A stretch of DNA of 64,000 nt, taken from positions 26,598,001 through 26,662,000 of the forward strand of contig NW_025963791.1 of assembly GCF_023055435.1 (NCBI RefSeq), given 5' to 3'. Below the pieces are notes generated by a model, which was not told the origin of the DNA, ran no database searches, and saw only the letters and a list, made by a program, of their open reading frames with translations. The DNA comes from Haliotis rufescens (lineage: Eukaryota). The position numbers were made by a program, and so were the translations under genes. This document shows, in pieces, positions 1 to 64,000 of this stretch (the stretch's first letter is position 1; every line of letters starts with the position of its first letter).

Positions 1-816
1 TCGACGTCCACAACATGGTGACAATAGTTGAAGCGTTGAATCAGTCCACAAATATATGACCTTTGACCTATTACTGATCTACGCTCCATCCCTCGTACCA
101 GAGCCTAAGTATCATTGTTCTATATATAAATCAGAAGCCAGCGTGGAAAATGTCTTGAGCAGTATCAGCTTCATCACCAGCGATGTTCTTGCATCAGGGG
201 AAGTGTACAGACAATGTTATATAAACACATGACTTATGTATAGAGCCAGACGTATGTATGGGAGGTGGCTGTGTCTTGCTTTATTCTTAGTACAATGTAA
301 ACCAGACAGTTTTCAGTCACTAAGATGAGTAAATCCAGGGTTTTTCATGACGCACAAATGTGCGCCCAGTACACACACACATGTTTAGAATGGAGGCAGA
401 AAAAAACATTACATTGGATGCACAATAATATTCATTGTAACAAATTACTGATTAGAAAAATAAAGGTCTTGTAATTACAAATTTCTAGCAGTAAAATACA
501 CCATTCCATTACTTTACAAGTTTACAGGACCTTCATATTCCATATATACACTGGAAATTCGTTATTTGGGGCCCTTGGACCCCCAATTTTGTAGGTCAAG
601 GCACAACCATGGCAAATCTGAGAGAGAATGAATGCCACTTTCATATCCGCTTTGGTGGATATAACAGGAACGTTGCTTTTTAACATAACAAAAAAAATTC
701 TTTTTAAAGCAATAACACCTTTCGTTATAAATCAAATAGAACCTTGCTTATTATTCGAACAACACGTTTCTTAAATTTTGAATAAATATAAGTGGGAAAA
801 TGCCCTTTGTATTCAC

Positions 817-985
817 TGGTGTGGTGGTTGAGTAGTGACTACCGTATGCACTTCTAGTGAAGGAGACTAGGGTTGGATTCCCCGCATTGGTACACAACAT
901 GAAGCCTGATACTAGTTACTAATCCGTCTCATTGCGGGGGTACTGTTAAAGGCGGTGCAATTGCTTATCGACTCATTCACCCACT
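817..985 (+). mobile_element. Degenerate SINE family A (other degenerate copies ~41543-41665, ~43263-43360)
   Basis: Diverged head (GGGTTGGATTCCCC) and tail (GTTAAAGGCGGTG...ACTCATTCAC). Confidence 0.6.
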
Positions 986-2916
986 TCAGATTAACAGTGG
1001 TTGATTGAATTCACTTGACACGCGAAAGGTAAATAACGTTAATGACCTCATTAATATACCAAAGTTGGACAACTTCTCAGATAGTTTTAAATTTGAAGGT
1101 CTGACAAAACCTAAAGGACAGGATCACCATCATCCAAGCAGAAATATGCGCATGTCAGAACTTTAAAAAAAACTAGCATGTACTTGCAAAGACAACTGCC
1201 ATTTCCTCAAAACTTAAAGTCTTGACATGTCCTCGCAAATCTTGACCGTAACAAAGACTTCTTTAGATTCTAGAACGAATACATACACAAGCGTTGTGTC
1301 TGGTCATTTAGACCCTTTAATCTTGAACTCGGCATTTTAGCATTCATTGAGAAATGTCAGAGAGTTTGACTGCATTATCGTCCACGAACATCCTCGCTCC
1401 GACCCATTGTAGTGAACTAAATTTAGAAATGCACATCCACTATCGTAGGTAGCATTGACTCGATCCGTATCTAGACTGGCAGTTACAGCAATCTATGAAT
1501 TTACCTTCGTATCTATTTGATACATCTTTATAATCACCTTTCAGTGATCGCAAACTGATATATGATATTTATCACATGTAACCGATACAGGTTTATAAAC
1601 ACCTTCGGAAATCTTTCCCGTCCCATTTTGACGTCTTGTACATGATGTAAATGTATTACGACGCGCTGTCATTGTGACTGACTAACTGAGGTAGTTCTTA
1701 ACAGACCTTTCTCACCCAGTGATGAAACTATTTGAATACATTTCTTGTAAACAAACTACAACAGATGTTCCTGCAAAGCAAGTTGAGCACACATACGCTC
1801 ATGTCACCTGTCAATTTGGGGCACTACTGTATTCCGCGATACAGATGGCTGTTGTGTGGCTGTCAGTGTAAACTTGAAGTCACACGTATAGATCTAGCTC
1901 TACATCCCTCGAGGTATAAACCAGTGATATATTTTTTTTATAAGAATAGACTTTCATTTTGTGTGAGTTCATTGTTGGAGTATGAACCTTCACAGAGTCG
2001 CAAGCTCCGACGTTCATACAGTATGGCCCTCACTCTAATGAAGGTTCATATTCCAATGAACTTACACAAAGTGAAAGTCAATTCTTATAATATAACATTT
2101 TATATCACTGTTTTATACCTCGGGGGATGTAGTCAATTCTTAAGTGTAGCAGTAACTGAATGACACAGTCATGTTTCACAATAACCAAAAAGAATTATAA
2201 GATTCTGGCATGTAAAAGGAACGCAACTCTGTCGTTGCGACATATATATATGTAATATGTGTGTAATATGCATGCTACTTTCCAAACACCCACCTTACAG
2301 CTCTGTAGCACTCTCGACATCGGATGTTTTCCGCTATCCAGTGGGAGGACGTCATCTGCAGACAATATACACAAATGATTAGTTTTAACGAAATTCATAC
2401 TTTCAGATAGAATCAAATGTATTTATACATTTAATGATAAAGTAGAACTCAAAGAATTTCCTTGAAAGTTTCAGATTTCGTCCTTAAAGTAATAACTGCA
2501 TTTTGCATGGTCAGTTTGCTTCAAAATATAGCATAAAGATCCAAAGTGAAATTGAAACATGCTAAAAAATAGAATAACGCAAAAAAAATAACTACAGTAA
2601 ACTACATTTATAACGAACACGCTCATAACGAACTTATTTCTTAGACCCGGCCATTTGTTGTATATATGCTTATAACGAACTACGGTTATTACGAACTAAA
2701 ATTCGTCACATGTAGTCTCAAATATATGACGAAACGGATTCCTTTGGGCGTAAAAAGCAAATTAGTGGTGACTCCCACCAGGCCAGGATGCCAGTAAGAT
2801 AATTAAGTTAAGTGTATGTACATGTATAGTTGCTATGTATAGCGTGTCACAGTTGGCAGCTTCCTCGTTTGATTCATCACACAAAGAATGAATCTGTCTC
2901 CAGATGATGCTCAGCC

Positions 2917-3071
2917 NNNNNNNNNNNNNNNNNNNNNNNNNNNNNNNNNNNNNNNNNNNNNNNNNNNNNNNNNNNNNNNNNNNNNNNNNNNNNNNNNNNN
3001 NNNNNNNNNNNNNNNNNNNNNNNNNNNNNNNNNNNNNNNNNNNNNNNNNNNNNNNNNNNNNNNNNNNNNNN
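2917..3071. other. Assembly gap (155 N)
   Basis: Run of N characters. Confidence 1.
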
Positions 3072-4092
3072 GTTACTCGAGTTCAACTCCAATTTCAACA
3101 ATAGTTCAGTTGTAAATAAGTGGGTCCTTTTAATTAAAATACAAGTGTTGGAAGGTAAAAACGTGGAGGAATGTGAACATTTACGGAAGGAGGTAATGCA
3201 ACAGTAGTTTTTTTAGTGTGGAGGACATCATACCAAATAAATGGAAATAATGTTTTTTAATAACTGTTAAATTTTGAAGCGAGAAATTCCAAGTTTGATA
3301 GATGATTTATCACAGTGAACATAACCGGACCTCATTGAATCATAAGTCAAAGAGCCTTTGAATCGAAAGAAGCATTTTATTCAAAAACAGTTAATACTTG
3401 ATCAATCTTATTTGATGCTGCAATACATTGAATAGATGAGTTCAAGAGCAATGAGTCTCCACTGTATCAATAACTGAATTTATACATATAACCCATTCCT
3501 GCTGATTAATTCAGGGGGTTAGATATGGCTAACAACCAATAATATGCCAGAACAATCACTTAAAATATAAAGAGTTGCTTTAGAATCTGTCAGCATGTGG
3601 TTGAAATGTTTGGATATTCAACAGATTACAAATATCCTAGTTATACCAAAGCCATTGGAATATTTTAAATTTTTTAATGTAGGGAAGGATCGTGTGATCA
3701 TACTCTTGAAATAGGAAAACTGGGTTCTTTCAAGAGTCCGGCACGACGCTATTTTTCATCACAATGAGAGTCGACGGCCAAGTTCCTTTCTTTAAAATTC
3801 CTAGGTTGTAGCAAGAGGCATGCACAACAAGTTATTTGAAACTTATATTGATCTTTCCGTAGATTTGGAGAAACGCTTATTTTATGTTGCTGTGCCAACA
3901 GACGGACGGTCGGAAGGAAGGAAGATCGGACTGACAGACACACGAATGACGGAACGACGGCCGAAGACCAATGACATTAGCGCACATTGGAGATATTAAG
4001 GTAAGGAATATATATGTATAAATACATCGGAGTAAACATCTTATTTTAATTATCTTGATTTGTGTATCTACATGTCACAAAATGTATGAATA

Positions 4093-4619
4093 CACTGCCG
4101 GCCAAAAGAAAGCATACTCTTGACGATTCGCTCTGCGCATTGCGAGTCCCTGTTCCTTAAGACGTCATCTGCACGTCACCTGTTGTGAGACACTCATTGA
4201 TGTCATGCATATAATATCATATCAATGAATATCTCACAACAGGATATGATGCATGTAATATCGACCGGTGAAGATCCGGGGTAGAATAGGTCTTCAGCAA
4301 CCCATGCTTGCCGTAAAAGGCGACTATGCTTGTCGTACGAGGCGACTAACGGGATCGGATGGTCAGGATTTCTGACTTCGTTGATGCATGTCATCGTATC
4401 CCAATTTCGTGTATCGATGCTCATAATGTCAATCAATTGATTGTCTGGTCCACACCCGATTATTTACAGACCGCCGTCATATGGCTGGAATATTGCTGAG
4501 TCCGGCGTTAAACAACAAACTAACAAAGCATGTAATATCGCCATGATACCCGTATCAAATACACCGTCTAATAACCATTGCCCACCATCAAAGTGCATAC
4601 TTTCTTTTACCCGGCAATT
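4093..4619. mobile_element. Tc1/mariner-like MITE carrying a nested SINE
   Basis: TA|CACTGCCGGCCAAAAGAAAGCATAC... and imperfect inverted ...GCATACTTTCTTTTACCCGGCAATT. Confidence 0.6.
4263..4527 (+). mobile_element. SINE family C ((AAAC)n tail)
   Basis: GTGAAGATCCGGGGTAGAATAGG...GGAATATTGCTGAG...GTTAAACAACAAAC; TSD GCATGTAATATC(G). Confidence 0.9.
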
Positions 4620-4947
4620 AAGAACATATATGTATTTTACATTACCTCAGAGTTTATCCGAATCTCAGGCACAATGAGTTCCATCATGGACAATTTCTGT
4701 TGTATAATGTTTCACACACGACTCCTCAACAGGACTAAACTGCACTTCACATGAACCACAAATAAGTCCTACATGCGTTTGCCACGAGAGATAGCGAGTT
4801 AGCAGGAAGTTGGCTCTTACAGAGAAGAGAAAGATAATTTGACATTCTATTGGATGACACTAAATCTAGCTCGTATATATGATCATATGTCTGAAGTCAA
4901 GTGTCCGATTGAGCGACAAAACAAGTGATCATATTTCAAATAAATAG

Positions 4948-5189
4948 GACCCCGTGAAGATCCGGGGAACAATACCCATGCTTGCCGTATGAGGCGACTA
5001 TGCTTGTCGTGTGAGGCGACTGACGGGATCGTTAAGCTCGCTGACTTGCTTGATGCATGTCATCGTATCCTAATTACGTCGATCGATGCTCATGACATCT
5101 ATCACTGGATTGCTTAGTCCAGACTTTACAGCCTTACGTCATATAGCTGGAATATTGCTCAGGGCAGCGTTAAACAACGGACAAACAAA
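4948..5189 (+). mobile_element. SINE family C
   Basis: Colinear with 4263-4527. Confidence 0.87.
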
Positions 5190-5269
5190 TGCATAGGCCC
5201 TTGCAAACAAAAGGGTATTAATGTTAAGAAATGGCAACTATCGCTTGATTTTCAGCCCAAAGACTAACG

Positions 5270-5455
5270 ATGTTTACCCAGAAGTGAATGGGTACCCGAT
5301 ATATGAGGCGGATCTAAAGTGCCCGGAGGCAGCGTGGGTTTTATACTCCCAAGGAAGTTGAGAATGATAACTGGAATGCAAACGGATCCACTGGTAGGGG
5401 AACAAATAAAACGATTTTAAGCAGATACTAGTACCTGGATACAGGCAGTATATTA
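5270..5455 (+). mobile_element. SINE fragment (Deu/Nin-domain-like)
   Basis: CCCAGAAGTGAATGGGTACC and TATACTCCCAAGGAAGTTGAGA motifs recalled from Deu/Nin-type SINEs. Confidence 0.4.
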
Positions 5456-5753
5456 TTTTGTTGTATATAATATAAGACGGATTTAGTCAGCGTTGCCTTA
5501 ATGTCATCAATATTATCAAACATTTTCGATGATACATCAGGGCGACTCTGAAAGAACCGAAGAATGGCGTCTAATTGCGTAGCCGTTTCAGATGGTGTGA
5601 GAAGTTCACATTCGCTCGGGGGTTCTGTCTCAAATTCATCATCGGAGTCCGGAGGGAAGGTGTTTTCAGTGTGTTTAACTCTGGTGATGACGTCGTCCTC
5701 AGCTGTGACGTTGTAGTCAATTTTGACCAGATTGAGAGACCACTGGTGGCATC
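5428..5753 (-). pseudogene. Probable Tigger/pogo transposase C-terminal remnant
   Basis: Stop-free stretch without an early start codon: VKIDYNVTAEDDVITRV...PDSDDEFE...TPSETATQLDAILRFFQSRPDV...; acidic linker plus helical tail resembles pogo-family C-termini (recall only). Confidence 0.4.
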
Positions 5754-8388
5754 ATCCATGCAAACTGTCAACTGCACTATTGTTCCAAGTTATCTAAAAC
5801 GCATTTTCACATTTGAGGTCCAGTTACTCGATTCTTTTTAAAATATAGTTGCGATAAAAATGAAAATATACTGTATGGAAAAAACATGAGCAAAACTGCA
5901 ATCTGGGAGACAGCAGAAATGGCAGCTGGAAGAAATTCCAAAGGCCTTGACATCAGCCTTTAAAGTTGCCATGGTTTAGGGGTGGACAGTATTCCAGTTA
6001 CATAACAGTGCGTCGGTTTAGTGTTTTATGCATGTCTCAGACGTTTACCACTTTGGTGAAACCCACAAGTACAGATATGGTGTTGACAAACCTAGAAACA
6101 ACTTACCAGGCGAAGAGAAGACATGATAAGAATATACGTGTACCACAAGCGATGCAACAACAAAACGCTGAAGGAATCATTGATATCCTATATCATGAGC
6201 CTTACCTTACACTGGTGCCATTTAGCAGTAGGAAACATCAAGATAATACAAATCCCTTCGTCTTTATCAAAAATAGATATGTCACCGTGAAGAATATATA
6301 TGAATTGAAGAAAGAATGAATTCAAATGTACATCTCTATGCCCTGTTTATTTATTTAAAAGAAATACCATGGCAACTACGCCATGTGGACAGCCGTGTTT
6401 ATATGGTGCTAGAACGTTTATCACAACACGGTTCTGTTGCGTCTGGTAGGGCGCCTCATCCAAACGCAGACTCTCAAATGTGACCTGTGTACCACTACAC
6501 AACTCCTTGACTCGCAATCACACCAGAGTGTGTAATAGCTGCTTCAATGCTGCGCTATAATGAAGGTTCAACCAGTGGGGATCATGACATGGGTGTCAGC
6601 TTGTCCAGTTAACTGATTGGCTACATACATACAGATACCTCACGCAAATCTGGCAATATATATACATATATAGAAGTAAGTTGGACGTCAGCAAACTTCT
6701 AACCAGACCTTCTACTTGTTATGTTAACGTCCTCTATTGCTTGATGCGATCGTTGCATTCGAAAATGGATGAGTCTTCTCTCTTGAAGGAATAATAGGTG
6801 GTGATGTGGTCGTATTCAAGGGTTCGTATCCCAGACTCGCAACAGTAGTGATTCTTTTGACTGTGAGAGTTATTGTGGGCTTACAGGCTGTGATACTGTT
6901 TAAAACGACATTATACGCAACTTACACGTGTATATAAATGTATCAGGGTCTGTAAGACAGACTATATCGAGATTAACCGATTGTTTTGTATTTGCAATCT
7001 CAGGAAGCATTATGTTTTGAAAAGAAGTGCCATGTACCAATACACAGTGAACTTAAAATGCTTAAAATTTACAAAACAACCTTAGTGTCATCATGGATTT
7101 AAGTCAGTCAGTTATTCACACCTGTAACATATTTCATGAATATATTGTTTGGTAAAACTGTTAAAAAAAATCGTAAGAATGTTTCCTATCGCATTTCTCC
7201 TCAAATTTAAAATGATTTCCTTCACGTTAAGGAGACACAGGCATCGCAGTTCACTACAGAGTGGGTTCGAATTCAAGATCCGCCCAAATAATGTTTCCTT
7301 TTTTTGTCGGCACCATTCCCGTGCCCGTGGGTTTGAACAAAGTGGTGAACGACATCAACATCGGGCTTTCCTCCCACATCAAGCTGACACCCCGTGATAT
7401 AACTGAAATACTGTTCAAAGCTAGGGAAAACTCCTTCACTCACTCAAAGATATTATACTTAGGTAATCCTTAGCCCGGTCGTTGTAATGACAAATCAAAT
7501 TCCATTCTTGTTTCAAAAAGGTTATTTAAAGGACATGGTTACTATTAAAACGGTAACACTAGTCGTAGCCATCCTCGCCAAGCTGACACGTCGTGGTATA
7601 ACTGAAATACTGATCACTCTCCTTTTACCTTGAGTGTACCATATCCGCATCCATGTAAATGGTACACGCATTACAAGCAAGCCTAAAGAAATGAAACAGT
7701 ATACATTGCTGTGAAAAGCTGTCTGCAGCAGAATCATGAAGTCTGTATAAGACTGTGATAAAGCTTCCCGGTAGATGTATGGCCCTGCACTCACAGCATG
7801 AACCCAGATAGTAGAAGCGCTTCACATCGGACAGGGACCGTACATCGTCTCTGGATCGGATAACAGGTAAATAGGTTAACCAGAACAGAATGAAACTCTA
7901 CCTTAAACACACATATTTTACAAATTGACGGAAAAGTCGGGGGACTGAAAATGATTAAGTTCTAAAGGACTTCAAAACATCACAAAAGGTTAATTATGCT
8001 AGGATTAGAAGCCAAAAAAAATTAAATATACACAGTGACTTTCGTTTTCTTTTAATCCTACCATTTTCAGCCAATGGGCGATGAAATTAAACATCAAAAT
8101 CTTTGGAACTCGTTACCATAATAAACTAAATGGACACATGTCCTCCGTATAGATAGTGTGTAACGTATTAAGTATTTCAACCACGAATATCGTTCCATGT
8201 GGGGATTAAGGTTGGGGTAATATAATTTCACTGCAATTTTGCCTTTAAGGCACAATGGAATCTGTTTCGCTAGATACACTAGCATGCACTATACACATGA
8301 CACTAAACTTGTTTCTGTAGAATTGAATAATTCAGTTCATATATTGTATTTGTTTGATTATTTGATCTGGCTGGCTCTAAAAACAAGC

Positions 8389-8667
8389 GGGGGCGCAGGT
8401 GGCCCAGTTGTCTAAGACTCCGCGATTCGCTGTGCAGAGTTGCGACCCTTGGGCACGCCAGAAACCTATGATTGTGGGTTCGAATCCCGGTTTGCCCCGA
8501 TTATGTTTGTAGGTTTGTCAGCACCATACCCGTGCTCGTGGGTTTCACCGAGGTGGTAAACGTCCGAGACCTGCAACACTTCGGGCTTTCCTCCCACATT
8601 AAGCTGACACGCCGTGATATAACTAGAATACTGCTAAAAGCGGCGTTAAACACAACTCACTCACTCA
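8389..8667 (+). mobile_element. SINE family B (tRNA-Leu-like head)
   Basis: GGTGGCCCAGTTGTCTAAG...GTGGGTTCGAATCCC; 14-bp TSD CTCTAAAAACAAGC. Confidence 0.92.
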
Positions 8668-8814
8668 CTCTAAAAACAAGCATAGGTTGCTGGGGACCTA
8701 TTCTAATGCGACTAATCGACTCCCATGCGGGTAGTTCATGGAATAAATCTGTCTATTGGTAGTAGTGTTACTCGTGAATATGATATTGCAGTCACAATAT
8801 AGACATGCGTAACG

Positions 8815-9597
8815 TCTTGAGCTTATACACTACTTCACAATACACTTAGCCATGCTCAGATATTACTCACATAACAGTTGCACACACTAATAACTCTAAA
8901 ATACACGTAGCCATGCTTAGTTATTACTGATATGAGAAGTTGTATATGATATACATAGCCATGCTTGCAGATGCTTAGATGCTACTGGTATAACAGTTGA
9001 ATATTCTGGTTACTTCACAATACACTTAGCCATGCTTAGTTGTTACTGATATGAGAAGTTGTATCTGGTTAACGTAGCCATGCTTGCAGATGTTTGGATA
9101 CTACTGGTATAACAGTTGAATATACTACTTACTTTACAGTATACATAGACATGTTAAAATAGTATTGGTATAATAGCTGTATACGCTACTTACGAGCTTT
9201 GCAATACACGCTTAGATAATACTGGTATAACAACTGTTTAACTTCCTACTTTACAATACATTTAGCCATGCTATACAATGATAATCGTTGTATACGCTAC
9301 TTACGTTGCAATACACGCTTAGATAATACTGGTATAACAACTGTTTAACTTCCTACTTTACAATACATTTAGCCATGCTATACAATGATAATCGTTGTAT
9401 ACGCTACTTACGTTGCAATACACGCTTAGATAATACTGGTATAACAACTGTTTAACTTCCTACTTTACAATACATTTAGCCATGCTATACAATGATAATA
9501 GTTGAATACGCTACTTACTTTGCAATACACGCTTAGATAATACTGGTATAACAACTGTTTAACTTCCTACTTTACAATACATTTAGCCATGCTATAC
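8815..9597 (+). repeat. Tandem array: degenerate ~50-60-bp monomers grading into near-identical 107-bp units
   Basis: GCAATACACG recurs at 9201, 9308, 9415, 9522 (period 107); TAGCCATGCT/TACTGGTATAAC motifs recur at shorter spacing in 8815-9180. Confidence 0.9.
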
Positions 9598-10623
9598 GAT
9601 ACAATCCTAAACATGTCAAAACTATGGGGCAAGGCACGTGTTTAGGTTTGTGTTTAGGATCTAAACACGTTTTTACAGCGTATAGACTGATTTTACACTT
9701 TAAAAAGCCATGCTGATGTAATGCTGATGAGATATTACTGACTTCACGCTTTACGTAGCCATGCTGGTTGACTGGGATAAGCTCTGTGTGATATGCCCCA
9801 CAATATAACCATGCTTATAAACCTAGACTCTCACCGTTTCAAATTCTGTCTCCATTGCAAAGGTTTCAATCCTTATCACAACTTGAACCTAGTCTCTCAA
9901 GCGAGTACTCACTGGGTCTGCTGGCACAAGAAACAATGGCAGAATTAAATGTAACGCTTTCGCGCGTGCCATTTGCATGCATTAGAGTTGATCTTCGCGA
10001 GTGTTGGACTTCATACCTTGCACTCTGTTGTCGAATGATAAGAATGCTCCCACTCAAACGTAATTGAATATTGAAAATATTTTTCATGGCTTCATTGATC
10101 CCTTAAAAAACAATCGCCCACGTTGATTATATATTGTTAGGATTTGATGAATAAGCTGTGTACAACCGAGGTCTACACAATAGAGCAGTTTGGCTGAAAC
10201 TACAACACACGGGGGAGTTCATTAATACTGACTAGTGCCTGCTATGCTAGAATTGCGTGTTTAATGATAAGACACTCAGAGCCGAGTCAGGTCTTTGATA
10301 TTTTGTTGAACATGAACAAAACGAAACATTATACCGTCCTTTCCGAGTAATGGTAGATGTATCTGTAGTCTGAGTGCTATGGCGTCTTTCCGCGTGTACT
10401 CAATTTTCAAATTTAAAAACATCTTTTGACTGTATATACTAGTATCTAAGATATTCTGTTAATGATTGCCTTCGCGTTAACAACAAGGCTTTAAAGGGAG
10501 ACTTTTCCAGACTCGGGTGCCCTTCTTCAATCTAAGAGCCATGTGTGAAATTGAAACATTTTGTTAATTTAGGTACATTTGTATTATCATTAACTGTTAG
10601 ACCGATCTACATCATAAAATGTA

Positions 10624-10762
10624 GGAGCGGTGGGGTAGCCTAGTGGTTAAAGCGTTCGTTCGAGACCCGGGCTCGATTCCCCACATGGGCACACTGTGTG
10701 AAGCCCACTTCTGGTGTCCCCCGCCGTGATATTGCTAAAAGCGGCGTAAAACCATACTCACT
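10624..10762 (+). mobile_element. SINE family A (tRNA-derived head, (ACTC)n tail)
   Basis: A box TAGCCTAGTGG, B box-like GGCTCGATTCC, shared tail CGTGATATTGCTAAAAGCGGCGTAAAACCA. Confidence 0.85.
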
Positions 10763-11378
10763 CATAAAATTTAAGATCGAAGACGAGTAAATGCTGTTTG
10801 GAAGACAGTAAACCTGTTAATGGGGTTTACCTCAAAAGACAGCGTCTCACTGGCCTGTATGGGTATCAGATATATCTGGTCACAAGGTCGGTCAGTATTG
10901 TTCGAGCCATTGTTGATGTGCTAGTAGCATTGAGATCTGAATACACCCGTCACGATAACCTAGGTGGCTCGTTTTCACTCAGTACGCGCCTAGAGGAGAC
11001 TATGTCGAAACCCGTTATTCACTATTCTTCGAGTATTGAGAATTAGGAGTTGTATGTCAAATAGGCTATGTATTGGGTATACCGTATGTCTGAGCAATAT
11101 ATTGTGTTTAGGCTATTCAATCACCGGTAAAGGTGAACTTTTGACTCCCATGTGATCTGGTGAGGAGTGAAATGTATTTAATCTTTAGTTAATCGTTAAC
11201 TGCACCGTAATGGCCATTGCAAGGTTGCCAGTGTATACATGTATACACAGAACCGTGTGTTGAGTACAAACCTGAATCAAAATAGAGACAAATGCATCGC
11301 ATTCATCACTCACATTTTAACAACAGTTTGTTGAGAGTACACGTGTAAGGAGATTCCTAGTTCATCAGTTATGTTTAC

Positions 11379-11531
11379 GTGTGTGGTTTTACGCCGCTTT
11401 GAGCAATATTCCAAAAATGTCGCGGCGAGGGAAAGAAGAAATTGGCTTCAAACATTGTAAACAAGTGGGGAATCGAACCCGGCTCTTCGGCGAGACGAGC
11501 GAACGCTTTACCCACTAGGCTACCCCACGCC
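11379..11531 (-). mobile_element. SINE family A
   Basis: Reverse complement of the family A consensus. Confidence 0.8.
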
Positions 11532-12881
11532 CACCAAAATAATATTGAAATCTTGTACTTTTAATAACTTATAAGTAAATATATATCATTTTTAATAACT
11601 TACAAGTAAATATAATACATATTTAAAAACTTAAAAGTAAATATAATACATTTTAAGGCCAAATAGGGGTTGTGCTGTGTTTCTTATCTCCAATGGTCCT
11701 TAAATCAGTATATTATACTTTTCAATCATACAAAAGTGACTAAACAATAGTCTGTCTTACAGACCCTCATACAAATATATCAAATACAGCCCATGCAAGT
11801 CTATAATGGTTGGCAGGTCTAGATTTCTGCAGTATCATCTGAAAAAGAAATGAATCGCTTGGCTCCTTTTTATTATTCTTTTAAAGATAATTTAACGACT
11901 GTTTTTTCTGTACGATATGTTCATTTTAGAGACTAGATGTTAGTCTAACTAAACAACACCCGGTACCTCAATACAAACACCACAAATACACAATCAACTG
12001 ATCGCAGGTTTGAAAGAGGGTTGCTACTGAATGCTTATCAACTCACCCTTTGAAGAGGCCCGGCAACTGTGTGATGAACGTTAAAGTGCGATGTGCTGGC
12101 AAGAGAATTTGGAGCCACGTGTATAATTAATCAATGTCTCAGAAATTAGCTGACGCATAAACGATTGGTAAAAGTGTGACTTTCCTGTTCCGCTCAGTTG
12201 ATGAACGAGGGATACCTCTGGTCAGTGTCCAGTGCCCTGGGCGAAATAACCGCTGGTCAGCTCGTGACTTGTTGCATAACGTGTACGTTATTGATGTTAA
12301 TTAGCACATATAATCATTGAAATAAGCTGACAGCTTCTTTGGGAGGACTTGTATTGAACGTGGCAGCAAATTCAGAAATCTTTTAGCATCAGGCTTGTAA
12401 AAAATCTTATACTCTATTTACTTTTACTCCTTTCTTAGTATTACTTACTATACACCTTGCACAAACATTGCTTGCAAGAATGTTTAGTAACTTATATATA
12501 TATATGTTTAGAATAAAGTCCAAAAGATGTAAAATGTTATTCTTGTGGTATTCGGTTAATGATGTAATAACATATACGAAAAGATAACATCGAAATGTTT
12601 CAGTCGTTTATAGCAATACATGTTGTCATATAAAGAGCGATCAAAATATTGCCCTGCATATTTTCACTTGATATCGCCTGGCATGTATATAAATAGCCCA
12701 AGGGTTGTCAAAATGACGTAAACTGATTTTCGTTCTCATGCTAAATAACCGAGCAGATGCAGTGGCTCTTTCTGTAGCTTGGGAAAGAGTTTAAATGAAG
12801 AGCATTTTTTAGGGGTAATGAAGCACGAAGCTGAATAAAAACAGCAGCTCAACACTCACTTCAGTAATGCGTCACGCGTGA

Positions 12882-13149
12882 TTTGTTTGTTTGTTTGTTG
12901 TTTAACGCCGCACTCAGCAATATTCCAGCTATATGACGGCGGTGTGTAAGTAGTCGATCCTGGACCAGACAATCCAGTGATTGACAACGTGAGCATCGAT
13001 CCATGCAATTAGGATCGATGACATGCATCAACCGAGTCAGCGAGCCTGACCACCCGATCCCGTTAGTCGCTTCTTACAACAAGCATAGTTGCCTTTTACG
13101 GCAAGCATAGGTTGCTGAAGACCTATTCTACCCCGGATCTTCACGGTCC
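12882..13149 (-). mobile_element. SINE family C
   Basis: 13-bp TSD GCGTCACGCGTGA. Confidence 0.93.
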
Positions 13150-15551
13150 GCGTCACGCGTGAGAGAGCAGTGCCTCACCAAAAATGGCGTACCATCGTTA
13201 AACATACTTACGGCTAATGTTAACAATTTATATTCTAATTATGACTTCATTAAATGTCACATTGTCGTTTAGCTTGTTTAACTTTAAATATTTTGATTAA
13301 AATACACCAGGAACAGTTATTGAAGATGTATTGTTTAAATTGATAAACAGGTGATTGATACAAATGTTTTTTTACAAACATGTCATCGCTATTGTTTATG
13401 GCCATGTGGTAACAATATATACAAACGCGAGCTTATTTAGCGCATGTATGCTTGCCCCCGAATAAAATTAACACAAACACGTAAACATGTAATTGAAGTT
13501 TACGAAACGTAAACTTATAATCCAAAGTCAAACCGAATATCAGACCTAAACTGTATGGGCCTATGTGGGATTGATTGATTTTTTAAGTTACTTATTTCAT
13601 AATGAAATGTTTAATCTTAAAAGTATTCATTGAACTTCATTGTGTTATACCTTAGACTGCGTCCTATCTAACTACATAAAATATAGTAACCGCGTCAAGT
13701 GAACAGCCACCAAATTGTAAGCAAACAGCCTGACGCATAACAACCTGGAAGAGGGGCGGATATGATTTCATAACGGAATGTTCCTTATCGTCTGAAGCTG
13801 TACAGTGTCAATATTTACGTACAATCCAGTTTTCTGCACAACATGAGAACAGCCTTACCGCCAGATATCTTACGGTGTAGCCATTCATTCAAGTAAAGTA
13901 GAAGTCACATGATTTCGTGATGGTGGCTCGTATCGAGACAATAGCGGGCTGGGTTAGACGCGTTTTCTTGAAAGCCAGATAAACTTCCCGTTGAACTCGA
14001 ACCCCACCCACGGTTCAAGGCAAGAGGCTGGTTTTAGGAATGTTTGAACTATTTCTAACGGTGGTAAGTTATGCCCTTGTAACATGTACACTTGGCGAGG
14101 ATTGACGTCAGATGGCTCAGCACTGCCACGGATCTGACCACGAGACATATCTGTAACAATTATATAGGTCAACAGCACGTGTGGGTACGGGCGAAGAAAT
14201 CTAAAATACAATCGCGGGAAATAAATCTGCTGAATCATACGTTATTGACATATAACAAGCACTGCAATGGCAACTAGAATGTATCTGGATTTCTTGTAAA
14301 TATAACTTCGTTAGATGATATAACATGTGCTAACTATACTTTCAGTCCGCGTGTGTGTGGTGGGTGGATGGAGGGGGGTGGGGGGGCGTTCAAAAACAAC
14401 TTATCTATGGCCTTACCTTGTTCAGTGAAAGTCCTGTCCGTATGTTGTATGGAGTTATCCAAGTATCCGTTATGAATGGGTATCCATTCTCGGGTCAGTC
14501 AACACGTTTTCCAGAGTGTCAACACACGTATCTGGTCTAAAACGGCGTCACTCTCAACACATATTAATCCTATGAACCAGAAGAATGCGTCTTCAACTTA
14601 ATATCTCACAATGTCAAATCTACCCTTTAAACAAACACAGAGCAAGCCAATGAGCAAGGGAGTCGCCCTGTTCTACCCGACGACCACCTGTGTACTAATA
14701 GTGTACCCGACTTCACGAAGAGATAGGTGTTAATCATCACCCCCACGTCCTGTTATGATTTTGACGTTTTCTCACCCTTGGACGATCAGAGCCACTAGTT
14801 GAATGGTATTGACAGCCATACGGAAGTTGTCATGGTGTTGAAGGTGATATCGACGGTAACCATCCAACCCACGTCGGTATGTTATCGGAACAACTGTTTA
14901 CACCAACTTAATGTCGCTCCAAGTCCGTGTTATGGGTGCTCCTACGTATAAGCGGTGTCAGAAAACGTCTGCACTGTCGTCTGCTCACACCGCGCACTGC
15001 TCCAGCGACTCCGAATACCGAGAAATTTGATGTCCGTATGTTTGCCGAACTTAATACCCCTTCACGCGATCCATTGTGAGGATTTACAGCTCGACCATCA
15101 GGTGTGTGTCGCGGTTCATGTATGCCCCCAAACCCTCAGGAACGCCGAACTGAGACGACGGGGCGGTAGTGTCGGATTATGCGAGGGAGCACATACCACT
15201 CGACCCGATTCAGGGGGATAACTGCTGACGGCTCGGGAGATTCACCCGCTGTGTTTTCTCTGCTTCAGATGAGGGAAAGCTGTGGGGAGCCGGTTTGTTT
15301 CGCCTTTGGCAGGTTGCATATGAATCATAAACAACCGACTTGGTTGTTTGATAATTAACAGCTGATATCACGTGACTCACGCACACGAGGATATGAGGGT
15401 ATGACATGATACGTAATTTATTATCACTGGTTAATTATGAATTTAATATGTTATATAATTAACGATCAACTCTTTTAGCCTCATGTAAGTGAATCACAAC
15501 TGATTTATTGCTCGCGTGTACGTACTTACATGATACTTGAGGTAATGACTA

Positions 15552-15664
15552 CAGTAAACCCCGTTTGTCCTGGTCATGTGCTGTATATATGTATAAAACG
15601 AACTACGGTTATAACGAACTAAAATTAGTGGTCCCTTTGAGTTCGTTATAACCGTAGTTTACTG
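15552..15664. mobile_element. Short Tigger-like MITE (related fragment at 2595-2705)
   Basis: TA|CAGTAAAC...GTTTACTG|TA with internal ATAACGAAC repeats shared with 2595-2705. Confidence 0.7.
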
Positions 15665-16152
15665 TACACAGAAAAATACTCTTTTGCACTAAGCGCCCAC
15701 TCCGGACAGAACACAAACGTAACAATAATAATCTGGCACACATAATAACAATATGATATATATTTATAACATTATGACGTATGAATCGAATCGATATAAA
15801 AATTGCAAATAAATGTATTATTGAGCTAAAAGGGAAAAGTATACATGAATAACTTTATAACTTTATGACTTTTATGACTTTATAACGTGTGACCAAATAC
15901 TGTCTCGTATTTGATGGTTGTGTGGTGAAAACATATATCCCTGAAAACATATATTAGATATGAAGTACTTTAATACAGGCTTATTTACAAAGTTAGTTAT
16001 TTCCAACATTGAGCCTGAAGTGAAATTTCAAAATTAATATAATTCCTAAAAAATGCATAAATCTTCAATAGAAGATTCAGTCTGCTACATGAGGAGTAAA
16101 CTGTTTTGAGTTAGTATCTGTATACTTGCGACTCAACAGAGTGTCTGTATGT

Positions 16153-16480
16153 CAGTGAATGGTTTTACGCCGTTTTTAGCAATATTCCAGCAATATCACG
16201 GCGGGGGACACCAGCTTCACGCATTGTACCCACATGGGCAATCGGGGCGGTCGGGAAGCCTAGTGGTTAAAGCGTTCGCCCGTCACGCCGAAGACCCGGG
16301 TTCGAATCCCGACATGGGTACTATGTGTGAAGCCCATTTCTGGTGTCCCCCTCCGTGATATTGCTGGAATATTGCTAAAAGCGGCGTAAACCAAACTCAC
16401 TCACTCACACTCGCATGGGCAATCATACCCGGGTCTTCGGCGAGAGCGAACGCCTCAACCACTAGGCTACCTCACCGTCC
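16153..16480 (-). mobile_element. SINE family A with an inverted family A copy nested inside (16244-16413, plus strand)
   Basis: Inner TSD CATGGGCAATC; outer TSD TCTGTATGT. Confidence 0.92.
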
Positions 16481-17509
16481 TCTCTGTATGTTGTGCCTAA
16501 ACTTTGAAACGTGCAGTGATTCAAATACCACAAAGAACACAAACCTGTGTGTTTGCGTATGCCTTGTAAAAACAGGCCATGATCGATTGGAGTGTAACAA
16601 TCAATTACCCACAACATTACTGCTGATTCCCTTTACATGTGAGTAAGGTTAAACACCAACACGTGGTTGTCACATGTTATTGGTCAGACTGGGGTCCGTC
16701 TTAGCGTCATGCACGTTAAATATATATAAAAATGTGAACCTGTGATAACATGTCAATACATTCTTTACGGTTAGGTTTTAAATTCAACGTACAAGTGGAG
16801 GGGGGGGAGGGGGGTTGGGGGTATTTCTAAAACGTATCTAAAGTGTACGTCTTAATAATAAACTTGAGAATGAATAGAGGATATGCATGCAGTCACTGAT
16901 TGGTGGAGTCAGCGGAGTTAATACCTAAATAATTACATTATGTTTTTGGTGTCTGATTTCGTCATGCGGACTCATTACGGAGTTATTACTGTAGTAACTG
17001 TAGAAACGACTTGCCACCCGGAACTACTTTTCTCAAGGGGATTGGCGCACCCATGCATGGAACCATTGTAACGATGTCTGAAATAGTGGCGAAGATTTCA
17101 CGCTTCAGAAAAGAAGAAATATAAGTTCAAATGAGTGCGCTTGTAGTATTGATAGCTATGCGGACCTACATTAATAATTTCGCGTAAAATGTGGCCTCTT
17201 AACAGTCTCGCTGTCATCGCCTGATAACCTCTGGTTCGTTTATCTGGTAGACATAACGATGGCTTTATCTGAAATATATAAAAAAAACGTTTACAGGTTC
17301 GTGGGCTTGGACAGTGTTTGGCTGTATTTGACGCAAAACCTATTAGAAATGTTATTGCACATATTACCTACTTGCAATATAGTTTACAAATTACACATTA
17401 ATACATTTAACTCAATCGAAATCTTGTTGTATTTGTAATAATACAAATGCTGAGATACGTTGAAAAGTTTCAGGTTCATAGATCCTCCATGTTCATAAAT
17501 GTTAAGTGG

Positions 17510-17745
17510 TGCGTGGGTGGCCTATTTTGTCTAGGGCGTCGCAATTCGCTGTGCAGAGTTCCGCCCCTTAAGCGTGCCAGAATCCTATGATCGTGGTTCG
17601 AATCCTCTGATTATGATTCTACGTTTGTCTGTACCACACCCGTGCTCGCTGCAGTCACCAAAGTGGTAAACGTCTATTAACTCCTCCCACATCAAGCCGT
17701 GATAGAACTGAAACTGAACATACTGTTCAAGAGACGTTAAACCAA
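17510..17745 (+). mobile_element. SINE family B (diverged)
   Basis: Colinear similarity to 8389-8667; partial copies also at ~5960-6100 (-), ~7238-7444 (+), ~50170-50330 (+). Confidence 0.8.
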
Positions 17746-18279
17746 AGTGGCTCATATGTGTTGAGAAAAGCACACCAACATAACATACGGTCATATAAAC
17801 CGTCAGATGAGAGGAGCGGTTGTAGAATGCCTTGCTACAAGTTGCGTGTTGTGTTGACGCCTGGCTACGCTAGCGTCACATCGAACCCCGTTGTGCGTGT
17901 CTGATGTTAGTCAGTTAGTCGTATTTAGCGTTTCAAGAGGAAAACAAGAGCCTTAAAACTACCGCCTCTCTTAATGTAATTTCGCATGTCATATCGCAAG
18001 AACTCAGCAGTTATGAAGACCCTTACAGTACAAGGTGTCATGGTGGGTCATGAAACAAAACAAAAGCAAAAGCACTGTTGAAGTTATAGTGAAACAGGTG
18101 GATGACCCCAAGAAACAGCTGTGCAAACAATTTCTGTTTCTGATATTTTTTGGTGTTAAACAGGAAATGCCACAGGAAGCTACACTGCCTCGCTAAAAAC
18201 AACAACTACGCGTATCCCTCCATGGAGACTGACAGGGACAACATGCTCTGGTGGAGGTGTAAGCATGGGCTGGTTATGC

Positions 18280-18282
<3 letters not shown>

Positions 18283-18370
<88 letters not shown>
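18283..18370 (+). repeat. Compound microsatellite (CT)n(CA)n
   Basis: Direct reading. Confidence 0.99.
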
Positions 18371-19384
18371 ATCTTGTACACCACATATGTCGTGAGGGGC
18401 CAAGTCATGCTTGACGTGAGAGCCCAATGAAATTGATAATTGATACATAGATGTGTACGTCTTTGAATGGCTTTATAACACTCGCTCTTCAGAAGATGAA
18501 CATATAGCCTCAATGAGTGAAATTGGTTATACAGATACTTTGAACGTAAAGTGCACCATGACCCACATCTTCCACATGACAGAGAGTACGCTGGTCTAAT
18601 AAAGGTAACTAATAAAGGACCAATACAAATGTCACGTGAAAGGAACTTCCTTAACACATACGCATAGATACACCAGCACAGCATACGCCCATGCACGAAA
18701 CAAGCACCTGTCTTGGGACAGCTGAATGGCTGAGCCATAAAAAAAAGAATGCCTTTCTTTTCCAAGCCGGTTTAGACGTAAAGGCTTCGTTCTACAACTT
18801 ACTCCTTTCACGCAATGGTTACTTCAGACGGTGCTGTGGGAGTGTATCCAAATAAACCAACCCGCTACGTTAGCATTGATGATCACAAAACTATGTCAAG
18901 CAGCATAAATGAATATGCTCACGGAGTTCATGTGAATTGGCGTTTTATGGAGCTTATGTTGTACATCATTAGAAACAAACAGGAACATGGTGTCTGACTG
19001 CCGAAGTCGCCGCGTAGTTGTCAGCACCATTCAGCATTTCGTCCTTCAATACGGATGTTTTAGACATGACGACAGTTCCTCACCGGCATAATTACTATTC
19101 TATGAGCTGTGCTCGGGATTTTACGATACTTCATTTTTCTGGAATTGAGGAAAAAAACTTATGTTTTCAAGTATTCTCTCTTACAACCCCTACAGCATTT
19201 GTTCCTATAGAACAAGTCCATTTACAGCTCTAAACTTATGATACATTAAAGGTGTTTTTATAGAATGTACTAAACATTTGGAGATTTATTAAACCTTATA
19301 CATAACTTCATTGTGGAGACTACATGTTAATTAATGATTGACCCAAAGTGGGGTACATAGCCATACCCTATGACTGTCGCCAAG

Positions 19385-20095
19385 CGGGGATTCCAGTTCA
19401 GACTATATCACCAGTACACCACGATTGTCTCCAAGCGGGGACTACGCGACAGAGTATATCACCAGTACACCACGACTGTCTCCAAGTGGGGATTCCACGA
19501 CAGAGTATATCACAGTACACCACGACTGTCTCCAATGGGGATTCCACGACAGAGTATATCACCAGTACACCACGACTGTCTCCAATGGGGATTCCACGAC
19601 AGAGTATATCACCAGTACACCACGACTGTCTCCAATGGGGATTCCACGACAGAGTATATCACAGTACACCACGACTGTCTCCAATGGGGATTCCACGACA
19701 GAGTATATCACCAGTACACCACGACTGTCTCCAATGGGGATTCCACGACAGAGTATATCACCAGTACACCACGACTGTCTCCAATGGGGATTCCACGACA
19801 GAGTATATCACCAGTACACCACGACTGTCTCCAATGGGGATTCCACGACAGAGTATATCACCAGTACACCACGACTGTCTCCAATGGGGATTCCACGACA
19901 GAGTATATCACCAGTACACCACGATTGTCTCCAATGGGGATTCCACGACAGAGTATATCACCAGTACACCACGATTGTCTCCAATGGGGATTCCACGACA
20001 GAGTATATCACCAGTACACCACGATTGTCTCCAATGGGGATTCCACGACAGAGTATATCACCAGTACACCACGACTGTCTCCAATGGGGATTCCG
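19385..20095 (+). repeat. 50-bp minisatellite, ~14 copies
   Basis: Unit GGGGATTCCACGACAGAGTATATCACCAGTACACCACGACTGTCTCCAAT; two 49-bp variants; degenerate 5' units. Confidence 0.97.
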
Positions 20096-20599
20096 TCGTT
20101 GAATTTGTGTGATTAAAATATGACAATGTTCACGTGTGTTAGCTTGTCACAGAACTACCCAGCCAGCTCCATAACCTTGCAACTGGGTTATAACAACAAT
20201 ACCTATGTTTTTTTCGGGGAAAATTTTATTATAAACAAAAATCCACCTCATAATATCAACAAGATATGACATGTTCAAAATATTTTATGATAAATTTAAT
20301 GTATAAAACCATTGCAGGTATATTACACATTATACGTAGTAATCTGAAAGAGTTCTTATAAATGATTTAAACAATAAAAAAGACTAAAGGATTTCTTCCA
20401 TGTCAACACTGCCTTCGTATGATCTGTATCCCCTTCTACTGCATCTTCCGGCTTCCTGTTTCGCTGGGCCTGTTGCTTTTCTTTTGTTCTTTTTTACGTT
20501 TGTTCATTTTTTCATTAAGGCCTAATGTTCTTCATTTATTTGCATCATCCGCTGTTCTCAACATCCTCACAACCATCAACTCTGTTCGCTCCTCTTAGT

Positions 20600-21248
20600 C
20601 TACTTCTTGGCTGGCTTCTTCTTCACGGATGCCCGCTCTTCCTCCAGCTTCTTCAGTTTCTCCTCCCTCACCTGAAGCTGATGCTCAGTCTTCATTTTCT
20701 TGATAAACTCGCGACGTTTCTTTTCGTCCTTGACAGCTTTGTGCTTTATTTCTCTGTCCAGTTGTTTCCTCTGGACTTGTTCTACCAACCTGTATACAAA
20801 AACATGCAATCATGAATTAGATCCTTAAGAAATTTGGGAGATCAAGAAAAAGGCGCGCTTAGTTATATAAACGTTTTCAGTGTTTACAGTCTTCGTTCTA
20901 AAGATTTTACCTGTCAAATCGGAATAGATCAGCCTTCTGTCTCCTCAACTCAGCTGTGTAGAAGCATCGCACTGGGATTTGCTCCAGACGTCGGGGAGCT
21001 CTGCCACTGGGAACAACCCCCTCCACTGCTGGGACAGAGAAGGCAACTCCTCCGCTGGACTGACGGTCGTGGACCAAGCCCTCGTCTCGTAACTGTTGAA
21101 GAATCTCCGTCCCTGATAGGCGGGGTGTGGGCGGTGTCACCTGACACTTGGCGAAATATAACTCGTGAGGACAGTTGATCTTGCCCGTCAGAGCCTCCTC
21201 CGGAGAAGTCTGCTTGAAAGGCTTAACCTTGGTCTGTTTGCATCCCAT
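20600..21248 (-). CDS. Stathmin domain-containing protein 1-like (STMND1/CCDC198-type), 175 aa, 2 exons
   Basis: Exons 21248-20911 and 20789-20600, joined in frame by GACAG|gtaaaa...tttttgtatacag|GTTG. N-terminal MGC (myristoylation/palmitoylation-type). Motifs SGTEILQQLRDEGLV, GGVAFSV and RAPRRLEQI resemble recalled STMND1 motifs (SSDILEELIVQGII, GESYDV, KPPSRLKKL), followed by a charged coiled coil. Confidence 0.75.
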
Positions 21249-21334
21249 TTTAGACAGATATCTTTGCCATCGCTAAAAAGCACGGCGAGTCTCAATGAAT
21301 ATGGGCGAGATAATTACGTGACGACACAATAACA

Positions 21335-21361
21335 TGACGTCATAATACAGTGACGTCACTG
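21335..21361. promoter_or_regulatory. Tandem CRE palindromes upstream of the STMND1-like gene
   Basis: TGACGTCA at 21335-21342 and 21351-21358 (extended palindrome CAGTGACGTCACTG), ~90-110 bp upstream of the ATG at 21248. Confidence 0.55.
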
Positions 21362-23799
21362 ACTCTATACCATTCCATTCATTCGTAACCAACTCGTGGT
21401 ATTCCGGGAGAAGCCGAATTGGAGGTTAAGGAGAGGGGCGAGTGCTGACGAATGCATTCCATTTTGAACAGCCTCTCCTTCTGCGAGATATATTGTTTTA
21501 TTGATGTTTTGAAGTCGCACCTCATCATTTGCAAAACTCTTACTTGGATAATGATGCCTGAATTGACAACTGTTATAATGTGACATAACAATATCATATA
21601 GTGACTTCACAAACAAAGGATACGGCCACCTTTTCGAAAACACCTGGATTCCTCACTAGTTGATAGCGATTCATTAACACATGCTTATGCTGTAGTTGGA
21701 ATTGTACAATGGACTCTTTTTGACAGAGATTTTTTCTTTCTTATGAAGAATTAGTTGAATTGTATGTATTTGTGACCAGTAGATGGCGAATACAATCGAA
21801 GCAGTATAAAGTTATGATTTATTATATTGTTTATTACTCTACTGTATGTGTTCTAAGTGGATATCGAAGTGAGGTAGTTATTGAAGAGTCAATGAGTAAT
21901 TGATTTAGGATTTCCACCACATATCACATTTCACAGTGTGTAAAATCAGAAGAACCCCAGTGATCATATAGTAAATGTATATCACCTTAGTACAGATGTT
22001 ACGGGGTATGACAAACGGGATGAAAATGATTCCATGCAAAATCACATGCATCGACACCTTCCTGCTTATAGACACAACTCTGCACAACCTAATCGTGCTG
22101 TTAAGATCACTTGGCCACTGAGCAGGTGAAGAACAGACTCACATGCAGTATTATCAGTGTGTGAGACACTTCTGGGCTCAAACATACTGGATACAATATC
22201 AGCAGCAGTAGCAGCAGCATCATCATACTAGTAATAATAATAATCCATTTACATGGTGCTTTTTCCATGCTGGAGATCATGTTCAAAGCACACTATGACC
22301 CTTGTCAGTTGATCAGTGCTCACTCGATTTCATTCTCAGTTCCCTCATGAACACCTGGTAGATTTAAATAGATAATAAAGCTCAGATGAGCCAGAGCCGG
22401 AAGTCTAGATAAGTCTTATTGAGTAAAGTGTAGTTCCTTTGCCATGATTCAAACAGATAACATCTAAGTGGAGTCTCGTCCATCTTTAAGGCCATTCCCC
22501 CATCAGAATAGGTCCCCTGCACCCTCTGCAGACTGAAACAAGTATCCAGTGGTCACAATGGTGACCTGACGGTAGTGTGTCATCACAACCCCGTGATGTG
22601 GGTCATTGCCCCAGCAGTCAGCAACTGGTTTGCCTGGATAAGACCCATTTATTTACAGGCTGCTGCACTGTAGCGACCATGTAGTTGACTGAAACTATAG
22701 AACAACATTCACACACTCACTAACATAATCTTTCCTCCAATCACAACCCTCCTTTCCTGCCCAAGCAATATTGCTGAAACAGTAAAAAATACAAAAGATG
22801 CCATGTACACAAAGGTCAAATACTTTATTACCATAGCACATTTGTTTAAACTGAAATGAAAGACAAAGTAAAAGACTGAATGTTGTCAGCTCAGAAGATA
22901 CATTCATTAACAATCCCTCTAGGATAATTATTTGACACCTGAATTACATATTTCTCAAGCTTCAGACACAAATGCAATTTAAAGAATGATGCAAACTAAC
23001 AAAACCCTTTCAAACAAACTTCAAATAAAAGTAATTTCTTACATGATAACCTAAATATTTACACTGTTCAATGAATTGCAGTTACAATTTAAAAACTGAA
23101 TCAATAGAAATAGTAACAATTCAGAATATTTTATTGTTTACATAACCATGTATAGACCTTAATCAGAACTCTTTATTATGCTCAGTGCACACAGGACGAA
23201 GACAGAATCAACACTACAATTTAAATTACTGGATCACAATCAGTACGAAATAAATATTTATAAATTACAAAACTTAAAACACTTGTACAAAACGTATTTG
23301 TGTACAAAATTCACAAACATTAATAAAACAGTTGAACGAAAACATGAAACATTTCCACGAAACTTATATGCAATTTTGAATAAAACACAAGGAACTATCT
23401 CAAAATACACAACTATTTCTATACATGACAGTAGGGCAATCGGGAATACTATAAACATATTCATGCTTTCAAAACTCCAATACACATACAAATAACAGTA
23501 AGGTCATCAATGTTAAAATCTGTTTGAATAAAATAACATATAAAAAAAACTATCTAAGTTAATGACTTTGTTATGATTGTTCCTGTTACATATGCTACCT
23601 CTGGAATAATAACAGAAATGCCCTTCATCAAGTGTGTGATAATTGTTTTATGCCATATCGGCAATTTTGCCATTCTGAAGATTATTGCTCTGTGGAAACC
23701 AATATCTACTAAAGGAATAATATTTGAGTATATGCAGGCTTAGAACTAAACTCAAAAGTTTGACTAGCCCGGGTAAAGATAAATTGCCTTTGTAATTTC

Positions 23800-23957
23800 T
23801 TCTTTGATAGGCATTTAGAAGTTGGAGCACTAAGTAAGGATAAGAATTTATGGATGAACAACTTCTTTATTACAATTTAAGAGCTTGATAACAGTGTTAG
23901 AACCTACACTGAAACGGCGCTCTTAAATTGTAATAAAGAAGTTGTTCATCCATAAAT
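23800..23957 (+). mobile_element. Penelope-like element terminal remnant (inverted pLTR-like)
   Basis: Perfect 39-bp inverted arms (23846-23884 / 23919-23957) around TTGATAACAGTGTTAGAACCTACACTGAAACG; same family as 63198-63440. Confidence 0.6.
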
Positions 23958-26900
23958 AAACAATGGGTAAATTTGGAAAAGCCCCGAGGAATTTGTGCTA
24001 GCGTTAATTTCTCACCTTGTTAATATGAATCATGTATATACTCTAACTATCTATCAAGTAGAGATCTGATGTTAAAGGACTAGCTCCACAGCCGCAACCC
24101 ATTTCCTGTCCAGGGTCCCAACCCCAAAAGCAATCTTAGCACTAAGACGATCATAACTCCTATACTATAACAAAGGCATTCAACAATCATAGCACTGTGA
24201 TGACTTTGTTGAATGGGACCCTGTTCTTGATGTTGTAATTAGTGCCATTTTTTAACTTGAGACATTCTTTGTGCATAATCAGGGCAATCGTCAGCTGAAA
24301 GGTATGATGATATGCATAACATAATATAGACTAGCAGACAAACTAAAACATGAACGACTTGAGGCTAGTCCCTCCTTTAAGTTTTCACCCATCAATAATT
24401 CAGGCTTTTAATTCAAGAAATTAACAATTTTTGATTGACAATGTGCATATCGATCATCCTCATATAGAATGTCAATACATTTGGCTGGGAAACTGTGTAA
24501 AATCTAACAATGATTGAAAGAAGAGAACCTGTTTGTTCTATAGTTCCCCAATATAAGTATCATTATACAAACAAAAGAACATAACCATAAATACAAAATG
24601 AAATAATCGTTATAGTTATGCATTGATTCATTAATGTAAAGTCCACGTATATAATACATTAACATAAAAAATGAATACATTGCCTAAATAATTACCAGTA
24701 CAATGTAAGTGAATTACTTTACATGATATATACACCTATTTACAAATGCTTACTGAGAAGTAATTAAAATCAATTTATCTTATCACAACTGAAAAACCTT
24801 CAGAGGTGTGGTGAAACTTGAAGTTGTAAACATTTTACATAGAACAAACGAGGGTTTGCCTTTCCTGCTGTTATAAAAACCATCAAAGTTATTCTCAAAT
24901 ATCAAAAGGATTTAAAAGTTATTACTTATCTGGTATTTAATTACAAAACCTTCTTTAAATATATTTCCTTTACTGAAGCTCACTATTTAAGCTGATGTAG
25001 ATTAGAATGGTGACAGCCAAAACTATATTATTTATATTGAAATGATGATAAATAGGTGCAGAGCATTTGGACAAACACGCTTTCTTGATGGTAATCATAA
25101 TTTGTCAAATATACTGTCCAGGTGAAAATCTCATGTAACTTTGGAATCCCAAATATGAAATTCCTCGAAAAGTTGTATTCATTATGGAAGGTACCCCAGC
25201 AACACTTTTTGTCTATATTTGAACTTTTGGTAGCGAATTTGAAGTTGCAAGAATTAATCCTGACCTACCCATGGTAACGTCAGATCAATTTCATCCTAAA
25301 CACAAAATGAAACAAGCTTGTGCATTCACAAATTAAATATTCTTTCTTTGGGATTTGTAGAGGAAGAGCTCAAATATTTCTTAAGTAATCAATAATTGTA
25401 CTCTTTGTAGTCTTATAAAAAACAACTTGGAAACATTTCAGACTGTAATGGTTAGGAACGCCAAAATATTTCAGCTCAGTCTTTCAAGCAGTAAGAAGAG
25501 GTAAAACATGAAAACCCATATGACTGACAACCCTGACTCAGATGGATCTGATCATATCCATATCTTCCAACTAAATTATATGCACAGAGTACAAAAAAAT
25601 AGCCATGGGATAAAATAACCACAAAATGGATTTCTTCCGTATTATCACAAGAAAGAGGTTAATAAGTGATGTAGCAGATTAAATCACAATCTGTCTACGA
25701 TAAGCTAATGCATTGACAGTGGAGCTACCACCACGCCATGGGGCAAATGTCATGGATGGTAAGTTTTAAAACTATCATAAAAGTGTATGTCCAAGGCACA
25801 GGGACAAGTGACCATTTAGACCATAAATGTTCTTAATACATTTCACTAATCATGATAATCCTAATAGTAGGATATGTATAAGTTCATCGTCATGTCAAAA
25901 GTGATTAGGACACAATATCCATGTTCTATACAATATTCTTTTGCGAAGTAAACTTATATTTTTGTGAGGCAAAATAAATAATTTAGTACACATGTATCAC
26001 TTCTCAAGATGCTGTTGTCAACAACATTTTACTAATCCTGTACTATTATACACCTAAAAGGGAATAAAGATAATGTTTGGAAAATAATTATGCAACACTG
26101 ACTGCAGGCTCACATGCAATTTCTGATATTGTCTAACAAGTCTATATCCTCACAACATAAATAACAGATACTTATATAAATTGGCAAGATAATTACATAA
26201 TCAGAGTATGCTAAAGCATATTTGATATTTAAACCATCCAGAGGATAACAGCATTTACCAACATCAAAATGCAGATAAGATCAGTAAGCCAAATCAAGTG
26301 TATAAAAAAGCCCCATATATACATATAATACAAGCAATAACTCAAACTTGGCCCACTTCTGGATTAAGAGGAAGCAACAGATAACAAAAATCATATCACA
26401 TCATAAACAATATGTAGCAAACAAGCCAACCTATCATGGTTCTTAGCAGCACATACACCCCACGTGTACAGAACATCCATCACCACCCATAACAGTGGAA
26501 ACAATCAGAAAATATTGCGTGGGATTTTAAATATTAACTAGTGAATATTTACAAAATTCTGACTAAATTAACAAATACCGTTCATGACAAGCCACTAATT
26601 ACCATGCTTCAGCACTGAGACGATAAACACGAGTTGGGCAATAACAGCACGAATGACGTAAAATCAGGAATGTAGTTCCGATTACTACTACTGAAACAAA
26701 TGATTGTGTTCCTTCTTTGTAGGGAATTCTTGTGCAGTATGTTGACAATACGTCAATACAGTTGATATCATGTATATGATGATTTGATATGATCACAGTA
26801 ATTGTAACACAGTACTGAGGTACAAAACTTCACCTTGCTGAGGTGGTACTGATACCAGTGAAGGAAATTATTTTTAATGATGCTCTTTCAGTATCAGGTG

Positions 26901-27025
26901 GGCGTCAGCTCAAAGCATACAGGTTGTACACATTACCAGGATCGTGGGTAACTTCCCGATGGCCCAAGCACACCAGTTTTGGATTTGAACACACACCACG
27001 ACAAGCACATTGATATTCGTCCTTA

Positions 27026-27189
27026 TGGGTGAGTATCGTTTTACGCCGTTTTTTAGCAATATTCCAACAATATCACGGCGGGGGACACCAGAAATGGGAT
27101 TCACACATTGTACCCATGTCAGGAATCGAACCCGGGTCTTCGGCGTGAAGAGCCAACGCTTTAACCACTTGGCTACCTTACCTGCCCCC
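27026..27189 (-). mobile_element. SINE family A
   Basis: Full-length match to other copies. Confidence 0.88.
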
Positions 27190-28333
27190 TTAGACAATGG
27201 AGACACCTGTGTTTCCTGATACAGTGACACATACTGAGTTAATTTCAAACAGATCAATTACATCCTGCAAACCAGGTGTAAAATAGATAAATGGTTAAAA
27301 AATAAAAAAGATTTTTAGTTCTGCTTATTCTCAAGCTTAGTGTATATTTCAACACTTTAATATACTACAGAAACCAGATGGAATAACATGACATATCGAG
27401 TAACCATTTGGACCATAGATAGTGGCCCATTGTTTTTAATCTGGAGTCCTTCGCACTTCTTCAAGAGAATAATATTGTGGAATGAAGACCAATCAAATGG
27501 TATGAGAGTTGTGAACAGACAAACCAACGCCAAAAGCTCACTCTGATATTGTGATATTAAAGCTGAACCAAACCCAAAATAATTTTGTGTTGATGCATCA
27601 AACTCATAAACATAATGCATAAATGTACAAAAGACTTCATTACAGTATTCATTGATTTGCAGTCCACACAAACACGACCTACCTCTTGTTGACTCATAGT
27701 ACAATCAATAATGAATGAATCACAAGTCTGTACAGTCAGTGAAGAAAATACAGGAAAACAGAAAACTTGGAGGAACCAGGTGTTTGTCCCCACTGTTTGT
27801 CCTGCTGTCCTCCACATGTCCATTAACAAGGGTTAAATCCATTAATATGATTAACTTTACCCATGAAATTGAAATAAGAAGTCCATTGACAGACAGTAGA
27901 TAAGTTATATCCAAAAGAGGATACTACCAAAATACAAATATGTGTCAGGATGCTGAAATGATCTTTTGAAAACGAAAGGTCCTCACAATAATCAATAGAC
28001 ATTTACCCTACCGGTGTGTTAAGTATCCTCCAAAAAAAACAAACCCAAATGTACATTGCTACAAAACAACATACTTTTTTTCTAATTTTAAATTCATACA
28101 ACCCAAAACCATGTTTACCATTATCAAATAGTAGAGAGCCTGAGTCTCATAAACACTTTCAGTTCAGTAAGCTCATCTACATGATCTAACAAGTGTTCCT
28201 GCATCAAGAGTAAAATGTACTCGAATTTTGCCAAAAGACAAGTTCAGGCTAAAAAAGTTAAAAATTAGACACAGACTGCACTACACTATGACTACATGTG
28301 GATTTGAACACTGCCAAATCAGCAAAGCAGGAC

Positions 28334-28599
28334 AGTGAGTGAGTTGGGTTTAATGCCGCTTTTAACAGTATTCAAGTTTTTCACGGCGTTTCAGCTTAAT
28401 GTGGGAGGAAAGCCTGAAGTGATGCAGGTCTTAGACGTTTACCACTTCAGTGAAACCCACAACACGGGTTTGGTGCTGAAAAACCTAGAAACATAATCGG
28501 GGCGAAGCGGGATTAGAGCCCACAATCATAGGTTTCTGGCCCAAGTGGACACAACTCTGCACAGCGAATCACGGCAACTTAGACAACTGGGCCACCCGT
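28334..28599 (-). mobile_element. SINE family B, ~90 nt downstream of the TM-PY gene stop codon
   Basis: Reverse complement of family B. Confidence 0.88.
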
Positions 28600-28691
28600 G
28601 GCAATACAAGGACAAACACATAGGTTCTCCAAGTGGCCCTATGAAATCTCAGCAGATCAGTGATGTCTCCCAGCTCCGTAACAGACCATCA

Positions 28692-31600
28692 TCAAGGTCT
28701 GTCCTCTATGTAAGGCGGCAGGGGATCAGCTATGTCATCGTACTTGGGAGGCAGGACCATAATTGTTGGGTCAGATTCCGATCCTCCATCCGAGTCCAAG
28801 ATGACTCGAGGGTGACCAGGAGGGAGGGGCATCAGTACAAGGGAGTCGTAAGCGGGAGGCGGTTCACCACACCCTACCTGGGTCAGTTGATCTTGGGATG
28901 GGGTGTAGATAACTGAAATTGTAGTGATAGATTACTGACAATGATATCACGCTCAAGGAGTTATTATGGTCAAAGGGAAACAAACATGACAAGTTGATCA
29001 TGTTCATAAGGGGGGGGAGGGTCATGAACAACATTAAACTGATGAGACTCGGCAATAAGAAAATAACTTTTTATTGAGAATTGCAGAGCACAAGATCAGC
29101 TGCATGTTTGCGTAAAATATGCATTAAATAAACTGAAATATGCAAATCAAATTCTAGCATATCAAATACGCACCAAAATCTATAAATACGCTATTGAAAT
29201 AAAGTTAATGTGTATATTAGAACTATCAGATAAAATGTATTACAACTGTGAGATAAAATGATCGTGTATCAGGTGATCGCCAAATTCACTTACCGACAGT
29301 TACATTCCGAAAAGCTTCTGCGACAAACACTGATAGATGCCAATTGAAAAGCACATCGTGCCTAGTCAATGTACATGTTGTATCTTAATTAGTCGCTGAT
29401 TGGTAATTAAGACAATAGTGTATTTCTTACAATGCTAGGTTTTGTAAAAAAAAAAGGTTTTCCACAGAGGGAGCCATAAGCAGACGCAAACGGGTATACT
29501 ACTATTCACATAGTTTTAAATGATTTACAGGGATTGTTACAAAACAGGTTTTAAGTTAAATACCCAAATGCCAAGAAACAGGTGGGTAAAAACAATTTGA
29601 ATACCCTCTACAACTTGTGGATACCCAATCAAAATCAAACCCAAATGACTAAAAGCTTATCTATAGCTCTGGAATTGTTTAATTTTTCTACCTTCTTGAT
29701 TTTACAGTCTGTGGATCGATAAAACTCCTAAGATGTTAATGTAATCACAACTACTTATCGGTAAGTATCACTGGGATATGTTGTTAAATGGTGAAACAAA
29801 AAGCTTAGCAATGAGGGACCTGTCATTTATTTTGGGGGGTTGGGGTACACTGGACTTCGGACTGTATCATATTTTGAAACATTTTTTTCATGATCCTCCC
29901 CTCCCTATAATAAATAGCTAGTCCCAAAATAGTGAACCAGAATTTTAGAACTTTTTTATTTGAGAAAATAGAACTGTGTCATTTTTTCATACAAACACCT
30001 CCCTATAATCAATGGCCAGTCTCAAATGTTTTTCAGTGCACATGATGCTGTCATGGTCGATATATCTCTGCACTCAAACCAAAAAAAATGTTAACACATT
30101 AAACTATGGTTGAAACTTTAAAATTGTCAAAAGTATAATTTTCATTATCATATATACTACTTAGCATTTGCTGAGGATCACACCTCTGATTAAAGATAAT
30201 TTTGGTTCTTAGCAAATGTTAAGTACTAGTATATGCCATGTCAATATCATGCAACATGCAGGTAAAACTAGGTGTTTCATCATGTTCATCATTTGACAAG
30301 AAAGCAAATCATGTAGAAAGTTTTGTCTACCTGAACATGTATGAAAGCAAGCAGCTGGAGGATGCTGGAGTTCCCTCCCTTGAGACTTCCTCCACTTTCT
30401 TGATATAAACAACTTGCCCAGGATAATTGTACCAACGACAATTATCAAACCACAAACTGAAATAAAAATCTAGACTTAAAACTTCCTATTTAAACATCAA
30501 ATACAATAAAGGAAACATTTGATATGTCTCATTTTAGCATAATTATTATTTTGAATACATGGAAAACAATTGCTCAACATTATTGTTTTAAATATTTTTA
30601 ACACCTAGACATGTTTCTATGAAGTTGTTGTCATGTTTTATATCAATTACATAAAGTGTGGAATTGTGAAATCAAATGAAAAATTTAGAAATACACACCT
30701 GACAGAGGTGAAATTAGATTCCAAATTATCACCATGGTAACCATCATTATTTTGTTTATCCAGTTTCAGTGATTTTGCAGATGAAATACGTAATTTGGAC
30801 ATTTTCATGATTTTATATATCACCTATTAGACATTAAGAGAACTTAATCATGATATGCAAGAATATCGTATAACTTGATCTTCTGCACCTACTACAACTA
30901 CAAATAGTGTTAACCAGTTTACTGATTGTTTACTTGAAAAAGTGAATGACAGCTATGATCAAGCTAAGGTGGTTCTGACTACCTAAATTGTTTACATTTG
31001 TAAAGAGAGCTCTTGAAACAAACATAATAAAAGCGAAACAAGAACACGACCCAAACAAGTCAAAATATGTTTTTTTCAGTCTAACACAACAGCTTCATAT
31101 ACATGATATATCTATGGATTGTTTTAAATTGTAGGGGTCCTAAATTTTCTGTATCAGTATATAATTGGACTCAAGGGACCACAGGTTTCGACAAAGACCC
31201 CTTGACCATCAACTTTTATGCTTAATTTTGAACAATGTTTCTATTTATACTTTTGTAATGTTTAAACCAAACACAAAGAGCAAAATTAGTCTGGACTGTA
31301 TCATTGTCTTCAGGTTGCTGAGAATACATTTACTAAATATAGCGCCGATGACATGTATGGGTAAAAGAACAACATTAGATGTTTGTCTGTTGTTCAATGA
31401 TGCCCTCAGCATTATTCCAGTTATACGATGGCGGTCTGTAAATAATCACGTCAAGTCAAGACAAGACAATCCAGTGATTGACATCATGTGCACCGATCTA
31501 TTCAATTGCAACATGTTGACATGAATCAGCCAAGTCATGGAGTCACCCATCCCATTAGTCGCCTCCTACAACAAGTATGGGTTGATGAAGACCAATTCTA

Positions 31601-32127
31601 ACCTACATCATCAGGGGTCAGGGAATAGGGGTAGACTATGTAGGAAACATGAAACGAATGATGTTCCTGTTTTTGACAAGGCCAACTGTTGTAAATGAGT
31701 GAGTGTGGAAGAAATGGCTTCTAAATATTTAAGGCAAGAAAACATGGAATGGTCCAGTCCTATTGTTAAATTGAAATGGAAGTTAACGTCCTGTGGGTTG
31801 AGTGGGTTGAAGTTCAAAAAGGCAAAAGGCTTTCACACAGAATCAACGCTGAACATACATACCCATGCCCATGACACACAACATGATTGTTGCAGAATAC
31901 TTCAAGGAAATGGCTTCTGATATGAAGATACTTCCAAGAATGAACATAATGAAGCCAACACAAGCAGCACAGATGAATCCTATCACCATCTGCCGCCACA
32001 ACTTAGGTCCATCAGGATCCTCTCGTTTCAGGGCTAACACCCTCTGTTGTTCAACATAAGCTCGATAGGACCTGGCTTGAGGTCTTGGAGATACAGGTGA
32101 AGATTGTATGCTTTCCTCGCCTGCCAT
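28692..32127 (-). CDS. Two-TM membrane protein with three C-terminal PY motifs (TMEM252-like architecture), 203 aa, 3 coding exons
   Basis: Exons 32127-31863 (donor G|gtatgt), 30456-30331 (tttatttcag| ... CAG|gtagac), 28912-28692 (caatttcag| ... TGA); both introns phase 1, open frame. Protein: MAGEESIQ...MVIGFICAACVGFIMFILGSIFIS...IMLCVMGMVCGLIIVVGTIILGKLFISRKWRK...EPPPAYDSL...LPPKYDDIADPLPPYIEDRP*. Probable 5' UTR intron 33124-32244 (gtaagt...tattttcag). Confidence 0.85.
31381..31617 (-). mobile_element. SINE family C (intron of TM-PY gene)
   Basis: Diverged reverse-complement copy. Confidence 0.85.
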
Positions 32128-33124
32128 TTTGATTAATCACTGTATGTATCTACAACTGGAGTAGATGAAGTCTTGAGGCAGAATTATTTCCAAACAAATC
32201 TTCTCAGCTTTCTAGGTAGACCTCATCATCAAGAATGTAAATTCTGAAAATAAATTTTAAAAGTCATAATGCCAATTGAAGCATACTGCTCTAAAGAAGT
32301 TAAAGAACACCTGATTCTTTCATATCACTAAATCATGCCATTTGGGGTAACAAGATGTACCTAGGTACATCGGCTTCAAGTAAACCAATGCATACACTGC
32401 CATACAATGTTCAAAATTGGAATTTCTTCTAAAGTTCTCATGTTCCTAATTTTGGCCGTATCTTAACAGTGCAACAATGTAAAACTTAGCATTACTGTCT
32501 CTTCCATTTTATTGGCCCTGTTCTCAGTAACATACAAGTTCCTCTGCAAAGCCATACCATTAGGCCTAGTTAAAACTATATTAACATTAATTGGGAAATG
32601 TACTGACATTTGGTGCATACTTGGGGCCGAATATCAGCCTTTGTGCAGATCTAGACCAATCTTTGTGTTTAGAGTTAGATATATCATAATGTGTCTATTC
32701 AAAATCACATAACAACAAAATGTCATGGAACAAAATGGGCATATTGTTGACAAATTTCAATAAAAAGGACTTTTCTTTGAATACGTTTCGGAAACCATGT
32801 TGTTAGTTGCAAAGCAAGGTCAAGAAGAGAACATTAATAGAAATTAATATTTCAACTGATTCATAATATATGCATAGCATTTCCGAACTCGATCGAGATA
32901 CCTCGAAACATATATGTCTCCATCCCATTGATGATTCATGTGTGTCAACAACGAATAGACAGAGGCCAAAGCAGAGGGATGTTTTATAACATTTCATTTG
33001 GCCTAGTTCTAGAATCTATTTATTTTTTCCCATTTCTCGTCGACCATCCATGACAAATCACCATGCAACATGCCCCTTGGAACAAACGATATGAAAAAAA
33101 GATCAATGGAGCAACAGAACTTAC

Positions 33125-33478
33125 TCTGCTAATGCCCGGTTTCACTCAGCGATTCTCGTGTGCTAATTTTCCTTGCCACCATCTTGTAAACATTTTCGCA
33201 ACGCCACCTGTCAGTGAACGCAGCACGAAACATAATATAGGTTGGGTGTATATGGGGAAATCAAGACAAACGACTCACGATGACAAATATGCTGAACTTA
33301 ATATAACTGAAATAACACACTATCAAATATATTCAGTGAATAATGTCAACATTACGTTGATTTTAAACCCACATTTAATTTTTGTTTTGCAGGTGCGCGT
33401 TGTGGTTTGAGGATAAAACGCAGGATTTGATGACGTCACGTTTGTTTTTACGCAATAATAGACAGTTTGGATAACAAA
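33125..33478. promoter_or_regulatory. Probable bidirectional promoter of WBP2 and the TM-PY gene, with perfect CRE
   Basis: Locally CpG-rich; TGACGTCA at 33431-33438, ~40 bp before the WBP2 ATG; minus-strand consensus donor GTAAGT at 33124-33119 marks the end of a likely first non-coding exon of the divergent gene. Confidence 0.6.
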
Positions 33479-36400
33479 ATGTCGCTCAACACTGCTCATG
33501 CTCACGGCGGAGTGCTTATATTTGCTGGGGAAAGGTAACATTTCAAACGTCAACACGTTTCTAGTTTTTAGAATGTGTCTCTGAATATACATTGCTATAA
33601 CCAGATTATTAGAGGATTAGTAAACTGCTTGTAATTAGGCTAACACCATACTTGATCAGATATCTATCTAGAAAAATCGCAGTTCCTGTTCGTATTCAGT
33701 GACAGATGTTGTTGACAAGTCATCACCACGCGAGTTGAATCTAGTGTCTGTATCGCCTTCACATTGGGACTCCAAAGTGAATGATACAGAATCATGAGAA
33801 TGCCAGTTATAAACACGTATTATTTTGTGTTATTACAGTCAAAATGACTTCTCACAAGTGAACTTGGCTCGGGAACAGGTAAAAAGAGCCACACATCTGA
33901 GCCATAGACCGTAGACACCCTAGTCAAAGGGTCCACATCAAATAGTCCAAAGGTCCACAAACCCAAGTCAAAACAGCCACACCAAAGAGTCAAAATGGCC
34001 ACCTAAAAAAAAGCGTAAATATTAAGCCTAAATAGTGCTAGTTTTTAGTTCCACCATATCTGTCACTGTCAGACATACCATGTGTTAGGCAGCCAGTTGT
34101 TAGACACTTAACTAAAAATGGTAAGTGGGCTCATGTGTTGCTGTAATGGGCTAGTCCAGTCTAGCTAGGCTGATTAAAACTACTACTAATTAGGATTACT
34201 GACCAGTGAGAAAGGGATTAAAGGAACAGAGTAACTACAAGATCTCGAGAAAAGGAATTGAGGTGTATAATGGACACTTGTATCTGATGAGTCGTAAGAC
34301 GCAAAGTAAAAAATATTTGAGTTTTAACAAGCTTCTTACCTATTCATTTTTGAGCAATTTCACACCTACATTTGTATGGAAACGTATTTGTGCCAGTCTA
34401 AAATATTTTTATCATCTATGTAGATAATACTTACATTTACATAGATGATACTTACATCTATGTAGATAATACTTACATTTACACAGATGATACTTACATC
34501 CATGTAGACAATACTTACATTTACATAGATGATACTTACATCTACGTAGATAATACTTACATTTACATAGATGATACTTACATCTACGTAGATAATACTT
34601 ACATTTACATAGATGATACTTACATCTATGTAGATGATACAGTACTTTGATCTCCTTATGTGATATTATGATCATACAGATCGTAACTCAGACAGTAATA
34701 TTATACTGTCCTGTGAAGTCCCTAACTGGATACTAGTTTATACAAACATCTATATTTTAAATAAAGTTGACTACTTAATTACTGTTAATTTAATTAAATG
34801 TTGGTTGTTTATTTTCATTTGGCCTTTTCCGTATTTTTACAACACATTGAGATCATTTCAAATTGTCAAACGTCAGAGCTTAAATAAAAACACAAACTGC
34901 AGAATTGTACCTTCACTGCTTCATAGGATGATGACGAGGGTTTGATATAGTTTTTATAGTTTGAGTGATTCTCACCCTTCATATTCATGTTTTACCTCTT
35001 AAACCTAATTTCCATAATGGAGAAATCATGAGAATCAACATATTTGCGTGATTTCTCCGGCTTTAACATGTTTAACGATCTTATGATGTTATGTAATTTT
35101 GATAAAATATTGTATAATGACCTATAATTGTTTGTTTGTTTGTAGTTTGGAGAACATTTTGTGCTCTCCTCTTTATATTATGGTTGTAACTTGTAAGACT
35201 GTGGCATGTGGCATTCTCCAGTGACTTCGACACATTGAAATGAAGATTAACTTCATGTACTGCTTAGATAGTACCTCAATAAAGAAATGTCAAGGCAGAA
35301 AGTCAAACAAATCGGTCATATTAATTATTCCAGAGGTTATATATAACTGACCCGGAACAAGTGTCCATAATATAAAATATTCTTACCTAAGTTGATAATA
35401 GATGATACTTTCTTCTAAATAGATAATCATATTATGTACGTAGTTGAAAGTATCCTCACATAGATGTGAGCATTATCATCTACATAGATTATAGTATCAT
35501 CTACGTAGATTATAGTATCATCTACATCATGTACATAGATGTAAGTATCCTCTATGTAGATGATACTCTCTTTTTTAGACTTTGGCACTAACTTGCTTCC
35601 ATACATTTGAGACTTCCTAATTAAGAGGGAGCACGGGTGGCCCAGTCGTCTAAGGCGCCGCGATTCGCCGTGCAGAGTTGCGTCCCTTGGGCACGCCAGA
35701 AACCTATGATTGTGGGTTCGAATCCCGGTTCGCCCCAATTATGTTTCTAGGTTTGTCAGCACCATACCCGTGCTCGTGGGTTTCACCGAAGTGGTAAACG
35801 TCTGAGACCTGCATCAGTTCGGGCTTTCCTCCCACATTAAGCTGACTCGCCGCGATATAACTGGAATACTGTTAAAAGCGGCGTTAAACCCAACTCACTC
35901 ACTCCTAATTAAGAATTTAACAAAAGAATAATTTACCTATTTATATTGAGTTCTTACCATTCAAGATATGAACTCGTGCATTGCATAAAGATGGCAGGAT
36001 TGCAACGAGTCACATATGTTATGTCACGTAAACACAAGACATGAAAAAACAACTTGCAAGCAGGGAAGAGACAAAATATTAAGCGATATCTCAAATGTTT
36101 TACATTCAGAGTATCAACATCTTCCTTCTGGCTGCTGACTACAAATGCCAATATTGATAACAAACAGGGCACAGAATTTATTCATACCAGTTGGTACCAG
36201 GTTTTATGATAAGTTTTGTGATGAACAAATGTGGAGTATTTATTCGCTAGTCATGCTAGTGTTGCATTTAATGTTACCATATTCGACGTAATATGCGCCC
36301 AGGGCGCTCTCAACATTAGAAATAAGGGGCTCTTATTAAAATATTATTTTGGTGAAAAAAACAGAGTTGAAAGATAAATTTCGTGGTTTATGCTGACAGC

Positions 36401-39400
36401 ATGAAATGTTTATATATGACAGATATATTTTTCCAGAATTTAATTGCCCATAATTAAGGGTGCATGTAACACAGAGTGCATATTATACGTGAATAAATAA
36501 GTCTTATGTCCATTGATCAATCGGAAGGGGTGCTAATTGGGATTGTTCACTAGCCAATATATAAGAAAATATCGCCGTGGGCGCATATGTCGAATACGGT
36601 AATTACTTTTGAAAATTTATAATTTTAGTGTTGATATTGATTTTTATGACTCATGTCATTTGTATTGTTAGTACTATAAATAAACATATGAGTAACAGTT
36701 TGTATTATTCTGTTTTTACTCCTCACTGTCTGACAAATGAGTGCTAAAAGGGCTGAGTCCTCTCAACCATTGGTAACAGGCATTAGTAATTAGTGAACCA
36801 TTACTAAAACTCTCTGACAAGCGGGATGACAGACAGATGGGAGGACACCAGATTTTTCCAGGAAAGTAGGCTCGTTAAGATTGGCATGGAAAGTGGAGGT
36901 TCGAACAGGCATCAACAGTCACAACAAGGAACGATGACTTAGATTTTTAAAGTTTTAGCCAGCCCTGTTCAAGGAAGCCTCCCAAGTTACTTTGCCAGTG
37001 AGACGTCTGCACAAGGGCAAGGTGCTACAATACGTAATTAAATTTTCGTTATCTTCATTGAAATTCCTTCCTTCTGATTAGCTGAATTGGTCACGTGTTA
37101 TTGCATTCATTTCCCAATGACTGTAAAAAAAATATGCCACGCCCACCGAGGCGCACTACTTTTATTACTGCGGAATGTCGGGGAATCCCAATATTACAGT
37201 CAAGGGAATCCCCTTTCTGCTCACGTGTATCATCATGCACAGGACATTTAGCGACTTTCATGCATATTCATTGTCTAAACTACCCTTTGAAACCGAAGGC
37301 CGAGAATGAATGAAACAGTAAATGTGCAGGCTCGCTCGCCTGTTTTTTCCCGCTCGCCTCGGTTCAACTTTCATGTCTTCGGGTTTCATTTCTGACTAGC
37401 ATTTTTCCTACTGTGTTACTGTAACCAAGGAAGTAATGTTTGAATCTGGCGGTAACTGACCATTTTATTTGAAACAGCTGCCTTCTCCCGGACATATTTC
37501 TTCTGGTTCATTACAGTCTGACTGTTGCAGTTCTCTTCGCCTCTTGCCTTAATTGACAGGTCCAATGAACATTGTTTTGATCCTACTCTCCGTTGATTGC
37601 AAACTTTTGTTGGCACATCGGTGTTTCGATTCATACCTCAATGAACCGAAAAGAATACCCAGTCAACCCTTAATTGAAGACAGCCACCTGTTCTCAGCAA
37701 GCTCAAGGGTGGAAACCTCAGTCCAGCTGACTTTCTGTTCATCAGTTCACCTAACATGAAATCAGACAACTGAAACAAACTCTGATAGTGCTGCTCAAGA
37801 GAAGATGTGCTTTGTGATGCTGATGCGTGCCTACTGTTAATGATAGTTGTTATGAAATGAATAAAGATATAATACACGCAAAATGTTTACTAATATACTT
37901 ATAATGTCGCCAACCTTTGTTTGTGTCCCTTTTTGACATTTTGTGTGGCCATAGTTCTCTTCATCCTACGGCTCGTATAAACCCTAAGAAAGAATACATT
38001 GAACCACATATATACCCTTGTGATACTGCTGCAACTTATATTGTCTGAGGTTGGTGAAAATCTCTAGGATTCTCCCAAACTGTAGCTGGTAATAGTTGTA
38101 ACATGAGTAATGTTATGTCACAGACAGTTGTTGCCAAGTTGGATTTAGTTGAGACTTACCCTCTCAACATCATCAAAATATTAAATATATCTTCAAAAAC
38201 AATTATTTCTTCGACCATGTTTACAATAATAAGTGTAATGATCATTTCAGCAAGGGTTCATTCATCGTCAACACCTAAGGGGCTTTCTAATCTCTGTGGA
38301 TACAAATCACAAGAAGTATTGACTCGTATCATATTGTAACAATTGAAAATTTGGTAGACACTATCATCAGTATTACCATTGGTTTGAAAGGAAGAGCAGG
38401 ATTACTTAAAAGTTTAAATTTATTAACATTGCTTTCTGCCTGTTTTCAGAATCCTCATCTATTATGATGGGATTGAAATGTCCTATGATGGTCCCAATGG
38501 GATGCCTCACTTTAAGGGGAAGAAGAAAGGGAGTGTCTACCTGACTACTCATAGGGTAAGGTTCTAAATCTTTTCTTTTTCAAAGTTTCTAAAGTCGTAA
38601 TGTTGACCTTTGAAAAGGATCTTTGCACTATTAATATATTCCTGTGTAGTTTTTGTGTACATATTTATTATGACCGACATCATGGGTTGTGGTGTAAATA
38701 GTGTTGGGCAAGGATGAGTGAGTGAGTATGGTTTTACGCTGCTTTTAGCAATATCATGGCAGGGGACACCAGAAATGGGCTTCACACATTGTACCCATGT
38801 CGGGAATCGAACCCGGGTCTTCGGCATGACAAGCAAACGCTTTTACCACTAGGCTACCCGACCGCCCCTGGGCAAGGATGAAGGCTGTGCTGAGTCTGCT
38901 GTGTACACATCAGACATTTGAATTATTGTATCAGAGTCTCTGCACAATGTTTGTTTTGTTTGTTGTTATACCACACTCTGCAGTATTCCAGTTTCTGATG
39001 GTAGCCTGTTAATTATCAAGTTTGTATCAAACAAAGCATTGTTTGTTTTAAGAGCAATGTTTGCAGCTTTGTAGCATGTGGCATTTTGGTAAGGAAAGAG
39101 AATTTTTTACAGGTTTCATCTTAATATCGTCATAATCGGTTTAAAATCCCTTTGTAATTTATATAAACTTGTCAGGTCTTAACATGTATGAAACATAAAT
39201 CAAATATGATTTAGTTGCTGTAAATATTAGAAATTCATCAGGACGCTTTAATTTAGGATGTAGTGGGAGATGTGATAATAATGTCTGTCTTGTGACAGGT
39301 GATTTTCAACTGCACTGACCCAAAAGACCAGATGCAGTCCTTCAGCATGCCCTTCTTGAACATGCGAGACCTGGAGCTGGAACAACCCATCTTTGGCGCC

Positions 39401-42400
39401 AACTACATCAAGGGGCGGATCCTGGCCGAGCAGGGAGGTAGGCCGATTCTAGGGGGTACAAATGATGGAACAATCAATGCATTGCATCCGACCATGACTG
39501 ATGGTAATATATGGATGACAGGTTCAAATATCAATAGATTATAGTATCAATGGTGATGATAGACATGAGAAAGGAAATACAGTACTGTTTATCATTGCCG
39601 TTTGCAATATCCTTGTAACTAATGTCCCTTGTTTGAAGATTGAAGAGATGTGTGAGTAGCCATTGAGAATATGTTCACCTGTTTATCTCAGACAATAATC
39701 ATAGGTACCACCCTTAAATACCCTTACAACTTTTGCTGCTGAATAATGTTAATAATACAAGTGAGTCTACATCATGGGAAGGAGAGTAATCTCATCATAC
39801 TGTTGCAATAGTTATGCAACTATTGCAGGATATTGCCAAAGGAAGAATGCTCCCTAGCACAATCATAAGAGTTCCTTTGACTTTCCACATCCCGTGAGGA
39901 TTCCGGGTTAGAACTGGTCCTAGCAACCAATGCTTGTCAGGCGACTTAAGGATCAGGTGGTCACTCGCTGACTGGGCTGATTGCATGTCATTAATCTCAT
40001 TAAGATCAGATCTTAGTTCTTGCTACCGCTAAACACTGATTTGAAGACATCCCATTACGGGTCACGTCAGAAGACCTTTCATCCAACTAATCAGAGCGTC
40101 ACTTACCAGATCATGAAATGTGTTTTCTAATCATGCAACTGGGAAAAATGCAACACAGGGTATTTACAGGCTTTATGACTGAATCCATACAAACTTGGCC
40201 ATCTATTAGCCATTCCAGAATGTTCTTTTGTTCAGTTTTCAAAATTTTTAATCAGAATTTGTCAAAATATGTTTTGAAACTAGTGCCGCAAAGCCGAAAA
40301 AGCTGCCTTCTGACTGGCTAATGTCGACTTCTTGTGACCCATAATGGGATGTCATCAGATCTTTGTTTACGGTATCAAGAACTAAGGTCTGATTTTAATG
40401 AGATTGGTTATACATGGTCTTAAGTACCAGAGGAAGGGAGATAACTCTAAATGTAACTTGTTGAAAATGACAGATGCCACTTAAAAGGAAAAAAAATTGC
40501 CAACAGATATGGAAGATAATAGTTAAGAGAAGGTTGCATGAGTTATAAATTGTTCAGTGTTTCCACATGTTCCACATGTTCACTAGATTTATTCACATGG
40601 TGTTGTACTTGCAGGCAACTGGACAGGTGAAGCCAGGTACAAGATGTACTTCACTCATGGTGGAGCAATAGAGTTTGGTCAAGCCATGATGAAAGCTGGG
40701 CAGCTGGGTTGGTGTTCTTTTCTTCATTACATGTCTTCTGTTTTAGGTTTTGTCGCAAATGGTTTGCAGATTTAAAAACATTATTAAGATTATTAACTAC
40801 TGACAAGTCTGTGTTACCATGCATTGGGCATGTTGGGACGCCTATACTGAAATTTAAATGACACTATGTTTTTGATATCCTGAAGACTCATTTTGTAACT
40901 CATGTACCTATATTATACTGTGATGAATTTTGTTTATCCAGAAAACAGCCAAGCATCCTAGTAATTATGTTCAACACTGTATTAAAATATGTCCCCTGAA
41001 ATTATGAAATTGTGTTAAATTTTTTATTTTTTGTTGCATTGCATATTTTAGATTTTATAGTATTGGGATTAAATTTGTTTCAGCCTCACGTAATAGGCCA
41101 CCTCAGCCACCACCCTACACTCCACCCATGGGCAATGTGTACCAGGCCCCGCCCCCAGCCTATGCCCCGCCCCACACACCACACTATGACTGGGTCCCAT
41201 ATCAAACATTCCCAACAGCTCCACCACGTAAGTACTGCTCACTGCTCTACAGGCACTGTTACTGAAGTGAAATGTTGTTATCATTTTATGTACATAATAC
41301 TATGAGGGGGATATTTGGTATTTGTGAGATTCACATTCCTCAAATAAGATTTATACGTACAGAAATGAAAAATCCAATTACCCAGTGATTATTCACATTT
41401 TAATGCAGAACTATAGAGACCCAAGCTCTAATATTACAAGGGACATAATTCTTCCAGTCAGTATTTAATTAGCAATATTTGTAAATTTACCAGTAAACTG
41501 TTATGCTTTTGTGCGAGATTATTGTCTCATTGTCAAGAAGCATTGGGGTAGCCAAGCCGTTAAAGTACTGCCTCGTCATACCAAGGCCTTGATTCTTTTC
41601 TCCACATGTGAGGTTTTTGTTTTCCCGGAATTTTGTCTTTAAGAGGCGTAACCCCAAACTTACTCTCTAAATAACAAGAGTCACAATAGTCGCTGACTTT
41701 CTGTATTTGACATGCGCGTTTGACTAGACAATATGTAAATGCTACCTTATGTTATTCTATGACATTGAAAATCTGTTGATAATACTATGGTGGTACTTGA
41801 CATTTCATGTAGCCTGTGAAGATCCAGGGTATAGTTGTTCTCTAAGCAACCCATGTTTGTTGTAAGAGACGGCTTATGGGATCAGGTGGTCAGGCTTGAT
41901 GACTTGGTTGGTGCATGTCATCATATCCCAACTGTGTAAATCAATGGTCATGATGTCAATCACTGGATTGTCTGGTCCAGGATCAATTATTTACAGACTG
42001 CTGGAATATTGCTGAGTGTGGTGTTAAACAAAAAACAAATGATGATGATGATGATGATGATGATTCAAATTCTTTTACAAATACCTGTTACTGTTGTTAG
42101 CTCTGACCATGCTGATTATGATTGATGTAAAGGAGATATTACTTGACTGATTATTCCATCCTTGGTTTGTGACTACAGAGGATGGTGTGTACATGTCGGA
42201 AGCTCCCCCACCGTACCCTGGAGTGGATCCCAACGCTCCGCCCTACCCCCCACCTCAGGCTAACGGCCATGGTATGTATAACATGCTGTTGTGTGTGTGT
42301 AGTGAGTCACTGTGACTGTGTACACTATAAACTGTAATAGAGGTTTCCTTCAGTTAAGTAACAAGAGTGTCAGTTGTTCTGGGTGGTCAGTTGGAGCACT

Positions 42401-42773
42401 ATATTCATTCTATAATAACAGGAAGGTCCGAAACATTTAACAGTATGATAGACTGCTGGTTATTAATTGTGTTGTGGTTTGGTTTGCTTGTTTAAAGTTT
42501 GTTTCATGGTCATGTGACCAGCCTCTTATCCATTTTAAGGCTGTATAGATCATGTCAACGTCACATTAACAAATTATGGCAAGATGAACCAGTTACAAAT
42601 TTAACTAATGATGTGAAGTATCCTAGTGACTAATGTCTTGTGTTTTTGTTGCAGATGCGAAGGCCCGGGAGGCGGCTGGCAGTGCCTACTACAGCCCAGC
42701 CAATCCTCACAATGTCTACATGCCCTCGGACCCTCCCCCCTCATATGACGAGGCATCAAAGAAAACCAACTAG
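33479..42773 (+). CDS. WBP2: WW domain-binding protein 2 (GRAM domain + PPxY-rich tail), 249 aa, 7 exons
   Basis: Exons 33479-33534, 38450-38555, 39299-39437, 40615-40707, 41084-41227, 42179-42271, 42655-42773; all GT-AG, phase-consistent, 750 nt. Family motifs [84 protein letters not shown]. Confidence 0.96.
34365..35612. mobile_element. Foldback-like element with inverted ends and subterminal 21-bp tandem repeats
   Basis: Left CATTTGTATGGAAACGTATTTGTGCCAGTCTA followed by 21/42-bp repeats (34411-34640) containing palindromic ATCTACGTAGAT; mirrored at 35390-35612 by related repeats and TAGACTTTGGCACTAACTTGCTTCCATACATTTG. Confidence 0.6.
35627..35902 (+). mobile_element. SINE family B (WBP2 intron 1)
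   Basis: 12-bp TSD TCCTAATTAAGA; CpGs intact. Confidence 0.93.
38718..38868 (-). mobile_element. SINE family A (WBP2 intron 2)
   Basis: 13-bp TSD TGGGCAAGGATGA. Confidence 0.92.
41813..42038 (+). mobile_element. SINE family C (WBP2 intron 5), followed by (ATG)n
   Basis: Colinear, CpG-decayed; partial copy also at ~39890-39990. Confidence 0.87.
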
Positions 42774-44977
42774 ATCACTGGACCTAGCTCGGAACAACTC
42801 TGATGCTGTCTGTAATGGCAGTCGGAAAAATTCAAATTGAAAGTTTATAAAAGTTGTATTGTTATGAAGGTGACGAAAGTGACATGGAAAGACTGGAAGT
42901 ATATATATGTACTCCTCATTGCACATTTTATATATGTTTACATTCACATTGTGAACTGGAACATTAAGATATTTGTCATAGGTATTATTTAGATTGTCCT
43001 TTGCAGCTGTTTTTTTCTCTGTGCATGGTACATGCCAATATTGTTTCTTCTTTAATGACAGCGTCTATTATTAAACATGTACTAAAATGTGATATTTCAT
43101 GTGCCTAGAGATACCAATGATAACACTTTGAACATTGAGGAATTGTGAAGATGTAATGTGAAGCTCCATTAAGAAGACATAGGGACAGGTGTTTTTTTGT
43201 CAAGTGATTTTGTTATGATAAAACAACATTAGTTTATAGAATATCATCCCAGTAAATCTATCAGTGGAGTAGCCTAAGGGTTTCTAGTCATGCCAAGACC
43301 TGGGTTTGATTCCTCACATGGGAACAGTGTATGAAACCCATTCTTGGACTCCCCTGCCATAGTATGGACTTCTCCATGACAGCATTGTCTCCACATTGGC
43401 AGGTATTAGATTTCCAATGACAAGGCTGTTTGTAATGTACTGTTTGACCAGTATTTCACTGACTTGATAAAAAGGAACCAAATGTCATTGAAATCTTGTG
43501 TTCCATTTCTAAAGCATTTTAGTACATGTTTATGTTATTCTGTTAGACTGTTATCTATTGTATACCCGTTGATTGTTTTGGCTGTAGGTTTTTAGGGATC
43601 TCTGGATCAGACAACTTGTGTAAATTGTTGATGTTGTATATCATGTATATATGCTACTGTACATTACTGTGTGACACAAATAAATATATGTACACAATGA
43701 GACCAAACTTCCTGAACTGAATGTAAATATTACTGTTAATATATCCAGTTTTTGTTGGGTTCATCATTCTTCAGTTTGCCAAACTACCTTGGAGGTCCAG
43801 TAGAACATGTCCAGTCATTCTCCTTGTTAGAGATTCGACTTAGTTGATGTTTGCAAGCTGAAGTAGTGTCAAAAATATAGAAACAAGTCAGATTTGTGAT
43901 GCAAGAAAAGTTGTTCCTTTTGCATACCTGTCCTGACTGGACACATGGGCTTCCCAAGGGATCTGAGAAAGAAATTTGTGTGCACACTGATCCATTGACT
44001 GGGTTGACCACCTGCGACGTGCTTTGATTATGAATCTATATGGTGTCTAGCACACTGAAATGGACAACAATGTATCATTCTATAAACATTATGGGCAATA
44101 TTTGTGATGAGCTGATGATGGTTATTATGTGTAGTGTTGATCATTGTCATGGCAATCATAATGCATGTACCAGTAGGGGGATCATGTAATGTCTGATGAC
44201 CTCATGGTACTGAGCAAGTCTCCTGGTAAACTGCATCAATTGAACAAAATGAAACCATTCACACACATTTATATATGTAAGGAAAACACTGAGTATAAGG
44301 TTTGTAATGAAGAATCTGGCTTATGATATTTATTATTTTTCCTTTTTGATAATCATCTGTGATTGATGAACTGACACTATGCTGATGTCTCCTTACAGTG
44401 TATTCTTTGGAAACATTACATTATCAGTATATTTAACTCAATATTTATAAACATTACATTTTTATTAAACATTTTTGTCTACAGGGTTTGACACAGCCGC
44501 TGGTCAGCTGGTTGGATACTTGTGAAAAGTTATAAGGACTAGTGATGTAATGTTAATTAAACAACAACTGTGAAATGAATTGAGGACTAGTTGGATCCAG
44601 TTCATAGTGTCTACCCCAGTTTTACTGTGCTGGTAATTTTCAGCATCATTTGACAATACTGTACCCCAAGAATTCTTTATATCAATTTCTTTTTTGAAGC
44701 CTGGTTAACTTGCAATCATCTGATTTCCTAAAAGACTATGTGGTTATTAACTACTGAACATATCCAGACACCCTCGATGAAGACATTGCATGTTGATGTG
44801 CCATTGTTGATATTCTCAATAAATCTGTTTGAAGCAGAATTACTTTGTTCTTTACACAACTCATTATCTAGCTGAAACACAATTACAACTGGTTTGTTAG
44901 CTGTTCAACGTTTATTTTGGAGGAAAGAGAGCTAGGCTTTTTTTATTTCTTCTGTAACAGATTCTAAAACAAAGTAC

Positions 44978-45150
44978 AGTCAAGTCTCGTTAATCCGACA
45001 CTCATTAATCCGACAATCAACAATCGAATTTATTAACCGATTAAATCAGTGCTAATTAGACCTGTTAATCCGACAGTCCCACACTCGTCTCCGACACACC
45101 TAATTTGCAACAAATTACCGAAATCACTCATTAATAAGTCTCGTTAATCG
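44978..45150 (+). mobile_element. Tigger-like transposon end
   Basis: TA|CAGTCAAGTCTCGTTAATCCGAC with repeated TTAATCCGAC subterminal motifs. Confidence 0.5.
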
Positions 45151-45264
45151 TTCAACTTAAATCAATTTGTTTTGGAAGTAAGTTTTAAAGTACAAATAAC
45201 TTCTCTGAAATTTATAACATCAGAATTCTAGATATTATTTCATTAAAGTGGTACCTATTGTGTG

Positions 45265-45541
45265 GGGGGCACAGGTGGCCCAGTGGTCTTGGCGCCGCGA
45301 TTCACTGTGCAGCTTTGCATCCCTTGAGCCTGCCAGAAACCTATGATTGTGGTTTCGAATCCCGGTTCGACCCGATTATGTTTCTTGGTTTGTCAGCATC
45401 ATACCCATGCTCATGGGTTTCACCGAAGTGATAAAAGTCTGAGACCTGCATCAATTCGGGCTTTCTTCCCACATGAAGCGAACACACCGTGATATAACTG
45501 GAATAATGTTTAAAGCGGAGTTAAACCCAACTCACATACTC
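45265..45541 (+). mobile_element. SINE family B
   Basis: 12-bp TSD ACCTATTGTGTG. Confidence 0.92.
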
Positions 45542-46094
45542 ACCTATTGTGTGAACACAAATAAAAATGCTAAAACTGTACAAAATGTTGTCACAATAAG
45601 CATTACTTTGATAAAACGAAGCATCCATATGTTCATTTTGGAGGTTCTTTGCAAACTTTAGGCTTTGCCCAGTGGGCAAAGGTGCTACCAGCAGATGTTC
45701 ATCCTGAAGAGACCTTCCATAATTGGAGAGATGTACTCATGAAAGAGAGTGGATCTAGCTCATGAAGAGTGTCTGTAGAGAACTGCTTGCACTGCGCATG
45801 TGATCATAACCACATGGTGCCAGGCGTGATGCCCTTGCATCTTCACCCCAGGTCTACCTGCACCATCAAGCAACATCTCAATCGGACTTTGACCATTCTA
45901 TTTGTAATATGACTAACATGTAACTCTGAAGGAAGTATTAGAAAATATAAGTAAGGCATTGCCCACTCACATCTAAAGTTACAAGAAAGATAGTTCTTTC
46001 TTACACAAAAAAACACTTTGCCAACTTTGGTTTTATGGTCTTAATATACACATTTCATTTAAACAGTCTAACAGATGTTATGGTGATCAAACGG

Positions 46095-46285
46095 CTGTTG
46101 TTCGTTTCTTAAAGCCTCCCTCAGCAATATGACAGCTATGTGATGGCGGTCTGTAAATAATTGAGGCTAGAACAGCCAATCCAGTGATTGGCAGTGAGCA
46201 TCCATCTACACAGTTGGGATACGATGACAGGCATCAGCCAACCAGCGAGCCTGACCACCTGATTTTGTGGGTCGATTCCTGTGAC
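46095..46285 (-). mobile_element. SINE family C interrupted by the LINE (remainder 48061-48083)
   Basis: Tail and body before the LINE; head TATTTTACCCCGGATCTTCACGG after it. Confidence 0.75.
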
Positions 46286-48058
46286 AAGCATGGTTCACAT
46301 TCTACATGAAAACCAAGCTGGATTTAGACGAAAATTACTCAACGATCGATAATATGTTTACTTTACAAGGAATGGTTAGAAAATACCTGTCAAAATCACC
46401 TGGAGGGAGATTTTACTGATTCTTTATCAACTCTTCAAAGGTTTTTTATGGTGTTCTCATTTGTGGCACAGACATATTCATGGAAACATTTTGACAGTTC
46501 CACGTGATATGTATTCCAAGCTAAAGTCATGTGTACGCACAGACAGTGGCATCACAGATTTTGTCACGTGTTGCACTGGTACCCGTCAGGGTTGTGTGGT
46601 CAGCCCAATACATTTCTAATTTTATACCAACGAGTTTATTGCAGACATAAGCGCTTCTCAGTGCCGAGGAATATGTATATCAGAAGACGCACCAAACATC
46701 TGTTCTATATTTTATGCTGACATCGCAAACTAAGCAGATTCAGCTGGAAGGTTATAGCAACACGTTGACAGTGTTAGTTACTTTTGTGATAAATGGGGTT
46801 TAAGTTTAAAATTTGGAAAAACAAAGATAGTCGTTTTCGGGAAAGGAGGACCAATTCGAAGCTACGTAAAATAGTATTACAGAGGAATTCAAATAAGCAC
46901 CGTGTCATGCTATAAATATTTAGGATCGTGCTTTACTCCGAAACTGGTCTGGACATAAAGCCTACTAGTTCTTTCAAGTCAAGCAGAAACCGTATGTCTA
47001 TCAATCTACAAACTACACTACAGTTGCGGGGTCTACCTGTTACAACGGGATCAAAACTTTTCGACAGCATGGTACTTCCAAGTTTAACATATGGAGCAGA
47101 TATCTGGGGATGTAACACCATAGATATTGTGGAAAAGGTACAGGCGAAATATTTCCAGAGAATACTTTACCGAATTCGGCCAGTTCTGGGGGAATGTGGA
47201 CGACATACATTGTATGCAAGTTGTCTTCTGAAGTGTTTTAAATATTGGACAAATGTAATCAACATGAATAATATAGTAGACTACCAAAACACATATATGA
47301 TGTTGTATGGTCCAGACGAAGCAGGAAGAACATCATGGGTCACTTATATTCAGAACATTCTATTTCAATATGGTTTCGGATATGCATGGATTTTCCAGGA
47401 TGCAGGCAACATCAATACATTCTTATCTGAATTCAAGCAACGGGTGATAACTCAGAAACACGGGGGTGGCATTCCTCCATTTGTTCAAACTCTAAACTGT
47501 TAGCCCATTCTACTTTCAAGTCAGCTTTCAACATGAAAACTTATCTCCCTCAAATCGATTAAATCAAAGTCAGACAAGCGCTCACAAAGTTCAGGTGCTC
47601 ATGCCATAATCTCGTGATTGAAGTGGACATCGAAATATTGAACAGCAAGATCGAGTTTGTGCCTACGTTTTGGAAATAACATTAATTAAAGAAAATGATT
47701 TTTGACTGGAATGCGAAGCTTATTCAGAGCTTAGAAGTAAAAAGCTAGATACTAAAAATAATGTTAGCCTTACGCATAAAATAATCATTGAATAATTGTA
47801 CTCATCATGTAAATTTGCTGATATAGCTTTGTCAAAATGTGTATATTTTGCATCTAAATGCCTCTTGGCAATGCAGTAACGACTTACATATCATTAACGC
47901 CCATTTTTATTTATAATAGTATGATATGTAATTTCCAATAGTGCAATCAACCATATGTATGTACTGTGTCTTTACATACACTACTTTGTACAATTTATTG
48001 TGTATGTACATGTATGTTCAATGGGCCAATAGCTTGAAACTTCATGAATAAATCAACT
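46285..48058 (+). mobile_element. Decayed 5'-truncated non-LTR retrotransposon (CR1/L2-group LINE ORF2 remnant) nested in a SINE
   Basis: Frameshifted RT motifs QAGFR-NYSTIDNMFTL, GTRQGCVVSP, FYAD, KTKIVVF, YKYLG, LFDSMVLPSLTYGADIWG, VLGECGR, TKFRCSCHNLVIE; AATAAA near the 3' end; host SINE continues at 48061-48083. Confidence 0.88.
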
Positions 48059-48470
48059 TATATTTTACCCCGGATCTTCACGGAAGGTGATCAAAAGGTG
48101 TAACTATGTTTTGGCTTGGCCCTTGTATCAAAGTTAAATTGTCGTCACAGTTACATGGTCGAAATGTTAACCAGTAGACAGTCTTTGGACATTTTTTAAA
48201 TTGTAATATATAAATCGTGATTTTAGATTCGAACTTGCAATGGGATCGTTCAAAGCCCATTACTGTTGAAATCAAGCAAACTGGCAAAGTTGCCTCCCTT
48301 CCATCGTGAACCATGATTTCACGTACTGGCAAGAAAAGTATACAACAACGATTCATAATGAAAGTTGTTTTGAATATTTACCCTAGTATGGATAAAAATA
48401 GACATAATTCGAATACACATCGCACGGAAATACTAAACTATCGTGAACAGCTTTACTTGAAACATCCAAG

Positions 48471-51400
48471 ATGGCAGCCTCCATGGTCAACATGTATGGC
48501 AGAAAAATCGGATGCCAGTTTATGAGGTAGGCCTAGTAAACTGTCGTTTGAAAATGATAATATTTGATGTCGTTGTTTTCTGTCTTTTCTTGATTGTCTT
48601 TTACTGTCTTTGATAAGATACATTTTCGTTACTGTGAGTAATAATGACAATATTGATGTATTCGAAGGTGGCACTGGCAAGTCTGCAAAAGACTCTACAG
48701 CAGTCAAAACTCCAGGAACATATTGACATTACATGAAAGAGGTATTTTCCAGACAGTGTTTCCAGAAGGAAGGTAATCCTTGTGGTCTTCCACTCAGGAA
48801 ACGTTTACTATAACAATTCAAACTGAATTTTCTAGATGTCTGAAACAGTCCAGTTCAGGAAAAGGACAGTGCCTAGATTAGTAAATATATGCACATTAAT
48901 TTGTCGTAGCATGAGTGATCAACTGTCACAATTGACCAAAGAAGCATTATAGTTAGGGGGAAAATACAAGGATTCATAATGCCAGCTAAATAATATTCAT
49001 GCTTTATAAAGTTATTTTTGTCAAAACTGATTAGGAAGTATCATAACATATATTTGAGTTTTATTTCATTAGTTATTGTTAACAACTGTACTTTTCCAGC
49101 ACAGCAGAGTTGCTTCGTCGGCTGTCGAGCCCACAGTGTATGTACTGTGGCTTTGACCCAACAGCAGACAGTCTCCATGTAGGGAACCTGCTGGCTGTCA
49201 TCGCACTCATCCATTGTCAGAGAGCTGGACATAACACCATTGCACTGGTAAGTCATCGCACATGTCATATACATGTTCATAATATGGATGGATTTGACTT
49301 GATATATTCCTCTCCAGATCTGATGTTGGAAGTTACATTGGAGTGAGTGAGTATGGTTTAACGCCGCTTTTAGCGGGGAACACCGAAATGGGCTTCACAC
49401 ATTGTACCCATGTCGGGAATCGAACCCCTGTCTCGGCGTGACGAGCGAACGCTATAACCACTAGGCTACTCAACCGCTCCAAGTTACATTGGAACCTGAG
49501 ATACACGGAACTTATGGGCTTATCTGCTTTTGCGGTAAACCTTATTAGCAAATGTAGCCATCCCAGAGATGTATGAGTTAAACACATAGATATTGTAATA
49601 ATGACAGAAATTAATAATTCAGAATAATTCAGATTGCAACATTCACACAAATTGATATTACAGATATGTTTATCCCTGTTATCCAAGAGAAAACTGGTCT
49701 CATTGAAATCATCCCTATTAACAAATCTTGGATATGTGATTGTGCCCCTTGAATTATATTATTCATAATATATTTAGGATGGACAGGTTTCAAAGAATTA
49801 TAACCAGGATATATTAGTATTTATTACTGCATCACACAAAATAGAGATTCAAGCCGGGCACCCCTTGACTTGCTTGTTCTTCCTTACAAGTTGAAGTGAA
49901 TACTTTGCTTGTTAGGTTCACTAGTGATTGTATTTACACCAGGTGGGAGGTGCAACTGCCCAGATCGGAGACCCCAGTGGGAAGATGAAGGAGAGAACAC
50001 CAATGGAGCTTCACCAGGTGGAGGAAAATGTGGTCCAAATAACAGAAAACTTGCAGCGTGTCTTCTCTCACCACCAAGATCTGTTGTGGAAAAATAGCAA
50101 GCCTTTGCCACAAGTGAGGTAGGCTCAAGTAGATGTCATCATTGACTTACAGTTTAACTGCTTTACCCTGATTATGTTTATTGGTTTGTCGGATTTTACC
50201 TATGCTCATGAGTTTACCCAAGGTGGTAAACATCTTAGACTTGCAATATGTCTGTGTTCCTCCCACGTCAAGCTGACATGCTGTGATATAACTGAAAAAC
50301 GATAGAAATCTGTGTTTAATGAAACTCACTCCGTTAAACTGACTCGTACACATTTTGTGCTGATGAGGACCACCTCCGTCAGTGGTTTGATCCCTGGGCC
50401 CACTTTTCCAAAAGACATTGGAAGATGGTACTTGCTGTTTACCTGCCTGGCACTCGGCATTAAGGGGCTAAAACAAGGACTGGTCAGCACGGAGTCAGTA
50501 TACTGTGACTGAGTACGGTATCCATGTTAAAACTGAGGCATGGTATCTCAGTGGGCTAGCACTCTAACATCAACAAGTCCAGACTATTACAAGCAGCCAC
50601 AGACACAGGCATTACACACTGCTGTATAAGTGCAATAATCTTCAATAAGATGCTAAACCACATTTCACCATGATTATCATACACAGGGATGAAGGAAGGA
50701 TCAAGTGGAATTTTGTTTAGAACAAGGTGATTATATGGGAAGAAAATACTTTTAATATCAATAGTGCTATTTCCATGGTAATTGGTTATATAGTTTCACT
50801 GTTCCTAGCGTCTCGGGTTAATATACGCATAGTTTGCTATTCAGGAATAATTAGCATTGACTAGGCTGCATACCAATACCGGTAATTAAGTTTATCTCAG
50901 ACATATATTGTTCAAACTGATGAGGCTTGGTGGATTTTTATCATGTTATGTGTTTTAGAACAAAAGTAATGAGTCAAGTTATCATATGATTTAGGAAGTG
51001 TAAAATTTAAAATAAACTTATCCTAAAGGCCTAATTCACAGGATATAAAGTCTCACACCGATGCCTGGCAAACCTTTTTCTTTCTATTTCAATTATAACT
51101 GAAACTGTTTTTAAGAAATATGACCTGATTCAAATTGTTACTACAAATTGTTACAAGTATACAATGTACAGAAAGTTCCTGTAAACTTTGAACAATAAAA
51201 CACTGCAGGGAGACTAAACCAAAGATTATTCTCCCTGCAGTGTTTTATTGTATTTAATATAAAAACCACGAGTCGTTTATTTCGTATATGAGATATCAAC
51301 ATTATGTACGTCCTCTTTTAAATAAGCATGTTAATAACATGTACAAGCTTTGAAAGTATTCACCCATATTTAAATAATGATGACTCCCTGAATACAATCC

Positions 51401-54400
51401 AACCTCGGCAATGTCGGACAAATCCATTTTATGAACAGGGGGGGTTAAGTTTAGTATTTCCCGGATATTCTCACAATTGTACGTTTTCTCCCAAAACGGA
51501 TTGTCATATCTCTCTTACTTGTGTGTGAGATCTCTCTTACTTGTGTGTGAGATCTCTCTTACTTGTGTGTGAGATCTCTCTTACTTGTGTGTGAGATCAT
51601 TCAGTCATGTTTATCTACTTTGCCCAGCTACTTCTATGGGGAATAACTCACTAAACACTTCCCACTTGAAAAAAAACATTGTCCCATTTACAACGTAGTC
51701 AAGTTGCGAGCTCATGTTCAAATCTCCAGAAATGATGTCATGATAGAACAATGTTCTATTGTGAAATAAACCATGCTTGGTTCTTCATTGTTCTTTGGGA
51801 TTTATGGCATAGCTATCTTATATAAGGTGATATATTCGTTGCTAGTGTTATATCTATGTGTATAAGTAAGGATGGAGGTTTCAATCAACCCATGTTTTGT
51901 AATTTGCAAAAAAATCCTTTACATATTTACAGGATTATGAACAACCTGGACTGGTACAGAAATGTGAACATCGTAGAATTTTTGTCAAAAACTGGTCGAC
52001 ATTTTAGGATGGGGCAGATGCTGTCCAGACACAGGTACATGGTTGTCTTGGTTATGGTACTAAATCTGTGAAAAAGCAAAAAATGCAAAGTACCTGGTGT
52101 TGATATAAAAGTAATGATGAATATAACAGCAAATAACATGGACAGGCTACTTCTGTTTATACACAGTGCTTTATTGATGTAATGATAATTATCTGCCTTG
52201 GGCCATTGTTTGATTGTTTGATACGCAACATGCACAGACCTTTTGATTTTGATACAACTATTACTGTCAAGGAGATTTTTATATCACAAATCATACTGAA
52301 GTGTTCAGATGAGAGTCAGTTTTATCAATAGCCAATTAGAAATTACAACAGGCAGGGAACTTTAGTGGATTTGGTTGAGTGAATCATATTGTGTTATCAT
52401 CTTTATTATTTCAGTGTAAAGAGCAGACTTAAGAGTGAAGAAGGAATGAGTTTCACAGAGTTTACGTATCAAATATTTCAGTCCTATGACTGGCTCCACT
52501 TGTACAGACATCACCAGTGTGCAATACAGGTACATCTGTCACATAGCAGTACAGCCAGCATGTGCTACATGAAGACCATGATAGAACCCCATTGACCCTT
52601 GTTCCCTGTCATAGGAGACTTAATAGGAATTTAATGTCTATTTGCAAATGTGATTTTGTTTGTTTGTTGTTTAACGCTGCACTCAGCAATTATCCAGCTA
52701 TATGACGGCGGTTTAAATAATTAAGTCTGGATCAGACAATCCAGTGACTGACATCATGAGCATCGATCCAAGCAATTGGGATACAATGACATGCATCAAC
52801 CAAGTCAGCAAGCCTGACCACCCGATCCCGTTAGTCGCCTCTTACAACAAGCATAGTCGCCTTTTACGGCAAGCATGCGTTGCTGAGGACCTATTCTACC
52901 CTGGATCTTCACGTGTCTTGCTGATGTGAATAAATAGTCCAGAGATGTGACCTACTTTGATAATTCATGAATATATATGTCTTTCTTCAATTGGATAAAT
53001 TCAAGCCACCGAGTCTGACCGTCTGTCTGATCATTATTTAGTCGCATGAGAAGCATGGGTTGTTTGGTACCTATATTCTTATCCAGAATCACACCTACCA
53101 TGGAAAGGACGAGGTGTATCAGCCAGGGTTGAAACAGAAGAACCCATGACAGTGATACCAGAATATGATATGATTATTTCATATCAGTATTCACACTGGA
53201 ATTGCTTTAAGAAAACCTGTTCTCCTGTTGACAGATTGGAGGAAACGACCAGCTGGGGAACATGACGGCAGGATACGAGCTGATATCTCGGCTCATGGAT
53301 AAACCAGTTTTTGGTAACTAGCTTTTCATTACATTGGTACAGTTTTTATTGGGTTCCAATGTTATATTTACGTTTATAATCTCGGACCAGATGAAAGAAG
53401 TGCAATGTTGATATCTAACGTGTGATAGGTCTTCTGTGCGATTGCCATGATCATGTGTATACAGAAGGCCATCGGAGCTTATGTCCCTCAGCTGAAGTCC
53501 TGTGTTTTCTGAAAGTTTGTTCAAGGCATCAAAATTTGAGTTTCACGTGGCGTTTAAAAAAACAACAAATGAACAAATCGTCTCAAAAACTTGAAGACCA
53601 GTGGCCTGAAACTTGGTGTGTGAGATGGCCACCTTATGTAGTAGTTCTTTAAATGTTTACCTAGATTTGACCATCGCACTTAAACCATACTGAAAGCTGA
53701 AACTACTTACGACCTTTACTCGGCCATTTTGTTTCAAACTGTAATAATAGTTGGTATATGTGTAGTTGGTTTATGTGTAGTTGGTATATATATAGTTGGT
53801 ATATGTGTAGTTGGTTTATGTGTAGTTGGTATATGTGTAGTTGGTATATGTGTAGTTGGTATATGTATAGTTGGTATATGTGTAGTTGGTATATGTATAG
53901 TTGGTATATGTGTAGTTGGTATATATGTGTAGTTCGTATATGTGTAGTTGGTATATGTGTAGTTTGTATATGTGTAGTTGGTATATGTGTAGTTGATATA
54001 TGTGTAGTTGGTATATGTGTAGTTGGTATATGTGTAGTTGGTATATGTATAGTTGGTATATGTGTAGTTGGTATATGTGAAGTTGGTATATGTGTAGTTG
54101 GTATATGTATAGTTGGTATATGTGTAGTTGGTATATGTGTAGTTTGTATATGTATTGTTGGTATATGTATAGTTGGTATATGTGTAGTTGGTATATGTAT
54201 AGTTGGTATATGTGTAGTTGGTATATGTGTAGTTGGTATATGTATAGTTGGTATATGTGTAGTTTGTATATGTGTAGTTGGTATATGTGTAGTTGGTATA
54301 TGTGTAGTTGGTCTATGTGTAGTTTGTATATGTATTGTTGGTATATGTGTAGTTGGTATATGTGTAGTTGGTATATGTATAGTTGGTATATGTGTAGTTG

Positions 54401-57400
54401 GTATATGTATAGTTGGTATATGTGTAGTTGGTATATGTATAGTTGGTATATGTGTAGTTGGTCTATGTGTAGTTTGTATATGTATTGTTGGTATATGTGT
54501 AGTTGGTATATGTATAGTTGGTATATGTGTAGTTTGTATATGTGTAGTTGGTATATGTATAGTTGGTATATGTATAGTTGGTATATGTGTAGTTTGTATA
54601 TGTGTAGTTGGTATATGTGTAGTTTGTATATGTGTAGTTTGTATATGTGTAGTTGGTATATGTGTAGTTGGTATATGTATAGTTGGTATATGTATAGTTG
54701 GTATATGTATAGTTGGTATATGTATAGTTGGTATATGTGTAGTTGGTATATGTGTAGTTGGTATATGTATAGTTGGTATATGTGTAGTTGGTATAAGTGT
54801 AGTTGGTATATGTGTAGTTGGTATATGTATAGTTGGTATATGTGTAGTTGGTCTATGTGTAGTTGGTATATGTGTAGTTGGTATATGTGTAGTTGGTATA
54901 TGTATAGTTGGTATATGTGTAGTTGGTATATGTGTAGTTTGTATATGTATAGTTGGTATATGTATAGTTGGTATAAGTGTAGTTGGTATATGTGTAGTTG
55001 GTATATGTATAGTTGGTATATATGTAGTTGGTATGTGTATAGTTGGTATATGTGTAGTTTGTATATGTGTAGTTGGTATATGTATAGTTGGTATATGTGT
55101 AGTTTGTATATGTGTAGTTGGTATATGTGTAGTTGGTATATGTGTAGTTGGTCTATGTGTAGTTGGTATACAATTGGTATATGTATAGTTGGTCTATGTG
55201 TAGTTGGTCTATGTGTAGTTGGTATATGTATAGTTGGTATATGTGTAGTTGGTATATGTGTAGTTGGTATATGTGTAGTTGGTATATGTATAGTTGGTAT
55301 ATGTGTAGTTGGTATATGTATAGTTGGTATATGTGTAGTTGGTATATGTGTAGTTGGTATATGTGTAGTTGGTATATGTATAGTTGGTATATGTGTAGTT
55401 GGTATATGTGTAGTTGGTATATGTGTAGTTGGTATATGTGTAGTTGGTATATGTGTAGTTGGTATATGTATAGTTGGTATATGTGTAGTTGGTATATGTA
55501 TAGTTGGTATATGTGTAGTTGGTATATGTGTAGTTGGTATATGTGTAGTTGGTATATGTATAGTTGGTATATGTATAGTTGGTATATGTGTAGTTGGTAT
55601 ATGTGTAGTTGGTATATGTGTAGTTGGTATATTTATAGTTGGTATGTGTATAGTTAGTAGCTGGGCTCAACGTATTTGTGACACTGTGCAGGGCTGACTG
55701 TTCCCCTGATCACCAGCTCCGTGGGGGACAAGCTGGGAAAGACAGCCGGGAATGCAGTGTGGCTGAGTCCCACCAAGACCTCACCCTATCAGCTGTACCA
55801 GGTACATTGCTAAACTAAACGGTGTGCCCCATCAAGACCTCATCAAATCAGCTGTGCCAGGTACATTGCTAAACTAAATGGTGTGCCCCATCAAGACTTC
55901 ACCCTATCAGCTGTACCAGGTACATTGCTAAACTAAACGGTGTGCCCCATCAAGACCTCATCCAATCAACTGTACCAGGTACATTGCTAAACTAAACGGT
56001 GTGCCCCATCAAGACTTCACCCTATCAGCTGTACCAGGTACATTGCTAAACTAAACGGTGTGCCCCATCAAGACCTCATCCAATCAGCTGTACCAGGTAC
56101 ATTGCTAAACTAAATGGTGCGCCCCACCAAGACCTCACCCTATCAGCTGTACCAGGTACATTGCCAAACTAAACGGTGTGCCCCACCAAGACTTCAGCCC
56201 ATCAGTTGTACCAGGTACATTGCTAAACTAAACGATGTGCCCCATCAAGACCTCACCCTATCCACTGTACCAGGTACATTGCTAAACTAAATGGTGCGCC
56301 CCATCAAGACTTCACCCTATCAGCTGTACCAGGTACATTGCTAAACTAAACGGTGTGCCCCATCAAGACTTCACCCTATCAGCTGTACCAGGTACATTGC
56401 TAAACTAAATGGTGTGCCCCATCAAGACCTCATCCAATCAGCTGTACCAGGTACATTGCTAAACTAAACGGTGCGCCCCACCAAGACCTTACCCTATCAG
56501 CTGTACCAGGTACATTGCCAAACTAAACGGTGTGCCCCACCAAGACTTCAGCCTATCAGCTGTACCAGGTACATTGCTAAACTAAACGATGTGCCCCATC
56601 AAGACCTCACCCTATCCACTGTACCAGGTACATTGCTAAACTAAACGGTTTGCCCCATCAAGACTTCACCCTATAAGCTGTACCAGGTACATTGCCAAAC
56701 TAAATGGTGCGCCCCACCAAGACTTCACCCTATCAGCTGTACCAGGTACATTGCTAAACTAAATGGTGTGCCCCATCAAGACCTCATCCAATCAGCTGTA
56801 CCAGGTACATTGCTAAACTAAACGGTGTGCCCCATCAAGACCTCATCCAATCAGCTGTACCAGGTACATTGCTAAACTAAACGGTGTGCCCCATCAAGAC
56901 TTCACCCTATCAGCTGTACCAGGTACATTGCTAAACTAAACGGTGTGCCCCATCAAGACCTCATCCAATCAGCTGTACCAGGTACATTGCTAAACTAAAT
57001 GGTGCGCCCCACCAAGACCTCACCCTATCAGCTGTACCAGGTACATTGCCAAACTAAACGGTGTGCCCCACCAAGACTTCAGCCCATCAGTTGTACCAGG
57101 TACATTGCTAAACTAAACGATGTGCCCCATCAAGACCTCACCCTATCCACTGTACCAGGTACATTGCTAAACTAAATGGTGCGCCCCATCAAGACTTCAC
57201 CCTATCAGCTGTACCAGGTACATTGCTAAACTAAACGGTGTGCCCCATCAAGACTTCACCCTATCAGCTGTACCAGGTACATTGCTAAACTAAATGGTGT
57301 GCCCCATCAAGACCTCATCCAATCAGCTGTACCAGGTACATTGCTAAACTAAACGGTGCGCCCCACCAAGACCTTACCCTATCAGCTGTACCAGGTACAT

Positions 57401-60400
57401 TGCCAAACTAAACGGTGTGCCCCACCAAGACTTCAGCCTATCAGCTGTACCAGGTACATTGCTAAACTAAACGATGTGCCCCATCAAGACCTCACCCTAT
57501 CCACTGTACCAGGTACATTGCTAAACTAAACGGTTTGCCCCATCAAGACTTCACCCTATAAGCTGTACCAGGTACATTGCCAAACTAAATGGTGTGCCCC
57601 ACCAAGACTTCACCCTATCAGCTGTACCAGGTACATTGCCAAACTAAACGGTGCGCCCCACCAAGACTTCACCCAATCAGCTGTACCAGGTACATTGCTA
57701 TACTAAACGGTGTGCCCCACCAAGACTTCAGCCTATCAGCTGTACCAGGTACATTGCTAAACTAAACGGTTTGCCCCATCAAGACCTCACCCTATCAGCT
57801 GTACCAGGTACATTGCTAAAGTAAACGGTGCGCTCCATCAAGACCTCACCCTATCAGCTGTACCAGGTACATTGCTAATTGCTAAAATAAACGGTGTGCC
57901 CGACCAAGACCTCACCCTATCAGCTGTACCAGGTACACACCTAAACTAAACGGTGCACCCCATCAAGACTTCACCCAATCACCTGTACCAGGTAAGTTGC
58001 TAATCTAAACGGTTTGCCCCACCAAGACTTAACCTATTCAGCAGTACCAGGTATACTCCTAAACTAAACGGTGTGCCCCACCAAGATTTCACCCAATCAG
58101 CTGTTCCAGGATAGTGCTCAACTTAATGGTCATCTTCCCGAGGCAAGGGAGTTAACTGGCTATAAAAGTCCACACAGTTTCCCCACTTGCCAAACTAAGC
58201 TGGAATTTCTGGGCTCGATCGTAGCGCCACCAATGGCTATTACGAGTTATGTCCCTTCTATGTCTCTCCTATTGACCAATCAGATTCCATCCCTCATATC
58301 ACTTGCATTTGCTTCAAACAAAATGGCATCGCCCAGTCAAGCTGATCTTACCCTGCGAAAGTGCATCAAATCACTTGAGCACCTTGATAAAAATCATGAA
58401 AAGTTTTGCAAAATATCTGTTGATGCCAAGTTGGCGGTACATATGCTCAGCAAATCCTCCAGTTGGCCGAAATCTGCTCATTGAAATCAATGTTGGTTAC
58501 AAACCGGATGTGTAGTTCATTCCAATTTTGATTGGACTATGCATAGACTCATTACTCCAGCCAAAATGTAACTCCAGAATTCAACAAACCGGATGTGTAG
58601 GTCGTTCCAATTTTGATTGGACTATGCATAGACTTGTTACTCCAGCCAAAATGTAACTCCAGAATTCCAGCCTAGACTTCACCCTATCAGCTGTACCAAT
58701 GCTAAACTAGGCTGTGTGCCCCACCAATACTTCACCCTATCTCCCTGTACCAGGTATAATGCTAAGCTTAACTGTTTTTCCCCATCAAGACTTCACCCTA
58801 ACTGTTTTTGTGTTTTTCTGATTTTGGATTTTGGTTCCAGTCAGTTTGAAATATTAACAGAATAAGCATGAAATACTCATATCCCCTGCCAATATGTCAT
58901 GTCCAGTTGTGTGCAAGGCATTAGCACTTTGGAAACGAGCACTTCCGCCATTTTCAGTCAAAGTCAAAGTCGTTGGAATGGAAATGAAAACTTGAAAAAT
59001 AGATTTTTCAAACCTCCCAAACTATCAAAAGGCACCAGTTGACCACTATACCATCTGTGTGCCAAGTTTGGTGAAGAAATATTATACGTTTTTCAAGATC
59101 TGCTCCGGAACGGAGCACTACCACCAATATCAGTCTTAGTCAAAGTAATTGCCATGGAAACTAAAAAAATAATTTAGACAAGTGTACATAACCATTTTCA
59201 TGTGGAAAGATACAGGGGAGATTAATAATTGTCATATTTCGTAATTTCTGTATCAAATAAGAAAGGGAACTCAGATAAATGACTTATAAGGCCATATAAT
59301 TGAAGTAAGTTGTAGCATGATGTCATTGGTATGAAACTAAAGCATGTCCAAAATTGTGTGTACTGCTTATGTTCCAGTATTTTCTGAATCAACCGGACAC
59401 CGACATTGAAAAATATCTGAAACTGCTGACATTTCTACCAGAGCAAGAAATACAGGATGTCTTGAGGAAACACAAGGTAAGATTCACTTACACAACATAA
59501 ATATATGAGGTGGAATGTATTGCTAACAAATTCTGGCAACATTTTTCATGCCCCCCCCCCTAATAAATAAAATAATATACTTTGTTATGTTACACAGTGG
59601 TTTGGGTTGGCAATATGATCTCCGTTATCTGTCTTTAAGATCCACCACCCCAAGGCCCCTCTGTATAAGGACCAGGACAGAGCCTGTTAATGGAATGACA
59701 TTTTGTAACTTGAAACTCCAAAATATCTGCTCAGATCCGAGCCACATTCTGACCATTGAAGGATATAGTAGATATACACAGTTGTAAGTTTTTTATTTGA
59801 AAAAATAAAAGTTTGATTTTGTGGAATACATTTTGTGGCGATCCCCCTCTTTTGCTGACTCAGATTTTCATACCCCTCATTCCCATTAATAAATTGCCCG
59901 TCCCTTATTTTTTTTAAAGTATCTTTCACAGCGACCCTGTTTTCATAGTTACTCTCATCAGGGCAATTATAAATACGGTATACTGTAAATAACAATAAGG
60001 GAACAGACCCTTTGTCTCTGTAATTAACTCATGACATGTTTTGTTGCCAGAGGAATCCAGAGCAACGCCCAGGACAGAAAAAGATTGCAGAACAAGTTCT
60101 ACTGTTGGTGCATGGTGGTAGGTATCTTGAGGAAACACGATCAGTTATATACATGTATTTCCAGTTACTGTTGCACTTTAGATTGTACAATCCTGAGACT
60201 GGTTAATTGTTTGACCTTCAGAAGTTGTCTTGATTAAGGTCAAGGCCAGGAAGTAATGTTTTGGGGCTGGAAGTCCATGGTGGTACATTAAGCTTTGAGA
60301 AAATGTCGGTGACTGAGCTGCTTCAGTTTTGGTAAATGCAAACTCCTCAGTCTATTATGCCCCAATAGCTGACAAAACAGTACTTCTAGTTTGCTGCTGT

Positions 60401-63105
60401 AAGCTGTAGTACTATTAATCCTTTGTGTAGATGGGCCCTGAACCATGACATGCAGGTTTTTTATGTTTTATAGTGGCAGTAATAATTAGGTGTAACTTGA
60501 TGACAATCAGGCTCTTGTACGACATAGGACTTCATAGGACACAGTTGGAACCTACAGTCCTCTGATATGCATCATGATTTTATGTCACCGCTGGTAACTG
60601 GTGTGTGTTGTATTTGTCTGTCGAGCAGAGCAAGGCCTGAGTGAAGCTGTGCGTTGGACGGATGCACTCTTCAGTGGCAACATCGAGAGCCTGGCACGCC
60701 TGACTCACACCGAGCTGCTGCAGCTGTTCAACAATGCAGACACCACAGAGATGCTCCTGGAACCTGGCATGTCCGTCCTCGACGTCTGCATGAAGGCAGG
60801 CTGCTTCAACAGAGACGGTGAGTAGAAGCAGAGCAACACTAAAAGTCTGTCATTGAAGTTTGAACTGTCACCAATTGTCGATTTTCCTATGGTATGTCCA
60901 AATTCAGTGCCATAATGCTTACTGATGGTTTCTAAACTTGCTGACGGGTGTTTTTCTTTAAACAGACAAATTTCCCTTTTTTCGTGTGCTGTAACTGCGT
61001 GTCGCTTACGTTTCGCTGGTTGACAGGCCATACTTACACAACTTTGACCTCTGACCTCCACAGACGCCATATTTATCAAAGGGGATTACATGTACAATAA
61101 ACAAGCTCGTCTCAAACGTAACTCAGTGTCACTTGGTTAATTGACTTCTCACGAATCAAAGGATTACCACCAGCGGAAGTGTATTGTCCGGATAAGTGAG
61201 ACAATTTTGTGTGCATTTCAGTGTTTTGTGTATGAAAATGACCGTCAGGTTCCGGAAACTGAATTTCCGGATATACGGGTAAATTTATATAGTAATTATT
61301 TCGTTTTGAATGAAAATCGTCCGGGAACCGAGGTTTCCGGATATCTGAAGTCCGTATAACCGGGGCATGACTGTACTGGCAAACACACTCCTCACTCACT
61401 CAGGGTGAAACTGAGAAGGGACACAACTCTGCACAGTGATGGTGATTTTGTGGGTGACATCACCTCAACAGATAAATCCTGCATTAAAACTAGATTTCAG
61501 GAGGAAGAGGAAGTTATCAGATTAACAACACATCTCCGCTGGATTTCAACGATTCTATTTGCAGTATGAACATGTAACTCTGAAGGAAGTATTAGAAAAT
61601 AAAAGTGACAGGTGTTGCCCACTCACATCTGAAGTTACAAGAAAGATAGTTCTTTCTTACAAAGTAAAAACACTTTGCAAACTTTGGTTTTATGGTCTTA
61701 ATATTTCATTTATAGTCTAACTGATGTTATGGTGATAGATCAAATAGTTGTTGTTTGTTGTTGAAAGCTCAGCAATATTCCGTCAATATGACAGCAGTAA
61801 AAAAAATATATAAATGATTTGTTACCAAGATGTTATCACAGTAAGCCAAATGTCTTAAAATTCCACAGTTTGTTTAATAGAACCAAAATAAGTGTTAAAA
61901 ATGTGTTTTGTTTTATTGGACACAATATATGCACTGTTTTGCTGTAAATTGTAAATCATCTACCCTGCTACCATAACTAAAATATATTTATGAATGAGCT
62001 TCATATGCCACTGTCTATGGCCAGAAAAGCAGAGAAAGTTATGTCTTATGACCTCTTATGACCCTGCTGGCATCCTTGTTTGTTGCCCCTTCAGACGGGC
62101 ATGGGTTGCTGCATCTTCCCTAGGCAAGAGAGTTGACTGACTTTAAAAGTCCAGTTTCCACCCTTGCCGAACTAGGCTGGTATTATGGAGTTACATATTG
62201 GCAGGACTAATGAGTCTATACATTGTCCAATCAAAATCGCTGAAATCAAAATCCAGTTTGTAAACTGTAGTGCAGATTTCGTCGGATTGCAGGATTTGCA
62301 AAGCATGTGCACCGCCAACTCGTTGTAAACAGATATTTTCCAAACCTTTTCATGTTTTTAATCAAGGCGCTCGCATGATTTGATGCACTTCGCGATGTAA
62401 GACCTGTTTTATCACAATATAGATCTTTATTATCCATCAGATTGTCTTGACTTGGCGCCGCCATTTTGTTTTAAACAAATGCAAGTGATGGAATCTGATT
62501 GGTCCATAGGAGAGTCTTAGAAGGGACATAACTCATAATAACTACTGGTGTACCACGATCGAGCCCAGGAATACCAGCCTAGTTAAGCAAGGGTGGAAAC
62601 TGGACTTTTATAGTCAGTTAACTCTCTTGCCTCGGGAAGATGGGGTTGCTGAAGACCGATTCTAACCTGGATCTTCACGAGGTACAGAGAATAGGGGTAC
62701 ACTAAGGAGGAAACATGAGACGAATGAAGTTCCTTTGTTAATGTTGTGAAGGAGTGAGCGGGGAAGAAAACACATCTAAATATTTAAGGCAAGAAAGCCT
62801 GGAATGTCCAGTCCTATTGTTAAATGGAAATGGAAGTTAATGTCCCGTGGGTTGTGTTTGTTGAAGTTCAATAAAGGCTCACAGCTTTCACTCAGGTGTT
62901 AGGGATACACAGATCAGTTGCTAAATGAAAAGGTTTTGTATTTCATTCTGTCCTCCCTCATGGTGTGCTCTGTCTGTAGTTGATGCTGAGAGAATCATCC
63001 AAGCTGGGGGTGTCCATATAAACCACAGGAAGGTGCAGCAGCCTGACTACGTCCTTGTTGCTGGGGAGCACATCCTGCCTTCAAACATCACACTTATCCG
63101 AGTTG
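48471..63105 (+). CDS. YARS2: Tyrosine--tRNA ligase, mitochondrial (3'-partial; 12 exons in window)
   Basis: Exons 48471-48526, 48668-48772, 49100-49247, 49943-50118, 51933-52034, 52415-52529, 53235-53313, 55692-55801, 59378-59476, 60051-60117, 60629-60817, 62980-63105 (457 codons + 1 nt, all phase-consistent). Motifs [15 protein letters not shown] (HIGH-type), [45 protein letters not shown] (KMSKS-type), S4-like [10 protein letters not shown]; basic presequence-like N-terminus. Terminal exon not found before 64000. Confidence 0.97.
49343..49480 (-). mobile_element. SINE family A (YARS2 intron 3)
   Basis: 13-bp TSD AAGTTACATTGGA. Confidence 0.92.
50383..50665 (+). mobile_element. Diverged SINE of a further family (V-domain-like)
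   Basis: B box-like GGTTTGATCCC then CCAAAAGAC...ATGGTACTTGCTG...GGCATTAAGG...GACTGG...CAGTGGGCTAGCACT, resembling mollusc V-SINEs from recall; single copy here. Confidence 0.5.
51508..51598 (+). repeat. 22-bp tandem repeat x4 (ATCTCTCTTACTTGTGTGTGAG)
   Basis: Four identical units in YARS2 intron 4. Confidence 0.95.
52656..52914 (-). mobile_element. SINE family C (YARS2 intron 6)
   Basis: Full-length reverse-complement copy. Confidence 0.9.
53748..55655 (+). repeat. 15-bp minisatellite (TAGTTGGTATATGTG)n, ~127 copies, YARS2 intron 7
   Basis: Direct reading; GTG/GTA and TGG/TTG variants; almost no C on the plus strand. Confidence 0.98.
55769..58800 (+). repeat. 59-bp tandem array derived from YARS2 exon 8 3' end plus 5' splice site, ~39 units plus degenerate tail
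   Basis: Unit GTACATTGCTAAACTAAACGGTGTGCCCCATCAAGACTTCACCCTATCAGCTGTACCAG; donors every 59 bp from 55802 to ~58051; interrupted by a MITE at 58131-58675; degenerate units resume to ~58800. Confidence 0.97.
58131..58675. mobile_element. Second copy of the same MITE, opposite orientation, one TIR truncated
   Basis: Starts CATCTTCCCGAGGCAAGG; internal sequence is the reverse complement of 62112-62642; internal ~86-bp duplication at 58500-58665. Confidence 0.85.
58855..59228 (+). mobile_element. Possible Helentron-derived non-autonomous element (HINE-like)
   Basis: TAACAGA start, internal repeat (GAGCACT...CAGTC..AGTCAAAGT twice), GCCAAGTTTGGTGAA motif, ends GGGGAGATTAAT; similar fragments at ~3790-3995 and ~53545-53730. 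Confidence 0.4.
60866..61373 (-). mobile_element. Truncated Tigger/pogo-type DNA transposon (one TIR + N-terminal HTH of transposase)
   Basis: TA|CAGTCATGCCCCGGTTATACGG terminus at 61373; ATG at 61031 reads [55 protein letters not shown], a CENP-B/psq-type HTH pattern. Confidence 0.75.
62112..62642. mobile_element. MITE, 531 bp, ~73-bp TIRs, 9-bp TSD (Mutator-like hallmark), inserted in a SINE
   Basis: TIRs CATCTTCCCTAGGCAAGAGAGTTGACTGAC... / ...GTCAGTTAACTCTCTTGCCTCGGGAAGATG; TSD GGGTTGCTG at 62103-62111 and 62643-62651. Confidence 0.9.
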
Positions 63106-63197
63106 GTACGTACACATTGACACCAGCTTCTGTCTACCTCCAAACCCCATTTAACATGCCACTTCTTCTTATCAAATAAAAAACCTGTAGCTTGATA

Positions 63198-63440
63198 AGG
63201 ATAAGAATTTATGGATGAACAACTTCTTTATTACAATTAAGTGCAACGTTTCAGTGTAGGTTCTAACACCGTTGTCAAGCAAGTGATATACAGAGTATGG
63301 TTGACAAGTATACTAGTATATACAGAGATCAGATGTAGTTATACTGGAGTGGAGAAGCTCTTAATTGTAATGAAGAAGTTGTTCATTCATAAATTCTTAT
63401 CCTTACTTAGTACTCCAACTTCTAAATGCCTATCAAAGAA
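63198..63440 (-). mobile_element. Penelope-like element remnant with 13-bp TSD
   Basis: Flanked by CTGTAGCTTGATA (63185-63197, 63441-63453); inverted arms; minus-strand motif CTTGACAACGGTGTTAGAACCTACACTGAAACGTTG. Confidence 0.65.
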
Positions 63441-64000
63441 CTGTAGCTTGATATTTGGTAATCTTAAAGGGGCACTGATCTAACGCAATTCCCCGGGACT
63501 GGTTGTTGCCTTTGTTATTGTTTTTTCCCAGTGAATACCCGGATGTATAGCAGAAATCTAGACTAGTTCGCGACCTCTGCTGCGCCATTCGTAAGCGCAT
63601 TAGTCACTTTTATGGGTAGTAATAAGGGCGTATGGTCACATTGATCAACAAAATGAAAAAAAGTTTTCGAGATAATAAGGAAATGTAGGTATCTTTGTGA
63701 GTAGCATCAATATGGTGACGAAGTTTTGATAAGTCACTTGCTTGGTAATTTTGCGATTTTCGTTTACACTATTTTGACTTGCAACACAAAGTATATATTT
63801 CACATGAGCATATGCTTTTTTTATAGTGTGTATATTTTTTACTGTCAAATGTGTAACAAATTTATTAAACGTCTAAATATTCAGTTATTTTACAAAGTGA
63901 CTGAAAAACATTTCCATCTGTATTATTATGACAACGAATTCCAAACATTTTGATGTTTAATGTCATCACCAAGAGAGTACATTTCTAAGTTGTTTGGCTT

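Follow-up and report, generated by a model that had tools for sequence, protein, structure and literature searches.

The Haliotis rufescens gene LOC124132739 encodes a predicted integral two-pass membrane protein that bears three PY motifs on the predicted cytosolic side, and lies head-to-head with WBP2. It represents a hitherto undescribed family of an established kind, probably that of the PY-motif membrane adaptors, and the gene itself is listed in databases but unstudied. The protein probably acts as an adaptor that recruits and activates WW-HECT ligases of the NEDD4 family, in the manner of Ndfip or Commissureless.

Structure and expression of the membrane-protein gene

The window analysed was a 64,000-nucleotide stretch of contig NW_025963791.1 (positions 26,598,001 to 26,662,000), and all positions refer to it. 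On its minus strand, three coding exons (31863-32127, 30331-30456 and 28692-28912), with GT donors and AG acceptors, were joined into a 203-codon open reading frame. The features of the gene are as follows.

33125..33456, minus strand: exon 1 (5′ UTR), from contigs; donor GTAAGT after 33125, upstream end uncertain
31863..32243, minus strand: exon 2, with the ATG at 32127, the N-terminal region, TM1 and the first half of TM2
about 31918-31992, minus strand: predicted TM1, within exon 2
30331..30456, minus strand: exon 3, with the remaining part of TM2, a basic stop-transfer patch and the CFHTCS box
30332-30349, minus strand: CFHTCS box in exon 3, found in molluscs only
28692..28912, minus strand: coding part of exon 4, with the three-PY tail and the stop codon
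28848..28859, minus strand: PY1, PPAY, residues 149-152, extended form with a hydrophobic residue at Y+3
28740..28751, minus strand: PY2, PPKY, residues 185-188, PPxY in 33 of 33 sequences
28710..28721, minus strand: PY3, LPPY, residues 195-198, 10 residues after PY2

The protein is identical to the abalone proteins that RefSeq carries as 'uncharacterized' (P0001; XP_046352767.1 / XP_071108318.1). Hence the original prediction was right about the three-exon model, its 203 residues and its three PY motifs, with which the spliced contigs also agree, and wrong in calling the gene hidden. The two predicted junctions, 31863/30456 and 30331/28912, were borne out by spliced contigs, and exons were joined in all four runs, from four studies; the runs are unstranded and presumed to be RNA. 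A single contig (X3 record 17) spans all three coding exons, another (X1 record 5) carries exons 1, 2 and 3 spliced together, and in X2 record 8 and X8 record 20 the 126 letters between exons 2 and 4 correspond to the size of exon 3. The contigs also spliced the 5′-UTR donor at 33125 to 32243, placed the upstream end of exon 1 at 33172, 33233, 33379 or 33456, and ran on from exon 4 into the 3′ UTR to at least 27600. Searches of the abalone genome for paralogues with exon 4 and exon 2 gave one match each, the gene itself, and the gene appears to be single-copy.

Predicted architecture and conservation of the PY motifs

The protein has two hydrophobic segments, with Kyte-Doolittle peaks of 2.5 and 2.7. 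AlphaFold2 placed helices at residues 40-75 and 78-113 with a pLDDT of 85-95, and left the tail at low confidence (pTM 0.42). Lysines and arginines number 4 before, 1 between and 5 after the predicted helices. No Pfam family was matched to the protein in a Pfam scan. Foldseek against the PDB gave 0 matches at E ≤ 0.001, with generic helical matches only, and the best hit of a profile against PDB sequences had an E value of 0.34.

PY1 and PY2 are PPxY in all 33 aligned molluscan sequences, and PY3 is LPxY in 23 and IPxY in 10 of them. The motifs, as had been anticipated, are therefore kept in orthologues, and each of the five non-molluscan orthologues has 3-4 [LP]PxY motifs. The molluscan counts were taken from alignment columns, and the pattern used to find the tail missed it in 5 of 38 proteins. 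Conservation was 0.91, 0.96 and 0.75 in the PY1, PY2 and PY3 columns versus 0.35 in the PY1-PY2 spacer, and none of 5000 shuffles of the tail produced three [LP]PxY motifs. The residue at Y+3 of PY1 is hydrophobic in 30 of 33 molluscs, against a tail background of 23%, which gives an extended PPxYxx-hydrophobic form; for PY2 this holds in only 22 of 33. One Tegillarca protein (P0036), which was left out of the alignment, lacks PY2 and PY3, likely through a gene-model error.

Orthologues were found in gastropods, bivalves, cephalopods, annelids, a brachiopod and nemerteans. In a profile search of 1.84 billion proteins, the named full-length matches were solely lophotrochozoan among those checked. 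In a family tree of 25 rows the molluscs formed one supported clade, and the non-molluscan branches were long and their order unusable. A search of the literature found no experiment on any member of the family.

Proposed function of the membrane protein

The NEDD4-adaptor function put forward in the original prediction stands as the best reading, on the strength of a conserved PY cluster in a predicted membrane protein. The basic residues flanking the outer ends of the hairpin suggest that both ends are cytosolic. The clustered, membrane-tethered PY motifs would bind several WW domains and thereby release the auto-inhibition of the ligase. A conserved helix face (G58, G65, A72, C84 and G87xxxG91), together with the juxtamembrane region, may select a membrane cargo or partner, which would then be ubiquitinated and directed to endosomes; the CFHTCS box may be palmitoylated. 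Published work is in line with several of these steps: in ENaC, Nedd4 binds the form PPxYxxL (PMC2582799), clustered PY motifs tethered to the membrane activate NEDD4-type ligases (PMC5892558), and NDFIP2 requires several PY motifs (PMC12720080). Potential partners are encoded in the abalone genome, where WW exons precede HECT exons on the same strand at four loci.

C1, 88.42-88.43 Mb: WW-HECT locus
C101, 1.78-1.81 Mb: WW-HECT locus
C13, 37.19-37.21 Mb: WW-HECT locus
C2, 20.57-20.62 Mb: WW-HECT locus

PY motifs, including those of WBP2 itself, also bind YAP/TAZ, WWOX and WWC3 (PMC13133773), and therefore the partner cannot be told from the motif. The protein might tether Yorkie/YAP, or WW tandems of the KIBRA/MAGI type, to the membrane, with a Hippo role against or beside WBP2, whose PY motifs bind YAP and TAZ (PMC13133773). 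PY2 and PY3 stand a fixed 10 residues apart in 31 of the 33 molluscs, a spacing that might match a WW tandem, and further WW loci, with no nearby HECT exon listed, are present in the genome. However, this spacing varies from 7 to 10 residues outside molluscs, and in the papers considered the small membrane proteins that carry a PY cluster are ligase adaptors. We regard such a tether as very unlikely.

A membrane protein with PY motifs can also be a plain substrate instead of an adaptor. The protein could serve a transporter, channel or receptor as an accessory subunit, with PY motifs that govern only the turnover of the protein itself and of its bound partner, a role like that of TMEM174. No conserved block of the aligned family is larger than the hairpin (mean conservation 0.74), and two of the five non-molluscan orthologues gave TMEM174 (PF15029) matches (Lingula, E 0.002, and Lineus, E 0.048; 18.1 and 13.8 bits), a protein whose C-terminal part is required for NPT2A endocytosis (PMC13252570). 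But both matches are below the 27-bit cut-off, other weak matches exist too, and PF15029 was neither among the best 25 of 64 families listed for the 33 molluscan members nor among the 18 listed for 7 members. Furthermore, the same paper calls the C-terminus of TMEM174 extracellular, and neither NEDD4 nor ubiquitin appears in its available portion (PMC13252570). Self-turnover, moreover, would not usually call for three PY motifs retained in four phyla. An accessory subunit is hence unlikely, and we favour the ligase adaptor.

WBP2 and the head-to-head interval

The neighbouring gene and the interval between the two genes contain the following features.

33479..42773, plus strand: WBP2 gene, GRAM domain PF02893, 4 PPxY
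33479-33534, 38450-38555, 39299-39437, 40615-40707, 41084-41227, 42179-42271 and 42655-42773, plus strand: WBP2 coding exons
33125..33478, no strand assigned: putative shared promoter interval of the head-to-head pair, 354 bp, from the minus-strand donor at 33125 to the WBP2 ATG at 33479
33431..33438, no strand assigned: palindromic candidate site TGACGTCA from a motif scan, which we take to be of the CRE/ATF type

The seven-exon model of WBP2 (LOC124132737, XP_046352766.1) agreed with P0121 at 249 of 249 residues, and the junction between its exons 1 and 2 was present in contigs. Both the several PPxY motifs expected in WBP2, four by our count, and a first exon some 350 bp from its ATG were found. 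The spacing of the two genes, measured from donor to ATG, is below 1 kb, with exact starts that the contigs do not fix; from ATG to ATG it is 1352 bp. The contigs contained no other splice joints within 33125-33478, and a candidate plus-strand acceptor near 33392 was rejected, as no joint was there. Co-folding of the GRAM region of WBP2 (residues 1-135) and the membrane protein (residues 8-145), alignments not being used, scored 0.00 against a mark of 0.34, which speaks neither for nor against an interaction.

We consider it somewhat unlikely that selection has kept the two genes as a co-regulated pair of WW ligands driven by one bidirectional promoter. In favour of such a pair, only 354 bp separate donor and ATG, and in X1 the contig ends of the two genes are 4 bases apart. 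The interval is CpG-rich (observed/expected 1.08, against a window median of 0.55) and holds the palindromic site, which occurs 4 times in the window versus 0.88 expected. Conserved pairs are enriched for the 5′-5′ arrangement and show a co-expression r of 0.30 versus 0.21 (PMC3514665), and the two genes are likely adjacent in gastropods and oysters. Against it, WBP2 was up in 8 of 9 abalone heat-stress data sets, whereas LOC124132739 is absent from the 74-gene core list, which does include an uncharacterized gene, and has 0 occurrences in three supplementary files (PMC12070547). Absence from the core list means that a gene was significant in fewer than 7 of the 9 data sets or was filtered out. 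These data, from one source, lean against tight coupling of the two genes under heat stress. A scan for heat-shock elements gave 17 matches versus 17.0 expected, none of them within 33125-33478. The head-to-head orientation, in addition, is established in Haliotis only.

A more inclusive scheme would have the genes form a two-gene WW-ligand module since the split of snails and oysters. From one promoter, a membrane protein with three PY motifs and the soluble, four-PY WBP2 would jointly set the place and strength of action of NEDD4-family ligases and, via WBP2, of Yorkie; strong heat induction of WBP2 only would tip the balance, and the membrane protein may represent, in lophotrochozoans, a hidden family of bilaterians that also takes in TMEM252, TMEM174 and unnamed arthropod proteins. 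We hold this combination to be quite unlikely. The practical interest of the locus lies in WBP2, which ranks within the top 15 abalone genes for consistency of response to heat stress (PMC12070547).

Likely linkage with WBP2 in other molluscs

By accession numbering, the membrane-protein gene and WBP2 are consecutive in 7 of 14 species and within 9 in 4 more (snails and oysters). With record numbers and contig sizes as a proxy, linkage was seen in 13 of 14 species, C. angulata being uninformative. The expected synteny with WBP2 in other molluscs is thus likely kept by this proxy, and the linkage is likely old, having been retained in snails and oysters. An oyster contig (L003) extends 1094 bp upstream of the ATG and has no WBP2 exon there, the abalone ATG-ATG distance being longer. 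Metagenome scans for the orientation of the gene pair gave nothing in one case and one short oyster contig in the other, and the antisense overlap between N-terminally extended oyster ORFs was no better than in shuffles. The simplest reason for the retention of the linkage would be the interlocking of the two promoters in 354 bp, and a common pathway is possible. The locus is a compact case for the question of whether head-to-head pairs persist for function or through interlocked promoters.

Comparison with known systems

The original prediction had likened the protein to vertebrate TMEM252, but membership in that family was not upheld. PF15664 (TMEM252) was absent from the 18 families listed for 7 members, from the best 25 of 64 families for 33 members and from the five non-molluscan proteins. 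The search of 1.84 billion proteins showed no vertebrate full-length match among those checked. A PF15664 search of the abalone genome gave no candidate, but its controls were equally silent, which makes it uninformative. A language-model resemblance is what is left. By such features TMEM252, TMEM174, TMEM61, TMEM51 and TMEM139 are the nearest named clusters, TMEM252 with a similarity of 0.86 over residues 35-135, below the tool's bar; by predicted structure TMEM252 was the top row (TM 0.40/0.44), again below the bar.

The pair resembles the conserved head-to-head pairs termed CAMPs (e.g., Hspe1-Hspd1; PMC3514665) in its 5′-5′ arrangement within 1 kb and in a linkage that has likely long been kept. 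In contrast to CAMPs, linkage of the abalone pair was seen within molluscs only and its orientation is that known from Haliotis. The available portion of that paper's main text has no mention of WBP2 (PMC3514665).

As for the protein, Ndfip1/Ndfip2, Commissureless, PRRG4, TMEM127 and PYT-1 are likewise small membrane proteins with 2-3 PPxY/LPxY motifs in a predicted cytosolic tail. The abalone protein, with two helices and a C-terminal PY tail, is unlike the Ndfips, which have N-terminal PY motifs and three helices, or Comm/PRRG4, which have one helix. It has no sequence match above the cut-off to known PY adaptors, Comm (PF15957) standing at an E value of 0.1. Apart from the PY motifs, adaptors of this class have little sequence in common (10.1101/2025.08.13.670147); they are not findable by homology to known ones, and therefore each new family points to unknown cargo. 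C. elegans PYT-1 has three C-terminal PY motifs, like the abalone protein, and its function was intact after the loss of two WW-HECT ligases (10.1101/2025.08.13.670147). The system is of no new type, and the abalone protein adds a protein family, as yet nameless, that spans molluscs, annelids, brachiopods and nemerteans and for which a clear mechanism can be put to the test.

Gene model and contig support

The original prediction joined three minus-strand exons into a protein with three PY motifs. Their canonical splicing indeed gave a 203-amino acid product, predicted to cross the membrane twice, with a tail carrying PPAY, PPKY and LPPY (PY1, PY2 and PY3, respectively), a number of motifs that none of 5000 shuffles reached. 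The features of the gene are:

31863-32127, minus strand: first coding exon, canonical splice site
30331-30456, minus strand: second coding exon, canonical splice sites
28692-28912, minus strand: third coding exon, canonical splice site
ending at 33125, minus strand: 5′-UTR exon, from contigs

The spliced protein is identical to P0001 (LOC124132739), which RefSeq lists for both Haliotis rufescens and H. cracherodii as an uncharacterized protein. The gene, which had been described as hidden, is therefore already in RefSeq, though unstudied. Contigs from all four sequencing runs compared (four studies) skipped the introns at the predicted borders: those of X1 and X3 did so directly, and those of X2 and X8 showed a gap of 126 letters. 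All four runs are presumed to derive from RNA and carry no strand information. A search with six orthologue gene ids gave no match in the main texts covered; expression tables may contain the gene.

The longest possible 5′ UTR (33125-33456 plus 32128-32243, minus strand) is 448 nt long and has 7 upstream ATGs. A high-copy interspersed repeat occurs at about 28330-28600 and 35620-35910; one copy, with very high contig depth, lies within the membrane gene's 3′ UTR. Elsewhere, a tandem array of about 2 kb (53700-55700; repeat units near 15 bp, GC skew as high as 0.98) is followed by an array with a longer unit, smaller tandem arrays lie at 19340-20110 and 34400-34650, and an open frame of 195 codons (46916-47503, plus strand) resembles by eye a non-LTR retroelement remnant.

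Protein anatomy and family

The AlphaFold2 model (pTM 0.42) shows a confident hairpin of two helices (40-75 and 78-113), followed by a tail of low confidence. Basic residues flank the hairpin on both outer sides, and because they both precede and follow it, the sequence suggests that both protein ends are cytosolic.

A family profile search gave 45 matches, of which 33 molluscan rows were aligned. Left out were the near-duplicate cephalopod rows P0005 and P0007, eight sequences that are fragments or read-throughs (P0052, P0053, P0059-P0061, P0063-P0065), P0062, which lacks exon 3 but has PY motifs, and P0036 (Tegillarca), which has a gap in TM1, the first hydrophobic helix, and lacks PY2 and PY3. 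Mean column conservation was 0.74 in the hairpin, 0.88 in the CFHTCS region and 0.35 in the spacer, and reached 0.91, 0.96 and 0.75 at PY1, PY2 and PY3. PPxY was present at PY1 and at PY2 in 33/33 rows, and PY3 read LPxY in 23 and IPxY in 10. Residues G58, G65, A72, C84, G87, G91, C125 and C129 were invariant. The CFHTCS box (30332-30349, minus strand), whose two cysteines are kept in 33/33 molluscan rows and which is absent from five non-molluscan orthologues, is possibly a palmitoylation or binding site. An N-terminal motif (32056-32085, minus strand) retains R15, Y21 and Y24 in 28-30 of the 33 rows; R15 also aligns in non-molluscan orthologues.

When 1.84 billion representative proteins were searched with the 33-row profile, 64 matches were obtained. 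Ten were examined, and five are named non-molluscan orthologues (Capitella, Owenia, Lingula, Lineus and Tubulanus), each with 3-4 PY motifs. The remaining distant matches were mostly single-exon pieces. Of 26 read-through ORFs, 25 showed a phase-1 intron within the second helix, as did an oyster contig. With two of the exons as queries, the own genome returned this locus only. No Pfam family reached its cut-off among the matches listed for family members. The family is undescribed and lophotrochozoan.

Linkage to WBP2

The plus-strand neighbour, WBP2 (33479-42773, LOC124132737), was modelled in seven exons, 249/249 residues being those of P0121. It has a GRAM domain and four PPxY motifs; several had been foreseen. 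The distance from donor 33125 to the WBP2 ATG at 33479, put at ~350 bp by the original prediction, is 354 bp, and the start regions of both genes lie inside. Membrane-gene contigs extend to 33172, 33233, 33379 or 33456, and those of WBP2 start at 33461, 33472 or 33475; contigs show neither transcription starts nor strand. The interval is CpG-rich (1.08 vs a median of 0.55, with eight other bins equal or higher) and includes:

within the 354-bp interval: palindrome TGACGTCA, from a sequence scan

Accession numbering follows genomic position, if only roughly. This proxy was applied to the 14 species with records of both genes; cephalopods and non-molluscs yielded no WBP2 record, and orientation was read in Haliotis only. 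Accessions are consecutive in seven species (H. rufescens, H. cracherodii, H. rubra, Lottia gigantea, Biomphalaria pfeifferi, B. glabrata and Saccostrea echinata) and 3-9 apart in four (Crassostrea gigas, Batillaria, H. asinina and Physella). In Bulinus and Lymnaea the genes share only contig size (4.5 Mb and 0.5 Mb, respectively). Neither C. angulata (same chromosome size, accessions separated by 1058) nor the additional S. echinata copy (separated by 251) was informative. For the suggested check of synteny in other molluscs, the proxy supports nearness, C. angulata adding nothing, and an old link between the two genes is likely. Conserved gene pairs are often head-to-head, with co-expression modestly above controls (PMC3514665). 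Literature on WBP2 and molluscs made no mention of the pair among the matches listed, and WBP2 with 'bidirectional promoter' gave nothing on topic.

Shared regulation from one promoter had also been proposed. In an abalone heat-stress meta-analysis of nine data sets, this WBP2 was up in 8/9 (log2 fold 0.5-2.4) and among 15 genes significant in 8/9 (PMC12070547). A term search of its three supplementary files gave no occurrence of LOC124132739; the 74-gene core list does contain an uncharacterized gene. Being missing from that list, the membrane gene was either significant in fewer than 7/9 sets or filtered out. As far as this source goes, the evidence leans against tight coupling and is compatible with a weaker one. 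No heat-shock element lies in the WBP2 promoter interval; a perfect one occurs in an intron (40213-40225), at chance level for the window.

Comparison with TMEM252 and PY adaptors

The original prediction likened the protein to TMEM252. Among the matches listed, neither family members nor the five non-molluscan orthologues matched the PF15664 (TMEM252) profile, so membership is not supported. In the ESM Atlas, P0001 retrieved first several unnamed arthropod clusters (176-255 aa, score 0.92-0.93), one with PF15664 in 10% of its members; they are possibly counterparts missed by the HMM search. TMEM139, TMEM174 and TMEM61 followed at 0.81-0.87. Chordate TMEM252 scored 0.86 on the hairpin and gave the top structural row (TM 0.40/0.44), both below the tool's bars. 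These Atlas rows are leads, and the protein may be distant kin of TMEM252. Two of the five non-molluscan orthologues gave TMEM174 below its cut-off (18.1 and 13.8 bits), and by analogy the protein could instead be an accessory subunit with a TMEM174-like role (PMC13252570); literature on TMEM252, TMEM171 or TMEM174 with PPxY or NEDD4 gave only unrelated work.

By analogy, a membrane adaptor of WW-HECT ligases fits best. Tail PY motifs clustered at the membrane would recruit these ligases and activate them, and cargo would be brought along; ligase binding, activation, cargo and cell location are all inferred. WW and HECT exons occur together at four loci of the own genome. The motif binds Nedd4 in the form PPxYxxL (PMC2582799); a hydrophobic residue stands at Y+3 in 30/33, 22/33 and 2/33 rows for PY1, PY2 and PY3 (background 23%). 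Against the adaptor, the same motifs bind YAP, TAZ, WWOX and WWC3 (PMC13133773), and a Yorkie tether is another rival reading; PYT-1, moreover, is functional without two WW-HECT ligases (10.1101/2025.08.13.670147). For the adaptor reading, the respective papers state that WW-HECT ligases are activated by membrane-clustered PY motifs and poorly by soluble ones (PMC5892558), that NDFIP2 requires several PY motifs (PMC12720080), and that Comm, Ndfip, PRRG4 and PYT-1 have little in common beyond these motifs (10.1101/2025.08.13.670147). By analogy, the family is likely to work as these known PY adaptors do.
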